Shown: one piece after another, positions 1-64,000 of the stretch
Layout: the number at the start of each line of letters is the position of its first letter
How positions within the stretch are numbered: the stretch's first letter is position 1
NCBI GenBank assembly: GCA_041650915.1
Contig: JBAZKE010000001.1
Span: 251,284 to 315,283 of the forward strand
Length of the DNA stretch: 64,000 nucleotides
Direction: 5' to 3'
Source: Patescibacteria group bacterium
GTDB lineage: Bacteria > Patescibacteriota > Patescibacteriia > UBA10025 > JAHIVO01
Notes under the pieces: generated by a model
Database searches by the model: none
What the model was told of the DNA's origin: nothing
Seen by the model: the letters and a program-made list of their open reading frames with translations, nothing else
Program-made: the position numbers and the translations under genes

Positions 1-310
1 CATTGCCTTTTATAGCGGGTTAAACCAGTTCACGCACTTTCGGGCGAATACGTTGTATACGCTGACATTTCGTTTCAAGCTCCCGGCTGGCGCCGTTGAC
101 TTTCGTAGATGCCAGCTGGTGATCTACGATTCGCCAGCGTCGTCAAAGGTATATCGGATTGATGGGATCGAGTGCCCGCAGCACTCGAACTCATACCAGT
201 CCGTGGCCGTTCTGTGATCGTACCGATGCCAACCTTGGTATTGATATGATCCGAATAAGCAAAAGGGCAGTCTCAACAGAGACCGCCCTTTTCTTTTTGT
301 ATGTACAGCC

Positions 311-339
311 TTGCAAAAAGTGGCGGGACGTGCTATAAT
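311..339 (+). promoter_or_regulatory. sigma70-like promoter (TTGCAA -35, 17-nt spacer, extended -10 TGcTATAAT) upstream of first CDS
   Basis: ttgcaa at ~311-316, then 17 nt, then tgcTATAAT at ~331-339; ATG of the 385 CDS lies ~45 nt downstream. Confidence 0.45.
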
Positions 340-384
340 AGCTCTAGGAATACAAAATAAAAATTATCTAAACGGAACGGCAAT

Positions 385-3300
385 ATGAAGAAAGTATTCT
401 ATACTTTTTTTTGTGCACTGGCGGTTTTCGGGGCCGCTAATTTATACGTACCGGCTGCGCACGCCACCTACGGCGACGTAGCGACCTATGCGGGCAGCGT
501 GTACGGCGGCGACGGCGGAGACAAGCTCGATGCGTATTTTGATTTTCCGGAGGACCTGGCGCTCGACACTTCGGGCAACTATTACATTGCCGATACGTAC
601 AACAACGTAATCAGGAAGATTTCTTCGGGCGGGACCGTGAGTACGCTGGCAGGGGGCGGTTCGTACGGCTCTGCGGATGGCGCTTCCACAGCTGCGCAGT
701 TCGCGCTGCCGCGGGGCGTGGCGGCGGGCTCGGATGGCGCGGTGTACGTTGCCGATACCGGCAACAGCAGGATCAGGAAAGTCGCTGCTGACGGAACCGT
801 ATCAACACTCGTGAGCTCGGGGGTTTCTTCTCCATACGGCGTTCGGCCGTACGGCACGCGGCTGTACATCGCCGACTCCGGCAACGGTGCGATCAAGTAC
901 GTGAGCACATCCGGCGGAACGGTCACGACGCTGACGTCATCGCTTTCGGATCCGCGCCGCATGGATATTTCCGATGACGGGCAGACGCTCTACGTCGCCG
1001 ATAATGGCAACCACCGCGTCGTGTCAGTTAATACGACGACGGGTGTCGTTAACGTCATCGCCGGCTCGGGCAACTCAGGGTACGTTGAGGGTATCGGCAC
1101 GCTCGCCCAGTTTGAGAACGTGTGGGGCATTGCGCTCGACGGCGGCTACCTGTACGTATCAGACCACGACGGCTGGACGGTCGACCGGATCAGGAAGATT
1201 AATCTCGCGACGCGGTCGACTTCGCTCGTGTACCAGGATACGCGCCAGAATGAAATGATTTACCCCTCGGGCGTACTCGTAAACGGCGATTACGTTTATA
1301 CCGTGAATGCCGGCCTCGGCACAGTACACCGTTTCAACAAGAATAACGGATCCGACAACAGCTTATTCGCGGGATCGGACCGGTTTGGCAACGAGAACGG
1401 GGATATTGATGGCGCACTCTTCGGGCGGCCGAACGATATGGCCATGACAGCAGACGGGAAGTACCTGTACGTTGCCGACAACAATAAGATACGGAAGATC
1501 GATACCAGTGCGGGAACGGTCAGCCACGTGATCGGTTCGAGCGTTGACAACTACCGGGGAGAGGGGACTGATTACGATGAGCTGCCGGTCCGTTTTTCTA
1601 CGATCCAGGGCATAACGGTCAATGCAGCCGGTACGAGGCTGTACATTGCCGACCGGTGGAATAATAGGATACGGGGCGTTAACCTGACCGCTGATCCGAT
1701 TAGCACGTTTCTCGTATCAGGCGCCGGGCTCATCAATACGCGCGGTGACGATAATAACGGGTACCTGGAGGGGACGCGGTGCTCGGAAGACATTCAGACC
1801 ACGGGCGCATCGGGCTGCTCCTACTTCAGGGCGCCGACTGGAATCGTGATTGATCCGACGAATACGTACCTATACGTTTCAGATACCGGAAACAACAGGA
1901 TCCGGAAAGTGCGCATATCCGACGGCCAGACGTGGCTCGTTGCGGGATCCGGCGAGGCGGGGTACCTGAACGGCATCGGGTCGTCAGCCCGTTTTAACCG
2001 GCCGTTCGGGCTCACGATCGACGCGACCGGGAGCAACCTGTACGTCGCGGATACCAACAACCACGTCATCAGGAAGATTGAGCTCTCGTCAGGTACGGTG
2101 AGTACAGTGGTCGGCAATGGCTCTGCGGGATACCGCGAAGCGATCGGCACCGACGCGGTGCTGTCGTACCCCGAGTACGTCAAGATGTCAGCTGACAATC
2201 AGCTGTATTTTTCCGATACCGGCTCGCAGCGCGTCCGCGTGGTCGATCCGTCAACGCGGCTGACAAAGCTCGTCGCAGGCTCCGGCACGCGCGGGTATAA
2301 GAATGGGGCAAAGGAGTCAGCCCAGTTCAATAATATTAAGGGGCTGCAACCGAGCGCGGACAGCACTCTTCTCTACGTTGCCGACATGTGGAACGACGCC
2401 ATACGGCGCGTCGACGTCGAGGGTGAGGCACCGTATTCTGAGCCGGCACCGACGCTCTCCGCCATTTCCCCGAGCGAGGTCAACCCGGCATGGGATAAAG
2501 GTGCAGGCTTGCACGTGAAGGTTGAGGGCGGAAACTTCCAGCACGGGCTCATCACGCTGTTTGGGAATGCGGAGGCAGAGATCACGTACGTCCAGTCAGC
2601 AACTTCTCTGTCCGTCCGGCTGCCGCTCACCAAGATGAATCCCGGCTGGTACGACGTGACAGTGCGATCGCTCGACGGCCAGGAGGCAACGCTTGAACGG
2701 TCGCTGGGGATCACCAACAGCGCCGGCGTTACACCGGACGTGTACTACGAATACTCCGGCAAGACTGCCGGAACGATTTCTTCGCCAGGATCGTACAGTC
2801 CGCCGATCGCGGAGGGAACATCATTTTTTGCGTACTCTTCATCGCTCCGCGGCGGATACCACACCGGAGCCGGCAACCTGTTGGGGAGCAATGATGAGGA
2901 AATTATCGTCGGTTCGGGCGACGGCATGGCGCCGCACGTTCGGGTGTTTGATAGTACGGGCACCCTGAAAGCCCAGTTTTTCGCGTACGATTCATCGCTC
3001 CGCAATGGCGTTATCGTATCGGCTTGCGATGTGAATGGAGACGGCATGGAAGAGGTCGTTACCGCGCAGGGACCGGGGGGGTGGCCGCTCGTCCGCATTT
3101 TCGACGGGTACGGTACCGTGGTCAACGACGGTTTCTATGTGCTCGACGGCAAGTACACCGGGGGGGTGAACCTTTCGTGCGGTGATACGAATGGCGACGG
3201 CATATCGGAGATCGTCGTCGCGGCGCAGGCGGGCGGCGGTCCGCACGTGCTCGTGTATAACGTCGACGGGAAAATTTTAACCAATTTTATGGCGTACGAT

Positions 3301-3744
3301 CCAAAATTCCGCGGCGGAATCAACGTGACAACCGCTGACGCAGACGGCGACGGCAAAGATGAGATCATTACGGGCCCACAGATCGGGGCGTCGCACGTCC
3401 AGTTTTTCCAGATACGCCCGAATGAGCTTAAGCGCCTGTCACCGGGCTTCTACGCATTCAATCTCGACTACCGCGGCGGCGTATCTGTCGCTGGCGTGGA
3501 TACGGACGGCGACGGCACTAAAGAGGTGCTCGTCGGCGTCGGCGAAGAGGCGTCGCCGCTCGTCCGGGTTTTCAATATCCACGAGGAGCTGCAGAAGGAG
3601 TTTTACGTGTACACGACAACGTACCTCGGCGGCGTTAACATTGCAGGCGGTGACGTCGATGGTGACGGCGCAGACGAGCTCATGACGGTACCGAGGTCGG
3701 GTGGCGGGCCCAACGTCCGCGTCATTAACGTCGATGAGGTGTAG
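385..3744 (+). CDS. secreted NHL-repeat beta-propeller / FG-GAP (integrin-alpha-like, Ca-binding) repeat protein with an IPT/TIG-like middle segment
   Basis: N-terminal signal peptide MKKVFYTFFCALAVFGAANLYVPAAHA. More than 10 NHL-type repeats (YIADTYNNVIRKI, VYVADTGNSRIRKV, LYIADSGNGAIKYV, LYVADNGNHRVVSV, LYVSDTGNNRIRKV...). The C-terminal third has six FG-GAP-like repeats with DxNGDGxxEvv calcium-binding loops (DVNGDGMEEVV, DTNGDGISEIVV, DADGDGKDEIIT, DTDGDGTKEVLV, DVDGDGADELMT). No membrane anchor. Confidence 0.7.
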   Translation: MKKVFYTFFCALAVFGAANLYVPAAHATYGDVATYAGSVYGGDGGDKLDAYFDFPEDLALDTSGNYYIADTYNNVIRKISSGGTVSTLAGGGSYGSADGASTAAQFALPRGVAAGSDGAVYVADTGNSRIRKVAADGTVSTLVSSGVSSPYGVRPYGTRLYIADSGNGAIKYVSTSGGTVTTLTSSLSDPRRMDISDDGQTLYVADNGNHRVVSVNTTTGVVNVIAGSGNSGYVEGIGTLAQFENVWGIALDGGYLYVSDHDGWTVDRIRKINLATRSTSLVYQDTRQNEMIYPSGVLVNGDYVYTVNAGLGTVHRFNKNNGSDNSLFAGSDRFGNENGDIDGALFGRPNDMAMTADGKYLYVADNNKIRKIDTSAGTVSHVIGSSVDNYRGEGTDYDELPVRFSTIQGITVNAAGTRLYIADRWNNRIRGVNLTADPISTFLVSGAGLINTRGDDNNGYLEGTRCSEDIQTTGASGCSYFRAPTGIVIDPTNTYLYVSDTGNNRIRKVRISDGQTWLVAGSGEAGYLNGIGSSARFNRPFGLTIDATGSNLYVADTNNHVIRKIELSSGTVSTVVGNGSAGYREAIGTDAVLSYPEYVKMSADNQLYFSDTGSQRVRVVDPSTRLTKLVAGSGTRGYKNGAKESAQFNNIKGLQPSADSTLLYVADMWNDAIRRVDVEGEAPYSEPAPTLSAISPSEVNPAWDKGAGLHVKVEGGNFQHGLITLFGNAEAEITYVQSATSLSVRLPLTKMNPGWYDVTVRSLDGQEATLERSLGITNSAGVTPDVYYEYSGKTAGTISSPGSYSPPIAEGTSFFAYSSSLRGGYHTGAGNLLGSNDEEIIVGSGDGMAPHVRVFDSTGTLKAQFFAYDSSLRNGVIVSACDVNGDGMEEVVTAQGPGGWPLVRIFDGYGTVVNDGFYVLDGKYTGGVNLSCGDTNGDGISEIVVAAQAGGGPHVLVYNVDGKILTNFMAYDPKFRGGINVTTADADGDGKDEIITGPQIGASHVQFFQIRPNELKRLSPGFYAFNLDYRGGVSVAGVDTDGDGTKEVLVGVGEEASPLVRVFNIHEELQKEFYVYTTTYLGGVNIAGGDVDGDGADELMTVPRSGGGPNVRVINVDEV

Positions 3745-3816
3745 CCAGCGGGCTGGCATTATCCGATTGCATGCGCTATACTGATTGACTATTACTAAAT
3801 AATTAACAACCATGCT

Positions 3817-6087
3817 ATGCATCACAGTGAGAGTAAGGGAGCGTCGATAATTCCGGCCGTTTCGATCATTCTGGTCGCACTCCTTATCGGCGGCGGCCTT
3901 TTCTGGTACTCCCTTAATAAGGAAATCGTTTTTCCAGAGACCAACTTGGCTATGACCGGCGGCGCGCCGATCGCTGGAACCCTCGCGTACCAGCAGGGCG
4001 ATGTTTTTGTTTTATTCGCCTCGGGAAGCGAGTGGGAGCAGGCTGAGACGGATACAGTCCTCCATGCTGGGGACAGCGTACGGACAGGCGATGCGTCGAC
4101 AAATCCAAAAGCAATTATCGATCTGGAGATGGGCGATACGATCCGGCTCGGATATGGCACCGAGCTGTCGTTCTCTGCGCTCAAGCAGGATAAGGTCACG
4201 GTCTCTCAGGTCACGGGAGCAATTTACAGCCGCGTCGCGAAGCGGAGCAGGGGCCTGTACGAAGTGCAGGTCGGCGATGTGAGGATACGGGCGCTCGGAA
4301 CCGCGTTCGACGTCGTCATCGACGGCAAGGAGGTTGGCGTCAACGTCGTTGAGAGCACGGTTGCCGTGGTTACCGATGCGGGGCAGCAGAGGGTAGAAGA
4401 GGGAAGCTCAGCTACCATTGATAGTGACACGAAGGATCTTAGCGTAACATTGATGGATCAGTCAGCATTGGATAATGAATGGTATACCTGGAATAAAGAG
4501 GAGGATTCAAAGACAAACCGCGATCTTGGCATCCTTGAGCAGTTTGCCGGGCCGGATGTCGACGTTACGAGCCCTGCAGACGGCAGCACGGTAAAAACTG
4601 CAACGGTCACGGTAAGCGGGACGGTGAGTGATTTTGAAGCAACGGTCACAGTTGGCGGAGCGGCAGTCGTGAACAGCGCCGGGCAGTTTACCCATGAGGT
4701 AGAGCTTGTTTCCGGAAAGAACGTCATTTCCGTTACAGCCCAGAATGCCGAGGGGTACCGGACAGTAAAAGAAATCAAGGTGACGTACGCCGAAGACATT
4801 CCGGCAACTGCGACGCCCATCGAGGTATCCGCAGAGACAGGAGCGGACGGCGTTTCCCTTTCCTGGAACCAGTCATCGGGCACTGTGTTCCAGTATTATA
4901 AAGTAGTCAGGTCAGAGAGCAATCCGGAGCCAACCTATCCCGACGACGGCTACATTGCGGTATTGAACAAAGGAGACGAGCGCTATACTGATACTGAGGT
5001 TTCAGCGGATAAGACGTACTACTACCGCATTTGTGAAGTCATGGCCGAGGGTGAGGTTTTTTGTTCGAACGTGGTGCATATGAAAGGCAAACAGCAGCAG
5101 GAACAAAATGAGAACCAGAATCAGGGTGAAACCCAGAATCAGGAGCAGGAGCACAATCAGGAGCAGGCGACGGAGGCAGGGCTGTCGCTCTCGGCCACCG
5201 CAGAGTCGGATGGGGTGCACCTTAGCTGGACGACCGGCGGTCTCGACGTTTCAGGAGGATTCAAGCTCGTGAGGGGCACTGCGGCTAATCCGGTGTATCC
5301 GGGAAATGACTATCAGTATCTCTCGGACAGTTCAGCGCGAAGTTATACCTGGGCGCTTACCGACGGAAAGACGTATCACTTCCGCGTATGCCAGTACAAT
5401 GGTGAGGGGACGTGCCTTTCTTACAGCAACAATGTCGAGCTGACTGCGTATGAGCAGCCGACACCCGAGATAAGCCTCATCATGTCAGCGACGCCGGAAG
5501 ATACCGGTGTCGGGCTCTGGTGGTCGGATGTTTCTGCCATGTCGGGGTTTAAGTACTATAAGGTTGTCAGGTCAGAGACAAACGCTGACTTGCGGTACCC
5601 GGACGACAGCTACATCGCGGTCAAGTCAGCGGGGGAGGAGAGCCACCGCGACTACAGCGCGGTCAAAGGGACGCCGTACTTTTACCGCATTTGTGCGGTC
5701 GGTGATGCGATTGTGTGCAGCAACGTACTCCAGATAACCCCGATCCATACGAATGCTGCGCCGACAGCCGGTACGCTCTCGGGGTCGTTCAGCGGCGGAC
5801 AGCTCACGCTCTCCTGGACCGCATCAGGCGAAGCTGACTTTAAGTACTATAAGGTCGTATGGTCCCAGGCCGATTCGACGCCCGTCTATCCGACCGATGG
5901 GTATATCGGAGTGATTTCAGATGCGAATACGGTAACGTTTACCGATGATGGCGAACCCGCTGGATCGAGAAAAGACAGCGTGTGCCTGAACTGCACGACA
6001 AACTACTACGCCGTGTGCGTCGTCGATTCCCAGAGCCAGGTTGCTTGCAGCAATGCGGTCACGCTTTCTGGCGGGGCGGTCCAGTAA
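3817..6087 (+). CDS. membrane-anchored FecR-domain protein with a Q/N/E low-complexity linker and three or four ~100-aa FN3-like repeats
   Basis: One N-terminal TM helix (IIPAVSIILVALLIGGGLFWY). FecR-like segment (VLHAGDSVRTGDAS...IDLEMGDTIRLGYGTELSF). Linker KGKQQQEQNENQNQGETQNQEQEHNQEQ. Tandem internal repeats, each with the signature (F)QYYKVVRSE...YYYRICEV / FKYYKVVRSE...YFYRICAV / FKYYKVVWSQ...NYYAVCVV. Confidence 0.6.
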   Translation: MHHSESKGASIIPAVSIILVALLIGGGLFWYSLNKEIVFPETNLAMTGGAPIAGTLAYQQGDVFVLFASGSEWEQAETDTVLHAGDSVRTGDASTNPKAIIDLEMGDTIRLGYGTELSFSALKQDKVTVSQVTGAIYSRVAKRSRGLYEVQVGDVRIRALGTAFDVVIDGKEVGVNVVESTVAVVTDAGQQRVEEGSSATIDSDTKDLSVTLMDQSALDNEWYTWNKEEDSKTNRDLGILEQFAGPDVDVTSPADGSTVKTATVTVSGTVSDFEATVTVGGAAVVNSAGQFTHEVELVSGKNVISVTAQNAEGYRTVKEIKVTYAEDIPATATPIEVSAETGADGVSLSWNQSSGTVFQYYKVVRSESNPEPTYPDDGYIAVLNKGDERYTDTEVSADKTYYYRICEVMAEGEVFCSNVVHMKGKQQQEQNENQNQGETQNQEQEHNQEQATEAGLSLSATAESDGVHLSWTTGGLDVSGGFKLVRGTAANPVYPGNDYQYLSDSSARSYTWALTDGKTYHFRVCQYNGEGTCLSYSNNVELTAYEQPTPEISLIMSATPEDTGVGLWWSDVSAMSGFKYYKVVRSETNADLRYPDDSYIAVKSAGEESHRDYSAVKGTPYFYRICAVGDAIVCSNVLQITPIHTNAAPTAGTLSGSFSGGQLTLSWTASGEADFKYYKVVWSQADSTPVYPTDGYIGVISDANTVTFTDDGEPAGSRKDSVCLNCTTNYYAVCVVDSQSQVACSNAVTLSGGAVQ

Positions 6088-6111
6088 CGATACTGCGTTT
6101 AAAAGAAAGGA

Positions 6112-6142
6112 GGCAGCCTGTCGGAAGGCAGGCTGCCTTTTT
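6112..6142. terminator. bidirectional rho-independent terminator between convergent genes
   Basis: ggcagcctg (6112-6120), 8-nt loop, caggctgcc (6129-6137), then ttttt. Sits between the + CDS ending at 6087 and the - CDS ending at 6158. Confidence 0.6.
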
Positions 6143-6157
6143 GTTGAATTTTGATTT

Positions 6158-7300
6158 CTATCCCTCATACGCATAGCGATTGACCGGGATCAAACCTCGG
6201 TACGCCAATATTGCCTGGCGTGCGAGAGATTGCATCTCGAGATCCTCGGCATTCACGCGATTGATGGGGATCACGTCCTCAAGGTACACGTAAACGCCTT
6301 CCGTCAGCTCGGCAGCTGCCGTCATCTTGCCGGACCAGTAGAGCACGTCTGCATGGAAACCGATGTCGACGAGCCGCTTGCCGACCTCCTCGGCAATCCG
6401 CAGGTACCATCGGTCGAGCACTTCCAGCACTTCTTCATTGCCCTGGCGGGCGAGTTTGATGATGTCCTTGAAATCGGTAACGCCGAGGTGGCCAAGGTGG
6501 CTCATGAGGCCGGAGCGCTTGAGCAAGAGTTTCGCAATTTCACCGAAGTCCTTGCCGTCATTCCTCGCGAGGTCGTGGATATACCGGGCGAAGTCGAGCG
6601 ACGGCACGTCACAGCAGCGCGTGATTCCCGGAGGGCCGATCTGATTGGGATTGCTCACCGCGATGATTTTGCCCTTGCGAACAGCTGCGATGCTGAATCC
6701 GCCGCCTCCGGCATAGATGAAGATGCCGTTCGCTTCGCAGGCGTTGATTCTGTTTTCTTGTGCCCAGGAAGCGATCATTTCCCGCAGCGCAAGGTAGTGG
6801 CCGTGTGATTCGATCGGCAGCCCTTTGATTCCGCTCATCTTGCACGCCTGGTTGTAGGCAGGGTCTTCGCCCGAAACGGGATCTGCGAAGAAGACGTTGT
6901 CCTGGATGCCGAGCTCCTGTGCGACTGCAAAGCCGTCGGTCGGCGCGTTGTTGCATACGTGAATCGTGCCGAAGTGGCCACGGGCGCATGCTCTCAGCAC
7001 CGGCTCATCGACCCGCGTAACACCGGGAAGCGCGTTGACTAGGATAGCGCCCCGTGTCGCGATCCCGCACACGGCCAGTGTGCCGGATGGGTCTGGCAGT
7101 TTTTCGGCAATGAATTTAATGTAGCGAAGCAGCGATGACTGGCGGTCGCCTGCCGCCGCATTGTCCGGAAATTCCAGTACGCGTTTGTCGATAAATTCAC
7201 CATTGATTGGAAATTGATCGATATCCGCGGTAAAAACTTCCGCACTGGTGGAGCCGGGGTTATAGCCGATGATAACCCTGCACGTTTTACTTTCTGACAT
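6158..7300 (-). CDS. buk: butyrate kinase-family (ASKHA superfamily) acyl-kinase
   Basis: N-terminus RVIIGYNPGSTSAEVFTAD matches the butyrate kinase ILVINPGSTSTKIxxxD motif. Internal IFIYAGGGGFSIAAVRKGKIIAVSN matches LIVVHMGGGTSVGTHKDGRVIEV. About 380 aa, typical length. Strong SD (aagGGAGGAcatacgATG) and a TTGACG-17-TACAGT promoter upstream on the minus strand. Confidence 0.65.
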   Translation of the reverse strand: MSESKTCRVIIGYNPGSTSAEVFTADIDQFPINGEFIDKRVLEFPDNAAAGDRQSSLLRYIKFIAEKLPDPSGTLAVCGIATRGAILVNALPGVTRVDEPVLRACARGHFGTIHVCNNAPTDGFAVAQELGIQDNVFFADPVSGEDPAYNQACKMSGIKGLPIESHGHYLALREMIASWAQENRINACEANGIFIYAGGGGFSIAAVRKGKIIAVSNPNQIGPPGITRCCDVPSLDFARYIHDLARNDGKDFGEIAKLLLKRSGLMSHLGHLGVTDFKDIIKLARQGNEEVLEVLDRWYLRIAEEVGKRLVDIGFHADVLYWSGKMTAAAELTEGVYVYLEDVIPINRVNAEDLEMQSLARQAILAYRGLIPVNRYAYEG

Positions 7301-7520
7301 CGTATGTCCTCCCTTGGACTATGGGTTGTGGGATAGTAGGTTCTTTTTTTGTATCCGATTACTGTATCAGAGGTTGAGCCGTTCGTCAATCAAAAAACCT
7401 CTCCGCACAGAGCCGCTGGGTAAGCGGTGTGGTTACAAAAAAATTCCTGCAGGTTTAAAGGGATTTGGCGCCGACGCGCTTCTTGTGCTGCATTCGCGCG
7501 CGTAATTAACGGCGTTGCGT

Positions 7521-7660
7521 ACGCCAAAACAGAGCGGACCCAAGGGGATTTGGTTCCGGGGTGCTCGGGCGGTTCCCGCATCCTCGCACCCGTGCTCGCG
7601 GTCGCGACTCAAGCAGGTGAGTCGCTTATTCCGCTCGCACCCCCTGATCTCTTCAGTTAG
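7521..7660 (-). repeat. degenerate partial copy (variable loop + T-arm + acceptor 3' strand) of the adjacent tRNA-Asp, split by a ~80-nt GC-rich hairpin insertion
   Basis: Minus-strand reading: AGATCAGGGGG-[~80 nt insert]-CCCCGGAACCAAATCCCCTTGGGTCCGC, versus the intact tRNA AGATCAGGGGTCCAAATCCCCTTGGGTCCG. Confidence 0.45.
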
Positions 7661-7694
7661 ATTTTAGAGGTTAAGAGAATACTTCAAAACTAAG

Positions 7695-7769
7695 CGGACC
7701 CAAGGGGATTTGGACCCCTGATCTCCTCCGTGACAGGGAGGCGTGTTAACCGGGCTACACCATGGGTCC
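7695..7769 (-). tRNA. tRNA-Asp (anticodon GTC), 75 nt, CCA not encoded
   Basis: Minus-strand cloverleaf read by hand. Acceptor GGACCCA/TGGGTCC, U8, D-stem GTGT/ACAC with D-loop AGCCCGGTTA (A14, G18G19, A21), G26, anticodon stem CCTCC/GGAGG with loop CTGTCAC (U33, GUC, A37, C38), variable AGATC, T-stem AGGGG/CCCCT with loop TCCAAAT (C at position 55 is atypical), discriminator G73 as expected for Asp. Confidence 0.7.
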
Positions 7770-7799
7770 GCTTAGTTTTGAAAGTCAGATTCGTTCTAT

Positions 7800-7895
7800 C
7801 GTGTTATTGAGGAGGCATGCCTGCCCCGCCGTATGGCGGGATTAACCGGGCTAGTTCTCCCGTCGAATGACGGGACACCATGGGTCCGTTCTGCT
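7800..7895 (-). repeat. degenerate partial copy (acceptor 5' strand + D-arm) of the adjacent tRNA-Asp, with a 21-nt hairpin insertion in the D-arm and a diverged downstream part
   Basis: Minus-strand reading: GGACCCATGGTGT-[CCCGTCATTCGACGGGAGAAC]-TAGCCCGGTTAA followed by diverged sequence with the hairpin CCCGCC-ATAC-GGCGGG. Compare the intact GGACCCATGGTGTAGCCCGGTTAACAC. Confidence 0.4.
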
Positions 7896-7907
7896 GGTGA
7901 AGATTCG

Positions 7908-8252
7908 CTATTTAACTGCTTTTTTCACGATCGCTTCGAATGCTTTCGGCTCGTGCTCCGCGAGCTCCGCGAGCATTTTTCTGTTGAGCTCAATCTTCGC
8001 GTTTTTTAGCGCCCTCATGAATGTGCCGTACGTCATGCCGCGCTCGCGAGCTGCAGCGTTGATCTTGATATTCCAGAGGTTTCTCGTTGTCCGTTTTTTC
8101 TTCCGGCGGTCGTTGTACGCGTGCACGCCTGCCTTTATTGCTGCAACCTTGGCGAGTTTTGGCTTACTCTTCCGCCCCCAGCGGTAACCTTTTGTCTTTT
8201 TGAGGAGGTTCTTCCGCCTTTTCAAATGTGATATTCCGCGTTTTACTCTCAT
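7908..8252 (-). CDS. rplT: 50S ribosomal protein L20
   Basis: MRVKRGISHLKRRKNLLKKTKGYRWGRK...NDRRKKKRTTRNLWNIKINAAARERGMTY is the canonical L20 sequence. Gene order infC-rpmI-rplT. Confidence 0.9.
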   Translation of the reverse strand: MRVKRGISHLKRRKNLLKKTKGYRWGRKSKPKLAKVAAIKAGVHAYNDRRKKKRTTRNLWNIKINAAARERGMTYGTFMRALKNAKIELNRKMLAELAEHEPKAFEAIVKKAVK

Positions 8253-8257
8253 AGTTA

Positions 8258-8464
8258 TTAGCCGTAGGGCGTTAGCTTTTTAATCGTTTTAATCTGCGTT
8301 TCATGCGCTGGAATGTCCCTCCGCTTGCGCATGCTGATCACGCCGGACTCTCTCGCATTGAAGTGGTCCTGCCCGGATTGCCTGCGGAGTACCTTGCGTT
8401 TGGACTGCGATCCTGTGAATTGGAACCGCTTCTTAGTCGCTTTGTGTGTTTTAAGCTTTGGCAT
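8258..8464 (-). CDS. rpmI: 50S ribosomal protein L35
   Basis: The internal Met gives MPKLKTHKATKKRFQFTGSQSKRKVLRRQSGQDHF, the L35 family signature (MPKxKT...KRF). The ORF-track start at 8527 is probably an over-extension. Confidence 0.85.
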   Translation of the reverse strand: MPKLKTHKATKKRFQFTGSQSKRKVLRRQSGQDHFNARESGVISMRKRRDIPAHETQIKTIKKLTPYG

Positions 8465-8551
8465 AGTATGTTTCGTATTGGTTGAATAAGTAGTAACCAG
8501 TATACTGCAATACCGCCGCGGTGTCACGGCAGCTTGCTTGAGCCGCGCGGC

Positions 8552-9040
8552 TTACTTTTTTCCGACGAGCAGCGAGAGCCGCCCTCCCTGCCGGCTGACC
8601 GGCTGTTCGATGGCTACGCTTGCCGACTCCGAGAGCGAACCAACAAACTGCGTCATCATCTCCTGTGCGCGGTTTGCGTGCGCGCGTTCTCTGCCGCGGA
8701 GGATGAGCTCAACCTTGACCTTGTTGCCCTTCTCAAGGAATTTAAGCGCCTGATTTTTCCTTAGTTCGAGATCGTGCGGGCCGATCTTCAGCGAGATCCG
8801 CACGCCTTTGATCTCAACTTTCTTTTGCTTCGCTTTCTGCTTGCGTTCTTTCTTCTCCTGCTGGTATTGGTATGCTCCAAAGTCCATGATTCTGCATACA
8901 GGAGGTTCCGCGAGCGGGGATACCTCAATGAGGTCGAGCTCACGTTCGTGCGCGAGCTGGAGCGCGCGGCGTGTGTCCATGGCGCCGAGCTGCGCGCCCT
9001 CGTCGTCGATCACCATTACCTGCGGAGCCTTGATCATCAT
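8552..9040 (-). CDS. infC: translation initiation factor IF-3
   Basis: ...IKAPQVMVIDDEGAQLGAMDTRRALQLAHERELDLIEVSPLAEPPVCRIMDFGAYQYQQ...GRERAHANRAQEM matches IF-3 N- and C-domains. The ORF-track start (9151) overlaps the tmRNA 3' end and is almost certainly too long. The real start may be a non-AUG codon; an ATT lies at ~9101-9103. The first in-frame ATG is listed here. Confidence 0.8.
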   Translation of the reverse strand: MMIKAPQVMVIDDEGAQLGAMDTRRALQLAHERELDLIEVSPLAEPPVCRIMDFGAYQYQQEKKERKQKAKQKKVEIKGVRISLKIGPHDLELRKNQALKFLEKGNKVKVELILRGRERAHANRAQEMMTQFVGSLSESASVAIEQPVSRQGGRLSLLVGKK

Positions 9041-9127
9041 GTTGGCGCGGAGCCGCTTCTTGATAACGAGCTTCGGGGGTCGTCGTCTTCGTCTGCTGCT
9101 AATGGTCGTGGTGGTTAATGATTTTTT

Positions 9128-9537
9128 TGGTGGAAGCGAGGGGCATCGCACCCCTGTCCATGTAACCGGTTACAAAAACCTCTACAAGCGTAGTCTGTTT
9201 AATGGTGTCGGATCGAGGGGTAAGAACAGACAAAGCCCCCGCAACCCCGAGCCTTCAATTGGAGTTTAAGCGCCTGCGAAAAGGCTAACGCAGATGCCGA
9301 TTCCGGTAATGGCGCCCTGGTTCTCTACCGGACGTCGAGAGCAGGACGGCAGTTGGTTTTTAGGCAACTACTGGCGCAAAGGAAGGCACGGCAAATGCTT
9401 GCGCAAATGCGGTCTTCACCTTGCTAACAAATGATTTGGCATTTGTAATTTTCTACCGTTAGTTTAACGTCGTAGAGGTAAACTTGGACGGCTTGCTGTT
9501 TTTATAAACGTGCTACTGTCGATTTCTAAACGCTCCC
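9128..9537 (-). ncRNA. ssrA: tmRNA (ssrA), ~410 nt, CCA encoded
   Basis: Minus-strand 5' end GGGAGCGUUUAGAAAUCGACAGUAG resembles the B. subtilis tmRNA 5' end GGGGACGUUACGGAUUCGACAGGG. The 3' end GGACAGGGGUGCGAUGCCCCUCGCUUCCACCA has a T-arm plus acceptor. The acceptor pairs 5' GGGAGCG with 3' CGCUUCC and includes the G3:U70 Ala-identity wobble. Located directly downstream of smpB on the same strand. Internal candidate tag frame ...GCA UUU GCG CAA GCA UUU GCC GUG CCU UCC UUU GCG CCA GUA GUU GCC UAA. Confidence 0.65.
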
Positions 9538-9618
9538 CTGAGTACGTGTTGAGAGGTGAGTTTTTAGGTTTGAGTGGTATGGTTATTATACTCAAAACTC
9601 AATTCTCATTGCTCACAC

Positions 9619-10068
9619 CTACGCTTTGTTCCGCAAGAGCTGCCGTACCTGCCGGTCTGCATCGCGTTTTTTCATAAGCTCCCGTTTATCGTGGAGCTTT
9701 TTACCCCTACAGACCGCGATTTTTACCTTGATCAGACTTTTTTTAGTATAGATAGAAAGTGGCAGTACTGTCAAGCCCTTGCTGCTCAGTTTTCCAGTCA
9801 GTGAGGCGATTTCCCGTTCATGCAGGAGCAGCTTGCGGGACCGGGTTGGCTCGTACCCGCGTTGGCTCGATGACATCGCGTACGGGGAGACGTGCGCGTT
9901 GATAAGCCATATTTCACCGTCCCGTCCCGTAACGTAACTTCCCTTGAGGTTGCAGCGCCCGCCTTTGACTGATTTGACTTCCGACCCGGTCAGCACAATG
10001 CCAGCCTCAAACTCTTCGAGGATGTGGTAGTCATGTAGTGCGCGTTTGTTCGTGGCAAGCGTAGGCAT
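9619..10068 (-). CDS. smpB: SsrA-binding protein SmpB
   Basis: NKRALHDYHILEEFEAGIVLTGSEVKSVK...GYEPTRSRKLLLHEREIASL...KVKIAVCRGKKLHDKR is the canonical SmpB sequence. Confidence 0.9.
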   Translation of the reverse strand: MPTLATNKRALHDYHILEEFEAGIVLTGSEVKSVKGGRCNLKGSYVTGRDGEIWLINAHVSPYAMSSSQRGYEPTRSRKLLLHEREIASLTGKLSSKGLTVLPLSIYTKKSLIKVKIAVCRGKKLHDKRELMKKRDADRQVRQLLRNKA

Positions 10069-10138
10069 AGGGTTGCTTTCGTACTTCCATTATAGAGCAA
10101 TACGTCCGTGAGGGGAACTCGCGGTGGAGCTGTTTTTT

Positions 10139-10147
10139 TGCTATACT
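10139..10147 (+). promoter_or_regulatory. extended -10 element TGcTATACT, 9 nt upstream of the argS ATG (leaderless or near-leaderless)
   Basis: tgcTATACT at ~10139-10147, then acaggagct, then ATG at 10157. Confidence 0.4.
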
Positions 10148-10156
10148 ACAGGAGCT

Positions 10157-11800
10157 ATGAATCTTCTCGTAAATTTTCAGAAGAGGATTGACGCTGCGAT
10201 CGTAGAACTCTGGCCTCACGTTCGGGGCCAGCTTCGTGCTGCTGAAATCACGTATCCCCCCGATGAAAAGTTCGGGCACTACGCCACGAATGTCGCCATG
10301 CAGCTTGCGCCGATCGTACATGCAAATCCGATTGAGATCGCACAGCGGATAACCGAGAAGCTCGGTGCGGTTCCGGCTGCGGCGAGAGTGGAAGTGGTGC
10401 AGCCCGGTTTTATCAATTTTTTTGTCGATGAGGCGTGGCTCGTTCGGCAGGTCCGCCTGATCATCACCGAGAAACGGCGATTCGGTGCGAGCGCCGTCGG
10501 AAAAGGCATTCGGGTTCAGGTAGAATTTATTTCGGCGAATCCAACCGGCCCGCTCCATATCGGGAACGGCCGCGGCGGGTTCGCTGGGGATACGCTCGCC
10601 AACGTCCTCAAGCTGACCGGCCACACCGTACAGCGTGAGTACTACGTCAACGATATGGGCAAGCAGGTCGGCATCCTCGCGGAATCGGTCCTGAGGCGGT
10701 ACTGGCAGCATAAGGGGATCAAGAGCGAGTACCCGGAGTACTGCTACCAGGGAGCATACGTCGATGATCTCGCGAAGAAACTTTTTCTGCCGAACTATAA
10801 GCTCAACAATACCCAGAAACTTGAAGAGGTGCGGGAAAAAATCAAGGGGAGAATCCTGCAGCGGATGATCACGAGCATTAAAAAATTTTGCGAAAAAGAG
10901 CTCCGGATTAAATTCGATACGTGGTTTTCTGAGCGTGAGCTGTACGATTCGGGGCAGGTCGACATGGTGCTCGCAGCGTTGAAAGAACGGCAGCTGCTTT
11001 ACCGCTCTGAGGGTGCGCTGTGGCTCAGGACAAAACGGTTCGGCGATGACAAGGATCGCGTGCTCATCAAGGCGGACGGTGAGCCAGTATACTTCTTGTC
11101 TGACGTCGCATACCACTGGAATAAGTTCGCGAAGCGAAAGTTCGACAAGGTCATCGATGTGCTCGGCGCGGACCACCACGGCTATATCGGGAGGCTGCAG
11201 GCCGTCATGAGGATTTTTGAGTTCGACGCGAAGCTCGATGTTCTCATCACCCAGCTCGTCAGGCTTATCCGCGATGGCGAGGAGCTGAAGATGTCAAAAC
11301 GCGCCGGAACTTTTGTGCTGCTTGAGGAACTCGTGCGGGAGGTCGGCATTGATGCGGTCAGGTATTTTTACCTTATGCACGATTTCGGCACCCACATGGA
11401 TTTCGACCTCGATCTGGCGAAAAAGCAATCAAAGGACAACCCGGTGTACTATGTACAGTATGCCCACGCGCGAATCTGTAGTATACTGAGTAAGGCGAAG
11501 GGGTTGAAGACGGCCCCGCCTCAGCGGGGCAGCGCAGTCGAACCACCGGAGGCTGCGTTAATCAGGCTCCTCATCCGCTGGCCTGAGCTGCTCGTCGAGG
11601 TATCGCGCACGTACCAGGTGAGCAAACTTCCGTCTTACGCCGCCCAGCTCGCGATGCAGTTCCACGATTTCTATACCCGGTGCAGGGTCATTGATCATAA
11701 CATCGTCGACGAGCGCCGCCTCAACGTCATTAAGGCGACGAGGATCGTTCTACAGAATGCGCTGTCAGCAATGGGCATCAGCGCGCCCGATAAAATGTAG
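10157..11800 (+). CDS. argS: arginyl-tRNA synthetase
   Basis: Class I motifs PTGPLHIGNGRGG (HIGH-type) and ELKMSKRAG (KMSK), ~550 aa. The ORF-track start at 10124 is a GTG extension; the first ATG at 10157 gives MNLLVNFQKRID. Confidence 0.9.
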   Translation: MNLLVNFQKRIDAAIVELWPHVRGQLRAAEITYPPDEKFGHYATNVAMQLAPIVHANPIEIAQRITEKLGAVPAAARVEVVQPGFINFFVDEAWLVRQVRLIITEKRRFGASAVGKGIRVQVEFISANPTGPLHIGNGRGGFAGDTLANVLKLTGHTVQREYYVNDMGKQVGILAESVLRRYWQHKGIKSEYPEYCYQGAYVDDLAKKLFLPNYKLNNTQKLEEVREKIKGRILQRMITSIKKFCEKELRIKFDTWFSERELYDSGQVDMVLAALKERQLLYRSEGALWLRTKRFGDDKDRVLIKADGEPVYFLSDVAYHWNKFAKRKFDKVIDVLGADHHGYIGRLQAVMRIFEFDAKLDVLITQLVRLIRDGEELKMSKRAGTFVLLEELVREVGIDAVRYFYLMHDFGTHMDFDLDLAKKQSKDNPVYYVQYAHARICSILSKAKGLKTAPPQRGSAVEPPEAALIRLLIRWPELLVEVSRTYQVSKLPSYAAQLAMQFHDFYTRCRVIDHNIVDERRLNVIKATRIVLQNALSAMGISAPDKM

Positions 11801-11819
11801 TAGATTTATTTTTTCTCAC

Positions 11820-12962
11820 ATGAGAATCGGCATCGACTGCAGGACAATTTTAAACCCGAAGCTCGGTGAACGGGCCGGTGTGGGGCACTACACGTACTAC
11901 CTCGTGAAGAGCATTTTGAAGTACGACAAGAAGAACGAATACGTGCTACTCTTTGACTGGAGGTTTCGCAACATGGCGGAGTTTGAGCAGAAGAACGTCC
12001 GGGTAAAAAACTTGCCGTTTTCACAGTACAATAAGTTCCTTCCTTTCGCATATTCGCACATGCTGATTTCCGCCTACCTCCTGAAGCAGGGGCTCGACCT
12101 GTTTCATTCGCCGATTTCATCACTGCCGCTTACGTACCCGAAGAAGTCGATCATCACAGTCCACGACCTGGCAATTTATAAAAATCCGTCCTGGTTTCCG
12201 TCCCAGATTTTTTCTACTAAGCTGCTCGTGCCGCGGAGCTTGAGCGCAGCGGATAAAATCATCGCCGTCTCACAGAGCACCAAGCGGGACCTCAAGCAGA
12301 TTTTTAACGTGCCGGGGAAGAAAGTGCAGGTTATCTACGAAGCGACGCGGGTAGATAAGATCCCGGTGAAGAACAAGAGCCTGGATAGCTTAAAGAAGTT
12401 TAAGCTTCCCCGCAGGTACGTATATTTCATCGGCACGCTCGAGCCGCGCAAGAACCTCATTACCCTCATCCGGGCATATAGAAGGCTGATCTCGCAGGGG
12501 CCCGAATTCAGGAACTACAGCCTCGTCATCGCGGGCGCGAAGTCATACAAGCACGAAGCGGTATTTGATGAGATCACCGCTCTCAAGCTTAAGAAGTACG
12601 TGAAGTACCTCGGGTACGTCACGCACAACCAGAAGATTGAGCTGATGAAGAAAGCTTCTTGTTTCGTATTTCCCTCGGCGTATGAGGGTTTCGGGCTGCC
12701 GGTACTTGAGGCAATGGCGCTCGGGACGCCCGTCATCACGACGAACGTTTCATCCCTCCCGGAGATCACCGGCAAGGCCGCCCGGCTCGTAGATCCGGAA
12801 GACGAGCAGCAGCTCGCCGGGGCGCTCAGAGAGGTTCTGGGCAGCACGCAGCTGCAGCAGCGGCTGGAGAAGGCCGGAATTGAACGTGCGCGGTATTTCA
12901 CGTGGGAACGCAGCGCAAAAGAGACGATTAAGCTGTATGAGAGCATGAAGGGAGGCAGCTAA
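11820..12962 (+). CDS. family GT4 (GT-B) glycosyltransferase
   Basis: MRIGIDCRTILNPKLGERAGVGHYTYYLV N-terminus. C-terminal EGFGLPVLEAMALGTPVITTNVSSLPEI nucleotide-sugar-binding motif typical of GT4. The ORF-track start (11691) overlaps argS; the internal ATG at 11820 was chosen. Confidence 0.8.
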   Translation: MRIGIDCRTILNPKLGERAGVGHYTYYLVKSILKYDKKNEYVLLFDWRFRNMAEFEQKNVRVKNLPFSQYNKFLPFAYSHMLISAYLLKQGLDLFHSPISSLPLTYPKKSIITVHDLAIYKNPSWFPSQIFSTKLLVPRSLSAADKIIAVSQSTKRDLKQIFNVPGKKVQVIYEATRVDKIPVKNKSLDSLKKFKLPRRYVYFIGTLEPRKNLITLIRAYRRLISQGPEFRNYSLVIAGAKSYKHEAVFDEITALKLKKYVKYLGYVTHNQKIELMKKASCFVFPSAYEGFGLPVLEAMALGTPVITTNVSSLPEITGKAARLVDPEDEQQLAGALREVLGSTQLQQRLEKAGIERARYFTWERSAKETIKLYESMKGGS

Positions 12963-12967
12963 CCCCC

Positions 12968-13246
12968 ATGTGGTACCAGCAGGGCAAAGGCGGAATGCAA
13001 ATCGGCGTGAAGGTAAAGCCTGGAGCACCCGAGAGCAGGGTCGTCGGCGTATACGGCGATTTTTTGAAAGTGGACGTGGCAGCGCAGCCCGAGAAGGGCA
13101 AAGCAAACGATGCGCTTGTAAAAGTTTTGAGCAAGCACTTCAAGGTGCCGCGCGACGGCATTACGATTGTCCACGGCAAGAACCAGGCGCGCAAGCTTGT
13201 TTTCCTCAAGGTTGGGAAAAATGCACTGATCGAATCTGCTGATTAG
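12968..13246 (+). CDS. DUF167 / YggU-family small protein
   Basis: GVKVKPGAPESRVVGVYGDFLKVDVAAQPEKGKANDALVKVLSKHFKVPRDGITIVHGK matches the YggU pattern (V.PGA....v.g..gd.LkV.v.A.P..GkAN..L...L.k..v.k..v.iv.G). Confidence 0.6.
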   Translation: MWYQQGKGGMQIGVKVKPGAPESRVVGVYGDFLKVDVAAQPEKGKANDALVKVLSKHFKVPRDGITIVHGKNQARKLVFLKVGKNALIESAD

Positions 13247-13425
13247 TGGAGCTGGCGCCGCGTACGCCTTGCTTGCCGTTCGCTTTTTGTATTTACAATC
13301 CTACGCGTTTACGGGGCATGATGAAAATCAGCATGAATGATTTTTTTACTTTCCGCATTGCCCGTGGGGCATTGATACCCTTGCTTTCATGATGATTTTC
13401 AGCTAGAATAGACCTACATTTTATT

Positions 13426-16347
13426 ATGGCAAAAAGAGAGCAAAAGGATTCTCATGTTAGCTTTCCTGAGATGGAGCAGGAGGTGCTCGCATTCTGGGAA
13501 AAAGAAAATATTTTCAAAAAGACACTCGACAAGACAAAGGGCGGGGAATCGTTTGTTTTCTTTGAAGGCCCGCCGACGGCTAACGGAAAGCCGGGCATCC
13601 ACCACGTTCTCGCCCGTGCGTACAAGGACATTATGTTGCGCTATAAAACGATGCGGGGATTTTTTGTTGAGCGGAAAGCGGGCTGGGATACGCACGGCCT
13701 TCCGGTCGAGCTGCAGGTAGAGAAAGAGCTCGGCATTTCAGGCAAGCCTGACATAGAAAAGTACGGCATTGCCGAGTTCAACGCGAAGTGCCGGGAGTCG
13801 GTGTGGAAGTACAAGAGAGAGTGGGAAGAGCTCACGAAGCGAATCGGCTTCTGGCTTGACCTCGACCGCCCGTACGTGACGTACGAGAATGACTACGTCG
13901 AGTCCCTCTGGTGGGTCATTAAGCAGGTGTGGGACAGGGGATTGCTCTATAAGGGGCATAAGGTCGTGCCGCACTGCCCGCGCTGCGGGACCGCGCTCTC
14001 ATCGCACGAAGTTGCGCAGGGTTATAAATCGGTCAAAGATAATTCCGTCTACCTCAAGTTCAAAGTGCTCGGCGAGGACGATACCTACATCCTGTCCTGG
14101 ACTACGACACCGTGGACATTGCCAGGCAATGTTGCGCTCGCTGTCGGTGAAAAAATTGACTACGTAAGGGCAAAGGTTGGCAAAGAGATTTTCATACTCG
14201 CGCAGGCTGCACTCGGACGGATCGCCGAGAAGTGCAAGGTTATCGAGGAACTGAAGGGTTCCGCACTCGTCGGCACACGGTACGAACCGCTCTTCGATAT
14301 CGCGGCGTTGCAGTCGGAGACATCGCATCAGGTGTATGCCGCGGACTTCGTGAATACAGAGGAGGGTACGGGCGTCGTGCACACGGCGGTTATGTATGGC
14401 GAAGATGATTACCAGCTCGGCGAGAAGGTGGGGCTGCCCAAGCACCACACGGTTGATGAGAATGGGAAGTTCACCGATGACGTTCCTGAGTTCGCCGGAA
14501 AATTTGTCAAAGATAAGGATGTTGAGAGGGGCATCGTTGCACTCCTCAGAGGCCGGGGTGTGCTGTACCATGAAGAGTTGCATGAGCATGACTATCCGTT
14601 CTGCTGGCGCTGCGATACCCCGCTCCTGTACTACGCCAAAGATTCCTGGTTCATCAGGATGAGCGAGCTGAAAAAAGAGCTCATCAATAATAATAATGAG
14701 ATTAACTGGGTGCCAGGGTACATCAAGCACGGGAGGTTCGGGGAGTGGCTCAACGAGGTCAAAGACTGGGCTTTCTCGCGGGAACGCTACTGGGGCACAC
14801 CGCTCCCTATCTGGGAGTCCGATGACGGCGACCGGATCTGCATCGGTTCATTCGCGGAACTCAAGGAGCTCGCGAAGGATCCATCGAAGGTCGGGGATCG
14901 ATTTGATCCGCACAGGCCTTTTGTCGATGAGATTGAGATCGTGAGGGACGGGAAAACATTCCGCCGGATCAAGGAAGTCGCCGATGTGTGGTTCGATTCC
15001 GGCTCTATGCCGTTTGCCCAGTGGCACTACCCGTTTGAAAACAGAGGCCGAATTGATGACAATGTAAGTTTTCCGGCAGCGTATATCGCCGAAGCGATTG
15101 ACCAGACGCGCGGATGGTTCTATACGCTCCTCGCCGTCTCAACGCTCCTGCAGAAGAGTTCGCCGTACCGCAATGTCATTTGCCTCGGGCACATCATGGA
15201 TTCGACAGGGCAGAAGATGTCGAAGTCCCGCGGGAACGTCGTGGACCCTTTTACGATGGTTGGCACGTACGGCGCTGACGCGCTGCGGTGGCACCTCTTC
15301 ACCATGAACCAGCCGGGCGATACGAAGCTCTTTGACGAGAAGAGCCTTGAGGATGTCGTGAAAAAGTACTGGCTCATTCTGTGGAACGTGCTCTCCTTCT
15401 GGAAGATGTACGCCGGGGAATTTAAGCGGACTGACGCCTATGAGCCGCCGCGGGCGCCGCACGTACTCGATCGTTGGATAATAGCCCGTCTGCACGAGCT
15501 GGCAAGCCAGGTCTCCGGCAAGCTGGATCGGTACGCCGTTACTGAAGCCGCACGGTCAATCGGCGAATTTATCGCCGAGCTCTCTACCTGGTATCTTAGG
15601 CGGTCACGTTCCCGGTTTAAGCACGCGGGCGCCGTGCGCCAGGATGCGGTTGCGGTGCTCCACTACGTGCTCATGACGCTGTCCAAGCTCCTTGCTCCAT
15701 TCGTTCCTTTCATAGCCGAGAGCCTGTACCGTGAGGTCATGCCACGCGGCAGCGGAGCAGAGAGCGTCCACCTCGCCGACTGGCCGCAGGCGGACGCTGC
15801 CCGCATTGATAAGAAGGTTTTGAAAGGGATGGCCACGGTCCGGCAGGCCGTGGAGCTGGGGCACTCTCTGCGCAAGGAGAAGAAGCTCAAGGTACGCCAG
15901 CCGCTTGCCCAATTTGTCGTCCGTACCAAAGCTCTGGACCCTGAGCTTAAGGAGCTTATCAAAGAGGAGGTCAATGTCGATGAGGTCGTGGCCGTCGATG
16001 AGCTGCCCGTGTATGACGAGTTCGTTTTCAAGGAGGCCCCGGGGCTTGCCGTTGCGCTTGATACGACGATTACCGACGAGCTGCGCCAGCGCGGCATCGT
16101 GCGCGAGATGGTGCGCCACATCAATGCGATGCGGAAAGATGCGAAGCTGACGATCGAAGATACGATAACCGTCTACTATGAAATCACTAACGAGGAGCTG
16201 CGGGGCATCTTTAAGCATTATCGGGAGCGGATCTGCCGTGAGGTTATTGCAGTGACATGTCTCGAGGAGCTTCCGGAAAACGTTGACCTCAAGACGGTAC
16301 TTGAGATATCGGGGAACAAGATAACCTTCGGCATCAAGCAGCAGTAA
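13426..16347 (+). CDS. ileS: isoleucyl-tRNA synthetase (type 2, eukaryote/archaea-like)
   Basis: EGPPTANGKPGIHHVLARAYKD (HxGH-type motif), DWAFSRERYWGTPLPIW (IleRS editing/CP1 signature, cf. DWCISRQRYWG), KMSKSRGN. 973 aa. Confidence 0.9.
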   Translation: MAKREQKDSHVSFPEMEQEVLAFWEKENIFKKTLDKTKGGESFVFFEGPPTANGKPGIHHVLARAYKDIMLRYKTMRGFFVERKAGWDTHGLPVELQVEKELGISGKPDIEKYGIAEFNAKCRESVWKYKREWEELTKRIGFWLDLDRPYVTYENDYVESLWWVIKQVWDRGLLYKGHKVVPHCPRCGTALSSHEVAQGYKSVKDNSVYLKFKVLGEDDTYILSWTTTPWTLPGNVALAVGEKIDYVRAKVGKEIFILAQAALGRIAEKCKVIEELKGSALVGTRYEPLFDIAALQSETSHQVYAADFVNTEEGTGVVHTAVMYGEDDYQLGEKVGLPKHHTVDENGKFTDDVPEFAGKFVKDKDVERGIVALLRGRGVLYHEELHEHDYPFCWRCDTPLLYYAKDSWFIRMSELKKELINNNNEINWVPGYIKHGRFGEWLNEVKDWAFSRERYWGTPLPIWESDDGDRICIGSFAELKELAKDPSKVGDRFDPHRPFVDEIEIVRDGKTFRRIKEVADVWFDSGSMPFAQWHYPFENRGRIDDNVSFPAAYIAEAIDQTRGWFYTLLAVSTLLQKSSPYRNVICLGHIMDSTGQKMSKSRGNVVDPFTMVGTYGADALRWHLFTMNQPGDTKLFDEKSLEDVVKKYWLILWNVLSFWKMYAGEFKRTDAYEPPRAPHVLDRWIIARLHELASQVSGKLDRYAVTEAARSIGEFIAELSTWYLRRSRSRFKHAGAVRQDAVAVLHYVLMTLSKLLAPFVPFIAESLYREVMPRGSGAESVHLADWPQADAARIDKKVLKGMATVRQAVELGHSLRKEKKLKVRQPLAQFVVRTKALDPELKELIKEEVNVDEVVAVDELPVYDEFVFKEAPGLAVALDTTITDELRQRGIVREMVRHINAMRKDAKLTIEDTITVYYEITNEELRGIFKHYRERICREVIAVTCLEELPENVDLKTVLEISGNKITFGIKQQ

Positions 16348-16359
16348 AGCTCCTGCCTT

Positions 16360-17115
16360 ATGGGGACATACTACGTCCGCGGGATCATACTCATGCACCA
16401 GGATTTCCGTGAAGCTGACCGCCTCATCACCGTCTATACGGAGGAGTACGGCAAGCTTAGGCTGCTCGCCCGCGGGGTGCGGAAGGTTTCGAGCAAGCTC
16501 GCCGGCAACCTCGAGCCGTATGCACTCGCGCGGCTTCATGTCGTACGGGGGAGGCGGTACGATACGGTTGCCGCTTCTGACGTTGAAAAAACTTTTAATG
16601 GCATCAGGCGAGACCTGAAGCGAACGTACCTCGCCGCCTACTTTTCGTCCGTGGTCGAGTATGCCGTGCCTGGCAGCGTGAGGGATGCAGGCATCTATGC
16701 CTTGATCCGGCAGGCGTTCAGTACGCTCGAGCACGCAACGACGAATCCGGTCCGGCGGATGAAACTCGTATGGTTTTTTGTCTGGCAGCTCCTCGCGCAC
16801 GTCGGCTACGGGCCGGAGCTCCAGGCGTGCCTCGCATGCAGGAAGAAGTTGCGACCTGCGGTGCACACGTTCAGCTTCACGCGCGGCGGCATTGTCTGTA
16901 CGGCATGCTCTGAGGGGCCTTCTGGTGCCGATGCAAAGATCAGGCCGAATGCCATCAAAGCCCTCCGGATCGTATGCCGCGGGCGGTGGCAAGATGCGGT
17001 ACGGCTGCGGACCGGTGCCGATACGGCGCGTGAACTGACGTCACTCACGGAAGCGTACCTCAGCTTTATCCTCGAGCGGCCCCTGCCGCTCACCCAGTTT
17101 TTCGCGCCCGAATAA
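16360..17115 (+). CDS. recO: DNA repair protein RecO
   Basis: N-terminal OB-fold region GIILMHQDFREADRLITVYTEEYGKLRLLARGVRK and a C-terminal zinc finger CLACRKK...CTAC. ~250 aa. Confidence 0.85.
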   Translation: MGTYYVRGIILMHQDFREADRLITVYTEEYGKLRLLARGVRKVSSKLAGNLEPYALARLHVVRGRRYDTVAASDVEKTFNGIRRDLKRTYLAAYFSSVVEYAVPGSVRDAGIYALIRQAFSTLEHATTNPVRRMKLVWFFVWQLLAHVGYGPELQACLACRKKLRPAVHTFSFTRGGIVCTACSEGPSGADAKIRPNAIKALRIVCRGRWQDAVRLRTGADTARELTSLTEAYLSFILERPLPLTQFFAPE

Positions 17116-17118
17116 TTT

Positions 17119-17127
17119 TGCTATACT
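17119..17127 (+). promoter_or_regulatory. extended -10 element TGcTATACT, 13 nt upstream of the ATG at 17141
   Basis: tttTGcTATACTgagcgtaatagctATG. Confidence 0.35.
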
Positions 17128-17140
17128 GAGCGTAATAGCT

Positions 17141-19168
17141 ATGCCGATACAAAAAGGAGAAGAAAACAAGCCGCCAGAGGGGAAGAAAGTTTCCGTGCGT
17201 GCAGCCCGCTTGGAAGATTCGCCTGAAAAATCCGTGCTACCCCCTGGTGCCAAGGATTTTGCGAGTATTTACCGTGATGCGCGCGGGAAGCTCGGGTCCA
17301 TGGGTACGATTGAGCGGAGCGATCCAAACAGGAAAAAGAAAATTATCGGATGGATCGTCGTTGTCGTGCTCGTTCTCGCGGGCGTTTCGATCGGCGGTTT
17401 TTACTACTTCATGAACACAGAGGACTCTTTTAGCGACGACAATATCGAAATATCAGTGCTTCGCTCCCCGGCACTTTCCTCCGGTGATTCGACCGGCTTT
17501 ACCATTACGGTCAAGAACACTGCGGCAATCGCGCTTAGGAATGTCGAGCTCACGGTGCGCTACCCGGAAGAGTTTCGGTTCAATTCTTCCTCTCCGCTCG
17601 CGGACAACGCAGCAAACAACGCATGGACCCTTGGGGAAATTCCTGCGGGCGGATCTGAGTCTGTCGAGGTGACCGGGCAGCTCTTCGGCAGCGTCGGCAG
17701 TACGATCGGTTTTTCCAGCCTGCTGAGCTATATGCCGGCGAATTTCAATTCCGAGTTTCAGAAACGCGAGGATTTCAACGTCATCATCGCGAGTTCCGTA
17801 CTCAACTTTGACGTAAATGCACCGGCCCGCGTCATCAGTGAGAACCCTGAGCAGTATTCGTATACCATCACTAACAATTCGAGCGAGCCGATTGACCGGA
17901 TCCGTTTTCACCTGACAATACCCGATGATTTCGCCACATCCGATTTTAATCCCGCCCCGACGGACGGAACTGCGACGTGGGAAATCGCGCGGCTCGATCC
18001 TGCAGGGTCATACACCGTCTCGTTTAACGGCACTGTAACCGCCGCCGAAGGTTCGATGCGTGAAGTGAAAGCTGCGGTGGGGTACGTCGATGCTGACGGG
18101 ACGTACCATGAGCAGATGGCCGAAACTTCAATCGTGTTTGTCATCAATCCGGAGCTCACCGTTGAGCTTGACGCTGTTACGGTGAGCGAGTACGGAACGG
18201 TACCGTTCGGGGGTTCGCTTGACTACACGCTCAGCTATAATAATGCGAGCCAGTCCGTGATCAACAACCTCGTACTCGCCGTTGAGTTCAACGATACCGT
18301 ACTCAACTGGGAGTCGCTCGTCGATACGAATGGCGGGGCCGTATCCGAGAACACCATACAGTGGGACAGTAGCGAGGTGAGCGGGCTTGAATCGGTCAAA
18401 CCGGGCGACAGCGGCGAGCTGAAGTTTAGCATCAACCTCCTTGAAAACATTGTAGCTAAGGATACTGACGAACGGAATTATTCCGTGCAGGCAACTGCAT
18501 ACGCCCGCTCCGATGATGTAGTCGACCTCGAGGGGGGCGTATTCGAAGTTGTATCTGAGCCTGTTGAAGTCAAGGTCAGCAGCCGGCTCGATCTGCGCGC
18601 TGAGGGCCGGTACTATAGTGATGAATACATTGCGGTCGGAGACGGGCCGATTCCGCCGGTAGTCGGTGAGACAACGACGTACCAGATTTATTGGTACATC
18701 CAGAATGGGACGAACGAGGTGGACGAGGTAACGGTCACGGCTACGCTCCCGGATGACGTTGTATGGGAGGAAGATAGCTCGATCAGCGCTGGAGAGCTCA
18801 GCTATGACGAATCTACGCGCGCCATAACGTGGTCAATCAATCGGATTCTCGCACATGTCGGGCAGCTTAGCCCGGAGCTCAGCTGCAGGTTTGCGATATC
18901 GGTTACGCCGGACGCCTCGGACAGCGGTACGCTCATGACGCTGCTCGGAAAGAGCACTATCAGCGGGCATGATTCGTTCGCCGGGCACGGCGTGGAAGGT
19001 GTAGAAGACCTCATCACGTCCAACTTAGAATCAGATCCCCAGGCAGTGGGGCAGGGCCTCGTGACGAGCGGCAGTACAGCCAACACGAATAGCGGCACAA
19101 ACGCAAATACCAACCTCAGCTCTAATACAAACAGCGCGGTCAACACAAATTCGCCCGGGGGGTATTGA
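17141..19168 (+). CDS. membrane-anchored surface protein with four DUF11-type (conserved repeat domain) repeats and an S/T/N-rich C-terminal tail
   Basis: One TM (IIGWIVVVVLVLAGVSIGGFYYF). Repeats with the DUF11 hallmark (...NAWTLGEIPAGGSESVEVTG; ...ATWEIARLDPAGSYTVSFNGTVTA; ...ITWSINRILAHVGQ). Tail TANTNSGTNANTNLSSNTNSAVNTNSPGGY. Confidence 0.6.
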   Translation: MPIQKGEENKPPEGKKVSVRAARLEDSPEKSVLPPGAKDFASIYRDARGKLGSMGTIERSDPNRKKKIIGWIVVVVLVLAGVSIGGFYYFMNTEDSFSDDNIEISVLRSPALSSGDSTGFTITVKNTAAIALRNVELTVRYPEEFRFNSSSPLADNAANNAWTLGEIPAGGSESVEVTGQLFGSVGSTIGFSSLLSYMPANFNSEFQKREDFNVIIASSVLNFDVNAPARVISENPEQYSYTITNNSSEPIDRIRFHLTIPDDFATSDFNPAPTDGTATWEIARLDPAGSYTVSFNGTVTAAEGSMREVKAAVGYVDADGTYHEQMAETSIVFVINPELTVELDAVTVSEYGTVPFGGSLDYTLSYNNASQSVINNLVLAVEFNDTVLNWESLVDTNGGAVSENTIQWDSSEVSGLESVKPGDSGELKFSINLLENIVAKDTDERNYSVQATAYARSDDVVDLEGGVFEVVSEPVEVKVSSRLDLRAEGRYYSDEYIAVGDGPIPPVVGETTTYQIYWYIQNGTNEVDEVTVTATLPDDVVWEEDSSISAGELSYDESTRAITWSINRILAHVGQLSPELSCRFAISVTPDASDSGTLMTLLGKSTISGHDSFAGHGVEGVEDLITSNLESDPQAVGQGLVTSGSTANTNSGTNANTNLSSNTNSAVNTNSPGGY

Positions 19169-19186
19169 TGCGGCTCAGGCAGGTAG

Positions 19187-19825
19187 TTACCCTGCAGGTT
19201 TTTCTTTGGAAGAGAAGTGCGTAATAATGCTCAGGAGTGCAAACAGGGCTGCTACCCAGATGAGTATTTCAGCAGTGAGTACGATCGCGCCGTTTTGCTG
19301 CCAGAGGAGCAGGAGTGAAACGGCGACGCCCTCGGTGCCGAATTTCATTTTACCGAATGCATTCGCCCCGATTTTCGGGCGGTGCTTCAGGACATACGCC
19401 ATGAATGGCCCGATGGCGACCGCAAAGAGCACGAGCATGGCCTCGAGAGAAAGTATGGTAGCGATTGCTGCGGTGCTGAGGTTGCCGACGCCGACCATGA
19501 GCAGGACGGTTACAAAAATGATTTTATCCGCGGCAGGGTCGAGCAGCGCACCGAACTTTGTGATTTTATTATGGCATCGGGCTACTGCCCCGTCGAGCGC
19601 ATCGGAACAGAGGAATACAACGAATATGAAGGCTGTCCAGCCGTAATGTTCTTGCTCGTAGAGCAGGTAAATCGGTATAATGAGGAAGATACGAGCAGCA
19701 GTGATGAGGTTGGGGGTAATCCACCGGGGCACGAACCGTGCGATATACAGGAAGGGCACGTCGCGCCATGCGATGATCTTTCCGAGAATTCCCATTTGAA
19801 TTTTTTGGTCATCCATGCCCTTCAC
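19187..19825 (-). CDS. pgsA: CDP-alcohol phosphatidyltransferase (PgsA-like phosphatidylglycerophosphate synthase)
   Basis: Motif DALDGAVARCHNKITKFGALLDPAADK equals D-x2-DG-x2-AR-x8-G-x3-G-x3-D. Multi-TM, ~210 aa. Confidence 0.8.
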   Translation of the reverse strand: MKGMDDQKIQMGILGKIIAWRDVPFLYIARFVPRWITPNLITAARIFLIIPIYLLYEQEHYGWTAFIFVVFLCSDALDGAVARCHNKITKFGALLDPAADKIIFVTVLLMVGVGNLSTAAIATILSLEAMLVLFAVAIGPFMAYVLKHRPKIGANAFGKMKFGTEGVAVSLLLLWQQNGAIVLTAEILIWVAALFALLSIITHFSSKEKPAG

Positions 19826-19851
19826 TGTATAAAAAAAATAACCACTTGTCT

Positions 19852-20952
19852 ATGGGTTTCCGCGTACAGTACAGAAGCAGGCGCTCAGCAGCGCGGGCGG
19901 GGATCCTGCGCACCGCGCACGGCACCGCGCACACGCCTTTTTTCATGCCGATCGCGACCCGGGGCGCAGTCAAGGGGCTCACCGCCGATGACGTTCGGGC
20001 GTCCGGGAGCCGGGTCGTGCTCGCCAATACGTACCACCTGTGGCAGCGTCCTGGGCTCGGCACCCTGAAGCGGGCAGGTGGGCTGCACCGGTTTATGGCT
20101 TGGGACGGGCCGATACTTACCGACTCCGGCGGGTACCAGGTTTTTTCCCTCAGCGCGCGCAGAAAAATTACCGAGCGGGGCGTTGAATTCCGATCTGAGA
20201 TTGACGGCAAAAAACACCTGTTGACTCCAGAAAAAGCGATCGAGATACAGCATGCGTTGGGCTCGGATATTATCATGAGTTTGGATGAATGCCCGCCATA
20301 CCCAAGTACGCGTGTGTACGCCGCACATTCGTTGGCGTTAACGACGCGGTGGGCGCAACGCGGTTTTGACCGCATGAAAAAATTCCGGTCGAAAAAACAG
20401 TTGCTGTTCGGCATTGTCCAGGGCTCTTCGTACCGGGAACTGCGCCGGGAGAGCACTCGGCAGCTATTGAATATCGGTTTTGACGGATATGCCATCGGCG
20501 GGCTGGCGGTAGGCGAGCCGGCGGAAAAAATGTACCAGGCAATTGGTTGGGTGGAGCCGCTATTGCCGAAGGACAAGCCGTGCTATCTCATGGGTGTCGG
20601 CAAGCCGGAGCAGATCGTCGAGGCGGTGCGCCGGGGAGTCGATATGTTCGATTGTGTCATCCCGACCCGCAACGCCCGTCACGGCACTCTGTACGTGTGG
20701 AAACGGAGAGCGCTCACGGGCGCATTCTACGGTGAGTTGCGGATTAAGCAAGCAGCTTACGCCCATGACGTGAGGCCGATCGATCCACGGTGCGACTGCG
20801 GTGCGTGCCGGCAGTATTCGCGTGCGTACATCAGGCACCTGATGAACACCGGTGATCCGCTCGCCCTGCGGCTCGCTACCGTGCACAACGTACGTTTCTT
20901 CGCTACCCTCATGGAGGCGGTGCGGCGCAGCATCCGTACGGGCACGCTCTAG
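19852..20952 (+). CDS. tgt: queuine tRNA-ribosyltransferase (tRNA-guanine transglycosylase)
   Basis: TPFFMPIATRGAVKGLTADDV...VVLANTYHLWQRPG matches Tgt (TPCFMPVGTYGTVKG...ILGNTFHL). Zinc site CDCGACRQYSRAYIRHL. Confidence 0.9.
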   Translation: MGFRVQYRSRRSAARAGILRTAHGTAHTPFFMPIATRGAVKGLTADDVRASGSRVVLANTYHLWQRPGLGTLKRAGGLHRFMAWDGPILTDSGGYQVFSLSARRKITERGVEFRSEIDGKKHLLTPEKAIEIQHALGSDIIMSLDECPPYPSTRVYAAHSLALTTRWAQRGFDRMKKFRSKKQLLFGIVQGSSYRELRRESTRQLLNIGFDGYAIGGLAVGEPAEKMYQAIGWVEPLLPKDKPCYLMGVGKPEQIVEAVRRGVDMFDCVIPTRNARHGTLYVWKRRALTGAFYGELRIKQAAYAHDVRPIDPRCDCGACRQYSRAYIRHLMNTGDPLALRLATVHNVRFFATLMEAVRRSIRTGTL

Positions 20953-20988
20953 GCTTGGTTGCATGGGTAGTGCTCCGGCACGAAAAAG

Positions 20989-20997
20989 TGCTATACT
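20989..20997 (+). promoter_or_regulatory. extended -10 element TGcTATACT, 8 nt upstream of the ATG at 21006 (leaderless)
   Basis: gTGcTATACTactatcgtATGaag. Confidence 0.4.
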
Positions 20998-21005
20998 ACT
21001 ATCGT

Positions 21006-21365
21006 ATGAAGGGTTTTTTTAAGCCAACAAAAGCAAAGGTATGCATTGCCTTTCTCGTCCCTCTGTTCGTGGCTATCGAGGTTGTGCCCGTTGAGGGAGG
21101 GACAACGTACGATTTTGCCCTTACGGTAAGCCCGTATATTGTCTTCATATTCAGCCTCATAACACTGTGGACAAAGAGCGATAGCGTCATCGCTGATTTT
21201 CAAAGCGCCACCTTATCCCAGAAGCTACAGGCGGTGCTGCTCGAGCTGTTCCTCCCGCTCCTGATTGGGTACTTAATTTCCTGCTGCATCGTATACCTTT
21301 TCCAGGAGATCAGGAGGCGCATGGGCGCTGCAGGAGAAGCGGCCAAACCGACCAAGGCAGCGTAG
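21006..21365 (+). CDS. small multi-TM membrane protein, function unknown
   Basis: MKGFFKPTKAKVCIAFLVPLFVAIEVVP... with 3 predicted hydrophobic helices. Start moved to the ATG immediately downstream of the -10 element. No recognisable family. Confidence 0.4.
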   Translation: MKGFFKPTKAKVCIAFLVPLFVAIEVVPVEGGTTYDFALTVSPYIVFIFSLITLWTKSDSVIADFQSATLSQKLQAVLLELFLPLLIGYLISCCIVYLFQEIRRRMGAAGEAAKPTKAA

Positions 21366-21448
21366 GTGCGGATTGATACGATACGGCCGTCTGTTTTCGC
21401 GGTTGTGGGATTTTTCGTATCTGCTACAATTTGAGTGCGTTACTATTA

Positions 21449-22192
21449 ATGGGCGGAATATATATGGAACAAGAACAGCAGATGACGAAGCGCCAGCGGC
21501 GCGAGTTAAAAAAGCAGGAGAAAGCTCTAGCCCGCGAACGCCAGGTCAAGCGGACGAAAATCATCCGGTGGTCGGTATGGACAGGGGCAGTCGCCATCAT
21601 TCTGGGCATCTGGTACCTTGGTTTTTTTAGGGCTTCGGACACGTACACGAACAGCAACGGTGAGGTGCGCGCAAATCCGACGCTCGGGGGAGCGGACGCA
21701 GCGGTCGTTGTCACCGAGTTTTCCGATTTCAGCTGTCCGGCATGTGCCGCTACCGCGCCCGTGGTAAAGGAGGTTGCCGAAGCGTACGGCGACCAGATCC
21801 GCGTTGAGTTCAACGGTTTCAATCTTCAGCATACCTGGTCCGAGAAGTCCCACGAAGCGGGGGAGTGTGCGCTTGATCAGGGGAAGTTTTGGGAGTTCCA
21901 TGATATCATTTTTTCGCGGCAGTCAGAGTGGGTGAGTGCGGATAATGCCCTCGATACGTTCGCTGCGTACGCAGAAGAAGCAGGGCTTGACCGGGCAGCT
22001 TTCGTCACCTGCCTCGACAGCGGAGAGATGGCGGATGAGGTTGGCCGCGATACGAGCGTAGCCCGGGCGAATGGCATCGATGCGACCCCGACATTCAGCA
22101 TCGGCGATGAGAAGGTGGTGGGCGGACAAACGTTCGAAGAGTTTAAACGAATCATCGATGGACAGCTTGGCATCGAACCAGCAGCAGAGTAA
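21449..22192 (+). CDS. DsbA-family thiol:disulfide oxidoreductase (membrane-anchored thioredoxin fold)
   Basis: CPAC active site in FSDFSCPACAATAP, N-terminal TM helix, DsbA-like C-terminal half (...GIDATPTFSIGDEKVVGGQTFEEF). Preceded by a TGCTACAAT -10 at ~21421-21429. Confidence 0.75.
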   Translation: MGGIYMEQEQQMTKRQRRELKKQEKALARERQVKRTKIIRWSVWTGAVAIILGIWYLGFFRASDTYTNSNGEVRANPTLGGADAAVVVTEFSDFSCPACAATAPVVKEVAEAYGDQIRVEFNGFNLQHTWSEKSHEAGECALDQGKFWEFHDIIFSRQSEWVSADNALDTFAAYAEEAGLDRAAFVTCLDSGEMADEVGRDTSVARANGIDATPTFSIGDEKVVGGQTFEEFKRIIDGQLGIEPAAE

Positions 22193-22685
22193 ACTCATTG
22201 ACGGCAGGACGCGATCTGCCCTTTTTTGGGCTACCGGATTTGGGAGCGGGTACCTGCCGATTGCGCCGGGGAGCTGGGGATCACTCGTTATCGCGGGCGC
22301 AGCGTGGTGGCTGCTCAAGCTGCCAATCGTCTGGTACCTGGCATTGACCGCAATAATTTTTACGATTGGAATTTTAGTTGCCGGCATCGCTGATCAGCAC
22401 TTCCGTTCACGCGGGGGCAAGGATTCTGACAACGGGCAGATCGTTATTGATGAGTGGGCAGGGCAGCTTATTACCCTGCTGCCACTCTTTTACTTTGAAA
22501 AGAGCTTACTCAACATTGGAATCGGGTTTGTTTTATTCAGAATTTTTGACGTACTGAAGTTTGGATTTGCGAAGTATTTTGACAAGCGGCACGACCACTG
22601 GGGGGTGATGTTGGATGACGTTTTTGCCGGAGTGCACGCCGGGATTTTTTTCTTTATCGCGCTGTGGATGATGTACAGGATGTAG
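22158..22685 (+). CDS. pgpA: phosphatidylglycerophosphatase A
   Basis: LFWATGFGSGYLPIAPGSWGSLVIAGAAWWLL matches the PgpA signature (GFGSGLSPxAPGTxGSL). The start is uncertain: the track ORF overlaps the DsbA gene and the internal ATG at 22158 was chosen. Confidence 0.7.
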   Translation: MDSLASNQQQSKLIDGRTRSALFWATGFGSGYLPIAPGSWGSLVIAGAAWWLLKLPIVWYLALTAIIFTIGILVAGIADQHFRSRGGKDSDNGQIVIDEWAGQLITLLPLFYFEKSLLNIGIGFVLFRIFDVLKFGFAKYFDKRHDHWGVMLDDVFAGVHAGIFFFIALWMMYRM

Positions 22686-22843
22686 AGTGGAAGAAGGCGA
22701 TAGAAGGAAGGAGAGGGTGCTAAGAAGGGTGAGAGGATGAGAGGGCGAGAAGGCGCGAGAGGGGCAGGTGGGGTATGGCCGTTCTGATTTTTGATACCCA
22801 AAAACAAGGCTCGGCCGTTAATGCTGGCATATATTGGGTATGC

Positions 22844-23827
22844 CTATGGCGTACCGTATTTTTTATCGATTTCTTCGAATGTTGTTTTCGAAATGCTGCC
22901 GATCGCCGATGTCAGCTCGTCCATGTTTTCGCCGCGCGTCATGATGCATAGCAGGTACGGATGGCTAGGGTAATACACGATGCCGCAATCATGGAGTTGC
23001 TTGGTCCCGCTGCTTTCTGCGCCCACGACGCCAAACTTACTTGCGACTTTTATCGTATCAGGCAGCCCGGCCGCTAAACCGTAGGTGAAGCTTGACTGGC
23101 TCAAGAGTTCCAGCGCTTGTTCCGACATGCTTCTGTTCAAGTAGGAGGCGTTATACAGGATTCGGAAGAGTGATGCATACGCCTTGACGCTGACAAAGTC
23201 TTCTGGCGTTTCGGGCCCGATTGTTGTCAGCCCTAGATCCAGGTGTATCTGCTGGATCTTGTTATCTCCGATGTTGCCGGCCAGCATTTCAAACGCCAGA
23301 TTGTCTGACCGGACAATCATCATGCCGATCAGTTCTTGCACGGAGTAGGATGACCCCGGTGTCAGATATTCGCTTGCATTCTGGCTTGCAGGCGGGTCTG
23401 CGTTCACCGTTAGCATTTCTTGGAGAATCGCAGGGTCGCTTTCCGCCATTTTGAAATACGCCATCATAACGGGCACTTTCAGGAGGCTTGCTGGCTTAAA
23501 ATTTTCCCGTTCATTGATGCCGTACCACGGCCCGTTATTGAGATCCCGGTAATACATTGAAATGTGGCGGATTGAACTTCCCGTTTTCAAATCATCAATT
23601 ACTTCCTCAATGGCGTATTTGAAGCTTTTCAGGTCAGTTGATTCCAGCCCTGAATTGATTTCACATTCGAGCAGGGGATTGATGAACTGGTATCCGCCCT
23701 GACGGACCGAGACGCCTTGATGGGTCGTTGCATCGTTGTTATCCAGAGCCGCATATCCAAACCAACCTATTACCATGCCGATACAGCACAGTAGTATTGA
23801 ATAGATAATGATGCTCCGCCGTTTCAT
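22844..23827 (-). CDS. class A beta-lactamase-fold serine hydrolase (beta-lactamase/PBP-related), membrane-anchored
   Basis: SxxK (PASLLKV), SDN (VRSDNLAF) and a KTG-like KFG motif in the right order and spacing. N-terminal TM helix. Confidence 0.5.
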   Translation of the reverse strand: MKRRSIIIYSILLCCIGMVIGWFGYAALDNNDATTHQGVSVRQGGYQFINPLLECEINSGLESTDLKSFKYAIEEVIDDLKTGSSIRHISMYYRDLNNGPWYGINERENFKPASLLKVPVMMAYFKMAESDPAILQEMLTVNADPPASQNASEYLTPGSSYSVQELIGMMIVRSDNLAFEMLAGNIGDNKIQQIHLDLGLTTIGPETPEDFVSVKAYASLFRILYNASYLNRSMSEQALELLSQSSFTYGLAAGLPDTIKVASKFGVVGAESSGTKQLHDCGIVYYPSHPYLLCIMTRGENMDELTSAIGSISKTTFEEIDKKYGTP

Positions 23828-24055
23828 ACACTACCAGTATACCGTTAGTGTCATGCTAGCACAAATTTTTTAGTGAGAAGTTCATTAGCGAGTTTGCAAC
23901 GTATATAATGTGAGTTTTTTAGTGTTCGATATAGTGGAAACGTTAAGAAATTGATTTTTCCCCCAAAGTGTGTTACAATAGTAAGGTATTAAATGTAAAA
24001 AAATAATGATTTTCGGGTTGTAAATACCCATTATTTTTTAGTATACAAGTCATTG

Positions 24056-27000
24056 ATGCAGGCAGATCAAATGCCAGCGCGCCAAAAAAAGAAAAAAATA
24101 ACCGGTAACATACCAGTGCGGCAGAACCGCAAAAAAACGATCGCAACGCAAAAAAAGCGGTCGGCTTGCCGCGTGTCGGCTGTCAGCTCCCGTTCAGGAG
24201 CCGCTAAACAGAATCAAAAGAATCGAACTCGAACAGCCGTGGGGTTTTATGGGCGATTTTTTGCTTTTTTAAACTTAGTAACCGGCTTTATCCGCGCGTA
24301 TCGGCCACTTATTATTGTCGCGCTTGTCGTCACGGCGACTGCTGGTTTATTTTATTTTTATTACCAGAGCACACTGGCTGCCGCGGCGCAGTACGTGATT
24401 GACACGCAGGCTGAGTGGGAAGCAGGCGAGTATTATCCGAACACGGTCGATACAAAAACAACTGCCGATGAAATTTCAATTAAACCAGGCGGCGGCGGCA
24501 CATGGGACGGCGATACGACCGGATTTCTCACTGACACCGCGGGTTATGAATACTGGTCGTACGACGGCCCGTCATACGGCGCTGACCTGACCACGGACGG
24601 CACATACATTTACCAGATCCTCGGCAACCGCAGGCCGTACCTGTTCCGCTACAATCCGGAAACGAATACATGGAAGCAGCTTGCTAATGCGCCGACTTCT
24701 TTTTATTACGGCGGTTCGATTACCTATGATGCGCATACGAAGAGCATCTTTGCCATTAACGGCGGAGAGCAGAACGAGACGGAACAGGCGACTAAGCACA
24801 TGTTCCAGTATGACATTGCTTCTGACACGTGGTCCAAATCAACTGACGCGCCGGATACGTTCGGCCTTGGTTCTTCAATCACGTCCAACGGCGCGGGCAA
24901 ACTGTTCGCGGTCCGCGGCAGGAATACCGACGAGCTGTGGGAGTACGACATTGATGATGAAACATGGGACCAGAACTATTCCCAGCTGCCCACGCCGTAT
25001 TATGTGTACCAGACCAATGGCCAGCCGCTCGAATTTGTGAATGAGCAGTACAGCGACGGGGAGGGCGACCACTGCACTCAGGGCTGCCTATTCACGCTGT
25101 ATGGTGGCGGCAACCGGAATTTTTTCCGTTTTGATATTGCCGAAAAAATCTGGTACCACACGACGCCCGTTGACCTGACTATCCCGGCCGCTCTTGGCGG
25201 CGTGAACTATGGATCGTCCTTCGCCTATGACAGCGACCGCGGCAATTTATTTTTGCTCCATGGCAATACCCAGTATCCGGCCACGACAACCATGGGTGAT
25301 AATTTTTCCACGTATGACGTATCTGCGCAGGACTGGGATGACGCGCCTGAAGACACGCCGGACGCGCCCGGATGGGTCACGTACGGCGGCGCCATGGTGT
25401 ATCTGGACGACTACGTGTATGCCATGCAGGGATATAATGGTTCTAGGCCTGGTTTGTGGCGGTATGACGCGGCAAACGGCTACTGGGATTCCATTTCCAC
25501 GCCGGACGTGGCAAACGGATCAAACCCAGCGCTTGGCCAGGGCACCCAGGGCAGCGGAGGGGAGAACGGCCACCTGGTATATGTTCCCAGCGGCACATAC
25601 TGTGCTGACGCTGGCGGGTGCCTGTATTCTTTCAGGGGCGGCAATTCAACGAATTACTGGCGGTATAATGTCGACGCCAAGACCTGGACTACCGATCTTT
25701 CTGTGGAGAATTTCGGAGCGTTACAGCAGGGTTCTTCGTTCTGCTACAACGGCGCGAACAGGATATATGCGCTACATGGCGAAAGTACACTTACATTTTA
25801 CCAGTATGAAATCACTGGTGAAGGCGATGATGATGAGGACACCTGGCAGGTGCTGACCAGCATGCCCGCAGACCATAGTGATGCTGATGATTATCCGGAC
25901 GCCTCTGCGAATGCGTCATACGGTTCTTCGCTTGCATGCATGGGCACCACGGTGTATGCGCTTAAAGGAGGGACTTCAGCGAGCGGAGCCAACCATTTCT
26001 TCAGTTATAATGGAGCGGCATGGACGGATTTGGAGCCATTGCCCCAGCGCGCGTACCTGGGCGCAAAGCTCGTTACAGTACCGTACGACGCGGGGCATAC
26101 AGAATGGTGCGCTGACGCGTCGGGTTGCGTATTCGCTTTTGCCGGAAACATGCGCGGCGACTGGTACCGGTATAATATCGGAGCGAACACCTGGACCGCG
26201 CTCACTGGCGACAATCTACCTACCGCGACTTATTATACGGCTTCATTGGCATACGACGGCCAGGGGAACATTTACGCGACTGACGGTAATTATGACACCA
26301 ACATGTGGAAGTACGAGATCAACGGGGATGACGGCACCTGGTACCAGATTGCGGATCTGCAGGCGCGCGTCGGCTACAATAACGCCCTTGCATACGACAG
26401 CGACAATAACGTGATGTACTTCCAGCAGGGCTTGGGCACGACAACGATAAGCCGGTTTACGCCGACGCCTGACGATTATATCGCATCGGCAACCTGGATT
26501 TCAGAGCCGCTTGATCTCGGGTATGTCAATTCGTTTTCAACACTCGGATATTTAGTTACGGAGCCGGACGATTCAGCGGTAACATTCCAGACCAGGACCT
26601 CGACAGACAAAGTGTCATGGTCTGACTGGGAAAATCTCGGGCTTTTGGACGCGATTGAGTCGGATGCGGGGCAGTATATCCAGGTTAAGGCGGTTTTGGC
26701 GGCATCAACTGACGGCGGCGATACACCGACTATAACGAGCATTACAGTGAATTACGACAAGGACGGCACAGCACCTGATAATCCTGATGTTGACGGGTAT
26801 GCTGATTCCACCGAAGCGACGGAAATTACTTCGGGCGCAGGCAACTTGTACCACTATACGAATCCGTACTTCGAGTGGGACGCTGCAACGGACGATTCCG
26901 GCATTGCCGGCTACTACGTGCGGTGGACTGACGATGAATTGGATGATCCCGATGAAAGCGAGGATTATTTCCAGACCGGCACCTCGTACGAAGTGAATAC

Positions 27001-30000
27001 GGTGATGCAAGAAGCGGACGGCCCGTATTTCCTGCGCATCGCGGTCAAGGACGATTCGGGAAATGTTTCAACTCCGGAAACCGCGTTTACCTACAATTAT
27101 ACCGGGGTTAATACCGCGACAGAAGCGGTGTGGGACGATCAGGCGGATTTCGAGGACGGGGAGACTGAAACGAATATCAAAACCGATGCGAACGGGGGAA
27201 CGAATATGACGCTTGATCCGATCAGCCCCGGCACGTGGATGGACTTGCCTGCGTCATTCGGCACTGCCGGCTATAACCATACCTCGTACAACGACACGTC
27301 GATCGCCTGGGACGGCGATGATACGATATATGCATTACGTTCGGTCAATTCGCAATATTTCCATAAATACACCATTTCAACAAAGACATGGGAGCAACTT
27401 GCAAATACCGGCGTGGCGGCGTACACTGGCTCGGCAATCGTGTACGTGCCTGACGGAACCACGGCTAACTGCACTGATGACGGCGGATGCGTCTTTGCCA
27501 CTATGGGCAACGGCACCGGATTCCGCAGATACGATGTCAATGCCAATGCGTGGACGGCGCTCGCTTCCGTGACGCTCTCAGTCGGCAATGGCGGCGGATT
27601 GATCTGGACGGGCGGCGACTACATCTACGCTTCCCGCGGCCAGGGCACCGTCACTATGTACCGCTACGATATTGACAGCAATGAATGGGACGATAACGCG
27701 GCGCCAGACCCTGATTACGCGTTTAATTATGGCGCGGCGTACAGTTATGTGCCAAACGGAAATTACTGCCTTGATTTGCAGGGCTGTATTTTTGCCACGC
27801 GTGGCGGCACTTCAACCCACGTGTACCGTTTTGACATACAGGGAGGTTCTTGGTCATTTCTGACCGCACTGCCGTCAGCATCGCCGCCCAAGGTGAATTA
27901 CGGCGCGACCATGCAGTATCACGATGGGTTCTTGTACTATATTGCCGGGTACTATTCGACTGATTTCCTGAAATACGACATTGCCAGCGATTTTTGGTCT
28001 GCGATGCCTGACCTGCCCACCACCCATTACTACGGATCCACGAATAATCTGGTGTACGATACTAGTTCGGACATCATGTATACGCTGCGCGGTTCGGCTG
28101 AATACAGTTTCCTGAGTTTTGACGTGGCGGAAGACGAGTGGCGCAACCCGGCAATCCCGCACGGCAGTACGACCAATGGTTTTTATTATGGCGGCGTGGC
28201 TTACGACGGGGATGACACGTTATATATTGCGCGCGGAAATGCCGGCAACATGGCTGATTTTTATAAATACACCATATCCACGAAAACCTGGCAGAATCTG
28301 CTGGACGTGCCGATGCGCATGAATACCGGATCCGATTTGATTTACGTTGACGGCAAGGTGTATGCGCTAACTGGCGCGCCGCCGTACGGCGAGGTATATA
28401 GCCGGATGTACGAATACGATCTTGAGACAGGTTTTTGGACTAGGAAAGGCGATCTGCCTGCTGCAGTCGGTGATGGCGCAAAACTGGTTTGGGACGGCAA
28501 TAATACTATTTATACTGCGCGCGGCGGCGCAACGGCAAGCTATACGGTGTATTCATATAAAATATCAGGAGCAGCGGGTGCAGGACAGTGGACGACCCAG
28601 GCAGAAAATGTGTTTGGCAATGCCACCGTATACCAGGGCGCATGTTCGGTATGGGATGGCGGCACCAAGCTCTATTTGATCCAAGGGCAGAATTTATCGA
28701 ATATCCTGTTTTGCAATCTTTCCACGGATGGCGACGGCAATGGCACGTGCGATTGGCAAGCGGATACGCTCACCAACCCCTCCGTCGGGATTCAGTACGG
28801 CAACGCCTGCGCTTTTTATGACGGTACTCCTGATGATTTAATTTTTATACCACGCGGGAATACAAATACCACAGATTTTCTTGTGTATAATGTAACGGAT
28901 GATACATGGGAGACTCGCACGCTGAATAACTTTTATTATGGCGGCCGTCTCGTGACCGGACCGGACGGAATTTTATACGGCTTCCGCGGGTATAACACCT
29001 CAACCATGGACCGGTACGTGCAGCAGACTGCAACGACCAGTTTTCAGCGTACCGGCACCTGGACATCACCAATCGTAACTGCGACGGATATATTTGATTT
29101 TGGAGGGTTCGAGGTAAACGATTCCGAAGAAGAAAACACCTCATTAACGTATGAAACGCGGACGTGTTCTGACGCCGGCTGTGCCGCTGACCAGGGAGAC
29201 GCGCACTGGTCGGACTGGGACGAGGTGTCCAACGCGCGAACGATAGAAACTACGGATTACTATACGGTAGATTCCACGCCGGCAACGTACATCCAGGTCC
29301 GCGCCACCTTCAATTCAGACCGCGTGTACACCCCAACAGTAAACGACTTTACCTTGAGCTACTATATTGACGGCACTGACCCGGACAATCCGGCCGCGCC
29401 GGTTGACGGGTACACATCGAGCGCAAAAACAACGACGATTGATAATAACGACTGGACAAACGATGCGACCCCATACTTTGGATGGACTGCGTCTGATGAT
29501 GCGGGCGGCATTGGCATTGAAGGATTCTATGTGTATTTCGGCACGGACGAGACCAAAGATCCGGTGGATGACGCGGCTGACCCGACCAACCTCGCCTATG
29601 ACAACAGCACGAACTACTATGAGGTTAATGATGATGGCACGACTGGTTCATGGAACGCGGCAACGCAGAGCAGCGATGCGATTACTGACGGCGATTACTA
29701 TTTGCGCATCAGGACCAAGGACTTAAACGGCAATGTAACTGATAGCGCAGTGGCCGCATTTACATTCCTTATTGACGAGAGCGTGCCGAATAATATCACC
29801 GACCTGCAAGTTGGGGATTATATGTCTGCGGAAGATGATTTTGATTTTACTTGGACTGCGGTGAATGATGAAGGCTCGTCAGGCATTGAACAGTACTGCT
29901 ACCATACTGGTTCATCGGCCGATACGTGTGTTGACGAGGGCACGATCTGCAGTGGTGGCACCTGCCTGGTTGAAAACGTCCCGCACTACCAGACGCGCGT

Positions 30001-32974
30001 CAATACGTTTTATGTGCGTGCGGTCGATGAAGCCCTGAATCCGGCCGCGTCATATGCTTCAACGGGGTATTTTTATACCGGCGGCCCGCCGGAACCGCCC
30101 GGAAGCGTGACGGTTGATCCGCTTGCGAGCGTGAATAACAACACGTTCACGATTTCTTGGGATTTGCCAACGACCTGCCTTGGTTCGACGCCATGTTCCG
30201 CGAGCGATATTTACCGCTATTGCTATACTATTAATGAAGAGCCGAGCTCGGAAACATGCGGTGCCAATTATAGCGGCGATGCAACTCCTTCGCCGGATGG
30301 CGGATGGACGACTGAAACTCAGACCTCAAGCCGCCTCCTGCCTGACTTTTCCGCCGCTACCCTGCAGGGCGAAAATATCGTTTATGTAGTGGCAATGGAT
30401 ATTGTGAGCAATATTGATTATTCCAATTATACGACTGCAACGTACGACTTCACTTCCACCGCGCCTGGCATGCCCGCGAGCATGGAGGCGACTGATACGT
30501 CTGACCGCACGACCAATAAGTATTCAGTCGTGCTGACGTGGGATGAGCCGGAAGATGTGGGTAGCGGCGTTGAGTCGTACAAGGTGTACCGCTGCGAAAG
30601 CGATTGCGAGAATCCGTCCACGGTGGATGACCCGCCCTCGAATTATACGAATATCGCCGAGGTGAATACGCTTGGTTATTTGGATACCAGTTTGGACAAT
30701 ACCATTACGTATTCTTACTTCGCGCGGTCGACCGGCACGGGCGGCACGATTTCCGGCAATTCCGCCGTGGCTGAAATAAAACCTGAAGGAAAATTCAAGT
30801 ACGCGCCAACTATCAGCGGCGCACCGGCAGTAACCGCGTACATCCGTTCCGCTTTGGTCGAGTGGCTCACCTTGAATGACCAGGACCAGTACGGCAACGT
30901 TATCGAACACTACGCCTCGTCATACGTGCAGTACGGAACAACGACCGCTTATGGCGAGGAAGACGGTACATCTGACCTGACGGACGAGCATTCGGTCACT
31001 CTGACAAACCTGACGCCGGATACCACGTACCACTATCGGTGCAAGTGGGTTGACCAGGACGGCAATGAAGGCTATTCATCTGATTATACGTTCACGACCA
31101 AGGGAGCGCCGTCAGCGCCGATTAACCTCGCGGTCGATCCGGAATCGAACACTGTGAATAGCTTTGGTTTTTCCTGGGACGCGCCGACTGATGAAGGCGT
31201 GACGGTCGCCGGGTATTACTATTCCATCAATAATATCCCAAACGAAACGAATACTACAAATATCGAGGAAACGAGTATCGAGGCATTCGATGCAGCGACC
31301 CAGCAGGGAACGAACACATTCTACGTTGTCGCGATCGATGACGGCGGCAATATCAACTACGCAAACTACGCATCAGTTGATTTCGAGGCGTATACAGAGC
31401 CGCCCAGCGAGCCCCAAGCCGTTACCATCACTGATTCGTCTGACCGCGATGCAAAGCGGTATTCGATAACTCTGACTTGGGACCCGCCCGAGGGATACAC
31501 AGCGGACGATGAAATATACTATACGATATATCGTCGGGAGGCAGAGGCAGACACTGAAGCTGCTGGCGCCGGCATTGCAAAAGCCGCGGCGGATGACCTG
31601 GAAGAGATTGCGACGATCACCTCGACCGGGTATCTTGATACCGGCCTGGACAGCTCAACGGAATATTTCTACCAGGTGACGGCTCGTGACAAGGCGCAGG
31701 CAACCTCGGATCCGACTGACATTGTTTCCGAAGTGCCGGAAGGGCGCTTTACCCAGCCGCCTGCGATCACCGAGAATCCCGTTGCAGTTTCCGATTCGTT
31801 TGCGGCCACGATTACCTGGCGGACGGAACGTGTCGCATCCTCGTTTGTCGATTTCGGCCTCACCAAGACGGACTGGACCGAGGAGCAGGGGACGGCTGAC
31901 ATGGTTGAGGAGCATTCGGTGCGGATTACCGGCCTGAAACCGGAAACGACCTACTTTTACCAGGTAAAGAGCATTGACGTTGATGAAAACGAGGCATACT
32001 CAAACGTATACTCGTTTGTCACGCTTGAAGCGCCGCGGGTGCTTGAGCTCGACGTGACTGATATCAAGCTGTTTGACGCTATCGTCACATGGGATACCAA
32101 TAAAGAAACGACTGCGGTGATCGAATACGGTACGACCACTGACTACGGGATGACGTATACCGATGTCACTCTTTCGTATGCGCTGACGCACACAGTCAAG
32201 CTTGATCATCTGGATGACAGCCAGACGTACCACCTGCGGATCAACGGCCAGGACCGTTCCGGCAATCCGATACAGTCGGATGACTATTCGTTTACCACTT
32301 TGACATTCCCCGAAGTATCCGATATATCATACGTAAACAAATCGGAGGGCCAGACGGAAATTTTCTGGAAAACGAACGTACCGACCACTTCCGAGGTGGA
32401 GTACTATAGCGACCAGATTGCCCCCAAGACCCAAGGCAATACGGCGCTTGTTACGGAACACGTGATTCTGTTGTACGGGCTGGAAGACGCGACTACGTAC
32501 CAGTTCAAAGTGCGCGGCTCGGATGAGTTCGGCTATGAGGCCGTGTCCGATGAGCGCGAGTTCACGACGCTCGAGGACACCACGCCTCCGGAAATATACG
32601 GCGTGCAGTCCGAGTCAAATACGATCGGTTCAGGCGACGCGTCAAAAATCCAGATTGTCATTTCGTGGAAGACGAATGAGCCGACCACGTCGCAAGCTGA
32701 TTTCGGCGTTGGTTTGGGCGGTTCTGACTATTCGGACCAGACTGAAGAAAACGCTGAGCTGGTAATGGACCATCTGGTGGTTATTTCCGACCTTGCGCCC
32801 GCAAAGACGTACCATTTCCGGGTCGTATCAACTGACAAGGCGGGGAACCAGACGAAATCAGGATCGCATACGGTGTTGACTTCACGGAAGCGCGAGTCAT
32901 TCCTGCAGCTTATCATTTCCAATCTGGAAACGACATTTTCGTGGCTCGGCAATGTCGGTTCCCTGGCAAAGTAG
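24056..32974 (+). CDS. giant (~2970 aa) membrane-anchored surface protein with multiple Kelch-like beta-propeller blades and many FN3-like domains
   Basis: Basic cytoplasmic N-terminus (K/R-rich), one TM (LIIVALVVTATAGLFYFYY), then long arrays of Kelch-like repeats (YGGS...W..Y, FRFDIAEKIWYH, WRYDAANGYWDS, YRYNIGANTWTAL...). Interspersed and C-terminal FN3-like domains (YHYRCKWVDQDGNEGYSSDYTFTT, YFYQVKSIDVDENEAYSNVYSFVT, YHLRINGQDRSGNPIQSDDYSFTT, YHFRVVSTDKAGNQTKS). Start set at the first ATG after the TTG given in the track. Confidence 0.75.
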   Translation: MQADQMPARQKKKKITGNIPVRQNRKKTIATQKKRSACRVSAVSSRSGAAKQNQKNRTRTAVGFYGRFFAFLNLVTGFIRAYRPLIIVALVVTATAGLFYFYYQSTLAAAAQYVIDTQAEWEAGEYYPNTVDTKTTADEISIKPGGGGTWDGDTTGFLTDTAGYEYWSYDGPSYGADLTTDGTYIYQILGNRRPYLFRYNPETNTWKQLANAPTSFYYGGSITYDAHTKSIFAINGGEQNETEQATKHMFQYDIASDTWSKSTDAPDTFGLGSSITSNGAGKLFAVRGRNTDELWEYDIDDETWDQNYSQLPTPYYVYQTNGQPLEFVNEQYSDGEGDHCTQGCLFTLYGGGNRNFFRFDIAEKIWYHTTPVDLTIPAALGGVNYGSSFAYDSDRGNLFLLHGNTQYPATTTMGDNFSTYDVSAQDWDDAPEDTPDAPGWVTYGGAMVYLDDYVYAMQGYNGSRPGLWRYDAANGYWDSISTPDVANGSNPALGQGTQGSGGENGHLVYVPSGTYCADAGGCLYSFRGGNSTNYWRYNVDAKTWTTDLSVENFGALQQGSSFCYNGANRIYALHGESTLTFYQYEITGEGDDDEDTWQVLTSMPADHSDADDYPDASANASYGSSLACMGTTVYALKGGTSASGANHFFSYNGAAWTDLEPLPQRAYLGAKLVTVPYDAGHTEWCADASGCVFAFAGNMRGDWYRYNIGANTWTALTGDNLPTATYYTASLAYDGQGNIYATDGNYDTNMWKYEINGDDGTWYQIADLQARVGYNNALAYDSDNNVMYFQQGLGTTTISRFTPTPDDYIASATWISEPLDLGYVNSFSTLGYLVTEPDDSAVTFQTRTSTDKVSWSDWENLGLLDAIESDAGQYIQVKAVLAASTDGGDTPTITSITVNYDKDGTAPDNPDVDGYADSTEATEITSGAGNLYHYTNPYFEWDAATDDSGIAGYYVRWTDDELDDPDESEDYFQTGTSYEVNTVMQEADGPYFLRIAVKDDSGNVSTPETAFTYNYTGVNTATEAVWDDQADFEDGETETNIKTDANGGTNMTLDPISPGTWMDLPASFGTAGYNHTSYNDTSIAWDGDDTIYALRSVNSQYFHKYTISTKTWEQLANTGVAAYTGSAIVYVPDGTTANCTDDGGCVFATMGNGTGFRRYDVNANAWTALASVTLSVGNGGGLIWTGGDYIYASRGQGTVTMYRYDIDSNEWDDNAAPDPDYAFNYGAAYSYVPNGNYCLDLQGCIFATRGGTSTHVYRFDIQGGSWSFLTALPSASPPKVNYGATMQYHDGFLYYIAGYYSTDFLKYDIASDFWSAMPDLPTTHYYGSTNNLVYDTSSDIMYTLRGSAEYSFLSFDVAEDEWRNPAIPHGSTTNGFYYGGVAYDGDDTLYIARGNAGNMADFYKYTISTKTWQNLLDVPMRMNTGSDLIYVDGKVYALTGAPPYGEVYSRMYEYDLETGFWTRKGDLPAAVGDGAKLVWDGNNTIYTARGGATASYTVYSYKISGAAGAGQWTTQAENVFGNATVYQGACSVWDGGTKLYLIQGQNLSNILFCNLSTDGDGNGTCDWQADTLTNPSVGIQYGNACAFYDGTPDDLIFIPRGNTNTTDFLVYNVTDDTWETRTLNNFYYGGRLVTGPDGILYGFRGYNTSTMDRYVQQTATTSFQRTGTWTSPIVTATDIFDFGGFEVNDSEEENTSLTYETRTCSDAGCAADQGDAHWSDWDEVSNARTIETTDYYTVDSTPATYIQVRATFNSDRVYTPTVNDFTLSYYIDGTDPDNPAAPVDGYTSSAKTTTIDNNDWTNDATPYFGWTASDDAGGIGIEGFYVYFGTDETKDPVDDAADPTNLAYDNSTNYYEVNDDGTTGSWNAATQSSDAITDGDYYLRIRTKDLNGNVTDSAVAAFTFLIDESVPNNITDLQVGDYMSAEDDFDFTWTAVNDEGSSGIEQYCYHTGSSADTCVDEGTICSGGTCLVENVPHYQTRVNTFYVRAVDEALNPAASYASTGYFYTGGPPEPPGSVTVDPLASVNNNTFTISWDLPTTCLGSTPCSASDIYRYCYTINEEPSSETCGANYSGDATPSPDGGWTTETQTSSRLLPDFSAATLQGENIVYVVAMDIVSNIDYSNYTTATYDFTSTAPGMPASMEATDTSDRTTNKYSVVLTWDEPEDVGSGVESYKVYRCESDCENPSTVDDPPSNYTNIAEVNTLGYLDTSLDNTITYSYFARSTGTGGTISGNSAVAEIKPEGKFKYAPTISGAPAVTAYIRSALVEWLTLNDQDQYGNVIEHYASSYVQYGTTTAYGEEDGTSDLTDEHSVTLTNLTPDTTYHYRCKWVDQDGNEGYSSDYTFTTKGAPSAPINLAVDPESNTVNSFGFSWDAPTDEGVTVAGYYYSINNIPNETNTTNIEETSIEAFDAATQQGTNTFYVVAIDDGGNINYANYASVDFEAYTEPPSEPQAVTITDSSDRDAKRYSITLTWDPPEGYTADDEIYYTIYRREAEADTEAAGAGIAKAAADDLEEIATITSTGYLDTGLDSSTEYFYQVTARDKAQATSDPTDIVSEVPEGRFTQPPAITENPVAVSDSFAATITWRTERVASSFVDFGLTKTDWTEEQGTADMVEEHSVRITGLKPETTYFYQVKSIDVDENEAYSNVYSFVTLEAPRVLELDVTDIKLFDAIVTWDTNKETTAVIEYGTTTDYGMTYTDVTLSYALTHTVKLDHLDDSQTYHLRINGQDRSGNPIQSDDYSFTTLTFPEVSDISYVNKSEGQTEIFWKTNVPTTSEVEYYSDQIAPKTQGNTALVTEHVILLYGLEDATTYQFKVRGSDEFGYEAVSDEREFTTLEDTTPPEIYGVQSESNTIGSGDASKIQIVISWKTNEPTTSQADFGVGLGGSDYSDQTEENAELVMDHLVVISDLAPAKTYHFRVVSTDKAGNQTKSGSHTVLTSRKRESFLQLIISNLETTFSWLGNVGSLAK

Positions 32975-33044
32975 CGAGGCATATTGTGCAGTAGTGATGA
33001 GCCCTTTCTACATTATTGCGGTATTTTGATGATGAGCGGTGTTT

Positions 33045-33053
33045 TGCTATAAT
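33045..33053 (+). promoter_or_regulatory. extended -10 element TGcTATAAT, 10 nt upstream of a tiny leaderless ORF preceding the ABC transporter pair
   Basis: tttTGcTATAATaacatccatcATGgcaaga. Confidence 0.4.
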
Positions 33054-33063
33054 AACATCCATC

Positions 33064-33120
33064 ATGGCAAGAGCATTTCGGCCTAAGACCGCCCGTGATA
33101 TATCAGAAAAGACTAGCTAG
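33064..33120 (+). CDS. tiny 18-aa leaderless ORF (MARAFRPKTARDISEKTS); possible leader peptide, coding status unproven
   Basis: ATG 10 nt after the -10 element. Basic peptide. Ends ~50 nt before the ABC ATPase gene. Confidence 0.2.
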   Translation: MARAFRPKTARDISEKTS

Positions 33121-33171
33121 TGCAGTTAACGTTTACAGCTTATTATCCACGAGTAGAGTATCGAAGACCAG

Positions 33172-34050
33172 ATGTTTGGCAGAAAAAAGAAAAAAACTGA
33201 AGCAGTATCCGCCGCCCGGAATTCAGGGGCAGGTATGGCGGCGCCAGCAAAAAATACAGATGGAATCCAGCAGCAGAAAGCTCCTGATGCAACTTCGTCA
33301 GGCATTGGAAAACCTGGGGAGATAAAAACGGCTGAGCTGCCCGAAGAACAAAAAAAGCCGGTTATCCTGCTGGAGCGTGTCAATAAAAGTTTTGACCTGG
33401 GAAAAACGGTCGTCCAAATTCTGAAAGACATCAACGTGCAGATATTTCCGCGCGAGTTTATCGTTATCCTCGGGCCGTCCGGAAGCGGCAAATCAACGCT
33501 CTTAAACACGCTTCTTGGGCTCGAACCCCCGTCAAGCGGACGTGTTGTCATGAATAATATCGATATTACTCGGAAGAAGCAGGACAAAATAGCAAAAATC
33601 AGGTACGGATTGTTTGGCATCGTATTCCAGCGGCCAGAGTGGGTACGGTCATTAAGCGTCGTGCAAAATGTCGCATTACCGCTCTCAATTAACGGGACAG
33701 AAAAAGATAAACGGATGCGTATCGCGTGGGAAAAGTTGAAGCTGATCGGCATGGATACTCATGGCAAGTACTTCCCGACGGAATTATCTGGCGGCCAGCA
33801 ACAGAAGGTGACTTTGGCGCGTGCATTGGTAAATGATCCGCAGGTTATCATTGCCGACGAGCCGACTGGCAATCTAGACAGCGCTTCAGCGGATCGCGTT
33901 ATGGATCTGTTTAAAAACTTGAATGAGAGGTTCCATAAAACCATTATCATGGTTACCCACAATATCGATTACGTGCGGTATGCGTCCCGGACCATTTATA
34001 TCCGTGACGGAAAAGTCATCGAGGGAAGCGAGCAGTTTTTATCGGGATAA
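33172..34050 (+). CDS. ABC transporter ATP-binding protein, MacB/LolD/FtsE-like, with a ~65-aa low-complexity N-terminal extension
   Basis: Walker A GPSGSGKSTLLN, signature LSGGQQQKVTLARAL, Walker B IIADEPTGNLD, H-loop VTHN. Confidence 0.85.
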   Translation: MFGRKKKKTEAVSAARNSGAGMAAPAKNTDGIQQQKAPDATSSGIGKPGEIKTAELPEEQKKPVILLERVNKSFDLGKTVVQILKDINVQIFPREFIVILGPSGSGKSTLLNTLLGLEPPSSGRVVMNNIDITRKKQDKIAKIRYGLFGIVFQRPEWVRSLSVVQNVALPLSINGTEKDKRMRIAWEKLKLIGMDTHGKYFPTELSGGQQQKVTLARALVNDPQVIIADEPTGNLDSASADRVMDLFKNLNERFHKTIIMVTHNIDYVRYASRTIYIRDGKVIEGSEQFLSG

Positions 34051-34065
34051 GAAACGACCGGCAAT

Positions 34066-35313
34066 ATGAAGATAGGGTTTACCGTCTTTTTATCAGCGAC
34101 GAATTTACGGCGCAGGAAGCTGAGGAGTTTTTTGACGATCGGCGGCATGGCAATCGGCATTGCCCTCGTAGTATTCCTCGTGTCGCTCGGTTTCGGGCTG
34201 CAGCGGATGATTGTCAGCCAGATCGCGAATGTCGAGGCGCTCACCATTCTTGACGTGTCAAAAGGCGAGTCAACGCTTCTTGCATTGGACAAGGATACGG
34301 TTGATTCGTTCAAAGATTTGGACAATGTGGATAACGTGAGCCCGTCACTCTCGCTCTCCGGCCAGATTACGCATGCCGAGTCAGTCACCGATGTGGCGAT
34401 TTATGGCATTGAGCCCCAGTTTCTATCCATGGAGGGGATCAAAGTAAATTATGGAGCAGAATTTTCAAATGCGACAGCCCAAGAAATTATCGTAACGTCA
34501 ACTGCCCTGAATCTGATCGGGCTTGGTGCGCCCGAAGAATCTGTGGGAGCTGAATTGCTCCTGAAGATGCTTGTTCCACAGAAGATTGAGGGCACTGAAG
34601 AAGAGGAATTGGTGGCAAAAGAAGTAGCGGTTACAATCAGCGGAGTAATCATAGAGGATGATGAGTTAACCCTCGCGTATGCGCCGTTGGAGTTTTTAAC
34701 TTCGCTTGGCTTTACGCCCAATTACAGCGCGGCAAAGGTCAAGGTGGATGATAAAGATGCTGATTATGACGTCGCAAAGGTAAAAGTAACGGACGAGTCA
34801 AAGCTGCCTGAGGTCCGCGCACAGATTGAGGCTATGGGGTACCAGGTTGATTCCGTCGCGGATACGGTCGGACAGATTGACCAGATTTTCGTCATTTTTG
34901 AAATCGTAGTTGCCGGGTTTGGCGCGATCGCATTGCTGGTTGCCGCTATCGGTTCGTTAAATACATTGACCGTATCTCTCTTGGAACGGACGCGTGAGAT
35001 CGGCCTCATGAAGACCCTTGGCGCGACCTCGGGAGACATCCTGCGCTTATTTTTAGTAGAGTCAGTTCTCATCGGCGTGACCGGAGGCATCGCCGGCATT
35101 TTATTGGGCATTGGGACTGGCAAGTTGGCCAATACCGGCATTAATTTCCTCGCTAGCAGGCTCGGCGGGGAGTCAGTTAATATTTTTAGTACGCCGGCAA
35201 TTTTTATCGCGATTATTTTAGCAATTATTTTAATTGTAAGCGTCATAACCGGCCTGTATCCTGCACGCCGTGCAGGCAGGATCAATGCCCTTGACGCATT
35301 GCGATACGAATAA
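34066..35313 (+). CDS. ABC transporter permease, FtsX/MacB-type, with a periplasmic domain
   Basis: N-terminal TM, large extracytoplasmic domain, C-terminal FtsX-like 3-TM bundle with LLERTREIGLMKTLGATSGDI. Confidence 0.8.
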   Translation: MKIGFTVFLSATNLRRRKLRSFLTIGGMAIGIALVVFLVSLGFGLQRMIVSQIANVEALTILDVSKGESTLLALDKDTVDSFKDLDNVDNVSPSLSLSGQITHAESVTDVAIYGIEPQFLSMEGIKVNYGAEFSNATAQEIIVTSTALNLIGLGAPEESVGAELLLKMLVPQKIEGTEEEELVAKEVAVTISGVIIEDDELTLAYAPLEFLTSLGFTPNYSAAKVKVDDKDADYDVAKVKVTDESKLPEVRAQIEAMGYQVDSVADTVGQIDQIFVIFEIVVAGFGAIALLVAAIGSLNTLTVSLLERTREIGLMKTLGATSGDILRLFLVESVLIGVTGGIAGILLGIGTGKLANTGINFLASRLGGESVNIFSTPAIFIAIILAIILIVSVITGLYPARRAGRINALDALRYE

Positions 35314-35322
35314 CTAACGCAT

Positions 35323-35997
35323 ATGCCGCCAAAAAGTTCACAGACATTATTTGCCCAGAAAAAACGGCGGGTCATCGGGGAGATGATCCGAAAGGCGGAA
35401 TTGAAGAACAAGAACGCCTGGGTTTCGATTCACCGCTCTTCAAAAGAAGACATGATTACGTATGAGAGCAAAGGTTTTGTCGTTTCGATCAATGGGAGCG
35501 GGACGCTTGCCATGGACCATGCCCAGTGCAAAGAAGCGGGGCTGTTGTCCGCATACGTCGTTGGTCACGGCGGCATCGTGATCAATGGCGGCAGGTCGTC
35601 CGGGATCATAGCGGCGTCGTCACATGCGGCGGGGCCGCATAAAATCGGGATCGTTTTTCCCGAGATCGAAAAGGAGGCGGATGATGCGGGATCCAAGGCG
35701 CTCGTCAATTCGCCGCAACCCAGGAATGAACTTTTAAGCACGTGCGCTCCGATCATCGTGATCTTCCGCGGCGGGCTCGGGACGCTGATGACGCTCCTGC
35801 GGTCCATCGTACATATCAAGAACAGGCCGTATCATCCTGACCAGCTGCCCCAGATGGTTTTTATCAGCAATTACTGGATCGGGCTTCTGACGACCCTAAT
35901 GAACATGGGTACGCTTCCCCGCGAGTTTATCGTCGCTTTGCATTTTTTTGATAGTGCACAGGATATTATCAACAAAATTCCTTCGCAGGAAGGATAA
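35323..35997 (+). CDS. SLOG-superfamily Rossmann protein (LOG/TIGR00730 or TIGR00725-like, DprA/Smf-related fold)
   Basis: IIVIFRGGLGTLMTLLRSIV resembles the LOG PGGxGTxxE motif. Glycine-rich YVVGHGGIVINGGRSSGIIAA N-terminal nucleotide-binding-like segment. Assignment by motif only. Confidence 0.45.
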   Translation: MPPKSSQTLFAQKKRRVIGEMIRKAELKNKNAWVSIHRSSKEDMITYESKGFVVSINGSGTLAMDHAQCKEAGLLSAYVVGHGGIVINGGRSSGIIAASSHAAGPHKIGIVFPEIEKEADDAGSKALVNSPQPRNELLSTCAPIIVIFRGGLGTLMTLLRSIVHIKNRPYHPDQLPQMVFISNYWIGLLTTLMNMGTLPREFIVALHFFDSAQDIINKIPSQEG

Positions 35998-36009
35998 CAT
36001 GCCACTAGT

Positions 36010-36480
36010 ATGCCAATGAGCGAGAGCAAGAAAATAATCATAATAATCGTTTCTTCGGTTGTCGGTTTAGGCATTATCATCGCCGGGGTAGGATTTTTTA
36101 TCCTTTCAAACAGCGAGCCGAATGACAATGGGTCCAATGAGGTGATTCCGCCAGCGAACACGGCGTCAAGCAACACCAATAGCATCGAAAATGTGAATAA
36201 CGCGCCGGCCATCGCGACAAACAGCGAAATAAGCGTTGAGGGCACTGTATTTATAAAAGGGTATTCGACTCCGAGCGAATCGTATGGCGTACTGACGACT
36301 GACGGGAATGAGATCGGCCTTGGGAAATATGATTCCATGAAAGAGCAGTTTCGGCCGTATATCGGGGATAAGGTAGCGGTTACGTTCAGCAATGTATGCA
36401 GAAGCACCAATGCGGACTGCTGCAAGACAGTTTGCTTCTATTGTGGTACAGTAAAATCGTGGGAACCGCTTGATGAATAG
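36010..36480 (+). CDS. small membrane-anchored protein with a Cys-rich C-terminus, unknown function
   Basis: TM KIIIIIVSSVVGLGIIIAGVGFFIL, S/N/T-rich linker, C-terminus ...CRSTNADCCKTVCFYCG. Confidence 0.4.
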   Translation: MPMSESKKIIIIIVSSVVGLGIIIAGVGFFILSNSEPNDNGSNEVIPPANTASSNTNSIENVNNAPAIATNSEISVEGTVFIKGYSTPSESYGVLTTDGNEIGLGKYDSMKEQFRPYIGDKVAVTFSNVCRSTNADCCKTVCFYCGTVKSWEPLDE

Positions 36481-36557
36481 GGGCAGGGAGGAAACTGCCT
36501 GCAGGATGCCCGGAGAAGCGGTGTTACTAAGCATTGAGAGGGGATACCAGCATACCG

Positions 36558-36941
36558 ATGCCCGAACAGAAAAAGATACTTATCGTCGAGGATGAACAGG
36601 CGATTCGCCAGGCACTGCGCAAATCGCTGAGTGCAACGGAGGGCATCGCCATCTATGAGGCAGAAAACGGTGAAAAAGCGCTTGAGATGATTGCCACAAG
36701 CGCGCCTGATTTGATTTTACTTGACGTCATCATGCCGAAGATGCACGGGATTGACATGTTGAAGACATTGCGCACCGGCCAGCAGCATCGGGACATACCG
36801 GTCATCCTGCTGACCAATTACGCGGATGACCCCAAAGTTATCGAAGCGGTCAAGAATGGCTTGTGCGAGCTGATGGATAAAACGAAGTGCAGACTCGATG
36901 ATGTTGTAGTCAGGATAAAACAAAAACTGGGGGTCGCATAA
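36558..36941 (+). CDS. stand-alone response-regulator receiver domain protein (CheY-like), paralog 1
   Basis: KILIVEDEQAIRQALRKSL...APDLILLDVIMPKMHGIDML (acidic pocket plus phospho-acceptor Asp). No output domain. Start moved to MPEQKKILIV. Confidence 0.8.
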   Translation: MPEQKKILIVEDEQAIRQALRKSLSATEGIAIYEAENGEKALEMIATSAPDLILLDVIMPKMHGIDMLKTLRTGQQHRDIPVILLTNYADDPKVIEAVKNGLCELMDKTKCRLDDVVVRIKQKLGVA

Positions 36942-36990
36942 CATCGACCTAAGTAAGAGTACTTACAATTGTTAATGATTCCATTATTGT

Positions 36991-37218
36991 ATGGACAAGC
37001 AGGGACAACAGCCGACCGAGGCGCAGAAAAATCTGATTTCCACCGTTTCGCATAAGTTAAAAGGCCCATTGACCACTATTAACCTCTATACTGAAGCGTT
37101 GCTGTCGGGAAGCGTCGGTAATCTAAGCGATGAACAGAGGCAGTATGTCCAGGAGGTGCATGATGCAAGTAAAAAAATGGTTGTGTATGTGAAAGACCTG
37201 AAGAATATTTTTAATTAG
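36991..37218 (+). CDS. orphan HisKA/DHp-domain fragment (75 aa) with no HATPase_c domain
   Basis: H-box LISTVSHKLKGPLTTINLYTEALL fits the HisKA pattern SHELKTPLT. The protein ends 40 aa later. No kinase ATP-binding domain anywhere in the cluster. Confidence 0.55.
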   Translation: MDKQGQQPTEAQKNLISTVSHKLKGPLTTINLYTEALLSGSVGNLSDEQRQYVQEVHDASKKMVVYVKDLKNIFN

Positions 37219-37251
37219 ATTCATTGCTGGATGATTGATTGAATAAACTCT

Positions 37252-37629
37252 ATGGTCGGACAAAAGAAAATACTTATCGTTGAGGACGACCAGTCAGTAC
37301 GGGTTGTGCTGGGAAATGAATTCCGGAGGATGGGGTACCAGATCATTGAAGCGGAAAACGGCGAAGCGGCAGTTGCGTTAGCACTTGCCGAGCATCCGAA
37401 TCTGATTCTGCTGGATGTCATCATGCCGAAGATGCACGGCATGGACATGCTCCGCAAGCTGCAGGAAAACGAGTGGGGCAAGAGCGTGCCGGTCGTTTTG
37501 TTGACGAATTTTTTTGATGACCCGCGCGTTATGGAAGCGGTGAAAGAAGGCCGGTGCGAGCTCCTCAGCAAATCTGAGGCAAAGCTGGAGGATATCGTGA
37601 ATAAGGTGCAGGAAAAAATTGGGGAATAA
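37252..37629 (+). CDS. stand-alone response-regulator receiver domain protein, paralog 2
   Basis: KILIVEDDQSVRVVLGNEFRRMGYQIIEAENGEAAVALALAEHPNLILLDVIMPKMHGMDMLRKLQ. About 55% identical to paralog 1. Confidence 0.8.
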   Translation: MVGQKKILIVEDDQSVRVVLGNEFRRMGYQIIEAENGEAAVALALAEHPNLILLDVIMPKMHGMDMLRKLQENEWGKSVPVVLLTNFFDDPRVMEAVKEGRCELLSKSEAKLEDIVNKVQEKIGE

Positions 37630-37653
37630 CAACGGCTGGCTGTCTATAGCCAT

Positions 37654-38007
37654 ATGCTGAAGGAAAAAAAGATATTGATTGTTGAGGACGACCCGATGCT
37701 ATTGCACCTTTTAGCAAATGGTTTTCGGAAGGCCGGGTATACTGTCTTTGAGGCGGTAAACGGGCACCAGGGCATTGAAACCGCATCACAAGAAAAACCA
37801 TCCATCGTCGTATTGGACATAATCATGCCGAAAGTCGACGGGGTGACGGTGTACAAGGCTCTTCGGGCATCCGGAGCCGTAATTGTCATCTGGACAAACC
37901 TTAGCCAGAAGGAAGTAGAGGCAGCAATCGGCGAATCCGGCATAGATTATCATGCAAAAGCGGAATGTTCGCTCGAGCAACTTATATCGCATATCAGGGA
38001 AATATAA
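37654..38007 (+). CDS. stand-alone response-regulator receiver domain protein, paralog 3
   Basis: KKILIVEDDPMLLHLLANGFRKAGYTVFEAVNGHQGIETASQEKPSIVVLDIIMPKVDGVTVYKAL. Confidence 0.75.
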   Translation: MLKEKKILIVEDDPMLLHLLANGFRKAGYTVFEAVNGHQGIETASQEKPSIVVLDIIMPKVDGVTVYKALRASGAVIVIWTNLSQKEVEAAIGESGIDYHAKAECSLEQLISHIREI

Positions 38008-38132
38008 AAAAAGATCAATATCACTATTTATTCATGCTTAAATCATTTGGTTTAAGTATTTTTCAGCTTTACAAATTGCAAAAAAAGTGTTAAAATTAGC
38101 ACACGCGCTAAGCCATTGAACATGCACGGTAC

Positions 38133-38528
38133 ATGTCTGACAATGTTTTAATCGCAACGCTCAAATATATTGCCATAGAGATCCTGTGGGATATTGTGTA
38201 CTTTCCGATCTGGTGGTATTCGAAAGGCCTCGTACGGATCGGGCGGTACTGTCTCGAGAGCGCTGAGTTCCACGTCTCGAGGCGCCTTGCGCTCGGAGTG
38301 TGGCTGAGGAGCATGTTCAAGCCGATGTACGGCGATTATACGAAAGAGGGCAGAATCATCAGCTTTTTCATGCGTGTCGTCGTACTCGTCTGGAAGCTCA
38401 TTGCGACGGTACTGTGGATGTGCGTGCTCGCACTCATCTTTTTTTGCTGGATTTTATTGCCATTCATCATCGTGTACTACATACTGTACCAGGTGTTTGG
38501 TGTGCCTTTTATTCCCTTCAGCAGGTAG
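38133..38528 (+). CDS. small multi-TM membrane protein, unknown function
   Basis: Hydrophobic, W/Y/F-rich (IEILWDIVYFPIWWYSKGL...LIFFCWILLPFIIVYYILYQVF). No family recognised. Confidence 0.4.
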   Translation: MSDNVLIATLKYIAIEILWDIVYFPIWWYSKGLVRIGRYCLESAEFHVSRRLALGVWLRSMFKPMYGDYTKEGRIISFFMRVVVLVWKLIATVLWMCVLALIFFCWILLPFIIVYYILYQVFGVPFIPFSR

Positions 38529-38533
38529 GTTGT

Positions 38534-41299
38534 ATGGAGACAGAAACAGGAAAATCTTTTGTACTGCTCACCTGCCCCTTGTGCGGCGGTACGAGCGTAA
38601 CGAACGAGGGCACGTGCAGCCGCTGCCGGGAGCAGGGTGTTTTTGCGTGGCATGAGGGAGATATCCTGCACTGGAGCAAGAAGATAGATACACTTCACAT
38701 TTTTGAGGAGGAGATTGAACGTGCGGTGAAGGCGCTCGTAAACGGCTTCCTCGTCTTCGTCGGTGTCGTCGGACTCATCGCCCTCTTCATTATGATGATC
38801 CGCACCGCAGGCTGGACTGACCACTTCTGGGAGGTATTCAGGGAACGCAACAGTCTCATGGCGATTTTTTCTATAACGCTCATTGCCGATTTGTACGCGT
38901 ACTACCGGATCCAGCGGGAATCGCTCATGGAGCGTACGGTAAAGGTAAAGCGGTTTGATCCGCTCCTTACGGAGGAGGAGCCGCCCGCGCTTTTTGACCA
39001 GGTCAGCTCGAATCCGGGCAAGGGGATGATCGACGTATCAGTGACCTTCACTGAGGACGCGACGCAGTCTGTTGAACGCGCATGGCAGCTCGCCCAGAAG
39101 TTAAAGCATGCAGAAGCTACGCCGCTCCACAGCTTTGCGACCGTCCTTTCGTACCCGCAGGCGAGGATTATCCTCGCGCGGCTTGGCGTCGATGGAAAGG
39201 CGCTCGTCGAGAAGATATCGCGGAGCCTCTATAAGCTGCCGAAGAAAGACCGCGGAGACACGCGGCTCTCCGGGAGCTTCCGGTCCATGTTGCTGTCCGC
39301 GTACGTCGAGGCGTACGAGGCGCGGCAGGAGAGGGTTGAGGCGCAGCACATGCTCGTCGCCGCGGTAAAGACCGACCCGACGGTGCGCGATATCCTGTAC
39401 GACATGGAGATTGAGCTTGATGAGGTCATCAACGTTGTCGAGTGGATCAATATTCAGCACCGGATCGCGGAACAGCGCCGCCGATGGCGGAGCAAGGCCG
39501 CCTACAAGTCGAAGGGCGTGATGAACAAGTCGATGACCTCCCAGGCAACGCCGCTGCTCGACAGGTTCAGCCATGATTTGACCTCGCTCGCCCGGCAAGG
39601 GGTGCTCGCGCCGTGCATCGGCAGGGACAGCGAGCTCGAACAGACGCTCCGGATCATCGAAGGCGGCAAGAACATCATACTCACCGGCCATCCCGGGGTC
39701 GGCAAGACGAGTGTCGTTGAGGGAATCGCGGCGCTTATGGCATCCGAGGAAGTCCCGGCTGTGATGCAGGATATGAGGTTTGTGAGCCTGTCGGTAGCGT
39801 CGCTCGTCGGTTCCGCGGGGCGCCAGGGCGAGCTCGAGGGAGTGCTGCTCCAGCTGATCAACGAAATCGTCCGGTCAGGTAATATTGTACTCTTCATCGA
39901 CAACATACAGAATATGGTCGGCGTCTCTACGCAGGGCGCAGAGAACCTCGACATTTCGGATATACTTGCAAACGCGCTGTCAAAGCGGCTTTTCTACTGC
40001 ATTGCAACGACGACGCCGCTCGATTTCCGCAGGTATATCGAGCCATCAAGTTCGCTGACTTCGGTTTTCCAGCGGGTCAATGTCAGCGAGCCGGACCGCA
40101 ACGGAACGATCAGAATCCTCGAGGGGAAGGCAAACTCGGTCGAGGCGAAGAACCAGGTATTCTTTTCGTATGATTCCATCGAACGCGCCGTCATCCTGAG
40201 CGAGCGGTACATCCACGAACGCTTCCAGCCGGAGAAGGCGATCTCGATTCTCGACGAGGTCGGCGTTTACGTGCGCCGCAAGAAGGGCGCCAACTCAATC
40301 GTGACCGGAGAGGATGTCGCGGAAATCGTTTCGCATAAGACGAACGTGCCGGTGACAAAAATTACCGAGAAGGAAACAGAGAAGCTGCTTCAGCTCGAGG
40401 AGCGGATCCACCAGCGCATGGTTAACCAGGACGAAGCGGTCAAGGCCGTGTCGACCGCACTCCGGCGTGCGCGTGCGGAGCTGCGCGATATCGGGCGTCC
40501 GATCGTCAACCTGCTTTTCCTCGGGCCGACCGGCGTCGGCAAAACGGAGCTCGCCAAGACCGTCGCTGAGACGTACTTCGGATCGGAGGATACCATGGTC
40601 AGGCTCGATATGTCCGAGTACCAGGAAAAGTCCTCAATCAGCCGCATGATCGGCTCGCCGCAGGGAGTCGGGGGCAGCGGGGAAGGCGGGTACCTCACAG
40701 AGGCGATCCGCACGCAGCCGTTCTCGCTGCTGCTGCTCGATGAAATGGAGAAAGCTCATCCGGATATCCTCAACCTCTTCCTGCAGGTGATGGACGATGG
40801 CCGCCTGACGGATACGCTCGGCCGTACGATTGACTTCACGAACGTGATTTTGATCGCGACGTCGAACGCCGGTACGCCGATTATCCAAAAGCGGATCAGG
40901 GAGAATGTCCCAATCGAAAAAATAAAAGACGAGCTCATCAACGAAGAGCTCAAGCAGTACTACCGTCCCGAGTTCCTCAACCGTTTCGACAACATCGTCG
41001 TGTTCACGCCGCTCTCATTCGAGCATATCCTGAAGATCGTTGATCTTATGCTCGGTAATGTGCGGAAGCGGCTCGCCGTGAAGGGCATCCAGCTCGAGGC
41101 GACGAAGGAAGCGAAAGAAGAGCTCGCACGGGAAGGGTATGACCCGGTGTTTGGCGCACGGCCATTGCGCCGCGCGATCCAGGAGCGGGTTGATAACGCC
41201 CTCGCGAATTACCTGCTGCAGGGCAAGATCGGCAGGCGTGACGTCGCCGTGCTCGAAAAAGGCGGCAATATTTCAGTCCGTTCGGCGCCGCCGATTTAG
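38534..41299 (+). CDS. Clp/Hsp100-family double-AAA+ ATPase (ClpA/ClpC-like, no long M-domain) with an N-terminal C4 zinc ribbon and two TM helices
   Basis: N-terminus CPLCGG...CSRCREQG, then TMs LVNGFLVFVGVVGLIALFIMMI and LMAIFSITLIADLYAYY, then a Clp_N-like repeat region. NBD1 Walker A GHPGVGKTSVVEGIA, NBD2 Walker A LFLGPTGVGKTELAKT, Walker B LLLLDEMEKAHPDILNLFLQVMDDGRLTD. The start is the ATG at 38534; the track start at 38300 is an extension. Confidence 0.85.
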   Translation: METETGKSFVLLTCPLCGGTSVTNEGTCSRCREQGVFAWHEGDILHWSKKIDTLHIFEEEIERAVKALVNGFLVFVGVVGLIALFIMMIRTAGWTDHFWEVFRERNSLMAIFSITLIADLYAYYRIQRESLMERTVKVKRFDPLLTEEEPPALFDQVSSNPGKGMIDVSVTFTEDATQSVERAWQLAQKLKHAEATPLHSFATVLSYPQARIILARLGVDGKALVEKISRSLYKLPKKDRGDTRLSGSFRSMLLSAYVEAYEARQERVEAQHMLVAAVKTDPTVRDILYDMEIELDEVINVVEWINIQHRIAEQRRRWRSKAAYKSKGVMNKSMTSQATPLLDRFSHDLTSLARQGVLAPCIGRDSELEQTLRIIEGGKNIILTGHPGVGKTSVVEGIAALMASEEVPAVMQDMRFVSLSVASLVGSAGRQGELEGVLLQLINEIVRSGNIVLFIDNIQNMVGVSTQGAENLDISDILANALSKRLFYCIATTTPLDFRRYIEPSSSLTSVFQRVNVSEPDRNGTIRILEGKANSVEAKNQVFFSYDSIERAVILSERYIHERFQPEKAISILDEVGVYVRRKKGANSIVTGEDVAEIVSHKTNVPVTKITEKETEKLLQLEERIHQRMVNQDEAVKAVSTALRRARAELRDIGRPIVNLLFLGPTGVGKTELAKTVAETYFGSEDTMVRLDMSEYQEKSSISRMIGSPQGVGGSGEGGYLTEAIRTQPFSLLLLDEMEKAHPDILNLFLQVMDDGRLTDTLGRTIDFTNVILIATSNAGTPIIQKRIRENVPIEKIKDELINEELKQYYRPEFLNRFDNIVVFTPLSFEHILKIVDLMLGNVRKRLAVKGIQLEATKEAKEELAREGYDPVFGARPLRRAIQERVDNALANYLLQGKIGRRDVAVLEKGGNISVRSAPPI

Positions 41300-41353
41300 C
41301 GCACTGCGTAAACAAAACAGCCGAGGGGCACAGCGCACCTGCCGGGTTGTTTG

Positions 41354-41746
41354 CTATGCTCCGGTCGCGGACCGCAGGGTGCCGGTGAGGGTTGAGAGGA
41401 TTGCGAATGCTGCGAGCGCGATTACGGTGCCGAGGGCTGAGTACTTGAGTATCTGTTTTGCTTTGGTCACGCGCTCTTCGTTGCCGGCAGCCGTCATCCA
41501 CATGAAGCCCCCGTAGATGACCATCACCACGCCTGCGAGCCCGAGGAAGCCGAGCAGGATTTGCCCGGCCCGGATCACCATGTGCGGCGGCTCCTGGTCA
41601 GGGAGCTTGGTCGCGTCTTTGATTTTATTTCCCGGATCAAATTCAACGCCGAGCGCCGTTTTTACCCTGCCAATGAGAAGGTATGCGCTAAAAGCAGTTG
41701 AGCCAAGCCAGCCGATTGTTTTCCAGGAAATTTTTTTCATACGCAT
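41354..41746 (-). CDS. TrbC/VirB2-like (conjugative or type IV secretion) pilin-family small membrane protein
   Basis: Signal/TM, then GFLGLAGVVMVIYGGFMWMTAAGNEERVTKAKQIL, which matches the VirB2/TrbC pilin core (hydrophobic helix - YxGfxymtsgGnxEkvxkAKxxi), then a second TM. 130 aa. Confidence 0.55.
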   Translation of the reverse strand: MRMKKISWKTIGWLGSTAFSAYLLIGRVKTALGVEFDPGNKIKDATKLPDQEPPHMVIRAGQILLGFLGLAGVVMVIYGGFMWMTAAGNEERVTKAKQILKYSALGTVIALAAFAILSTLTGTLRSATGA

Positions 41747-41756
41747 ATCCTACGTA

Positions 41757-41787
41757 CAGTATATGAGATGCGAGGCGTTTGTGTCAA
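41757..41787 (-). promoter_or_regulatory. strong sigma70-like promoter for the pilin-like gene (TTGACA - 18 nt - TATACT), ~17 nt from the ATG
   Basis: Minus-strand reading gcTTGACAcaaacgcctcgcatctcaTATACTgtacgtaggatatgcgtATG. Confidence 0.5.
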
Positions 41788-41794
41788 AGCTGGG

Positions 41795-41822
41795 TTTGAC
41801 AGGCATTTTGCACCGTGATACA
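41795..41822 (+). promoter_or_regulatory. divergent sigma70-like promoter (TTGACA - 16 nt - TACAGT) for the small CDS at 41916
   Basis: ggTTGACAggcattttgcaccgtgaTACAGT. The downstream gene has a good SD (aggagtttgtaATG). Confidence 0.45.
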
Positions 41823-41915
41823 GTTGTTGGCCAACTGTTCATTACATTGGAGTACCGTCTGCCCGTAATAGGATTACAAACTACCATCTAATCATTTTTT
41901 GGAAAGGAGTTTGTA

Positions 41916-42098
41916 ATGTCTGACAAGCTGTACAAAATGTACGGAAAGGACAATCCCGACGGCATACGGATCAGCGAGCCGCTTGAAAAGAGCGGATTGC
42001 ATCCGATCCAGTGGCTGATGATTGTCATCATCGCCTGCCTGGCCGTCGCGATCATATTTGGAGCTGTAGATTCAGTGCGTGCCATTCCGTTGCCGTAA
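41916..42098 (+). CDS. 60-aa single-TM protein, unknown function
   Basis: Canonical SD AGGAG 7 nt upstream. One TM (IQWLMIVIIACLAVAIIFGAV). Confidence 0.45.
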   Translation: MSDKLYKMYGKDNPDGIRISEPLEKSGLHPIQWLMIVIIACLAVAIIFGAVDSVRAIPLP

Positions 42099-42206
42099 CG
42101 GTTGGGCATGTTGAACCTATAGAGTAGCTGGCGTTCCGCGTCAAGAACGCCAGCACTTTTTTTATTTGCCGAAAAAGTCCGAAATCGCTATACTTAATTT
42201 CATCAT

Positions 42207-43547
42207 ATGGACCAGAATGACAAAATGGAAAAGATCATATCGCTGTGCAAGAGGCGCGGTTTTATTTTCCAGTCAGGCGAGCAGTACGGCGGGCTCCAGG
42301 GTTTTTGGGATTTCGGCCCGCTCGGGGTTGAGCTGAAGAACAACATCAAAAAAGCCTGGTGGAAGCGGTTTGTGCAGCAGCGCAGGGATGTTGTCGGATT
42401 AGATTCGGCCATTATTACCAATCCTACTGTTTGGGAGAAGAGCGGGCACGTCGGCGGTTTTTCGGATACGTTGGTCGAGTGCAAGCAGTGCCATCATCGT
42501 TTTAAGCTGGATGATTTGGCAGGAAGCCAAGAACAGGAAACCACAAATCAGAAATGCCCGGATTGCGGTGGCCAGCTGACGCAGGAACGGAAGTTCAATA
42601 CGATGTTCAAGACATTTGTCGGGCCGGTTGAGGATTCGTCGGCTGTTGCGTATTTGCGTCCGGAAACAGCACAGAATATATTCGTTGATTTTGATACGAT
42701 CCGCCAGGCAATGCGCCTGAAGCTTCCATTTGGCATCGCACAAATCGGCAAGGCGTTTCGCAATGAAATCACGCCCGGCAATTTCATTTTCCGCTCACGT
42801 GAGTTTGAACAGATGGAGATCGAGTATTTCATTGATCCTAAAGAGGATGCGAAGTATTTCAAAAAATGGGTTGATGCAAGCTTTCAGTGGTTTCTCGATC
42901 TGGGCATGAAAAAGGAGAACCTCCGTTTGTTTGAGCAGCCGAAAGGGGAGTTAGCTCATTATTCAAAAGCAACTACGGACATTGAATACAATTTTCCTTT
43001 TGATAAGGGATTTGCGGAGCTCATGGGCATAGCGAACCGTACGGATTATGATTTAAAAGCACATAGCTTTACGTATACAGATGATGTGGAGAAAAAGGAG
43101 TTTGTTCCGTACGTTATTGAGCCGTCGGCAGGCGTTGACCGCGCGGCACTCGCATTTTTATTGGATGCATACGAAGAAGTGAAGGGCGGACGGACGACCA
43201 CGACGGAAAGCAATAAGGAAGCAGAGGTTGTGTTGCGTTTGCACAAAGACCTTGCGCCGTACAAGGCGGCGGTGCTGCCATTATCCAAGAAAGAACAGCT
43301 TGCGAAACCCGCGCAGGATATTTACCATGACCTGCAAAAACATTTCATGGTGGCGTATGACGATGTCGCGTCCATCGGCCGGCGGTACCGGAGGCAGGAC
43401 GAGATCGGCACGCCATACTGCATTACCGTTGATTTCGACAGCTTGGAAGACAAAAAAGTTACGGTTCGCGATCGCGATACCATGAAACAGGACCGGGTGC
43501 AGATCGGGGAGTTGGTAAATTATTTGAGAGATAAGTTACATTCATAA
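42207..43547 (+). CDS. glyQS: glycyl-tRNA synthetase (alpha2 homodimeric type)
   Basis: N-terminus [39 protein letters not shown] matches GlyRS ([33 protein letters not shown]). 446 aa. Confidence 0.9.
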   Translation: [446 protein letters not shown]

Positions 43548-43559
43548 TTTTTTACACTT

Positions 43560-44528
43560 ATGCGCGAAGGATATCGACCGCAATCGGAGGGGATAGGACA
43601 AACTGAAGAAAAAAAACAGGACAAACACCAAAAAAGCAGAGGCATCATTGACCGCATAAAATATGCCCTGAAAGTCGGGGCGATTGTCGGCGGGACCATG
43701 CTTGGTACTGGTGCCATGCGCGGCGGGGAAGCGGTAGCCGCCCCGGAAAAGGATAAAATTACGGATAAAGAACATAAATGGACCGAAGCTCAGGAAAGGC
43801 TGATCAATCAGATGTGGCATCGAACCAATGAGAAGGTAATGGAGCTGGATTCAATTTATTACCAGAAAAACAAGGATACTCTGCCGACAGACGTAGTTGA
43901 TTTTTTCCAGAAAGAGGGTAGTGATTTTGCCGTGGCTGTTGTCGAGGGCAATGGCACGATGGAGGATTTCGAAAGGGACCTGCAGGCATTGTACGATATA
44001 TTCCGTAAGAACCTGATCGGAGGCGATTCGACCGCAGCCGAAACGGTCCCGCCAACGCCAGCACAAACCCAGGAAGCTGATGCTTCGGCACAACAACAGG
44101 AAAGTGAGTTTGATGCTTTCGTGAATAAGGAGGAAGCTGAATTTGCTCAGAGTACAGAGGAAGCGCAGCAAACAATGGGTGAAACAATAGAAAAATCTGA
44201 AGCTGCTTTTATGGAATTAGAAAATGACCCTGCTTTTGCAGAATCAGATTCAACAGGCGTACTGGCGGAAAAGTACAATTCTACAGAGAATGCGGGACAA
44301 CGGGACACGATGAGGCAAGAAATACTGAAAACGTATTTGGGTTTTGAGATTCAGAAAGGCCATACTTTCAGCGAAGGGAAGTGGTCCGGAACCATTAAAA
44401 GAATTCCTGGTTTCATCATGGAACTTAAATTTACTGTCGATAAAGATGGAAATGTTGAAGGCAGTATTACGGATATGTTTTCTGGCGAAATGTCAGGCTA
44501 TCAAATAAATATATCTGAGTTGAAGTAG
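43560..44528 (+). CDS. acidic secreted hypothetical protein, cargo of the cassette inserted at the glyQS 3' end
   Basis: N-terminal hydrophobic segment (VGAIVGGTMLGTGAM), E/Q/A-rich low-complexity middle. No recognisable domain. Confidence 0.5.
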   Translation: MREGYRPQSEGIGQTEEKKQDKHQKSRGIIDRIKYALKVGAIVGGTMLGTGAMRGGEAVAAPEKDKITDKEHKWTEAQERLINQMWHRTNEKVMELDSIYYQKNKDTLPTDVVDFFQKEGSDFAVAVVEGNGTMEDFERDLQALYDIFRKNLIGGDSTAAETVPPTPAQTQEADASAQQQESEFDAFVNKEEAEFAQSTEEAQQTMGETIEKSEAAFMELENDPAFAESDSTGVLAEKYNSTENAGQRDTMRQEILKTYLGFEIQKGHTFSEGKWSGTIKRIPGFIMELKFTVDKDGNVEGSITDMFSGEMSGYQINISELK

Positions 44529-44567
44529 TTATAGGATGATTTACATGTACCTTTTTTATACATAATT

Positions 44568-44637
44568 GCGATACCGTGAAACAGGACCGGGTGGAGATCG
44601 GGGAGTTGGTAAATTATTTAATGGATAAGTTGAATTA
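44568..44637 (+). pseudogene. relic copy 1 of the glyQS 3' end (last 23 codons, ~88% nt identity, frame and stop preserved)
   Basis: gcgataccGtgaaacaggaccgggtgGagatcggggagttggtaaattatttAaTGgataagttGaAttag versus genuine gcgataccAtgaaacaggaccgggtgCagatcggggagttggtaaattatttGaGAgataagttAcAttcataa. Homology starts abruptly at gcgatacc. Confidence 0.7.
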
Positions 44638-44801
44638 GATTGTTTGTCACCTTTCTTGGCGGCGAGAAAAGCGGCGGAAAAGCATGCCTTGAGCGCAGCC
44701 GAAGGGAACCACCGCGCTGGTTCCGTAATCTTGAAAATTGGGCTCATCGTCCCTGCCGACCCACAACCGCTTCGCTTGAGTGGGATCGGCTTCCTCACTT
44801 C

Positions 44802-44888
44802 GTTCGCGACCGTGACACGATGGAGCAGGAGCGAGTGGCGGTTGACGAGTTAGAAGATCATTTGAAAGAGAAGCTGGGTAATGAGTAA
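44802..44888 (+). pseudogene. relic copy 2 of the glyQS 3' end (last ~28 codons, more diverged, in frame with its own stop)
   Basis: Encodes RDRDTMEQERVAVDELEDHLKEKLGNE* versus genuine [26 protein letters not shown]. Embedded in the otherwise spurious track ORF 44640..44888. Confidence 0.6.
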
Positions 44889-44950
44889 TCAAGCTGAGCA
44901 GTCGTGGCCGCTCGCCTCAACGGCGGGAGATTCTTCGCCTACGGCTCAGA

Positions 44951-46234
44951 ATGACAATAACGTACTATATGTTCAAACAATATAGGCTGAAAAATGACTT
45001 GCGGGTTTTACTCGCACCCCTCAAGGAGACGAAAGCCGTAACCGTGCTCGTCCTCGTCAAGGTCGGCTCGCGGTACGAGCCGAAGCAGATCAACGGCGCC
45101 TCGCACTTCGTGGAGCATCTCATGTTTAAGGGGACCGAGAAGCGCCCGACATCGCTCGACATTACCAAAAAGCTCGACGGCATCGGAGCGTCATACAATG
45201 CGTTTACCTCAAAAGACCACACGGGGTACTACGTTAAGTGCAGCAGGGACAAAATTGAGCTCGCGCTCGACGTGCTGTCCGACATCGTCTTCAACTCAAA
45301 ATTCGATACGGATGAGATTGAGCGGGAGCGCGGCGTCATCGTGGAGGAAATCAACATGTACGAAGATGCGCCCATGATGATGATTGATGACGTTTTTGAA
45401 GGGGCAGTCTTCGGCAGGGTGCCGCTTGGGCGTTCTATCGCGGGGCCTAAGGAGGTTATCAAGCGTATTACGAGAAAGCAGCTCTACGGCTACTACCGCG
45501 AGCACTACCAGCCGCGCAATATGCTCATTGCTGTCGCGGGCAACTATGACTATTCTGTCCGGCGGCTGATACGCGCCTATTTCGGCGGATCGCGTGTGCG
45601 CCAGCGGAAAGCGTCGTTTCGCAAGGTGGCGATTACCCAGCGGCAGCCGCGGGTTTCACTCAAGCGCAAGGAGACGGAGCAAGCCCACCTCGCCCTCGGT
45701 TTTCCCGCGTATTCGTACACGCAGCGGCAGCTCTATGCGCTCTACGCCCTCGCTGTCGTGCTCGGCGGTAACATGAGCTCGCGGCTCTTCATGTCGATCC
45801 GCGAACGGAAAGGCCTGTGTTATTATATCCGGACAGACGTCGGCATCTACGAGGATACGGGTACGTTCGCAGTATTCGCTGGGTTGGATAAGAGCCGCAT
45901 CAGGGAGGCTATCAGGGAGATTGTCAAAGAGCTCAAGAATATCCGGGATGGCGGAATCACGGCACAGGAGCTCAAGAAGGCGAAAGACTTCCTCAGAGGC
46001 AAGCTCATACTGGATCTCGAAGCGTCAGACAGCGTCGCATCGTGGCTCGGAAAGCAGGCGCTGCTCAAGGGAACGGTGCTGACTGCCGCCGAACAGCTTC
46101 GGCGGGTACGCGCCGTGACGATGGCCGACGTCCGGCGTGCTGCCCGGGAGGTCATCCAGGAGCGTAGGTGCAGCCTATCCCTCATCGGCCCGTTCAAGAA
46201 CGAACGTACGTTCCGCCCACTTTTAAAGATGTAG
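44951..46234 (+). CDS. M16-family zinc metallopeptidase (insulinase/pitrilysin-like)
   Basis: HFVEHLMFKGT inverted zincin HxxEH motif and the downstream E (...YNAFTSKDHTGYY). ~427 aa, typical M16B. Confidence 0.85.
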   Translation: MTITYYMFKQYRLKNDLRVLLAPLKETKAVTVLVLVKVGSRYEPKQINGASHFVEHLMFKGTEKRPTSLDITKKLDGIGASYNAFTSKDHTGYYVKCSRDKIELALDVLSDIVFNSKFDTDEIERERGVIVEEINMYEDAPMMMIDDVFEGAVFGRVPLGRSIAGPKEVIKRITRKQLYGYYREHYQPRNMLIAVAGNYDYSVRRLIRAYFGGSRVRQRKASFRKVAITQRQPRVSLKRKETEQAHLALGFPAYSYTQRQLYALYALAVVLGGNMSSRLFMSIRERKGLCYYIRTDVGIYEDTGTFAVFAGLDKSRIREAIREIVKELKNIRDGGITAQELKKAKDFLRGKLILDLEASDSVASWLGKQALLKGTVLTAAEQLRRVRAVTMADVRRAAREVIQERRCSLSLIGPFKNERTFRPLLKM

Positions 46235-46268
46235 GTACTATTGTATACTGGGAGCAGGAATTAACGCT

Positions 46269-47327
46269 ATGGCAAGCGACGACAAACAGCTGACGATAAA
46301 TATCTCCACATCCACGATTGTGAAGGTTCTCGTCGTGATCTTTACGCTGGCGCTCCTGTATATGCTTCGGGATGTGCTGCTCATGCTGGTAGTCTCGATC
46401 GTGCTCGCGACGGCACTTAATCCGTGGGTGAACGCCCTGCAGCGCCGGAGGGTTCCGCGCATTGTTGCTACGATTTTCATTTACCTCGCTTTTTTCGGCT
46501 CTTTCATTATCGTGCTCGTGCTGCTCATTCCGCCAATCGCGACCGAGGTCACCGACATCGCGAAAAATTTTCCGACGTACTATGAGCGCATTCTCAACGA
46601 TTTCCAGCGATTTCGGGAATTTTCCCTGCAGCAGAATCTGCTGACGTCGCTCGACTCGGCACTCCAATCGCTCCAGACCAATATCGCGCAGACGACGGCG
46701 AGCGCATTCAGCGGGATCGTCGGCATTTTTGGCGGGCTGTTTTCATTCCTCGGCGTCGTTGTTATTACATTCTACATGCTGCTCGAGGAGAATGCCCTCA
46801 AGAAGTTCATCCGATCCGTTACGCCGGTTAAGTACCAGCCGTACGTCTTTCAGCTCATGAACCGTTCGCAGGAGCGGCTCCGGCTGTGGCTCCGGGGGCA
46901 GCTCATTCTCTGCCTCATTATTGGTTTCTTAGCGTGGCTCGGGATGACCATTCTCGGCGTCCGCTACTCGCTCGTCCTGGGCCTGTGGGCGGGGCTTACC
47001 GAGTTCATCCCGTACCTTGGGCCGCTCCTTGGCGCGATACCGGCCGTATTCATCGCCCTCACGACCGGCAGCTTCTGGAAGGCGGTTTTCGTCGTGGTGT
47101 GGTTCATTATTATCCAGCAGATGGAGAATAACCTGATCGTGCCGAAGGTCATGGCAAAAACCGTCGGCCTCAATCCGCTCGTCGTCATCGTCGTCATGCT
47201 CATCGGCGCCAAGCTCGCGGGCATTGTCGGGCTGCTGCTCGCGGTGCCGGTCGCGCTCATCCTGAAGGCGTTTGCCGAAGATTTTTTTGCGCTCAAAGAG
47301 GAGGAAGACACAACGCTCGCCGCATAA
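46269..47327 (+). CDS. AI-2E family transporter (PerM/YhhT/TqsA, UPF0118)
   Basis: 8 TM topology with a central soluble insert, ~350 aa, matching the pfam01594 architecture. Preceded by TGTATACT at ~46242-46249. Confidence 0.7.
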   Translation: MASDDKQLTINISTSTIVKVLVVIFTLALLYMLRDVLLMLVVSIVLATALNPWVNALQRRRVPRIVATIFIYLAFFGSFIIVLVLLIPPIATEVTDIAKNFPTYYERILNDFQRFREFSLQQNLLTSLDSALQSLQTNIAQTTASAFSGIVGIFGGLFSFLGVVVITFYMLLEENALKKFIRSVTPVKYQPYVFQLMNRSQERLRLWLRGQLILCLIIGFLAWLGMTILGVRYSLVLGLWAGLTEFIPYLGPLLGAIPAVFIALTTGSFWKAVFVVVWFIIIQQMENNLIVPKVMAKTVGLNPLVVIVVMLIGAKLAGIVGLLLAVPVALILKAFAEDFFALKEEEDTTLAA

Positions 47328-47342
47328 GGAAACCATTGAACT

Positions 47343-48020
47343 ATGGCAACGCTCTACGTAGTCGCGACGCCGATCGGCAACCTGGAGGATATTACGTTCC
47401 GCGCACTCGATACGTTCAGGCGGGCCGATTTCATCGTGTGCGAGGATACGCGGCACACGCTGCAGCTCCTCAACCACTTCGAGGTCAAGAAGCCGCTTAT
47501 CAGCTTCCACCAGCACTCGAAGCTGCAGAAAATCAATGAGCTGATCGAATTGCTCCGCCGGGGAAAGAATCTGGCGCTCGTTACCGATGCCGGCACGCCG
47601 GCGCTGTCTGATCCGGGCGGCGTTCTTGTCGAACGCGTGGTCCACGAGCTCAAGGGCGAGGTCAATATCGTACCGATTCCGGGCGCGTCAGCGCTTACCG
47701 CAATCATTTCTGCGGCGGGAATCCCCACGGACAGGTTCACGTTTCTCGGTTTTCTCCCGCACAAGAAGGGCAGGCAGGCGCTTTTCACGCGGATTGCCGA
47801 ATCCGGAGAAACTGTTATTTTTTACGAATCAACGCATCGGATAGAAAAGGCGCTCACGTCACTCGCCGAAGTGCTTGATGAGAGCAGGCGCGTGGTTGTC
47901 GGACGTGAGCTCACGAAGAAGTTCGAAACGATTTACCGGGGATCCGCGAGAGAAGTGCTGAAGAAACTCCTTGCTGACAATACGAAGGGGGAGTTTGTGG
48001 TGGTCGTTTCCGGGAAGTGA
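47343..48020 (+). CDS. rsmI: 16S rRNA (cytidine1402-2'-O)-methyltransferase RsmI (tetrapyrrole-methylase fold)
   Basis: LYVVATPIGNLEDITFRALDTFRRADFIVCEDTRHTLQLLNHF matches the RsmI N-terminus (LYLVPTPIGNLEDIT.RAL..L...D.IAAEDTRHT..LL.HF). Confidence 0.85.
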   Translation: MATLYVVATPIGNLEDITFRALDTFRRADFIVCEDTRHTLQLLNHFEVKKPLISFHQHSKLQKINELIELLRRGKNLALVTDAGTPALSDPGGVLVERVVHELKGEVNIVPIPGASALTAIISAAGIPTDRFTFLGFLPHKKGRQALFTRIAESGETVIFYESTHRIEKALTSLAEVLDESRRVVVGRELTKKFETIYRGSAREVLKKLLADNTKGEFVVVVSGK

Positions 48021-48065
48021 GCCACAATCAAAAAACAGGCACGTTTGTGGAGAAGCCGGTTTTTT

Positions 48066-48074
48066 TGGTATACT
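48066..48074 (+). promoter_or_regulatory. extended -10 element TGgTATACT, 9 nt upstream of the metG ATG (leaderless)
   Basis: ttttttTGgTATACTgacaccactATGgcaaag. Confidence 0.4.
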
Positions 48075-48083
48075 GACACCACT

Positions 48084-49520
48084 ATGGCAAAGAAATTTTA
48101 CATCACAACACCAATCTATTATGTAAACGACAAGCCGCACATCGGGCACGCCTACACGACCATCGCGGCTGACGTTCTCGCGCGGCACTACCGCCAGAAA
48201 GGGTATGATGTCTTCTTTTTAACCGGTACGGACGAGCACGGCGCGAAGGTCGCGGAGAGCGCGGCCAAAGCCAGGCTCGATCCGCAGTCGTTCTGTGACC
48301 AGAACAGCGCGCTGTTCAAGGAAGCATTCAAAGAGCTTAATATCTCGAATGATTTTTTTATCCGCACCACCGACGAGCGGCATGCGGCGTCTGTTTCCAA
48401 GTTCATGCAGGTGCTGTACGACCGGGGGGATATCTACGAGGGGACGTACGAGGGCTTGTACTGCGTGGGGTGCGAGAAGTTCATGAAAGAGCGCGACCTC
48501 GACGAAGCGGGTAACTGCCCTGACCACGGCAAACCGCCGGAAAAGGTCAGCGAGAAGAATTATTTTTTCAATCTCTCAAAATACCTCAAGCAAGTCCAGG
48601 CGCTCATCGAGGCCGACACGATCACGGTGCTGCCCGCAACGAAAAAGCAGGAGGTTCTCGGCCTGTTCAAGCAGGGGCTGGAGGATTTCTCCGTATCGCG
48701 CGAAAAGGTGGCGTGGGGCATCCCGCTGCCGTTCGATCAGAAGCAGAAAACGTACGTGTGGGTGGAGGCGCTGCAGAATTACATTTCGGCGGTCGGCTAC
48801 GGGGATCATGAGAAGGAATTCGCGAAGTGGTGGCCGGCAGACGTGCACCTCATGGCGAGGGACATCATAAAGTTCCACGCGATATACTGGCCGGCAATGC
48901 TGCTCGCCGCCGATATCGAGGTTCCGAGGGTTATCTACGCGCACGGCTTCTTCAGCCTCGACAAGAGGAAGATGTCAAAGACGCTCGGCAACGTGATCGA
49001 TCCGCACGAGCTCGTGCAAGAATTCGGCGTCGACGCTACGCGGTACCTGCTCTTGTCGCAGTTTCCGTTCGGGCAGGACGGTGATATCAAGCGCTCGCTG
49101 TTCAAAGAGAAGTACAATGCCGACCTCGCGAACAACCTCGGCAACCTTGTAAGTCGGGTGCTCAATATGATCGAGAAGTACGCAGGCGGCGTTATCCCGG
49201 CACAGGTGCCATCTCCTATTTACCTCGAGCATAGTGACGAAAAAATTGAGCAGCTTCAGTTTGACCTCGTGCTCAATGAACTCTGGCAGGCGATCGACCA
49301 GGCAAACCAGCTCATCGATGAGAACGAGCCGTGGAAGATGGCGCAGGACGAGTCGAAAAAGGCTGGCCTCGACGTTCTCCTCGGGCAGCTCGCTGCATTC
49401 CTCATGGATTGCGCTGTCGCCATCCGCCCGTTCATGCCTTCAACCGGGGAGAAGATTATCGGCAGCCTCATGAGCCCGCGGATCGAAAAGGGGGATCCGC
49501 TCTTTCAACGTTTGAAATAA
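48084..49520 (+). CDS. metG: methionyl-tRNA synthetase (short form, no C-terminal tRNA-binding domain)
   Basis: FYITTPIYYVNDKPHIGHAYTTIAADVLARHYRQKGYDVFFLTGTDEHG (HIGH) and KMSKTLGN. Start set at MAKKFYIT. Confidence 0.9.
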   Translation: MAKKFYITTPIYYVNDKPHIGHAYTTIAADVLARHYRQKGYDVFFLTGTDEHGAKVAESAAKARLDPQSFCDQNSALFKEAFKELNISNDFFIRTTDERHAASVSKFMQVLYDRGDIYEGTYEGLYCVGCEKFMKERDLDEAGNCPDHGKPPEKVSEKNYFFNLSKYLKQVQALIEADTITVLPATKKQEVLGLFKQGLEDFSVSREKVAWGIPLPFDQKQKTYVWVEALQNYISAVGYGDHEKEFAKWWPADVHLMARDIIKFHAIYWPAMLLAADIEVPRVIYAHGFFSLDKRKMSKTLGNVIDPHELVQEFGVDATRYLLLSQFPFGQDGDIKRSLFKEKYNADLANNLGNLVSRVLNMIEKYAGGVIPAQVPSPIYLEHSDEKIEQLQFDLVLNELWQAIDQANQLIDENEPWKMAQDESKKAGLDVLLGQLAAFLMDCAVAIRPFMPSTGEKIIGSLMSPRIEKGDPLFQRLK

Positions 49521-49534
49521 CTAATCCATAGCTT

Positions 49535-50053
49535 ATGGCAACGTTCGACATTATTTTGCTCCTCGTCTTCTTCGGATTCGTCGGCGCAGGATTTTACTTC
49601 GGCCTCATCCATACGCTTGGTGCGGTCATCGGCGCCGTGCTCGGCGTCATCGTTGCCGGCTCTCTCTACGAGCAGGTTTCACCCTTTCTGCAGTTTTTTA
49701 TGCTCAAGGAGGGTGTTGCGGACGTGCTCTCATTCATCATCGTGTTTATTGTCATCAGCCGGCTTATCGGGTATATGGTCCACGTGCTCGACAAGGGATT
49801 CAAACTCGCGCGGCTCATTCCGTTCGCAACGACCGTCAACCGTTTTGGCGGGGCACTCCTCGGCTTCTTTGAGGCCGCGCTCGTGCTCGGCACCGTGCTG
49901 TACGTTGCGAGCCACTTCCAGCTCTCCCCGGAGATCAACGCGGCGATTGACCGTTCGCCGTTCGCCGGGCTCCTCATGACCATCGCGAGCGTCCTCGTAC
50001 CGCTCATCCCCGATTCGCTGAAGGTCAACGTGATTACCCCTTACACAACGTAG
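49535..50053 (+). CDS. cvpA: CvpA-family membrane protein
   Basis: MATFDIILLLVFFGFVGAGFYFGLIHTLGAVIGAVLGVIVAGSLY... 4-TM, ~170 aa, CvpA-like N-terminus. Confidence 0.65.
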   Translation: MATFDIILLLVFFGFVGAGFYFGLIHTLGAVIGAVLGVIVAGSLYEQVSPFLQFFMLKEGVADVLSFIIVFIVISRLIGYMVHVLDKGFKLARLIPFATTVNRFGGALLGFFEAALVLGTVLYVASHFQLSPEINAAIDRSPFAGLLMTIASVLVPLIPDSLKVNVITPYTT

Positions 50054-50057
50054 CTCT

Positions 50058-50891
50058 ATGGCTCTTCGGCTCATCGATACGCACGCACACCTCGATTTTG
50101 TTGAGTACGCGTCAGACCGCAACGAGGTCATCGGGCGCGCTTTCAATACCGGAATCGAAAAAATCATCAACATCGGCGCCGACTATGCGCACTTCAAGTC
50201 AACGCTCGAGCTGTCCTTTGCGTACGACAATATCTACGCGGTCGTTGGCCTCCACCCGCAGGAAGCGGTATCGCTCCTCGCGCAAAGCAGCGACATTGAC
50301 CGCGAAGTGAAGCAGATTCAGCAGCGGATCGAGAGTTTCAGTGACTATAAAACAATGGTCGGCATCGGCGAAATTGGCTTGGATTTTTTCCATATCGCGC
50401 GGGAATCGAGCGCGATGCAGCCTTCAATAACGAACTTGCAACACAGGCTTTTCGAGGCGCAGGTCGAGACCGCACTCAAGGTAGACCTGCCGATCGTCAT
50501 CCATGCACGGGATGCGTACGGGGAGATACTCGAGGTGCTGTCACGGTATGCGGGCAGGGGAAATCTCCGCGGCGTAGTCCATAGCTTTGAGGGCGATTTT
50601 GAAACAGCCATGAAGTTTATTCAGCTCGGGATTAAAATTTCGTTCAACGGCATCATCACGTACGAGCGGACTCACGATGAGCTCGCCGCAATCAAGGAAA
50701 TCCCGCTTACCGAAATTATGCTCGAGACGGACTGCCCATACCTGACGCCGGAACCGCTCCGCGGGCAGCGGAACGAGCCGTCCAATGTTGAATATATCGC
50801 ACGGAAAGTCGCCGCACTCAGGGGGATATCGGCCGAGGCCGTGGCTGGCCAGACAACGGAGAATGCGATTAAGCTCTTTAACCTCGGATAG
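50058..50891 (+). CDS. tatD: TatD-family metal-dependent DNase/hydrolase, paralog 1
   Basis: LIDTHAHLDF N-terminal motif, internal GEIGLDF and H/D metal ligands. ~277 aa. Confidence 0.85.
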   Translation: MALRLIDTHAHLDFVEYASDRNEVIGRAFNTGIEKIINIGADYAHFKSTLELSFAYDNIYAVVGLHPQEAVSLLAQSSDIDREVKQIQQRIESFSDYKTMVGIGEIGLDFFHIARESSAMQPSITNLQHRLFEAQVETALKVDLPIVIHARDAYGEILEVLSRYAGRGNLRGVVHSFEGDFETAMKFIQLGIKISFNGIITYERTHDELAAIKEIPLTEIMLETDCPYLTPEPLRGQRNEPSNVEYIARKVAALRGISAEAVAGQTTENAIKLFNLG

Positions 50892-50894
50892 GTT

Positions 50895-51734
50895 ATGCTC
50901 ATCGACACCCACGCACATCTAAATTTTTCGGCCTTTCGCGACGATATCGACGAGGTAGCCAAGCGTACCCTCGCTGAGGGCATGAAGGTGATTAACGTAG
51001 GCTCGCAGCGCTCAACCAGCGAACGGGCGATTGCGCTCGCCAAGCAGTATGCGGGAAGCATGTACGCGGCGGTCGGTTTGCACCCGATGCACCTCTTTGA
51101 GATGGAGGTGGACGAATCTGAAATATCTTTTGCGACCAGGCAGGAAGACTTCAATGCGGAGCGCTATGGGGAGCTCGCCGCGCACGGGGGTGTCGTTGCG
51201 ATCGGCGAGATGGGCATTGACTACTTCCACGTCCCGCAGGCGATTCCGATCGACGAGTTTGAGCACAAGCAGAAGCTGACGTTCCTTCGGGGCGTTGAGC
51301 TCGCGCAAAAGCTCCGCCTGCCTATCATCCTCCACTGCCGCGGCAGCAAGAAAGATGAGGCGCGCGCGTACGAACACATGCTCGAGGTGCTTGATCAAAC
51401 CGGCTGCACCAACGGCGTACTGCATTGCTATTCTTCCACGTGGGATATCGCGAAAAAGTTCCTTGATCGGGGCTTTATGATCTCATTCACCGGCATTATC
51501 ACGTACCCAAAAACGCATGAGCTTGAACGGGTGGTGAAGAATGCTCCGATGGACCGTATGATGGTCGAGACGGATGCGCCATACCTTGCACCGCAGATCG
51601 TACGCGGCAAGCGGAATGAACCACGGTTTGTCCGGTATGTTGCCGAGCGGATCGCGCACATCAAGAAGCTTAAGTACGAGGAGGTTGAGGACATTACCAC
51701 AGCCAACGCGGTTTCTTTTTTCAAGCTGAGCTAG
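50895..51734 (+). CDS. tatD: TatD-family metal-dependent DNase/hydrolase, paralog 2
   Basis: LIDTHAHLNF, GEMGIDYF. Lies 4 nt after paralog 1. Confidence 0.85.
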   Translation: MLIDTHAHLNFSAFRDDIDEVAKRTLAEGMKVINVGSQRSTSERAIALAKQYAGSMYAAVGLHPMHLFEMEVDESEISFATRQEDFNAERYGELAAHGGVVAIGEMGIDYFHVPQAIPIDEFEHKQKLTFLRGVELAQKLRLPIILHCRGSKKDEARAYEHMLEVLDQTGCTNGVLHCYSSTWDIAKKFLDRGFMISFTGIITYPKTHELERVVKNAPMDRMMVETDAPYLAPQIVRGKRNEPRFVRYVAERIAHIKKLKYEEVEDITTANAVSFFKLS

Positions 51735-51825
51735 AGGCCCGATTGACAAATACGTTCCGATAGCATACCGTAAGGAAAACTATAGAGGGTTTGTTTTTTC
51801 TGTAACTTTCACAAAGGAGGATTCA

Positions 51826-52203
51826 GTGGATGCACAGGTAGCTGTTTTCAAGGATATTCTGTGCGAAGAGGCGAGACTGCTCATTTCGCAGTGCTCTGGG
51901 AAGATAACTGACCGCATTACGTGGGGCAGGCTCCTGCAGCACTGCCGCACGTGCCACGTGTGCGCAGAGCTCTTCCTGGGACATCACAAGGGACAGATCG
52001 CGATCATCGCAGCGCAGGTAATCAACCGCGAGGTCATACCCGGGCACCGGTACTATGCCCTCGCCAACGTTGAGATGCACTTCCCGAAGCTGCTGGTCGA
52101 AGCACTCCAGGGCGGGGATCTGACCGATGACGAAAAAGCGCTCATCGCAGAGCACGTCGGTTCTTGCCACGAGTGCAAGCAGCACGTGCCCAGCGCGCAA
52201 TAA
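51826..52203 (+). CDS. small cytoplasmic protein with two zf-HC2-like H-x3-C-x2-C motifs (anti-sigma-factor-type zinc finger?)
   Basis: LQHCRTCHVC and HVGSCHECKQH. Confidence 0.4.
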   Translation: MDAQVAVFKDILCEEARLLISQCSGKITDRITWGRLLQHCRTCHVCAELFLGHHKGQIAIIAAQVINREVIPGHRYYALANVEMHFPKLLVEALQGGDLTDDEKALIAEHVGSCHECKQHVPSAQ

Positions 52204-52291
52204 GGCGATTCAAGCCACTAAGCCCACAGGCGACCGTACCTGTGGGCGTTGTATTTTACGGACGCTCGTTCCGCGTGATATACTACCGTAT

Positions 52292-53359
52292 ATGGATACA
52301 TCGGCAATTATCATCAGCGCTGTCGTCATCGTAGGTTTTATCATTACCTACGTTCTCGTGTTCCGAAAAAAAGGGGAGAGCGGCGCGAACCCCGAGCTGA
52401 AAGAGCAGCTCGTGCGGCTCGAGGAGCGGATTGCGCAGCTCAATGAGAAGAGCAGTGAACTTACGCGTACTGTTGATTCCAAGCTCGCCGACTCCACCAA
52501 GGCGATCCAGCAGCAGTTCGGGGAATCGACAAAGATCGTGCGGAACGTAACAGAGCGCTTAACGAAGTTAGACGAAACCAACAAGCAGGTGCTGAATTTT
52601 TCGGACCAGCTCAAGAATTTGCAGGACATCCTCAAGAACCCGAAGCAGCGGGGCGTGCTCGGCGAATACTACCTCGAGGAGACACTCAAGAACGTGCTGC
52701 CTCCAAACTCGTACAAGATGCAGTACAAGTTTAAGGACGGCGAGATCGTCGATGCGGTTGTCTTTGTGAAAGATAAGATTATACCGGTCGATTCGAAGTT
52801 TTCATTGGAAAACTATGAGCGCATTTTAAATGAACGGGATGAGAAAGAACGGCAGGCGCTTGAGGCACAGTTTAAAATGGACCTGAAGAACAGGATTGAT
52901 GAGACGTCGAAATACGTGCGGCCGTCTGAAAATACGATGGATTTCGCGTTCATGTTCATTCCGTCTGAGGCGATCTACTATGACCTCTTGGTGAACAAAG
53001 TCGGCGCTGTGAAGGTGAATACGCGCGACCTTATCGAGTACGCCTTCAAGGACAAGCACGTGATCATCGTTTCCCCGACCAGTTTTCTCGCATACCTGCA
53101 GACGGTGCTCCAGGGCTTGCGCGCGCTTCAGATCGAGGAGTCTGCAAAGGAGATCCGGAAGAACGTCGAGGCGCTCGGCAAACACATCATGAGCTTCGAG
53201 TCGTCGATGGCAAAGCTCGGCAACCACCTCGGCACGACAGTCAACACCTACAACTCGGCATCGAAAGAGTTTAAGAAGATAGATAAAGACGTTTTAAAGA
53301 TTGCTGATGTTGGGGGAAACGTCGAGCCGATTGAACTTGACCGGCCGCAACAAGACTAG
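52292..53359 (+). CDS. rmuC: DNA recombination protein RmuC
   Basis: N-terminal TM, long coiled coil, C-terminal RmuC nuclease-like domain (DAVVFVKDKIIPVDSKFSLENY ... FMFIPSEAIYYDLL). Start set at MDTSAIIISAVVIV. Confidence 0.8.
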   Translation: MDTSAIIISAVVIVGFIITYVLVFRKKGESGANPELKEQLVRLEERIAQLNEKSSELTRTVDSKLADSTKAIQQQFGESTKIVRNVTERLTKLDETNKQVLNFSDQLKNLQDILKNPKQRGVLGEYYLEETLKNVLPPNSYKMQYKFKDGEIVDAVVFVKDKIIPVDSKFSLENYERILNERDEKERQALEAQFKMDLKNRIDETSKYVRPSENTMDFAFMFIPSEAIYYDLLVNKVGAVKVNTRDLIEYAFKDKHVIIVSPTSFLAYLQTVLQGLRALQIEESAKEIRKNVEALGKHIMSFESSMAKLGNHLGTTVNTYNSASKEFKKIDKDVLKIADVGGNVEPIELDRPQQD

Positions 53360-53567
53360 GTTCCTCGAACAGTATGTGGAGGTTGCGAGGTTTTTTGCTA
53401 AGGAGAGCCATTTTTGCGTTTTTTTACGATGTCTCGAGAATCGCCGGGGCTTGATTTATTATCAAATATGGGTTAGTATTATAGCCAACTTGTGGATAAA
53501 AAGGTATTATTTGCCTTGAAAAAAAGGTTAATTTGCCGTTCGCGAACAGCACTTTTAATAGAACCGT

Positions 53568-53858
53568 ATGCCGCATGAAGAGCCGCAAAAACCATGGTGG
53601 CAGCCAGCACTGACCGTTTTTGGGGAGGTGACCGGCTGGATCGCAGCGCCAATACTGATTGCGCTCTTTTCGGGAAGGTACCTGGATGAAAAGTTTGACA
53701 GTGAGCCGTGGTTTTTTCTTGGATTAACGGCAGCCGCCTTCATTGTTTCAACGGTCGGCATCGTACAAGTCGCAGGCAAGTATATCAAGCAATTAGAAAA
53801 AGACAGCACAAACAGCAAGAAGACACATGAGCGAAGCAACGGAAAACATAACAGCTGA
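53568..53858 (+). CDS. AtpZ/AtpI-like small 2-TM protein preceding the ATP synthase operon
   Basis: Two TM helices, located immediately 5' of atpB, overlapping it by ~30 nt. Assignment by position and topology only. Confidence 0.4.
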   Translation: MPHEEPQKPWWQPALTVFGEVTGWIAAPILIALFSGRYLDEKFDSEPWFFLGLTAAAFIVSTVGIVQVAGKYIKQLEKDSTNSKKTHERSNGKHNS

Positions 53859-54723
53859 AGAGCCCGGCGTCGCGGAGGCGCACACGGGCGATGAGGGCGA
53901 AGCTGCGGAAACGCACGAAGAGGTTTCACACGAAATCACACTGTACGCTGAGCCGGTATTTTCGATTGGCAGCTTTGAGGTTACCAATGCGCTCATTAAC
54001 TCGTGGGTCGTTGTTTTTCTCCTCGTCGTACTCGCAATGGTTATCCGCAAGAAAATTGCCCGCATCCCGCGGGGGATCCAGAATGCATTCGAGATCGTCG
54101 TTGAGGGCGCCATGAACATGGCAGACTCGGTTACCGGCGATCGCCGGAAGACGGTGAGGATCTTTCCATTCGTGTTTGCAGTTTTTATTTTTATCCTCCT
54201 CAACAACTGGCTCGGCCTCATTCCGGGCATCGGGTCAATCGGATTCATCGAAGAGGGGCATGGCGCCGCCCTGTTTATTCCGTTTTTCAGGGGCGGCACC
54301 GCTGACCTCAACACGACCCTCGCACTCGCGCTTTTCGCCGTGGTCGGATCCAATGTATTTGGCATGCTGGTCGTCGGCGTCTGGAAGCATATCAATAAAT
54401 ATATCGGGCTGAAACTGCTCGCCGAAATTCCGATGAAGATTAGAAAGGAGCCGACCGTCATTTTCGTCAATCCGATCAAGTTTTTCGTCGGCATCATTGA
54501 AATCATCGGTGAGGTCGCGAAGATAGCATCGCTGTCATTTCGTCTCTTCGGCAATATATTCGCCGGGGAGGTGCTGCTGTCGTCGATGGCCGTTATCTTT
54601 GCGTTCGTACTGCCGGTCCCGTTCATGTTTCTCGAGGTGATTGTCGGCCTGATCCAAGCCCTCATCTTCGCGATGCTCATGCTCGTATACTTCACGATCG
54701 CATCGACCGCGGAGGAGCACTAG
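53827..54723 (+). CDS. atpB: ATP synthase F0 subunit a
   Basis: NWLGLIPG, LSFRLFGNIFAGEVLL (the conserved R-containing helix). The N-terminal acidic extension may be over-called. Confidence 0.85.
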   Translation: MSEATENITAEEPGVAEAHTGDEGEAAETHEEVSHEITLYAEPVFSIGSFEVTNALINSWVVVFLLVVLAMVIRKKIARIPRGIQNAFEIVVEGAMNMADSVTGDRRKTVRIFPFVFAVFIFILLNNWLGLIPGIGSIGFIEEGHGAALFIPFFRGGTADLNTTLALALFAVVGSNVFGMLVVGVWKHINKYIGLKLLAEIPMKIRKEPTVIFVNPIKFFVGIIEIIGEVAKIASLSFRLFGNIFAGEVLLSSMAVIFAFVLPVPFMFLEVIVGLIQALIFAMLMLVYFTIASTAEEH

Positions 54724-54802
54724 CGGGCTGTCATCCTGGATTTGATACGGAGTCTCAGCCACTGAAATTCCGCATCAGGCCCGGAATGATAAGAATTAAT
54801 AA

Positions 54803-55093
<291 letters not shown>

Positions 55094-55165
55094 CCGTATG
55101 ACGGACAGGGGTTGAGCACGCCTCGTACCCCTGTGGCCATAAGACTATAAATGACATCATAACGT

Positions 55166-55663
55166 ATGGATGAATTAGTAAAAACGTTCCACATCGACTG
55201 GAAGCTGCTCATCGCCCAGGTTATCAACTTCGGGATTGTGCTCGGCGTGCTCTGGTACTTCGCGTTGAAACCGCTCATGAAGGTCATGCAGAAGCGAAGC
55301 AACGATATCGACAAGAGCCTCAAGCAGGCGAAGGAGATCGAACAGAAACTCAGCGAAGCTGAGCAGTCCAAGGAAAAGATTATCATCGAAGCAAAACAGG
55401 AGGCGCAGATCATCATGGAACAGACGAACAAGCAAGCTGAAGCAGTGAAGGGTGAGAAGCTCGCACAGACGCGGGCAGAGATGGATAAGCTTGCCGCGAA
55501 AGCACGGGCTGACCTGCAAGCGGAAAAGGAGAAGATGCTCGCGGAGGCGAAGGTATCGGTTGCCGACCTCGTCGTCGCCGCGGCAGAGAAAGTAATCAAA
55601 AAGAACGTGGATACCGAGACCAACCGCAAGCTGGTCGAGGATGCCGTGAAGGAGATGAAGTAG
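55166..55663 (+). CDS. atpF: ATP synthase F0 subunit b
   Basis: N-terminal TM plus a long charged coiled coil, operon position. Confidence 0.85.
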   Translation: MDELVKTFHIDWKLLIAQVINFGIVLGVLWYFALKPLMKVMQKRSNDIDKSLKQAKEIEQKLSEAEQSKEKIIIEAKQEAQIIMEQTNKQAEAVKGEKLAQTRAEMDKLAAKARADLQAEKEKMLAEAKVSVADLVVAAAEKVIKKNVDTETNRKLVEDAVKEMK

Positions 55664-55664
55664 T

Positions 55665-56066
55665 ATGAAGAGGTTTTCACCGCAGCAGTACGCCCATGGT
55701 TTGTATGAAGCGCTCCGGAATGCGCCGGAAGAGAAAATTCCTGCAGCGTTAAAGTCTTTCGTCGCACTCGTTGCGCGCAACCGGGACCTGTCCAAATCGC
55801 CGAAAATCATTGAGGCATTCAGGGCATACGCCAATGAGCAGGAAAATATTCTGGAGATCGACATCAGCTCGGTAGAACCGCTCTCACAGGGCACCAAGCA
55901 GCTCATCATCAGGAATTTGGAAACCTCCCTCAAGAAAACGATCGTACTGAATGAATCAACGGATACCGGCTTGCTGGGGGGCATCGTCATGCGGTACGGC
56001 GACACAGTCATCAACGGCAGCGTTCAGAAAAGGTTGGAACTCCTGCACTCGACTTTGAAAAAGTAA
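55665..56066 (+). CDS. atpH: ATP synthase F1 delta subunit (OSCP), unusually short (133 aa)
   Basis: C-terminus LLGGIVMRYGDTVINGSVQKRLELL matches the delta consensus GGIVIRVGDKVIDGSVRGRL. Confidence 0.8.
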   Translation: MKRFSPQQYAHGLYEALRNAPEEKIPAALKSFVALVARNRDLSKSPKIIEAFRAYANEQENILEIDISSVEPLSQGTKQLIIRNLETSLKKTIVLNESTDTGLLGGIVMRYGDTVINGSVQKRLELLHSTLKK

Positions 56067-56431
56067 TACAAAAGCCGATCCAGGTGAATCGGCTTAATGA
56101 AGGTCAGGATCAATCGTGCTAGTGCAACCACCAGCTTTTGCAGGTTGGTTCCGGGCATTCGACCCAGCCGCGTGCCGCAGAAAATGAGCAGTTGCACGAC
56201 GGGCAGGTAAAGTCCGGGATACCAGTGAGGCGATCCCATACGTTAATGAGCAGCCAGCGTTTCCAAAAGTAGAGCGTCAGTTGGTTAAGCGGACACAGAC
56301 GGTACTTATACAGAGCTGTACGGAACGCGGCACGGAATGAATAGATGGTATGCAAAAGAGCAATCCTCCGTTTCTGAACAGTATATAGGCTATCAATTAT
56401 TTTACATACTATATTAACAGGATAAAAGGAT

Positions 56432-57970
56432 ATGTCAAATCGTGACTTTATTATCGAGCAGCTGAAAAAGCAAATTACGGATTTTAAGGCTGACGTCGCG
56501 ACCGAACGGGTTGGCACGGTGGAAGAAATCGGAGACGGCATTGCCCGCATTTCCGGCTTGTCCGACGTGATGGCATCCGAGATGCTCGAGTTTCCCGGCG
56601 GGAAGTTCGGAGTTGCCTTGAACCTCGAAGAAGACACTATCGGCGCCATCATCCTCGGCGAGGAAGCGGGCATCAGGGCGGGTGATACGGTCAAGAGCAC
56701 CGGCCGCATCCTCGAAGTCCCGGTTGGCGATGCCGTTATCGGCCGCGTGGTCAATCCGCTCGGGCAGGCGATTGACGGCAAGGGCGATATCCAGTCTGAC
56801 AAGCGGTATCCGATTGAAAAAATTGCACCGCGCGTCATTACCCGTGAGTCCGTGAGCCAACCCGTCCAGACCGGCATTAAGGCGATTGATTCGATGATTC
56901 CGATCGGCCGCGGCCAGCGCGAGCTCATCATCGGTGACCGCCAAGTGGGCAAAACCGCGATTACGGTCGATACGATCATCAACCAAAAAGGCCAGAACAT
57001 GGCCTGCATCTACGTGGCGATCGGCCAGAAAGAGTCAAAGGTGGCGAAGATGGTCGCGGAACTCGAGAAGCATGGCGCTATGGATTACACCACGGTCGTC
57101 GTTGCCGGCGCCTCTGATCCTGCTTCGCTCACATTCATCGCTCCGTACGCAGGCTGCGCAATGGGTGAGTATATGATGGACCAGGGCAAGGACGTTCTCG
57201 TGATCTATGACGACTTGTCAAAGCACGCGTGGGCGTACCGCCAGATTTCACTGCTCCTGAGGCGGCCGCCAGGCCGCGAGGCGTACCCCGGTGACGTCTT
57301 TTATCTCCATTCTCGCTTGCTCGAGCGCGCCGCAAAACTGAATCCCGACTATGGCGGCGGCAGCTTGACTGCGCTTCCAATCATTGAGACGCAGGCCGCT
57401 GATATTTCCGCGTACATTCCGACGAACGTTATCTCTATTACCGACGGGCAAATCTACCTCGAGCCGGACCTCTTCTATCAGGGTATCCGCCCGGCACTCA
57501 ACATCGGCCTGTCAGTTTCGCGTGTCGGATCTGCCGCCCAGATCAAAGCCATGAAGAAGGTGGCAGGGAAGCTCAGGATGGAGCTCGCGCAGTACCGTGA
57601 GCTCGCGGCGTTCGCGCAGTTCGGCTCTGACCTCGATGAGGCGACGCAGAAGCAGCTCGAGCGGGGCAAACGGCTCACTGAAATCCTGAAGCAGGGGCAG
57701 TACGAACCGATGCCCGTTGCGCAGCAGGTTGTCATTCTGTATGCAGCGATCAACGGTTACTGCGATGATGTCCCGGTTGAACACATCCAAAAATTCGAAA
57801 CTGCGCTCCATGCCTTTTTCGAGACATCGCACAAGCAGCTCCTCGATGAGATTGCAGCAACCGGAGAACTCGGTGAGGATATCGAGAGCAAACTGAAAGC
57901 TGTGATAGAAGATTTCAAAAAAACCAAGGATTTTGGAACTAAACAAGAGCCACAGGAAAAGGCAAAATAA
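56432..57970 (+). CDS. atpA: ATP synthase F1 alpha subunit
   Basis: [10 protein letters not shown] Walker A. Colinear with canonical alpha. Confidence 0.95.
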
Positions 57971-58050
57971 AATGGGGGCACTGAACGCGCTTGTCATTCC
58001 GAATTTGACCCGGAATCTTAGCTGAGTAAAAAGGAATTGATTATTACCCC

Positions 58051-60401
<2,351 letters not shown>

Positions 60402-60414
60402 GTAATGCATCCCT

Positions 60415-60855
60415 ATGGCAGGCAAGCTCAAGTTTGAAATAACGACCCCCGAGCGTGTCGTATTCTCGGCGGAGATCGACGAGGTCGTTCTGCCGACGCC
60501 GCAGGGTGAGGTCGGCATCCTCCCGAACCACATTCCGCTCGTTTCGCTGCTCTCCCCGGGGGAGCTCCGGATCAAGCAGGGCGGGGAGACAACGTTCATG
60601 GCCGTGTCGGGGGGTTTTATCGAGGTCAGGCCTGACAAGGTCGTAGTGCTCGCGGATACGGCGGAGCGCGCGGAAGATATCGATGAGGCGCGGGCTGAAG
60701 AAGCCCGAAAGCGCGCACAGCAGCTCTCCCGCGAGAAGCGCGCAGATGCTGCGGAGTTTGCGGCGCTGTCCGCCAAGATGGAGAAGGAGCTCGCGCGCCT
60801 CAGGGTCGCACGGAAGAAACGCCGGCGCAGGCCGGAAGCGCCGCTCCAGGCTTAA
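60415..60855 (+). CDS. atpC: ATP synthase F1 epsilon subunit
   Basis: MAGKLKFEITTPERVVFSAEIDEVVLPTPQGEVGILPNHIPLVSLLSPGELRIK. Confidence 0.85.
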   Translation: MAGKLKFEITTPERVVFSAEIDEVVLPTPQGEVGILPNHIPLVSLLSPGELRIKQGGETTFMAVSGGFIEVRPDKVVVLADTAERAEDIDEARAEEARKRAQQLSREKRADAAEFAALSAKMEKELARLRVARKKRRRRPEAPLQA

Positions 60856-60868
60856 TGGCCTGTGTCCC

Positions 60869-61060
60869 ATGGCCCATACCTCCAGAGCACTCGTTATTTG
60901 CTGCTTGGATTTCCGGCTCCACACCGTTGTACGGGATTTTTTGATATCGCTCGGACTCAAGGACAGTTACGATCGCATTACCTGCGCTGGTGCAATCAAG
61001 GGCACCGCTGAGCAGAACCCCGTTTCGGCTGATTTTTTACGGAACGGTATCCACATTTGA
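60869..61060 (+). CDS. 63-aa hypothetical protein
   Basis: Internal ATG of track ORF 60683..61060, just after the atpC stop (MAHTSRALVICCLDFRLHTVVRDF...). No family recognised. Confidence 0.3.
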   Translation: MAHTSRALVICCLDFRLHTVVRDFLISLGLKDSYDRITCAGAIKGTAEQNPVSADFLRNGIHI

Positions 61061-61134
61061 CTATTTATGCAATTCTTGCGAGAATGAAGCCAGGAGAGCA
61101 CCGCTTTGAAATTGATTTTGAAATGGTTCGGTAA

Positions 61135-61458
61135 ATGATCAGTATGGAAAGAGGAGAGCGGGAACACAATCCAGCCGAGACCGCAGAAGCGCAACCGTTG
61201 AACGATGCCGAGCTCGATGAGGTATATTCATTCGTGACGGGCGAGCTTCGCGATTATCTCAATGGCATGAAAGAGGGGAATAACAGGCTGTATCGGAAAG
61301 CAAATATTCCCGTTGACAGTGACCGTGCTGTGGAAATCAGCTACGGCGCAGACCGAGATCGAATCCGGGCGATGCCACCGGAAAAGCAGCGCCACGTGTA
61401 TCGGGATGTGCTGTTACTGAAGGAATTGCTTAAAATAGGCGCTCACGTGAGTACGTAA
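61135..61458 (+). CDS. 107-aa acidic hypothetical protein
   Basis: ORF only. No motif recognised. Confidence 0.35.
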   Translation: MISMERGEREHNPAETAEAQPLNDAELDEVYSFVTGELRDYLNGMKEGNNRLYRKANIPVDSDRAVEISYGADRDRIRAMPPEKQRHVYRDVLLLKELLKIGAHVST

Positions 61459-61504
61459 TCACGACAACAAACATTTACGATAATAGTTTTTAGGAGGTAG
61501 TGCC

Positions 61505-61681
61505 ATGACCGGCAATCAGTTTTCTGACAGTGATCCGTACGATCATCGCCGTCTGGTCGCAGTGTCCAAGGGGACGCCGCGCAGTACAGATCCGCCCATC
61601 TATCCCGGAGATAAACCGGTGAAGGTTATCACCTGGAGGGACCTTGAAGAAGGTCCAAGAGAAAATGTAGATACAAAATAG
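61505..61681 (+). CDS. 58-aa hypothetical protein (below the ORF-track cutoff) with a canonical SD
   Basis: taGGAGGtagtgccATG. MTGNQFSDSDPYDHRRLVAVSKGTPRSTDPPIYPGDKPVKVITWRDLEEGPRENVDTK. Followed by a terminator. Confidence 0.35.
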   Translation: MTGNQFSDSDPYDHRRLVAVSKGTPRSTDPPIYPGDKPVKVITWRDLEEGPRENVDTK

Positions 61682-61719
61682 TATCTCGCAGTACCGTCTG
61701 GCGGCGGTTGGCGCAGAAG

Positions 61720-61769
61720 CCCCTGCTTTTCAGCTTATACAACAGTTGACTGGCAGGGGTATTTTTTTT
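61720..61769. terminator. rho-independent-type terminator (CCCCTGC ... GCAGGGG + T8) between convergent small genes, followed by a second hairpin AAAACCCGCTTC...GAAGGGGGTTTTT
   Basis: Stem at ~61720-61726 / 61753-61759, then tatttttttta. Confidence 0.45.
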
Positions 61770-61842
61770 ACCCAAAGAAAAAACCCGCTTCCAGCATTCC
61801 ATTGCAGAAGGGGGTTTTTGGCCCGTGAACCAGCACACAGCT

Positions 61843-62085
61843 TCATCCTTTCTGTTGGGCGCCCGCACCTTGGTTGCCGTGCTTCCAGATTACCTTGATA
61901 AATTCAGGCACAAGAATGATCGTTACGATCATGACGAGGCAGCCGGCTACCCAGCGGAAGCAGTGCCACCACGGCGTGCTGTCCGCGATGAAAAACCAGA
62001 TTGTCGACGGTATGAGTGCGGTGAGCAGTGCCATTATAACGCCGACAAGCCAGTTCGCAAACTGCGATTTTAATTGTGTTTTCAA
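61843..62085 (-). CDS. 80-aa 2-TM membrane protein, unknown function
   Basis: WLVGVIMALLTALIPSTIWFFIA and VAGCLVMIVTIILVPEFI helices. Confidence 0.4.
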   Translation of the reverse strand: MKTQLKSQFANWLVGVIMALLTALIPSTIWFFIADSTPWWHCFRWVAGCLVMIVTIILVPEFIKVIWKHGNQGAGAQQKG

Positions 62086-62254
62086 GTATCTTGCCTCCTA
62101 TCCGTTTCGTTTGGTTCGTCGATAGTAGCAAGCTTTGCCATCCCTGTCAATACGATTCCCGAGCGGGCTTGCGGTGCACGGCTCGTGGGGCCGTTGCGGG
62201 AAGGTTTCTTGGCAGGTGGTCGGCAGGGGATTGGTACTTATCCACAGCCAGGTA

Positions 62255-62269
62255 CCTTGCATTGCAAGG
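62255..62269. promoter_or_regulatory. perfect 7-1-7 palindrome CCTTGCA-T-TGCAAGG ~45 nt upstream of padR; candidate PadR operator
   Basis: ccttgcattgcaagg. PadR regulators bind inverted repeats overlapping their own promoters. Confidence 0.35.
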
Positions 62270-62314
62270 TAATGTATGTAATACTTGTTTTACGATACTT
62301 TCAATGAGTGCCTT

Positions 62315-62662
62315 ATGGACGAAAAACAAAAGAATGAGCTCGAAAACACCCGTGCGCAGATGCGGAAAGGAATTCTGGAGTTCTGCATCCTCCTCGTCAT
62401 TTCAGCGGGCAAGATTTACGCGTCTGATATATTGAAGCAGCTCGAGCGGGCAGATCTGATCGTAGTCGAGGGAACGCTCTACCCGCTGCTGAGCAGGCTT
62501 AAGAATACGGGGCTGCTCGAGTACACCTGGGAGGAATCAAAGAGCGGCCCGCCGAGGAAGTACTATATTTTAACAAAGAAGGGAAAGGAGACGGTCAAGC
62601 AGCTCTCTCACACCTGGGGTAAGTTCAATCAATCGATCAATTCTTTAATCCACAAAGTTTAA
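62315..62662 (+). CDS. padR: PadR-family transcriptional regulator
   Basis: MRKGILEFCILLVISAGKIYASDILKQL...EGTLYPLLSRLKNTGLLEYTWEESKSGPPRKYYILTKKG (winged helix, classic PadR). Confidence 0.8.
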   Translation: MDEKQKNELENTRAQMRKGILEFCILLVISAGKIYASDILKQLERADLIVVEGTLYPLLSRLKNTGLLEYTWEESKSGPPRKYYILTKKGKETVKQLSHTWGKFNQSINSLIHKV

Positions 62663-62669
62663 TAATGAT

Positions 62670-64000
62670 ATGAACAAGACGGTCACTATCGTGCTCAACG
62701 GGATTCTCTTCCACATCGAGGAAAGGGCGTACGATTCGCTAAAATCGTACCTTGATTCTATCAAAGCGTACTACGCATCGAACGGGGATAGCGAAGAGAT
62801 CCTGAAGGATATCGAATCGAGCATCGCGGAGAAGTTTTCGGCAAAGGTGAAAACCGCCAAGCAGGTAATCGCGCTCGCTGACGTTGAGGAGCTCATCAGG
62901 GTTATGGGGACGGTGGAGGATTTTGCCGAAGCGAGCGGGGAGAGGGTAACCGATGCTGCACCGTCTTCCGGCGGAAAGCAGGAGAAAGGTGAACGGTCCC
63001 GGAGGAGGCTCTACCGGAATCCCGATGATACAATCATTGCTGGGGTATGCTCGGGCATTGCCGCGTTTTTCGGAATTGATCCGGTCATTGTCCGGCTCCT
63101 GTTTGGGCTGTCAATACTCCTCGGCGGCACCGGCTTTTTTGTGTACCTCGTGCTCTGGCTCATCATGCCCGCAGCAAAAACGAATACACAGAAGCTCGAG
63201 ATGCAGGGCAAGCCCGTCACGCTCGAAAAGATCGAGCAGGTTACGCGAGAGATCAAGGAGCGCAGCAAGCAGGGAGCCCATGCGGTAAAAGGTTTTTTTC
63301 CGAAGCTTTTCGCATTTTTTGGTGCCTTTTTCCGCGCGCTCGGTACGTTGATAACAAAACTCGGCCCGGTACTGAGCATATTCCTCGGGTCGGTGTTCGT
63401 CTTCTCGATGATCTGTGCGATCGCCGGACTGACGTTCGGGATCGCGGTGCTGCTTTTCAGCATTGATTCCGCGTACATCAATTTCGGTTACCCGATCAAG
63501 GAGGCGATGGGCGAGGCGCCGTACCTGCTGAGCGTGGGCGCTGGCTTCCTTACTGCCCTCATTCCGCTTCTGTTCCTGTTCCTTTTCGGCATCGTGCTGA
63601 TCAGGAGAAAAAATGTTTTTACAACCATTACGACGAGTACGCTGCTGGTAGTCTGGATGATCGGCATCATCACGCTCGGGGTAATCTCAATTGATGCGGT
63701 CCCGAAGATCGACCGTGTCATCGAAGAAGTCAACAGCAAGAGCGATATCGTACGGACGTACGATATGGCACATTTCACGTCCGTGGAAGTCGACGAGCCG
63801 TTTACGGTTATCATAACCAAGGCGGAGGAGTATTCGGTCAGGGCGACAGGCCAGGAGTATGACATTGAAGAGCTGGACGTCGCAGTCACTGACGGCACGC
63901 TCGAGATTGACCGGGACCGGCGGGAGTTCTACTACTGCCTTTTCTGCTGGGAGAAGCCGGTCACCATTACCATTACCATGCCGGAACTTAGTGAGGTATC
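62670..64000 (+). CDS. PspC-domain membrane protein (partial; runs off the 3' end of the window)
   Basis: RRLYRNPDDTIIAGVCSGIAAFFGIDPVIVRLLFGLSILLGGTGFFVYLVLWLIMP is the PspC domain signature. Multiple TMs. Starts 8 nt after the padR stop (typical PadR-PspC pair). The frame is open to nt 64000. Confidence 0.7.
   Translation, partial: MNKTVTIVLNGILFHIEERAYDSLKSYLDSIKAYYASNGDSEEILKDIESSIAEKFSAKVKTAKQVIALADVEELIRVMGTVEDFAEASGERVTDAAPSSGGKQEKGERSRRRLYRNPDDTIIAGVCSGIAAFFGIDPVIVRLLFGLSILLGGTGFFVYLVLWLIMPAAKTNTQKLEMQGKPVTLEKIEQVTREIKERSKQGAHAVKGFFPKLFAFFGAFFRALGTLITKLGPVLSIFLGSVFVFSMICAIAGLTFGIAVLLFSIDSAYINFGYPIKEAMGEAPYLLSVGAGFLTALIPLLFLFLFGIVLIRRKNVFTTITTSTLLVVWMIGIITLGVISIDAVPKIDRVIEEVNSKSDIVRTYDMAHFTSVEVDEPFTVIITKAEEYSVRATGQEYDIEELDVAVTDGTLEIDRDRREFYYCLFCWEKPVTITITMPELSEV

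Follow-up and report, generated by a model that had tools for sequence, protein, structure and literature searches.

Organization of the tRNA-Asp region downstream of rplT

In the window, i.e., the whole stretch of 64,000 nucleotides analyzed here, the infC-rpmI-rplT operon is followed on the same strand by an intact tRNA-Asp gene, which is enclosed by the two halves of a second, interrupted copy. The loci compared with it, from Patescibacteria genomes and metagenomes, are labeled L plus a number. The features of the region, read along the minus strand, are the following:

7908 to 8252, minus strand: rplT (ribosomal protein L20), final gene of infC-rpmI-rplT (NCBIfam TIGR01032, E value 1.7e-34).
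7888 to 7896, minus strand: decayed leader of the outer copy (CAGCAGAAC), partially pairing with the outer trailer (inverted repeat I3).
7875 to 7887, minus strand: outer 5' relic, part 1, with the acceptor 5' strand and the D-stem 5' strand (tRNA positions 1 to 13; 13/13 identity).
7854 to 7874, minus strand: insert A, a 21-nt hairpin, CCCGTCATTCGACGGG plus AGAAC (from folding).
7842 to 7853, minus strand: outer 5' relic, part 2, the D loop TAGCCCGGTTAA (12/12 identity to the intact gene).
7820 to 7841, minus strand: insert B, a 22-nt hairpin, reverse-oriented member of the CCTG-CCCCG...CGGGG palindromic family (from folding).
7811 to 7819, minus strand: outer 5' relic, part 3, CATG CCTCC (8/9 identity to CACGCCTCC of the intact gene).
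7770 to 7782, minus strand: leader of the intact gene, extending the acceptor stem and complementary to the trailer (inverted repeat I1).
7695 to 7769, minus strand: intact tRNA-Asp(GUC) (ARAGORN and Rfam RF00005).
7683 to 7694, minus strand: trailer of the intact gene, forming a stem with its leader (inverted repeat I1).
7641 to 7657, minus strand: outer 3' relic, part 1 (ACTGAAGAGATCAGGGG; repeat D3, 15/17).
7554 to 7640, minus strand: 87-nt insert with two hairpin domains at the T-loop 5' end, between G53 and C55 (from folding).
7534 to 7553, minus strand: outer 3' relic, part 2, with the remainder of the T loop, the T-stem 3' strand, the acceptor 3' strand, and the discriminator (20/20).
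7520 to 7533, minus strand: trailer of the outer copy (TCTGTTTTGGCGTA), within the 34-nt repeat D1.
7457 to 7480, minus strand: possible second, older relic, an insert end plus CCAAATCCCTTT (repeat D2, 75% over 24 nt).

The intact gene, which the initial annotation had placed at 7695 to 7769 on the minus strand as tRNA-Asp(GTC), is called by ARAGORN as tRNA-Asp(gtc) at 7694 to 7769 (minus strand) and by the Rfam tRNA model RF00005 at 7695 to 7769 with 63.2 bits, the gathering score being 29. It presents the 7-bp acceptor stem and the D, anticodon, and T arms of a canonical bacterial tRNA, its encoded sequence ends without CCA, and it is uninterrupted, every insert being located in the relic copies. 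The T loop, TCCAAAT (UCCAAAU in the RNA), confirms the C at position 55 that had already been remarked upon and that departs from the canonical U54-U55-C56 arrangement; C55 is rare, as it occurs in 2 of about 150 tRNA-Asp genes sampled in a T-loop survey.

The outer 5' relic begins 20 nt after the rplT stop codon. Its first part, GGACCCATGGTGT at 7887 to 7875, repeats the intact tRNA exactly and on the same strand (13/13 nt), and its third part corresponds to the D-stem 3' strand, position 26, and the anticodon-stem 5' strand, where the similarity stops; with the inserts removed, tRNA positions 1 to 31 are matched with one mismatch. The initial annotation had described here a copy of the acceptor 5' strand and D arm broken by a 21-nt hairpin, which the exact repeats and the stable fold of insert A (-10.6 kcal/mol, z -3.9) bear out. 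The stretch beyond that hairpin, which had been regarded as degenerate, is actually a second hairpin of 22 nt (insert B, 7841 to 7820), which folds at -13.1 kcal/mol (z -2.5) when the 26-nt stretch from 7841 to 7816 is considered.

The outer 3' relic is broken in an analogous way. Its first part consists of a degenerate anticodon-stem 3' strand, the variable loop, and the T-stem 5' strand and includes the exact same-strand repeat GAGATCAGGGG at 7651 to 7641 (11/11 nt), and its second part is the exact same-strand repeat CCAAATCCCCTTGGGTCCGC at 7553 to 7534 (20/20 nt), beyond which the similarity continues for 14 nt into the trailer, giving the 34-nt family D1 (88% identity). Without its insert, this copy matches tRNA positions from about 41 to 76, plus the trailer. 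The hairpin of about 80 nt previously reported within the downstream copy of the variable loop, T arm, and acceptor 3' strand was found as an 87-nt insert of two hairpins, with a fold of -48.3 kcal/mol (z -5.3; 7641 to 7554 folded), no Rfam match, and no other copy in the window. Thus, the outer copy carries three small palindromic inserts, two flanking the D loop and one at the T-loop 5' end, all three of which form stable hairpins (21, 22, and 87 nt), and the exact repeats (13/13, 12/12, 11/11, and 20/20) agree with the earlier description of flanking 5' and 3' halves in the correct order. Further downstream, the repeat at 7457 to 7480 and the 9-mer CCAAATCCC at +301 hint at a possible second, older relic.

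Searches for other elements in the region were negative. No promoter-like site was found between rplT and the tRNA region by promoter scanning, and no real Rho-independent terminator was found in the region. The locus of the window carries no endonuclease, integrase, or transposase gene, and tblastn detected no GIY-YIG open reading frame (ORF) in the window; the DNA between the tRNA 3' repeats consists only of spacer and hairpin insert, about 160 nt in all, with neither an ORF nor an integrase. Within the 64-kb window, none of the inserts, including insert A, has a second copy. No target-site duplication flanks the inner cassette of the window, and a direct repeat sought there, comparable to that of L015 (40 nt), was not significant, with a score of 18 versus a shuffle mean of 16.2 (p about 0.26). 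A search of a phage collection with the region matched only the tRNA itself, and Rfam searches returned only tRNA, tmRNA, and chance matches, both for the region (E values up to 10) and for five related loci (E values up to 1). A group I intron in the tRNA was also considered and rejected, as no match to the core models was obtained at E values up to 10 in 7300 to 8000 and the inserts measure 21, 22, and 87 nt, compared to the 200 nt or more that such an intron would occupy. ARAGORN also called a "tRNA-Val with intron" on an artificial construct when its threshold was relaxed, a result that we regard as spurious.

Starting at rplT and as far as the intact gene's anticodon loop, the independent Logan assembly L201 (run SRR8542065) is identical to the window, which makes an assembly artifact unlikely; the end of the Logan contig falls inside the repeat.

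Leader and trailer helices

The acceptor stem of the intact gene and its complementary leader and trailer form a 23-bp stem (inverted repeat I1, 23 nt, 96% complementary), and folding of the resulting unit of 100 nt gives -51.8 kcal/mol (z -6.4). A separate leader/trailer pair (inverted repeat I3, 16 nt, 88% complementary) belongs to the outer copy; the duplex of this pair has decayed to -8.2 kcal/mol, compared to -18.5 kcal/mol for the intact orthologous pair in L099; the outer leader of L099 paired with the outer trailer of the window gives -16.6 kcal/mol. The outer trailer of the window is orthologous to those of other loci, in that the outer copies of L001 and L099 end in the same trailer, GCTCTGTTTTG, and outer helices comparable to that of L099 were observed in L029 (-18.7 kcal/mol) and L144 (-23.5 kcal/mol). 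The entire 386-nt stretch folds at -172.8 kcal/mol (z -7.0) into a domain closed by the outer acceptor halves.

Long leader/trailer stems of 13 to 17 bp were found in 11/36 relic-bearing loci and in none of 108 relic-free loci (Mann-Whitney p = 1e-5), the longest stems in the latter being 12 and 9 bp.

Recurrence of tRNA relics in Patescibacteria

Relics are present in about a fifth to a third of the sampled tRNA-Asp loci of Patescibacteria genomes and metagenomes. Partial self-copies were detected near 15/35 tRNA-Asp genes close to rplT in the genomes (exact matches of at least 9 nt within 700 nt) and near 32/118 tRNA-Asp loci sharing a 20-nt D-arm word (at least 10 nt within 700 nt; 114 loci from the metagenome scan, the window, and three genome loci). 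The host tRNA sequences of the relic-bearing loci are quite different from each other. Among loci with no called tRNA-Asp after rplT, no hidden, interrupted sole copy was found.

Two loci display the nesting cleanly. The outer tRNA-Asp of L105 is complete and is parted at G34/U35, where a long hairpin bearing the intact gene at its tip intervenes; a tRNA-Met is likewise nested in L135, its outer copy differing in the acceptor stem, which is self-complementary. The inserts recur after tRNA positions 12/13, 21, 34, and 53. Close relatives differ in relic number and kind: L202 (83% L20 identity) has two 5' relics with an acceptor sequence unlike that of its own intact gene, which indicates a fast turnover of the architecture, and L001 (75% rplT identity) has the 3' relic with no T-loop insert.

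In L127, L145, L179, and L028, a unit composed of the T-stem 5' strand, an insert, the T-loop 3' half, the acceptor 3' strand, and CCA lies 3' of the terminator of the intact tRNA and is followed by a terminator-like hairpin with a T run. The closing helix of this unit is lengthened through compensatory changes.

Insert families and GIY-YIG genes in related loci

Across loci, the insert families occupy the same tRNA positions, as well as other positions, in either orientation. Reverse-oriented members of the CCTG-CCCCG...CGGGG family follow the D loop in the 5' relics of L001 and L141, and L010 and L034 have them at D-loop positions; forward-oriented members lie within the 3' relics of L029, L099, L202, and L204. 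The core of insert A is found in L039 (4769 to 4792) as a perfect 24-nt palindrome at a different site, in place of the T arm of the 3' relic, and several inserts, such as those of L039 and L116, are perfect loopless palindromes. The GAGCGNAGYGAG core was observed 6 times near tRNA-Asp versus 1.1 expected (p = 4e-4) and is also found near tmRNA and tRNA-Met genes. The left flank of the inserts is always NNTG.

Domain 1 of the T-loop insert, located at the same site in the window and in L029, is 96% identical between the two, with the rplT DNA at 66%. Furthermore, a hairpin with the loop A(A/C)CUG(C/U)UU retains 8 bp across four stem sequences (window/L029, L105, L145, and L039); as L039 was out of register in the M1 hairpin alignment, the covariation was taken directly from the sequences. 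The nhmmer and pattern searches for the inserts of the window retrieved only the window and L029, and the junction at which the T-loop insert (3' end) meets the T arm (CCCCGGAANNNAATCCCCTTGGG) was without a match when metagenomes were scanned.

GIY-YIG genes were identified in some related loci. In L015 and L044, such a gene (Pfam PF01541, E value about 1e-15) separates the intact tRNA from a 5' pseudo-copy that ends in GGGTTCG, and in L139 this place is taken by a GIY-YIG relative (tblastn, 39% identical, E value 2.5e-8); in all three, the position is homologous to the upstream spacer of the window. The cassette of L015 also carries an ORF of 257 amino acids with no Pfam or PHROG family, and a direct repeat of about 40 nt flanks its 1.25-kb insert.

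Origin of the nested arrangement

The anatomy described above recurs in many genomes, with shared insert families and, in relatives, endonuclease genes. With moderate confidence, we interpret the tRNA region, on the basis of sequence comparison, as a nested wreck of mobile DNA that would repeatedly break tRNA-Asp and leave or bring a working copy. We favor this reading because the nesting recurs, including the clean cases of L105 and L135; because long leader/trailer stems go with relics and the outer copies have helices of their own; because the insert families occur at several sites and in both orientations; because the T-loop insert is patchy yet highly conserved, while the architecture turns over fast; and because GIY-YIG genes lie inside the cassettes of relatives. 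The nesting would have been made by insertion and not by local duplication, and the outer copy of the window would be without function.

The putative sequence of events is as follows. Elements would insert repeatedly at the loops of tRNA-Asp genes in Patescibacteria, preferring the T loop (53 to 58), the anticodon loop (33 to 35), and the borders of the D loop. Some insertions would be cassettes in which a long hairpin presents a complete tRNA-Asp at its tip, and in relatives some of them would also bring the gene of a GIY-YIG homing endonuclease together with further cargo. Through the cassette copy, the host would retain a working gene, and the resident copy would be left as 5' and 3' relics; later, the endonuclease gene would be lost, and the relics would decay and gather further small palindromes.

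Some observations stand against this reading. Genes for an endonuclease, integrase, or transposase are absent from the locus in the window, none of the inserts has a second copy within the 64 kb, and the inner cassette is flanked by neither a target-site duplication nor a significant direct repeat. The outer tRNA-like blocks show about 4 mismatches in about 69 positions to the inner gene, though the flanks have diverged, and in L099 and L029 the outer and inner copies share lineage-specific acceptor changes; such near-identity requires a recent origin, gene conversion, or selection. Moreover, the compensatory changes that keep the hairpins, together with a domain 1 more conserved than the tRNA, would fit a functional RNA as well.

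A further hypothesis, put forward tentatively, is that the locus records a new mobile unit, i.e., a complete tRNA gene at the tip of a long palindromic hairpin that would insert in the loops of the same tRNA, sometimes with a GIY-YIG gene, and leave empty hairpins and a conserved, structured T-loop element of 90 to 170 nt. Alternatively, and also tentatively, the T-loop unit would itself be a novel structured RNA whose 3' end is tRNA-like.

We consider it rather unlikely that the outer pieces and inserts together make a functional composite RNA, either a scaffold derived from tRNA-Asp or an RNA whose 3' end is tRNA-like, cotranscribed with rplT and the real tRNA and serving to process or to insulate the folding of RNA, or as a decoy or mimic; the product would be an RNA of about 120 nt with the 3' end ...UGGGUCCG(CCA) or a 370-nt unit. 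The fold of the 386-nt stretch, closed by the outer acceptor halves, would suit such an RNA, as would the fully compensated stem changes in the T-loop insert hairpins, the higher conservation of domain 1 than of rplT, and the outer blocks that follow the sequence of the inner gene. The unit placed after the terminator in L127, L145, L179, and L028, with its compensated closing helix and its own terminator-like hairpin, points in the same direction. However, the small hairpins are found in either direction with respect to the tRNA, which would give them different RNA sequences, and the perfect loopless palindromes of L039 and L116 are a signature at the DNA level. The variation of the relics between close relatives, the decay of the outer leader and outer anticodon stem in the window, and the lack of an Rfam family also argue against a functional RNA.

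The initial annotation had listed four possible origins without choosing among them, and two of these, att-like scars and small hairpin (MITE-like) elements, are those that best fit the comparative evidence. As for the first, it is unlikely that the relics are att-type scars in the strict sense, left by tyrosine- or serine-integrase elements that integrated at the loops, restored the gene with a copy of their own, and have since been nearly completely deleted. The junctions do lie at the two classical sublocations, the anticodon loop and the T loop, and a 3' direct repeat (20/20 nt plus the trailer) is present downstream of the intact gene; L127, L028, and L145 have two terminators each, one belonging to the intact tRNA and one to the displaced 3' piece, as would be expected of attL and attR, and the direct repeat around the 1.25-kb insert of L015 (40 nt) could be read in the same way. 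On the other hand, no integrase gene was noticed between the repeats of those loci that were inspected, 5' pieces are as common as 3' pieces, the repeats are only 40 to 250 nt apart in many independent lineages, and a mosaic gene made by two integrations would lack the complementary leader/trailer of 13 to 17 bp. With regard to the MITE-like elements, the inserts are hairpin palindromes with a conserved core, found across genomes at different sites and in both orientations, but their flanks rejoin to uninterrupted tRNA sequence with no target-site duplication.

The other two origins fare worse. A local tandem triplication of tRNA-Asp, eroded through deletions and small insertions without the action of a mobile element, would account for pieces in the correct order, on one strand, and with high identity to the intact gene, but it is quite improbable: the copies would share one spacer sequence, whereas here the spacers are mutually complementary (I1), and the outer copy has a different leader/trailer pair, with a trailer orthologous in other genomes, so that the decayed tandem duplication proposed earlier leaves both pairs unexplained, as well as the same inserts and positions in distant genomes and the endonuclease genes. 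Clean tandem tRNA-Asp arrays, the expected intermediate stages, are absent from about 150 loci. Finally, it is highly improbable that the outer copy is a genuine multi-intron or split tRNA gene, as had also been suggested, spliced or assembled into a second tRNA-Asp: the outer pieces of L105, if joined, would give a full tRNA with the same sequence as the inner one, and the insert positions 12/13, 21/22, 34/35, and 53/54 presumably resemble those of the noncanonical introns of archaeal tRNAs, but the outer copy of the window has no anticodon loop and keeps only 3/5 anticodon-stem pairs, ARAGORN in intron mode finds only the inner gene, no bulge-helix-bulge could be drawn by inspection at the insert B junction (4-bp central helix), no group I intron or ribozyme matched at E values up to 10 in 7300 to 8000, and the host, which has tmRNA, SmpB, and the infC-rpmI-rplT operon, is a bacterium.

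Comparison with known systems

In the literature, we found no description of a tRNA gene nested within its own relics. To our knowledge, disrupted tRNA genes have so far been seen as an archaeal and algal speciality, and for bacterial tRNA genes the interruptions known to us are of two kinds, group I introns and the att sites of integrases. The tRNA gene studied here, which is single-copy and essential, belongs to a lineage with reduced genomes and is a recurrent target of small insertions. Such loci break assemblies, and tRNA finders capture only part of them.

The disrupted tRNA genes of Archaea and red algae, which may be multi-intron, split, or permuted (PMC4390854, PMC4033280), resemble the outer copy in their interruptions in the D arm, anticodon loop, and T arm and in their leader/trailer helices. 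The present locus differs from them in belonging to a bacterium, in having no bulge-helix-bulge at the insert B junction, and in an outer copy that, in the window, yields no tRNA and contains a complete gene nested inside, a feature absent from the archaeal and algal genes (PMC4390854, PMC4033280).

Duplications of att sites at tRNA genes likewise produce partial direct repeats that flank an intact gene, with junctions in the anticodon or T loop; different from them, the relics described here include 5' pieces, are separated by 40 to 250 nt of intervening DNA with no integrase or island, and, in the window, enclose an intact gene that sits in its own complementary leader/trailer stem. REP/BIME and MITE-like elements share with the inserts the short GC-rich hairpins, the conserved core, and the occurrence in either orientation at varied sites and genomes, but the inserts strongly prefer tRNA-derived loops, are not present in multiple copies in the 64-kb window, and lack a target-site duplication or known transposase.

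SegB of phage T4 is a free-standing GIY-YIG homing endonuclease in a tRNA gene cluster (PMC2330249), and the small GIY-YIG genes beside the tRNA genes of L015, L044, and L139 recall this arrangement. The window, however, has no endonuclease gene, the host is a CPR bacterium and not a phage, and nested partial copies of the target are not described for SegB (PMC2330249); the endonuclease activity is here a prediction.

The inserts also resemble the insertion sequences of CPR rRNA genes, which are short, ORF-less, and mostly under 200 bp (Tsurumaki et al. 2024, PMC11270868). The lineage, as judged for the window from its L20 relatives, is shared, as are recurrent sites at the tips or bases of stem-loops, patchiness, and the occasional GIY-YIG or LAGLIDADG genes, and the inserts studied here are also short and ORF-less and recur at defined sites of a structural RNA gene. 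That study does not mention tRNA genes (0 occurrences of "tRNA"), and its insertions differ from the present inserts, which are confined to disabled tRNA copies rather than lying within a functional one and have an uninterrupted copy nested between them. If the cassette model is true, selfish DNA can hit an essential RNA gene without killing its host by bringing the replacement, and the colonization by CPR insertion sequences would extend from rRNA to tRNA genes.

Nested copies of tRNA-Asp in the window

On the minus strand, the gene order of the window is smpB, tmRNA (9537-9128), infC, rpmI, rplT (8252-7908), the disrupted tRNA-Asp region, and a butyrate/acetate-kinase-like gene (7300-6158). 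L20 relatives place the host within the Patescibacteria (CPR), the closest L20 sharing 70% identity in the best species-representative genome and 83% in one 9-kb metagenome contig. An independent Logan contig is identical to the window at every base from rplT through the inner anticodon loop.

The initial annotation had described an intact tRNA-Asp with C at T-loop position 55, flanked by two half-copies in the right order, each bearing an insertion. The intact (inner) gene was called by both ARAGORN and Rfam, with the T loop UCCAAAU, that is, C55. A repeat finder and a k-mer scan recovered four exact tRNA-Asp blocks of the broken outer copy around it, on the same strand and in the correct order:

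7769-7695, minus, inner gene, canonical tRNA-Asp(GUC), called by both programs
7887-7875, minus, outer block 1, tRNA positions 1-13
7853-7842, minus, outer block 2, D loop
7651-7641, minus, outer block 3, variable loop and T-stem 5' strand
7553-7534, minus, outer block 4, T loop to discriminator, the match running 14 nt on into the trailer

Three inserts, all folding into stable hairpins, interrupt these blocks: insert A (21 nt, 7874-7854), insert B (22 nt, 7841-7820), and the T-loop insert (87 nt, 7640-7554). The first and the last correspond to the 21-nt and ~80-nt hairpins already noted, whereas the supposedly degenerate stretch in fact holds the second D-arm hairpin, insert B. Without the inserts, the upstream copy (5' relic) spans positions 1-31 with a single mismatch and the downstream copy (3' relic) runs from about position 41 to 76, the anticodon loop being absent from both.

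The inner leader is complementary to the trailer, lengthening the acceptor stem to 23 bp (-51.8 kcal/mol, z -6.4), and the outer 5' flank pairs imperfectly with the 3' flank (-8.2 kcal/mol). The outer leader of the window is decayed; the window shares its outer trailer, GCTCTGTTTTG, with the comparison loci L001 and L099, and this trailer pairs with the intact outer leader of L099 at -16.6 kcal/mol. The entire 386-nt stretch folds into a domain closed by the outer acceptor halves (z -7.0, a large share of which is expected from the duplicated tRNA parts alone). Downstream of the outer copy, at 7457-7480 (minus), a GC-rich stretch is followed by CCAAATCCCTTT, a weak resemblance to a T arm that may mark an older relic.

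Elsewhere in the window, the tmRNA gene (9128-9537, minus), directly between smpB (10068-9619) and infC, encodes an unusually long tag of 26 residues, AKSFVSKVKTAFAQAFAVPSFAPVVA, and similarly long tags occur in relatives. With its GTG start, the mechanically predicted infC ORF (8552-9151) shares 24 nt with the tmRNA 3' end; infC therefore probably begins further downstream. Large plus-strand ORFs at 385-3744 and 3817-6087 (1119 and 756 aa), with weak NHL/beta-propeller and adhesin-like matches, probably encode surface proteins.

Recurrence across Patescibacteria

In many Patescibacteria, tRNA-Asp follows rplT, and partial self-copies lie near 15 of 35 tRNA-Asp genes at rplT loci (exact matches of at least 9 nt, within 700 nt). 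Such copies (matches of at least 10 nt) are present at 32 of 118 tRNA-Asp loci with a common 20-nt D-arm word, a set made up of the window, three genome loci, and 114 loci from the metagenome scan. Leader/trailer stems of 13 to 17 bp occur at 11/36 loci with relics and 0/108 without (p = 1e-5), the longest stems among relic-free loci being 12 and 9 bp; the outer copies of L099 and L144 have perfect 12-nt leader/trailer helices.

The architecture varies. The 5' relic of L001 carries two inserts at the window's two positions, and its 3' relic lacks the T-loop insert. Two 5' relics are present in L029 and also in L202; in L039 all relics are 3' ones, two in number. The L105 locus has a complete outer tRNA-Asp with the same sequence as the inner one; a long hairpin that carries the inner gene at its tip splits it precisely at G34/U35. 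Nesting is not confined to tRNA-Asp, since in L135 (4040-4290, minus) a tRNA-Met lies within another tRNA-Met-like gene, at the anticodon loop; the outer gene has C55 in its T loop and an acceptor stem that differs from the inner one at nearly all positions and is still self-complementary. Recurrent insert sites follow position 12/13, the D loop, and G34; further ones are 53/54-58 and 65/66. Stand-alone tRNA-Asp-like copies with a perfect hairpin instead of the anticodon arm and no adjoining intact tRNA (L167, ~2270-2350, oriented; L149, ~1215-1300; L116, upstream copy) may represent vacant landing sites or else tRNA-like RNAs that lack an anticodon.

Insert families and endonuclease genes

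Insert B belongs, in reverse orientation, to the hairpin family CCTG-CCCCG...(GAGCGAAGCGAG-like core)...CGGGG, members of which lie forward in 3' relics, in the anticodon loop or at the T-stem/acceptor junction, and reversed at the D loop of 5' relics, always with NNTG on the 5' side and without target duplication. Its core motif is enriched near tRNA-Asp (6 observed, 1.1 expected), with further occurrences in terminator-like hairpins and beside tmRNA and tRNA-Met genes. L039 has the core of insert A again, there forming a perfect 24-nt palindrome in place of a T arm. Many of these genomes also have palindromic repeats of the form GTCATTCCGAACGAAGTGAGGAATC, akin to the GAGCGAAGCGAG core, within terminator-like hairpins and intergenic DNA (L015, ~4505-4530; flanks of L116 and L105; L128, ~330-370).

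The T-loop insert family extends to L029, L039, L105, and L145, with looser relatives in L127, L179, L190, L028, and L010; in one of its hairpins, the loop A(A/C)CUG(C/U)UU and a pairing of 8 bp persist across four different stem sequences. Between the window and L029, identity is 96% for domain 1 of the insert, 66% for rplT DNA, and 93% for the tRNA; the insert is absent from L001, whose rplT is 75% identical to that of the window. Since the insert is patchy yet more conserved than host genes, sequence comparison points to horizontal spread or strong selection.

A GIY-YIG ORF lies between the 5' pseudo-copy and the intact tRNA-Asp in L015 and L044 (86-87 aa; Pfam E ~1e-15) and in L139 (tblastn, E 2.5e-8). 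The adjoining pseudo-copies always stop at GGGTTCG, T-loop position 57, and their anticodon arm is replaced by a short perfect hairpin. The L015 cassette, enclosed by a ~40-nt direct repeat of pseudo-tRNA, contains the GIY-YIG gene, tRNA-Asp, a terminator, and a 257-aa ORF (5055-5828, with the intact tRNA-Asp on one side and the 3' pseudo-copy on the other) without known domain or Pfam or PHROG family. Small GIY-YIG genes adjoin tRNA-Asp and tRNA-Met genes in seven metagenome loci, and several relatives have one between the tmRNA gene and infC; the window has none, there or elsewhere. The tmRNA-infC genes are as follows:

L204/L205, 949-1215
L029, 2871-3098
L009, 2866-3069
L054, 2479-2706
L043, 1346-1531
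L077, 1733-1951

In L029, L009, and L077, the tmRNA gene may be interrupted, as ARAGORN calls none where it would be expected.

T-loop position 55

In these uncultivated lineages, C55 or G55 replaces U55 in several tRNA genes that are otherwise normal:

window, 7695-7769, tRNA-Asp
L052, 4561-4637
L173, L195, and L199, tRNA-Met
L078, tRNA-Gly
metagenome loci, 11 tRNA-Met and one tRNA-Thr genes with T loops starting UGC (mostly UGCAAUU)

Only 2 of ~150 tRNA-Asp genes have C55. Position 55 adjoins the T-loop junction used by GIY-YIG cassettes. The inner C55 of the window matches the base following the insert in its own outer copy and in that of L039, where the inner gene has U55. By inference, this agreement hints at exchange (gene conversion) between copies.

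Origin of the nested arrangement

The whole pattern is most simply explained if mobile DNA has inserted repeatedly into loops of the tRNA-Asp gene. Part of the insertions would bring a complete replacement gene within a hairpin, with later loss of the endonuclease gene and erosion. Such a history would explain the nesting, the two independent leader/trailer pairs, the quick turnover of architecture among relatives, the common inserts in either orientation, and the endonuclease genes. As it stands, it does not yet account for the near-identity of relic tRNA-like blocks to the working gene, including shared lineage-specific acceptor changes (L099, L029), for which gene conversion between copies is a possible answer. 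A functional tRNA-like scaffold RNA is a live rival, favored by the high conservation of the T-loop insert unit and by its position, in some genomes, after the tRNA terminator and before a terminator-like hairpin. The genuinely split or intron-containing tRNA considered in the initial annotation is rejected: ARAGORN run in intron mode reports nothing in the region but the inner gene, Rfam matches no intron, ribozyme, or other family in the flanks at E up to 10, a bulge-helix-bulge cannot form at the insert B junction (the one junction inspected), and the outer anticodon stem keeps 3/5 pairs.

Comparison with known systems

A full-text literature search found no description of the nested tRNA-Asp arrangement. 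Integrase att duplications occur at tRNA genes and are among the nearest known systems. The others are phage tRNA clusters with free-standing GIY-YIG endonucleases (PMC2330249), CPR rRNA genes with insertion sequences, in a study that does not treat tRNA genes (PMC11270868), and the disrupted tRNA genes of archaea (PMC4390854). In none of the four is a complete tRNA gene enclosed by its own disrupted copy and accompanied by a common palindromic insert family. Mobile-DNA scars at tRNA genes are themselves an already known kind of locus, and part of the interest of the present case lies in the pattern being lineage-wide.

Follow-up and report, generated by a model that had tools for sequence, protein, structure and literature searches.

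The window, that is, the whole stretch of 64,000 nucleotides that was analysed, belongs to a Patescibacteria (CPR) genome and carries the gene of a giant surface protein followed in tandem by those of an ABC ATPase and an FtsX-like permease (Table 1). This arrangement had been put forward in a sequence-only reading of the same DNA, and we found the three genes to be real, with the boundaries it had drawn. The stop of the giant and the start of the ATPase gene are 197 nt apart, and the surroundings of the giant are housekeeping genes. On the 3' side, a gene for a SLOG/LOG-like protein begins 9 nt past the permease gene, a position that is kept in the 15 closest loci of the genome scan plus L081-L084, and the gene for a 156-aa Cys-rich protein is kept in 11 close loci. 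The two other large proteins that had been noticed at the window start, one with NHL/FG-GAP repeats and one with FecR/FN3 domains, were both found as well.

Table 1. Features of the locus and of the window start (positions in the window, strand and basis of each call)
Feature	Position	Strand	Basis
NHL/FG-GAP protein, window start	385..3744		
FecR/fn3 protein, window start	3817..6087		
Promoter-like site upstream of giant, TTGATT-17-TACAAT, TG before -10	23951..23979	+	Consensus scan
Giant surface protein gene, 2,972 aa	24056..32974	+	ORF; Pfam Kelch, fn3, Pur_ac_phosph_N; full-length homologues
Basic cytoplasmic N-terminus (residues 1-73) and single TM anchor (about residues 74-105)	24056..24370	+	Hydropathy scan
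First Kelch-like blade region, about residues 110-790	24383..26425	+	Pfam Beta-prop_ATRN-LZTR1, Kelch_4/6/3; ~50-aa internal repeats
Beta-sandwich and FN3-like module, copy 1, residues 786-1013	26411..27094	+	Internal repeat
Second Kelch-like blade region, about residues 1021-1640	27116..28975	+	Internal repeats matching first region
Beta-sandwich and FN3-like module, copy 2, residues 1639-1904	28970..29767	+	Internal repeat
FN3-like array with internal duplication (2029-2352 match 2368-2660)	29768..31855	+	Pfam, internal repeats
Family-wide conserved C-terminal module, residues 2601-2972, four FN3-like (Pur_ac_phosph_N) domains and tail	31856..32971	+	Homologue coverage, Pfam, AF2
Extreme C-terminal amphipathic helix, residues 2948-2970, SFLQLIISNLETTFSWLGNVGSL	32897..32965	+	Tail motif, AF2, hydrophobic moment
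Promoter-like site inside giant-ABC gap, TTGATG-16-TATAAT, TG extension	33026..33053	+	10/12 matches
Mini-ORF, 18 codons, MARAFRPKTARDISEKTS (probably not a gene)	33064..33120	+	ORF listing
ABC ATPase, MacB/LolD/FtsE-like NBD	33172..34050	+	Pfam ABC_tran; motifs intact
MacB-type (type VII ABC) permease	34066..35313	+	Pfam MacB_PCD and FtsX; TM scan
SLOG/LOG-like protein	35323..35997	+	Pfam Lysine_decarbox and LDcluster4; clade-specific accessory gene
156-aa protein, N-terminal TM and Cys-rich C-terminus	36010..36480	+	Sequence; clade-specific accessory gene

The giant surface protein and its tail

Pfam, the hydropathy scan and the internal repeats agree with the earlier description of the giant as a basic N-terminus and one TM helix followed by Kelch blades and FN3 domains. 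The Pfam models above their gathering scores were Kelch_4 (58.6 bits vs 21.6), Kelch_6 (53.7 vs 25.3), Kelch_3, Beta-prop_ATRN-LZTR1 (79.5 vs 50), fn3 (80.1 vs 25) and Pur_ac_phosph_N (95.7 vs 30), the last of these, which has an FN3-like fold, in four stretches; there was no Pfam match to RTX repeats in the protein. The second blade region gave a Kelch_2 match below its cut-off, plus TIGR03548-like matches. Each of the two blade regions is trailed by a copy of a repeated beta module of ~230-270 aa (25-38% identity between the copies in the internal repeat comparison), after which FN3-like arrays continue to the C-terminus. The AF2 model of residues 106-1020 was all-beta, with low confidence (mean pLDDT 58).

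Conservation is very uneven along this protein. Its close relatives align over the full length at 38-56% identity, and among them the mean identity is 13% at the N-terminus, the least conserved part, 33-55% in the body and 64-74% in the last 370 residues. In some distant homologues the TM anchor is replaced by a cleavable-looking A-x-A signal peptide and the tail is retained. The N-terminal heads vary by lineage, with Kelch propellers here and other repeats elsewhere, the Kelch regions being limited to the closer clade and two distant loci. The last ~370 residues are the only part common to all the large proteins of the family: residues 2601-2972 were covered to at least 93% in 42 of 44 homologues, with 27-78% identity, the remaining two being truncated or interrupted in the assembly. 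As this C-terminal module is the most conserved, the part of the giant relevant to the ABC pair is, to judge from sequence conservation, probably these ~370 residues with their terminal amphipathic helix and not the Kelch region.

The AF2 model of residues 2340-2972 (pLDDT 86.8) consists of FN3-like domains followed by a C-terminal helix, and the matches of the C-terminal module in the PDB were to generic FN3 arrays only. The terminal helix reads SFLQLIISNLETTFSW here and SVLTIILNTLKKVFGF in its Saccharibacteria counterpart. Nearly all of the 68 tails listed carry the motif S-[FVA]-[LF]-x-[LI]-[IV]-[IVL]-x-x-L-x-x-x-F-[SG]-[WF], exactly or in a variant that can be recognised, at about 0-10 residues from the stop, and it was absent from every other surface-protein ORF in the window. 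The tail is helical in AF2 (model residues 610-631) at moderate confidence (pLDDT about 55-67), with a hydrophobic moment of 0.36-0.42. A tripartite C-terminal sorting signal of the LPXTG or PEP-CTERM kind was considered and rejected: the tail falls below the TM threshold of the hydropathy scan and its basic residues precede the helix, many members of the family stopping directly after F-G-F/L.

The ABC pair and its neighbourhood

The ATPase has all its motifs (Walker A GPSGSGKS, LSGGQ, Walker B VIIADE and H-loop VTHN), matches Pfam ABC_tran with 113.6 bits and does bear the low-complexity N-terminal extension that had been described, of ~63 aa, which is variable in length or absent in relatives. 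The permease, likewise as anticipated, matches FtsX (68.9 bits vs a cut-off of 25.5) and MacB_PCD (67.1 vs 27, over profile positions 1-206 of 207). It has four TM helices (residues 23-41, 280-298, 328-346 and 379-397), with an outer domain of ~238 aa of the MacB periplasmic-core type between TM1 and TM2. The TM bundle, the outer domain and the cognate ATPase by which the type VII ABC (MacB-FtsX) superfamily is recognised are thus all present. The solved structures nearest to the permease were YtrF (2.2e-30), MacB (1.6e-25) and Spr0695 (6.8e-22); LolF/C/E were also among its PDB matches, and FtsX matched at 2.3e-05 in the TM part only. All NCBIfam equivalogs remained below cut-off for the ATPase.

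The gap between the giant and the pair contains no terminator-like site on the + strand and, in keeping with the extended -10 promoter that had been suggested ahead of the pair, a promoter-like element. A -10-like hexamer is present in this gap in 13 of 23 close relatives, in 10 of them with TGn, and a promoter-like extended -10 thus recurs in about half. The site ahead of the giant amounts to no more than a match to the consensus, one such site being found where 1.2 were expected in shuffles. The mini-ORF in this gap did not hold up. It had been taken for a leaderless gene, and a translated leader peptide regulating the ABC pair is what its ATG, placed 10 nt past a good extended -10, could suggest. 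We consider this hardly credible: the closest relative, in which the gap is only 43 nt, lacks it, none of the 83 related loci has a counterpart except one assembly that is identical over the 11.9 kb compared (100%), and 46% of shuffles of the 197-nt gap hold an ATG ORF of at least 18 codons. It is probably a chance feature and not a gene.

We gathered 80 related loci through the permease, from contigs of one genome per species. In 65 of them a homologue of the giant's C-terminus ends directly 5' of the ABC gene on the same strand (65 of 73 when only loci with 700 nt or more of DNA on the upstream side are counted); the homologue is cut by the contig end in 3 further loci, lies elsewhere in the locus in 5 and is missing in 3. 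These upstream proteins are all large, about 940-3,000 aa, and by the names of their records the loci include Kerfeldbacteria, Saccharibacteria, WWE3, Berkelbacteria, Dojkabacteria, Andersenbacteria and CPR3, the lowest permease identity being 32%; matches to the C-terminal protein also named Woesebacteria and Magasanikbacteria. In the majority of the distant loci the giant's stop is 0-75 nt from the conserved ATPase core, which points to an operon. The genes 3' of the pair are conserved only locally, and the core unit therefore consists of three genes. Two tail-bearing proteins accompany a single ABC pair in L072 and L068, and in the rearranged L030 and L068 the giant has moved to the other side of the pair and has not been lost from it. 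Among the exceptions, a PEP-utilising enzyme lies upstream of the pair in two Saccharibacteria (L038 and L070), and L065 has no giant in the stretch of DNA examined. The sequence-only reading had proposed that the MacB/FtsX-type pair is the partner of the giant. As the pair nearly always adjoins a tail-bearing large protein, this partnership survives the test set beforehand, namely whether the pair is conserved elsewhere away from a giant.

There is also a case among cultivated organisms. The supplements of PMC10633639 place a MacB_PCD/FtsX pair of Southlakia epibionticum (SEML1_0053/0054) next to a tRNA, list no PF16656 domain in the annotation of this organism and record a growth defect when the pair is disrupted. 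We liken this pair to ours by architecture, without implying orthology, and as such it counts against the explanation that we favour below.

A possible action of the pair on the giant

The recurrence of this three-gene unit across the ultra-small Patescibacteria suggests an undescribed ATP-driven surface machine made of a large protein and a MacB-type pair; our search of the literature found no published description of it. Our best explanation, of which we are half convinced, is that the locus is one copy of such a unit, in which the ABC pair acts mechanically on the conserved tail of the giant. Type VII ABC mechanotransmitters that act on extracytoplasmic partners are established (FtsEX-EnvC, PMC7668044; review of MacB, PMC5985334). 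By analogy, the permease may dock on or act on the tail in the manner of FtsEX on EnvC, and from gene-neighbourhood conservation we propose a contact of the C-terminal module with the outer domain. The N-terminal TM or signal peptide points to Sec export, after which the giant would be held by its N-terminal TM or, in some lineages, freed instead by signal-peptide cleavage. The C-terminal FN3 array and terminal helix would dock on the outer domain or stalk of a permease dimer, and ATP binding and hydrolysis in the cytoplasm would be transmitted through the permease to the tail, so that the giant would be anchored at the cell surface and its conformation or tension altered, much as FtsEX drives EnvC or PcsB and LolCDE grips its substrate. 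The tail would then be the universal cell-side contact, and the signal-peptide homologues that keep it and the two loci with double tail proteins lend support to this role. Read-through from the giant's promoter would transcribe the pair, probably with help from the internal promoter in this genome, and the mini-ORF would have no role in the unit. A counter-point is that the N-terminal TM anchor could leave the C-terminus far from the membrane, in which case docking would need the giant to loop back. We know of no FN3-tailed giant among the clients of the MacB family, which are small molecules, peptides, lipoproteins and coiled-coil regulators. A bolder version, which we hold to be doubtful, is that the MacB-type motor grips the terminal helix and spends ATP to anchor, tension or reposition the giant. 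It would be an energised tether or winch, used throughout the lineage, that serves to contact hosts or particles, with interchangeable heads (Kelch propellers or other repeats) on one conserved FN3 stalk.

There are other ways to account for the pairing. The pair could be a biogenesis or release machine that handles the C-terminal helix once, like LolCDE, without any signalling through the giant: the amphipathic tail would be extracted from the outer leaflet and the giant passed on to the wall or surface layer, or shed, the tail being a sorting signal and the transporter its dedicated sorter. Variable heads with a single conserved C-terminal tag and machinery encoded alongside are the logic of C-terminal sorting, the tail lies at the very C-terminus and is found in no other surface-protein ORF of the window, and the solved structures related to the permease include LolC/E/F. 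We find this unlikely, as the tail is too weakly hydrophobic for a TM score and has no motif-TM-basic cluster layout, four conserved FN3 domains exceed the needs of a signal and the neighbourhood contains no conserved processing enzyme. It is quite unlikely, in our opinion, that the pair is an efflux or export pump for a small substrate (lipid, peptide, wall precursor or toxin), to which the giant would be an accessory that takes the place of a membrane-fusion-protein adaptor or of a conduit through the wall. The order adaptor-ATPase-permease would parallel the known orders macA-macB and yknX-yknY-yknZ, among solved structures YtrF, MacB and Spr0695 match best in sequence, and the S. epibionticum pair has the same architecture and matters for growth without an adjacent giant. 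Against this, no HlyD/MFP-type domain was found in the giant or the neighbouring genes, conservation is concentrated at the C-terminus, the TM that would flank a pump being N-terminal and poorly conserved, and a conduit role for FN3 arrays lacks precedent, none being known to us.

It could finally be that these neighbours share no function, the ABC pair being independent (e.g., for antimicrobial-peptide resistance) and the order simply inherited. In genomes as small as those of Patescibacteria, descent alone could preserve gene order, and the adjacency does have exceptions. However, it holds at permease identities as low as 32%, whereas the other flanking genes all turn over, the rearrangements in L030 and L068 put the giant across the pair and not away from it, and the strongest conservation of the giant is in the part nearest to the ABC gene; we consider mere inheritance very improbable.

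Patescibacteria account for much of the diversity of bacteria, and their way of life is thought to be one of attachment to other cells; to our knowledge, few envelope systems specific to them have been defined. A three-gene unit present in many of their classes, and taking up to 9 kb of roughly 1-Mb genomes, is likely to be important to the cell surface. If the ABC pair does act on the tail, the principle of mechanotransmission seen in FtsEX, LolCDE and MacB would be widened to clients of a new class, and a helix of ~20 residues, four FN3 domains and one transporter would provide a testable handle on how large surface proteins are displayed or operated. Should the tether or winch prove true, it would provide the first case of a type VII ABC mechanotransmitter with a giant surface protein coupled to it. 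There is also a gain for annotation, as the labels FtsEX, antimicrobial-peptide exporter or macrolide exporter are easily given to such pairs in error.

Comparison with known systems

The C-terminal sorting systems (LPXTG/sortase, PEP-CTERM/exosortase and the T9SS C-terminal domain) resemble this unit in having variable passengers, one C-terminal tag and the cognate machinery nearby, but the tail here is amphipathic instead of the tripartite motif-TM-basic signal, and an ABC transporter takes the place of the transpeptidase or protease as the candidate machinery. Type I secretion (LapA/LapBCE and the RTX adhesins) likewise has a dedicated ABC transporter encoded next to a giant surface protein full of repeats, with a conserved signal-like element at the extreme C-terminus of the protein. 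We rejected this identity: the permease is of the FtsX/MacB type with a type VII ABC fold and not a six-TM exporter, there is neither MFP/TolC nor RTX, and the N-terminal TM or signal peptide of the giant points to Sec export.

LolCDE is alike as a type VII ABC whose protein client is gripped at the outer leaflet by a membrane-associated part and then expelled. It was discarded as an identity since the equivalogs score below cut-off (lolCE 72.1 bits vs 362, LolD 188 vs 307.75) and there is one permease gene where LolCDE has two; besides, the client here would be an amphipathic helix instead of acyl chains. The window showed neither outer-membrane genes nor genes of Lol partners. MacAB-TolC and the Gram-positive MacB-like pumps (YknXYZ, Spr0693-0695, YtrEF) share the MacB_PCD and FtsX domains and the order partner-ATPase-permease, and give the best sequence matches among solved structures. 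They differ in that the ATPase here is not fused to the permease, there is no membrane-fusion protein (no HlyD-type MFP or OMF domain in the giant or neighbouring genes) or outer-membrane duct, and the upstream gene encodes a giant beta-rich surface protein; the MacAB-TolC identity was rejected on the MacB equivalog (198.7 and 92.6 bits vs a cut-off of 966) and on the NBD being a separate gene.

FtsEX with EnvC, PcsB, CwlO or RipC shares with our pair a separate ATPase and a four-TM permease whose outer domain lies between TM1 and TM2. A further likeness, as we propose, would be that no solute is moved and that the system acts on a protein outside the cytoplasm, which it grips by a helical element. 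It is not the same system: the outer domain here is larger and of the MacB_PCD type, the FtsX models (42.7-54.9 bits vs 225-255) and FtsE (188.5 vs 264.85) are far below their cut-offs, and the conserved neighbour is an FN3-tailed surface protein of 940-3,000 aa instead of a coiled-coil regulator of peptidoglycan hydrolases, no conserved hydrolase or coiled-coil gene adjoining the pair. With these differences in mind, FtsEX is our working analogy for the giant and its ABC pair.

The giant gene, the ABC pair and their surroundings

The giant surface protein and the ABC pair behind it, as recognized by the sequence-only reading, are real at the gene level: the ORFs, the Pfam domains and the TM segments were all recovered (see table). 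The region is one of housekeeping genes from a Patescibacteria (CPR) genome, with several aminoacyl-tRNA synthetase genes and those for RecO, Tgt, ClpB, F-type ATP synthase subunits and tmRNA. The N-terminus of the giant is Lys/Arg-rich and is followed by a single hydrophobic segment (ca. residues 74-105). Kelch-type propeller repeats, fn3 domains and, near the C-terminus, four Pur_ac_phosph_N stretches were detected by Pfam, all above the gathering scores; Pur_ac_phosph_N has an FN3-like fold. A self-BLAST of the whole protein returned the identity match only and no internal repeats surfaced, and the repeats were mapped by searching segments of 150 aa against the whole protein. By this comparison Kelch-like blades occupy residues ca. 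110-790 and, in a second run, 1021-1640, and after each blade region comes a beta module of ca. 230-270 aa (786-1013 matches 1639-1904). There is also a duplicated FN3-like block (2029-2352 matches 2368-2660), and the C-terminal stretch consists up to its end of tandem FN3-like domains of ca. 91-100 aa each. The AF2 model of residues 2340-2972 (pLDDT 86.8) is all-beta with a terminal helix at model residues 610-631, while that of residues 106-1020 (mean pLDDT 58, with 4 usable homologues) is too uncertain for a propeller count. The giant falls in no curated family, the one NCBIfam match being a sub-threshold one to a mutarotase-like propeller. Protein-database searches with parts of it gave only proteins of up to ca. 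1,100 aa, mostly partial, and full-length homologues were taken from the loci fetched for comparison.

Features in and around the giant gene and the ABC pair
Feature	Coordinates	Strand	Remarks
tRNA-Asp gene	7694..7769	-	
tmRNA gene	9128..9537	-	predicted tag peptide unusually long, 26 aa (AKSFVSKVKTAFAQAFAVPSFAPVVA)
Class-A beta-lactamase-fold protein	22844..23827	-	Beta-lactamase2, 144.9 bits; divergent from the giant gene
Giant	24056..32974	+	ORF call; 2,972 aa
Promoter-like site	33026..33053	+	TTGATG-16-TATAAT with TG extension; 10/12 positions match
18-codon ORF	33064..33120	+	rejected as a gene
ABC ATPase	33172..34050	+	Walker A, LSGGQ, Walker B and H-loop present
Permease	34066..35313	+	four TM helices; ca. 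238-aa outer domain matching MacB_PCD, then FtsX domain
SLOG/LOG-like protein and small TM protein (Cys-rich C-terminus)	35323..36480	+	close behind the permease gene, tightly packed
Three single-domain CheY-like receiver genes	within 36534..38007	+	starts 36534, 37252, 37654
Stand-alone HisKA-domain gene	ca. 36991..37218	+	75 aa; among the receiver genes
ClpB-like mechanical ORF	38300..41299	+	999 aa, GTG start; probably over-extended
ClpB-like gene as called in an identical assembly	38534..41299		921 aa
128-aa gene (called in L084, an identical assembly)	ca. 41354..41740	-	T4SS_pilin (PF18895) match; just downstream of the ClpB-like gene
Two TatD-family DNase paralogues	50058..51734	+	in tandem, 277 and 279 aa

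The ATPase gene starts 197 nt after the giant stop and is separated from the permease gene by 15 nt. Ahead of its catalytic motifs the ATPase does carry the low-complexity extension noticed before (ca. 63 aa), which is variable in length among relatives and missing in some. Its K-rich start (MFGRKKKK...) resembles those of the relatives (MPEKKSRDK, MPKKKKQD, MAEEKQKK), which speaks for 33172 being the true start. The large outer domain ascribed to the FtsX-like permease was equally recovered. The best solved relatives of the permease are YtrF (9o9x), MacB (5gko, 5lil), Spr0695 (5xu1) and LolF/C/E, with FtsX a weak match among solved structures. The NCBIfam equivalogs MacB, FtsX, FtsE, LolC/E and LolD all scored well under their cut-offs for the pair, and neither a membrane-fusion protein, an outer-membrane factor, an RTX repeat nor a six-TM exporter was found in the giant and the neighbouring genes. 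The low scores and the missing partners led us to reject membership in the FtsEX, LolCDE or MacAB families, and place the pair inside the type VII ABC superfamily and outside its characterised families.

The extended -10 promoter-like element reported in the gap between the giant and the ABC pair is present, and no terminator-like site was found on the + strand of this gap. A -10-like hexamer recurs in the equivalent gap of 13 out of 23 close relatives, preceded by TGn in 10 of these 13, with the ATPase start ca. 20-60 nt downstream of the hexamer; in the other 10 relatives the gap is 38 nt or less or the genes overlap. This recurrence makes an internal promoter before the pair plausible on sequence grounds, in addition to read-through from the giant gene. 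The 18-codon ORF in the same gap, which had been read as a leaderless leader, was rejected. The closest relative, fetched separately (L081, 76% permease identity), has a gap of 43 nt with no counterpart of this ORF, and none was present in the gap of all other relatives examined; by tblastn the peptide was found only in L084, another assembly whose 11.9 kb of compared sequence match the window at 100% identity. As 46% of gap shuffles also yield an ATG-initiated ORF of 18 codons or more, we treat it as a product of chance.

Conservation of the gene neighbourhood

We aligned the permease with 23 homologues and from the alignment, by way of two peptide patterns, searched bacterial and archaeal genomes, one for each species, with 10-kb flanks requested. 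This gave 468 relatives, of which the best 80 loci were kept and classified by tblastn with the window proteins, so that the counts below describe these 80 and not a phylum-wide prevalence. Nearly all are Patescibacteria by record title, including Kerfeldbacteria, Saccharibacteria, WWE3, Berkelbacteria, Dojkabacteria, Andersenbacteria, CPR3 and Moraniibacteriota. Non-patescibacterial titles, mostly “uncultured Gammaproteobacteria”, stand on some third-party MAG records, and one record (L062) is titled “Bacillota”; these titles look doubtful.

The giant had been proposed as the partner of the pair, a proposal that a pair conserved elsewhere without a giant beside it would speak against, and this comparison shows that the adjacency holds across relatives. 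In 65 of the 80 loci the ABC gene is directly preceded, on the same strand, by a gene ending in a homologue of the giant C-terminus, and in three more this upstream homologue is cut by the contig end. Five loci have the homologue elsewhere: a phosphoglycerate-mutase-like gene is inserted between giant and ABC gene in L029, the giant homologue is just downstream of the pair in L030, L031 and L034, and it is upstream on the opposite strand in L033. No giant homologue appeared in the DNA examined of L038, L065 and L070 (the Saccharibacteria L038 and L070 have a PEP-utilising enzyme upstream of the pair), and in four loci the upstream DNA was too short to judge. At permease identities of 46% or more the giant aligns full-length wherever the complete gene is present (38-56% identity over ca. 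2,450-3,100 aligned positions), except in L024, where the alignment is confined to the C-terminal ca. 1,300 residues. In the distant lineages (permease identity 32-40%) the upstream protein has 940-2,200 aa and its C-terminal part alone aligns; the large gene stops 0-75 nt from the conserved ATPase core, which points to an operon.

The genes downstream of the permease (SLOG/LOG-like, small TM protein and receiver-domain genes) are kept within local clades only, and we rejected them as further conserved partners. The conserved unit thus consists of three genes: giant, ATPase and permease. The SLOG/LOG-like and small TM genes, kept in only the ca. 11-15 closest loci, may be clade-specific accessories of it. 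The receiver and HisKA genes look like a split phosphorelay, and the closest relative (L082) has a PAS histidine kinase at the receiver-gene position. On the other side of the giant gene, L007 has a weak homologue of the class-A beta-lactamase-fold protein in the equivalent position.

The C-terminal module and its tail

The part of the giant that is most widely shared is its last 372 residues. Among 44 homologues compared, residues 2601-2972 are covered to at least 93% in 42, with 27-78% identity, while the Kelch regions are found only in the closer clade and two distant loci. In 14 full-length relatives the mean identity to the giant is 13% in the cytoplasmic N-terminus, mostly 33-55% in the body and 64-74% in the last 370 residues. 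The large proteins of close relatives have ...TSRKRESFLQLIISNLETTFSWLGN... at their extreme C-terminus and those of Saccharibacteria end in ...IIGRASDSVLTIILNTLKKVFGF, with the stop immediately after; the WWE3 and Berkelbacteria tails are intermediate forms. This tail (residues 2948-2970 of the giant) is helical in the AF2 model and amphipathic (hydrophobic moment 0.36-0.42, mean hydrophobicity ca. 0.2-0.36); its polarity keeps it from scoring as a TM helix. Its motif is absent from all other surface-protein ORFs in the window, including the NHL, FecR/fn3 and DUF11 proteins. Foldseek against the PDB returned for the C-terminal module generic FN3 arrays only (gp130, titin-associated proteins, ROS1, GhpA) and no specific fold relative.

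In several distant members a classical A-x-A signal peptide takes the place of the TM anchor, with the tail kept. The upstream large proteins of L047, L050 and L064 have such cleavable-looking signal peptides, and a head of VSWDGG...ANWSD repeats in place of Kelch blades, with C-terminal module and tail retained. Two tail-bearing large proteins stand in tandem ahead of one ABC pair in L072 (290-8779) and on either side of it in L068 (5011-17364), and one transporter may accordingly serve more than one client. The partnership first suggested for the whole giant has strong support from sequence comparison, and can be narrowed to its C-terminal module.

Possible working of the unit and comparison with known systems

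Full-text searches of the literature gave no description of the three-gene unit; Patescibacteria papers name large FN3-bearing surface proteins and, apart from these, “ftsE/ftsX”. In the Tn-seq supplement of PMC10633639, a MacB_PCD/FtsX permease and ATPase of the cultivated Southlakia epibionticum (SEML1_0053/0054) adjoin a tRNA gene, their disruption is reported to cause growth defects, no giant was seen adjacent to MacB-type pairs and no Pur_ac_phosph_N domain is listed for the proteome. If these genes, matched by annotation and not by sequence, are orthologous, then in one reduced, host-associated lineage the pair can work with no giant beside it. SEML1_0890/0891, highlighted in the same paper, are small and of unrelated architecture, and SEML1_0385-0387, which adjoin a histidine kinase and response regulator, were not taken as the counterpart.

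There are several possible explanations for the association. One would be mere inherited adjacency of giant and pair; we consider it very likely that the three genes are functionally linked. Granted such a link, the pair could be a solute pump with the giant serving as its adaptor, or could act once on each protein in a Lol-like extraction or sorting, LolF/C/E being among the solved relatives of the permease. The explanation we favour, at about an even chance, is docking of the giant C-terminus on the permease with mechanotransmission. The large protein would be exported through Sec and held by its N-terminal TM segment, or in some lineages freed from its signal peptide; the C-terminal FN3 array and helix would dock on the permease dimer, at its outer domain or its stalk, and the ATPase cycle would be transmitted to the tail. 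Any specific output, be it anchoring, tensioning or release, we hold to be much less probable than this model as a whole.

This docking and transmission model follows the way in which type VII ABC systems are established to work: FtsEX, which moves EnvC or PcsB (PMC7668044), MacB, which acts as a bellows (PMC5985334), and LolCDE, which grips lipoproteins and expels them. On this model the pair would be a mechanotransmitter of the type VII ABC superfamily and the giant a new class of partner for it.

Follow-up and report, generated by a model that had tools for sequence, protein, structure and literature searches.

A conserved bare HisKA hairpin encoded among single-domain receivers in Patescibacteria: a candidate histidine phosphotransfer protein

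Gene organisation of the locus

The DNA analysed here (the window, 64,000 nucleotides of a 679,916-bp Patescibacteria MAG contig) contains four adjacent open reading frames on the forward strand, at 36558-36941, 36991-37218, 37252-37629 and 37654-38007, which encode a receiver, a DHp-only protein and two further receivers, in this order (MFA5134374.1-MFA5134377.1). An earlier note made from the sequence alone had described the array with exactly these coordinates, and identical gene calls were present for the same locus in an independent public assembly (Logan SRR8542065). The first gene, REC-A (REC1; 36558-36941), codes for a single-domain receiver of 127 aa with D56 at 36723-36725. The second (36991-37218) encodes a 75-aa stand-alone HisKA hairpin with neither a sensor nor a CA domain, named mini-DHp here, whose H-box spans 37048-37074 (S20-H21-K-L-K-G-P-L-T28, with the His21 codon at 37051-37053); its stop codon occupies 37216-37218 and the next receiver gene begins 33 bp later. 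This receiver, REC-B (REC2; 37252-37629), has 125 aa and carries D55 (37414-37416), T85 and K107, and the last one, REC-C (REC3; 37654-38007), is a single-domain receiver of conventional type with 117 aa and D55 at 37816-37818. The three proteins scored well over the PF00072 cut-off of 30.2 bits (REC1 88.3 bits, E 5e-25; REC2 81.5; REC3 67.5) and all of them keep the phospho-acceptor Asp in addition to the acidic pair, the Thr and the Lys. In agreement with the earlier note, they carry no output domain (lengths of 117-127 aa).

Upstream of the array there is a block of genes on the same strand coding for an ABC ATPase (33172-34050), a MacB/FtsX permease (34066-35313), a LOG/SLOG-like Rossmann protein (35323-35997) and a 156-aa single-TM Cys-rich protein (36010-36480). 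The whole interval 35323-36480 had been described as a SLOG/LOG-like protein followed by small Cys-rich membrane proteins; the first assignment holds for 35323-35997, and the Cys-rich membrane part is limited to 36010-36480. The intergenic gaps of this block (33172-36480) are only 9-77 bp and no promoter-like site was found before REC1, so it is probably co-transcribed with the array, as context and not as a proven component of it. On the other side, a promoter-like site (TTTACA-17-TAAAAT with an upstream TG, 38068-38096, forward strand, recognised only by a 10/12 match to the consensus) precedes the genes for a 131-aa membrane protein (38133-38528) and for a 921-aa Clp-family double-AAA+ protein (38534-41299; Pfam Clp_N/AAA/AAA_2/ClpB_D2-small), both also on the forward strand; the N-terminus of the latter carries a CxxC...CxxC ribbon and a hydrophobic segment. 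Elsewhere, the window contains an acetate-kinase-like gene at 6158-7300.

A Pfam analysis of about 40 of the larger ORFs detected no HATPase_c, Hpt or CheA domain in the 64-kb window, in agreement with the earlier note. Furthermore, a tblastn search of the window with a full Patescibacteria kinase returned the mini-DHp as its sole match, and local HMMs for REC, DHp, CA and PAS gave no further match in the window beyond the array.

The mini-DHp as a family of stand-alone proteins

The HisKA assignment of the 75-aa protein was well supported (PF00512, 46.3 bits, E 4.5e-12, cut-off 26.9) and its lack of HATPase_c was confirmed by the absence of any PF02518 match in the Pfam scan. The HisKA profile was matched by 19/19 stand-alone members of the family, and it is the only Pfam profile that reached significance for them, with no significant match to Hpt, Spo0B or ChpT profiles; PF01627 (Hpt) did not match the window mini-DHp at E <= 1 and matched one of the 19 members at a noise-level E of 0.09. 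The AF2 model (pLDDT 86) predicted helices at residues 10-39 and 47-73, a two-helix hairpin unlike the monomeric four-helix-bundle fold of HPt proteins. Its closest PDB folds were DHp domains (1.1-1.4 Å), including those of the HK853 type, and the top match was the DHp hetero-complex of RetS and GacS (7n0e). The protein presumably forms a homodimer, which would complete a four-helix bundle.

A short ORF with no catalytic domain and no obvious Shine-Dalgarno sequence 5' of it could be a functionless leftover of a decayed kinase gene or an error of annotation, and a 5' remnant of a disrupted kinase had been considered in the earlier note. All of the closest homologs (8/8) are stand-alone HisKA-only proteins from a family with sizes of 63-83 aa, as are the top-ranked matches of an exhaustive profile search, and therefore the mini-DHp is not a broken kinase. 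The ORF is conserved in at least 12 lineages, close members share 24 invariant columns, the locus is identical in independent assemblies, and dN/dS is about 0.09 where it could be measured (with pN of 0.15-0.37 in the other comparisons, where synonymous sites have reached saturation). The family is under strong purifying selection. A truncated kinase was rejected because the close homologs are all short and under this selection, and a remnant or artefact is effectively refuted. Additionally, a metagenome scan with the family alignment recovered five further loci.

The mini-DHp is 39-45% identical to the DHp domains of a PAS-kinase lineage that is very common in Patescibacteria and, judging by this similarity, the family clearly descends from them. 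Fixed differences from the kinase DHp were found along both helices, among them two on the docking face of alpha1 (H+11, L vs W; H+15, A vs M), and conservation is lost at the end of alpha2, which is the attachment site of the CA linker. The clearest changes affect the H-box. The phospho-acceptor His (His21 here) is invariant in 19/19 members, or 20/20 when the member on a short contig (L034) is included, and His21, Lys24 and Pro26 are all essentially invariant. H+3 is Lys in 19/19 stand-alone members vs Arg in 131/147 of the nearest full-length kinase domains. H+4, which is Thr in 137/147 of those kinase domains, is Gly in 13, Ser in three, Thr in two and Gln in one of the 19 members, and H+1 is Lys in 12, Glu in three, Gln in two, Ser in one and Leu in one. 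In the window protein Lys occupies H+1 and Gly H+4, so that it misses both residues typical of HisKA enzymes, an acidic one at H+1 and Thr or Asn at H+4; in 18/20 members (17/19 tabulated plus L034) Gly, Ser, Ala or Gln stands in place of this Thr or Asn. In all, the H-box changed from H-Q-L-R-T-P in the PAS-kinase lineage to H-K-L-K-G-P in the mini-DHp family, with two basal members (L018 and P0031) retaining a canonical H-E-L-K-T-P box.

The resulting H-x-x-K-G signature (H-K-L-K-G in the window; Lys in 19/19 members and Gly or Ser in 16/19) is that of HPt proteins, in which Gly makes up about 87% and Ser about 10% of the H+4 residues and the Lys at H+3 touches the receiver (PMC6341664). This is a motif resemblance, which does not imply homology, and sharing of the motif would be convergent. 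Histidine carriers that derive from kinases, Spo0B, ChpT and PhyT, keep a CA-like domain and have no Gly at H+4, and for this reason the HPt-like motif of the mini-DHp is suggestive but not diagnostic.

The same residues bear on the possibility that the mini-DHp is a dedicated receiver phosphatase or a phosphate sink (the sink had been put forward in the earlier note), in which a DHp dimer would speed up hydrolysis of REC-B~P (and REC-A~P) and drain phosphate from the pathway. HisKA phosphatase activity needs Thr or Asn at H+4, whereas phosphotransfer does not (PMC3510030), and the loss of this specific residue in 18/20 members disfavours such a role. An isolated HisKA DHp can act as a phosphatase according to Zhu et al. 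2000, as cited in PMC3510030, and the same proposal exists for 'HisKA, no HATPase' proteins of archaea (PMC5847659). In addition, the basal L018 and P0031 proteins keep H-E-L-K-T-P, so that receiver dephosphorylation may have been the ancestral activity. For the present family we consider a phosphatase or sink quite unlikely.

Receivers and gene linkage in relatives

The three receivers had been described as a paralogous tandem array. REC1 and REC2 are indeed paralogs (51% identity), but they are not recent tandem duplicates: the three receivers belong to three orthogroups, and REC3 is only 29-35% identical to the others. REC1 has Leu at the beta5 switch position (GLCELMDK) and REC2 has L104, both at K-3, while REC3 keeps the aromatic switch Tyr (GIDYHAK). 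The AF2 model of REC2 (pLDDT 92.9) showed canonical topology with beta5 at residues 103-106, confirming the position of L104, and its nearest folds were RR468, Spo0F and DivK. None of the 16 REC-B orthologs is aromatic at K-3, vs Tyr or Phe in 85/86 more distant relatives, and the aromatic residue of Y-T coupling was lost in the REC-A and REC-B orthogroups only. We also considered a compensatory change between H+4 of the DHp and T+1 of the receiver, two positions that are in contact in HPt-REC complexes. It was rejected, as T+1 is Asn in essentially all receivers examined, including those beside canonical kinases with Thr at H+4; the sole exception among the rows inspected was an Ala (L003_Rb).

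The conservation of the four-gene array in relatives, proposed in the earlier note as a check, turned out to be partial. The constant element is the pair formed by mini-DHp and REC-B: REC-B lies directly 3' of mini-DHp in 9/11 lineages with visible downstream sequence (the window, L002, L003, L006, L010, L013, L018, L027 and L034), and the two genes overlap by 4 bp in L010 and L034. REC-A is often found before the pair, directly 5' of mini-DHp in five lineages (the window, L003, L010, L013 and L032), whereas REC3, a receiver of a different, conventional type, is not part of the conserved core; its orthologs were found in L002 and L006 (64% identity), just 5' of the gene for the 131-aa membrane protein. 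Minimal loci have a single receiver beside mini-DHp (L027, and L034 within its short contig), so that the gene for a second partner in the relay is not always nearby, and L030 showed no adjacent receiver in its short visible flank. No DHp-REC fusion was present among the best 120 matches of a search with a concatenated query.

The flanking genes are partly shared as well. The LOG protein and a small membrane protein lie directly 5' of the module in L003, L012, L013, L018, L027 and L029, and the membrane-protein/Clp pair is conserved after the receiver array in L002, L003, L006 and L018. Clp was not seen downstream in L010, L012, L013, L027 and L030, the visible sequence being short in the last three. 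A role in controlling the unfoldase or pilus genes nearby, which the earlier note had suggested, is weakened by these five lineages and by the promoter-like site that separates REC3 from the Clp pair, and we rejected coupling to the Clp-like unfoldase or to a T4SS pilin as a candidate because it found no support beyond synteny within one subclade. The L018 cluster also contains a dCache-HAMP sensor with no transmitter.

The absence of a complete kinase from the array is not a general feature, since L003 (GCA_028711455.1) has a full PAS x3-HisKA-HATPase_c kinase inside it. When the DHp+CA core of this kinase was used as query, the best 120 of 7,148 matches included neither a protein from the 679,916-bp contig of the window nor the source protein of the query itself, a result that does not imply the absence of a kinase from this genome. 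In most relatives, no CA domain was found within 10 kb of mini-DHp.

The linkage to receivers also bears on a decoy or inhibitor role, in which the hairpin would heterodimerise with the DHp of a full-length PAS kinase, or sequester unphosphorylated REC-B, and dampen signalling with no chemistry at His21. The derivation of the mini-DHp from PAS kinases and its best structural match, the RetS-GacS hetero-complex 7n0e (PMC8498467), are in line with it, and PhyT likewise sequesters its regulator (PMC5898713). A pure decoy would need none of the essentially invariant His21, Lys24 and Pro26; moreover, the gene is linked to receivers instead of kinases, a kinase being close by in one lineage only, and the fixed differences on both helices (e.g., L vs W at H+11) set it apart from the kinase DHp. 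On these grounds we regard a decoy as very unlikely.

A possible Asp-His-Asp relay and its relation to known systems

CA domains are missing from every family member and from the window, and therefore the window mini-DHp cannot autophosphorylate. One way to supply phosphate would be a kinase in two pieces, where either a separate CA protein or a full-length PAS kinase, using its CA domain in trans or within a heterodimer, would phosphorylate His21 for transfer to REC-B. The mini-DHp/REC-B pair resembles a kinase/regulator gene pair minus the sensor and the CA domain, the related PAS-kinase lineage is very abundant (7,148 matches), one 258-aa sensor-less DHp+CA protein (P0016) has a mini-like DHp with Gly at H+4, and the transmitter-less sensor of L018 could belong to such an arrangement. 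Domain A of EnvZ, moreover, is reportedly phosphorylated in trans by an isolated CA domain. On the other hand, CA is absent from the 64-kb window and from within 10 kb in most relatives, alpha2-end conservation is lost and the H-box altered where CA and its linker normally act, and H+1 is Lys, not the acidic or polar residue that serves HisKA autophosphorylation (PMC3510030). We find a two-piece kinase rather unlikely.

The reading that we favour, with a probability of roughly 0.45, is that the mini-DHp is a non-catalytic histidine phosphotransfer protein in a minimal Asp-His-Asp relay between single-domain receivers. This develops the earlier idea of a Spo0B/Hpt-like DHp phosphotransfer hub, which is the best-supported interpretation in view of the HPt-like H-x-x-K-G, the lost phosphatase residue and the switch-less flanking receivers. 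According to this, the aspartyl-phosphate of one single-domain receiver would donate its phosphoryl group to His21, from which it would move on to another such receiver, with REC-B as the constant partner and REC-A as a frequent second partner. The phosphate could come from a conventional PAS histidine kinase, whose gene sits inside the array in one relative and may lie elsewhere in this genome, or else from a small molecule, for example acetyl phosphate. The switch-less REC-A and REC-B would serve as transfer or storage intermediates, and the output would be exerted by protein-protein contact through conventional receivers such as REC3. The analysis establishes the domain assignment, the fold, the conservation of the family, the gene linkage and the residue patterns, whereas dimerisation, phosphorylation at His21, the direction of phosphate flow and the output are inferred. 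The loci with a single or no visible adjacent receiver, the canonical box of the basal members and the lack of a DHp-REC fusion among the best 120 matches count against this reading.

For histidine phosphotransfer between receivers two unrelated scaffolds are known, the monomeric HPt bundles and the kinase-derived dimers (Spo0B, ChpT and PhyT), which have a dead catalytic domain. The proposed relay would be analogous to the Spo0F-Spo0B-Spo0A system of Bacillus, where phosphate moves from a receiver to the His of a kinase-inactive dimeric DHp-type bundle and on to a second receiver, a likeness extended by the Spo0F-like receivers among the nearest folds of REC2. Spo0B differs in having a C-terminal CA-like alpha/beta domain, a Pfam family of its own with no match here and a different H-box, and Spo0A has a DNA-binding output, whereas all receivers here are single-domain. 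ChpT of Caulobacter and PhyT of Sphingomonas are likewise kinase-derived proteins that have lost catalysis and shuttle phosphate between receivers, and the donor of PhyT, SdrG, is a single-domain receiver (PMC3433190, PMC5898713). The relay would resemble SdrG-PhyT-PhyR in this respect, but with no CA-like domain at all: ChpT and PhyT retain a degenerate CA, PhyT in addition to membrane and sensor parts, while the mini-DHp is the hairpin alone (63-83 aa) with Lys/Gly at H+3/H+4. The bundle plus C-terminal pseudo-ATPase typical of Spo0B and ChpT was not found in our protein, which ends after the hairpin at 75 aa. HPt proteins (Ypd1, AHPs, the ArcB HPt) are also small non-catalytic His carriers between receivers with an H-x-x-K-G core (PMC6341664), but they differ in fold and ancestry, being monomeric four-helix bundles in contrast to a HisKA hairpin that would need to dimerise.

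A functional precedent is a laboratory fragment, the isolated domain A of EnvZ. Reportedly, it takes phosphate in trans. This DHp of about 67 residues folds, dimerises, transfers phosphate to OmpR and dephosphorylates OmpR~P, as described for Zhu et al. 2000 in PMC3510030, so a bare DHp can be functional. Its box is the canonical H-E-L-R-T-P, whereas the mini-DHp gene occurs in nature, is conserved and encodes a modified box. Natural His-containing HisKA proteins without CA have been catalogued as 'HisKA, no HATPase' or 'possible incomplete histidine kinase' (P2CS; Galperin et al. 2018, PMC5847659) and proposed to be phospho-acceptors, phosphotransferases or phosphatases. Like the mini-DHp they are uncharacterised, but they are archaeal, multi-domain proteins with PAS/GAF sensors, in contrast to a bacterial, sensor-less protein tightly paired with a specialised receiver. 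The RetS-GacS complex, the best structural match to the mini-DHp model, is a regulatory DHp-DHp contact without phosphotransfer; RetS is a large hybrid kinase, and a decoy role of that kind would leave the invariant His, Lys and Pro unexplained. Our search of the literature on stand-alone DHp/HisKA-only families and Patescibacteria two-component systems found nothing relevant, and, if it acts in phosphotransfer, the bare-DHp family would be an apparently undescribed, stripped-down variant of known phosphorelay parts.

A bolder version, which we hold to be quite improbable, is that an HPt-type active site evolved convergently on a bare DHp and forms, together with the two switch-less receivers, a self-contained phosphoryl buffer or relay that needs no dedicated kinase. 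The receivers might then be charged by acetyl phosphate, to which the acetate-kinase-like gene (6158-7300) could be connected, or by any PAS kinase present. If this were true, a host-dependent bacterium with a minimal genome would have its metabolic state coupled to single-domain effectors further down the pathway, and these might include the LOG/SLOG-like protein or the Clp-like unfoldase with its membrane anchor.

Under the favoured phosphotransfer reading, the kinase-derived scaffold would have its minimal form in this natural and conserved DHp-only protein (about 70 residues), whose active-site motif has moved toward that of the HPt scaffold. As the changes at H+1, H+3 and H+4 fall at positions already dissected by mutagenesis, the family offers a clean natural experiment on the residues for kinase, phosphatase and transfer activities, and synthetic phosphorelays would gain a compact building block in the mini-DHp. 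The proteins involved are all small and soluble, which makes the hypothesis directly testable in vitro without cultivation. For signalling in Patescibacteria/CPR, bacteria whose regulatory biology is almost unexplored, the locus provides a concrete element that can be put to the test.

Stand-alone DHp proteins in a receiver array

The four ORFs of the array lie exactly where the earlier note had placed them: a receiver gene (REC1, 36558-36941), the gene for a 75-aa HisKA protein that we call mini-DHp (36991-37218, + strand) and two further receiver genes (REC2, 37252-37629; REC3, 37654-38007). Gene calling agrees in a second, independent public assembly in which the locus is identical (Logan SRR8542065), and the products are NCBI MFA5134374.1-MFA5134377.1, from a 679,916-bp contig of a Patescibacteria MAG. 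In Pfam scans the receivers (117-127 aa) matched Response_reg with 88.3, 81.5 and 67.5 bits, and all three keep the phospho-acceptor Asp, the acidic pair, the Thr and the Lys. The HisKA assignment of the 75-aa protein also held (46.3 bits, cut-off 26.9), and no HATPase_c was found in it. REC1 and REC2, which belong to orthogroups REC-A and REC-B, are 51% identical; REC3 represents a third orthogroup (REC-C), and a fourth (REC-D), present in lineages L002 and L003, has no copy in the window array.

A short HisKA protein could be the 5' remnant of a disrupted kinase, as the earlier note had considered, and this proved not to be so. REC2 starts only 33 bp after the mini-DHp stop codon, so there is no space for a frameshifted catalytic (CA) domain. 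All eight close homologs are likewise HisKA-only (68-83 aa), the alignment of close members has 24 invariant columns, and when 1.84 billion representatives were searched exhaustively with a profile, 63-80-aa proteins took the top ranks, followed by full-length kinases. Scans of species-representative genomes and of metagenomes added three stand-alone members, all Patescibacteria, and one lineage (L034), respectively. dN/dS was about 0.09 in the two pairs with estimable dS, synonymous sites being saturated in the remaining pairs (pN 0.15-0.37). Mini-DHp is thus a conserved family and not a broken kinase, and a non-functional remnant is effectively refuted.

The AF2 model of mini-DHp (pLDDT 86) is a helical hairpin (helices 10-39 and 47-73) whose best fold matches in the PDB are the DHp domains of RetS, GacS, ERS1 and ZraS (1.1-1.4 Å), and its PDB matches by sequence are WalK/VicK/HK853-type DHp domains. 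Its profile match, fold and conserved His place mini-DHp in the HisKA/DHp domain family. The lack of a CA domain sets it apart from histidine kinases, the different fold and the missing profile match from HPt domains, and the absence of a CA-like domain from proteins of the Spo0B/ChpT type. The profile search also recovered a 556-aa protein encoded outside the window (P0012), in which a Gly/Ala-rich hydrophobic N-terminus precedes six tandem DHp-like repeats with the phospho-acceptor His replaced by Phe (S-F-K-L-R-T...).

An HPt-like H-box

A very common Patescibacteria lineage of PAS-HisKA-HATPase_c kinases has a DHp that is 39-45% identical to mini-DHp. Among 19 stand-alone proteins, which share ancestry and are not phylogenetically independent, the H-box His and a Lys at H+3 (counted from that His) are invariant, and H+4 is Gly in 13, Ser in three, Thr in two and Gln in one; the additional L034 protein has Ala at H+4. 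The basal members L018 and P0031 still carry H-E-L-K-T-P. In the nearest full-length proteins (147 DHp domains), the usual residues are Gln at H+1 (136), Arg at H+3 (131) and Thr at H+4 (137). According to Willett and Kirby, the acidic H+1 residue is required only for kinase activity and Thr/Asn at H+4 only for phosphatase activity, and phosphatase-deficient H+4 mutants retain transfer to the regulator (PMC3510030). At H+4, HPt sequences have Gly in ~87% of cases and Ser in ~10%, and their Lys at H+3 (K67 of Ypd1) lines the channel leading to the receiver Asp (PMC6341664). To judge from the H+3 and H+4 counts set against these reports, the HisKA scaffold of the mini-DHp family has lost the phosphatase determinant and gained an H-x-x-K-G motif like that of HPt proteins. 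The two classes also differ on the alpha1 receiver-docking face, where H+11 is Leu in 19/19 stand-alone proteins vs Trp in 135/143 of the nearest full-length class and H+15 is Ala in 18/19 vs Met in 99/143, and conservation at the alpha2 end, where the CA linker attaches, is lost in the stand-alone class.

The loss of Thr/Asn at H+4 argues against a dedicated receiver phosphatase or phosphate sink, which we regard as rather unlikely. A RetS-like decoy appears slightly less probable again, since the His, Lys and Pro are invariant and the linkage is to receivers, not to kinases. A sensor-less DHp+CA kinase of 258 aa from the profile search (P0016) has V-H-Q-L-L-G-P-L-T, with Gly at H+4, and a DHp resembling the mini family; it may mark a step in evolution from PAS kinases to the stand-alone DHp.

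Linked receivers and neighbouring genes

Across about 14 lineages compared, the constant partner of mini-DHp is one receiver orthogroup, REC-B. It lies directly 3' in the window, L002, L003, L006, L010, L013, L018, L027 and L034; in L010 and L034 the two genes overlap by 4 bp. In L012 a 195-aa ORF stands between them, and L030 has a NUDIX gene in place of REC-B, with no adjacent REC within the short visible flank of its contig. REC-A is directly 5' in the window, L003, L010, L013 and L032, and an A-like REC occurs further downstream in L018. As the family is small and restricted to related Patescibacteria, this conserved order partly reflects shared ancestry and is not independent functional evidence. 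NUDIX hydrolase and serine hydroxymethyltransferase genes replace the REC-C/membrane/Clp block after the mini-DHp region at L012:12165-13845 and L030:6222-7037.

The L003 array (GCA_028711455.1) runs REC-A, mini-DHp, REC-B, a unique REC, a kinase, REC-D and a C-like REC; the kinase (867 aa, three PAS domains, HisKA and HATPase_c) has its gene overlapped by that of the unique REC. An array of this type can thus be connected with a genuine kinase. The window itself contains no complete kinase, as originally reported: tblastn with a full Patescibacteria kinase matched mini-DHp only, local HMMs (REC, DHp, CA, PAS) found nothing beyond the array genes, and Pfam scans of ~40 of the larger ORFs, which encode housekeeping and surface proteins, revealed no kinase, Hpt or CheA. 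A two-piece kinase, with a separate CA domain phosphorylating His21 in trans, would suit the resemblance of mini-DHp and REC-B to a kinase/regulator gene pair, as well as P0016 and a transmitter-less dCache-HAMP protein of L018, but there is no CA domain nearby and the H-box is altered, and we consider it unlikely, though the foremost of the rivals. The L018 protein (10568-11767, 399 aa, dCache_1 and HAMP without its own DHp or CA) is encoded by a gene that overlaps the REC-B stop and precedes the A-like REC; the mini-DHp of this locus has the canonical H-E-L-K-T-P, and a transmitter-less sensor is thus encoded beside a sensor-less transmitter hairpin.

In the REC2 model (pLDDT 92.9), D55 ends beta3, T85 ends beta4 and beta5 (103-106) is followed by K107, which places L104 at the aromatic switch position of Y-T coupling. 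Among the 118 nearest single-domain receivers, this position is L, V, I or C in 16 REC-B orthologs, L or I in group A-like sequences and Tyr/Phe in 85 of 86 more distant relatives. The aromatic is kept in REC-C, REC-D, the kinase-coupled REC of L003 and the RECs adjoining canonical kinases of L014, L016 and L017. Loss of the switch residue thus coincides with mini-DHp linkage, only the linked REC-A and REC-B orthogroups lacking it. This fits receivers that would hold phosphate and pass it on rather than change conformation for output; activation brings about hardly any allosteric change, or none, in intermediate receivers, among them Spo0F and the Rec domain of CckA (PMC9981736). REC-A and most REC-B orthologs, including REC1 and REC2, also have a conserved beta5 Cys two residues before the replaced position (G-[RL]-C-E-[LI]-[LM]-x-K), which could be a redox-sensitive or metal-binding site. 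T+1, the residue after the receiver Thr, is usually Ala or Gly and is Asn in essentially all Patescibacteria receivers of the window and related loci. The conserved Lys is not followed by Pro in any receiver examined, the Lys-Pro cis-peptide having been described as a hallmark of the receiver fold (PMC9981736).

Seven lineages have, on the 5' side, an ABC/FtsX pair and genes for a LOG/SLOG-like and a single-TM protein (150-190 aa), and in the window this block is tightly packed through REC1 (9-77-bp gaps). The LOG/SLOG-like Rossmann protein (35323-35997) is divergent (PF03641, 30.7 bits; LDcluster4, 24.5 bits), with R-G-G-L-G-T-L-M-T where LOG has P-G-G-x-G-T-x-x-E, and is followed by a single-TM protein of 156 aa whose C-terminus is rich in Cys (36010-36480). 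This pair lies directly 5' of the module in the seven lineages, a broader association than that of Clp. The gene immediately 5' of ABC/FtsX, whose synteny extends to L001 and L004, encodes a giant predicted surface protein (24053-32974; 2,973 aa) with Kelch/beta-propeller, fn3 and purple-acid-phosphatase-N-like repeats. Downstream, a 131-aa membrane protein without Pfam match (38133-38528) always precedes the gene for a Clp-family double-AAA+ protein (38534-41299), also in L002, L003, L006 and L018; in the latter, Clp_N is preceded by a CxxC...CxxC ribbon at the N-terminus and by a hydrophobic segment, and inspection by eye showed no obvious ClpP-binding loop in D2 (its second AAA+ domain) and little space for a ClpB-type middle domain. 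The suggested control of the unfoldase or of pilin appears doubtful: what speaks for it is synteny in one subclade, a promoter-like site (38068-38096) separates REC3 from the membrane-protein/Clp pair, and this pair was not seen in the visible sequence after the module in L010, L012, L013, L027 and L030.

A candidate Asp-His-Asp relay

A minimal Asp-His-Asp relay through mini-DHp is the best-supported model, to which we give a probability of roughly 45%; besides the rivals discussed, the remainder falls to some other explanation. In this model, His21 of a mini-DHp dimer would be phosphorylated by one receiver and would in turn phosphorylate a second one, REC-B and REC-A being the putative cognate partners, and output would fall to conventional receivers, REC3 among them. 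The source of the phosphate would be a PAS kinase or, possibly, acetyl phosphate, considered because a 380-aa ORF (6158-7300, - strand) has a weak, partial acetate-kinase-family match (PF00871, 26.9 bits, cut-off 22); if this match is real, the ORF would provide acetyl phosphate, which can serve receiver domains as a kinase-independent phosphodonor.

Mini-DHp would act like the phosphotransferases Spo0B, ChpT and PhyT, and its H-box resembles that of HPt proteins, whose fold differs. An engineered EnvZ DHp fragment is active alone. 'HisKA without HATPase' has been noted for archaeal, sensor-containing proteins, uncharacterised possible phosphotransferases or phosphatases (PMC5847659), and our literature searches turned up no account of a natural DHp-only family, nor of an HPt-like H-box in one or its pairing with switch-less receivers. 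The case is inferential, and the module would be moderately surprising for two-component specialists; since its proteins are small and soluble, it is directly testable.
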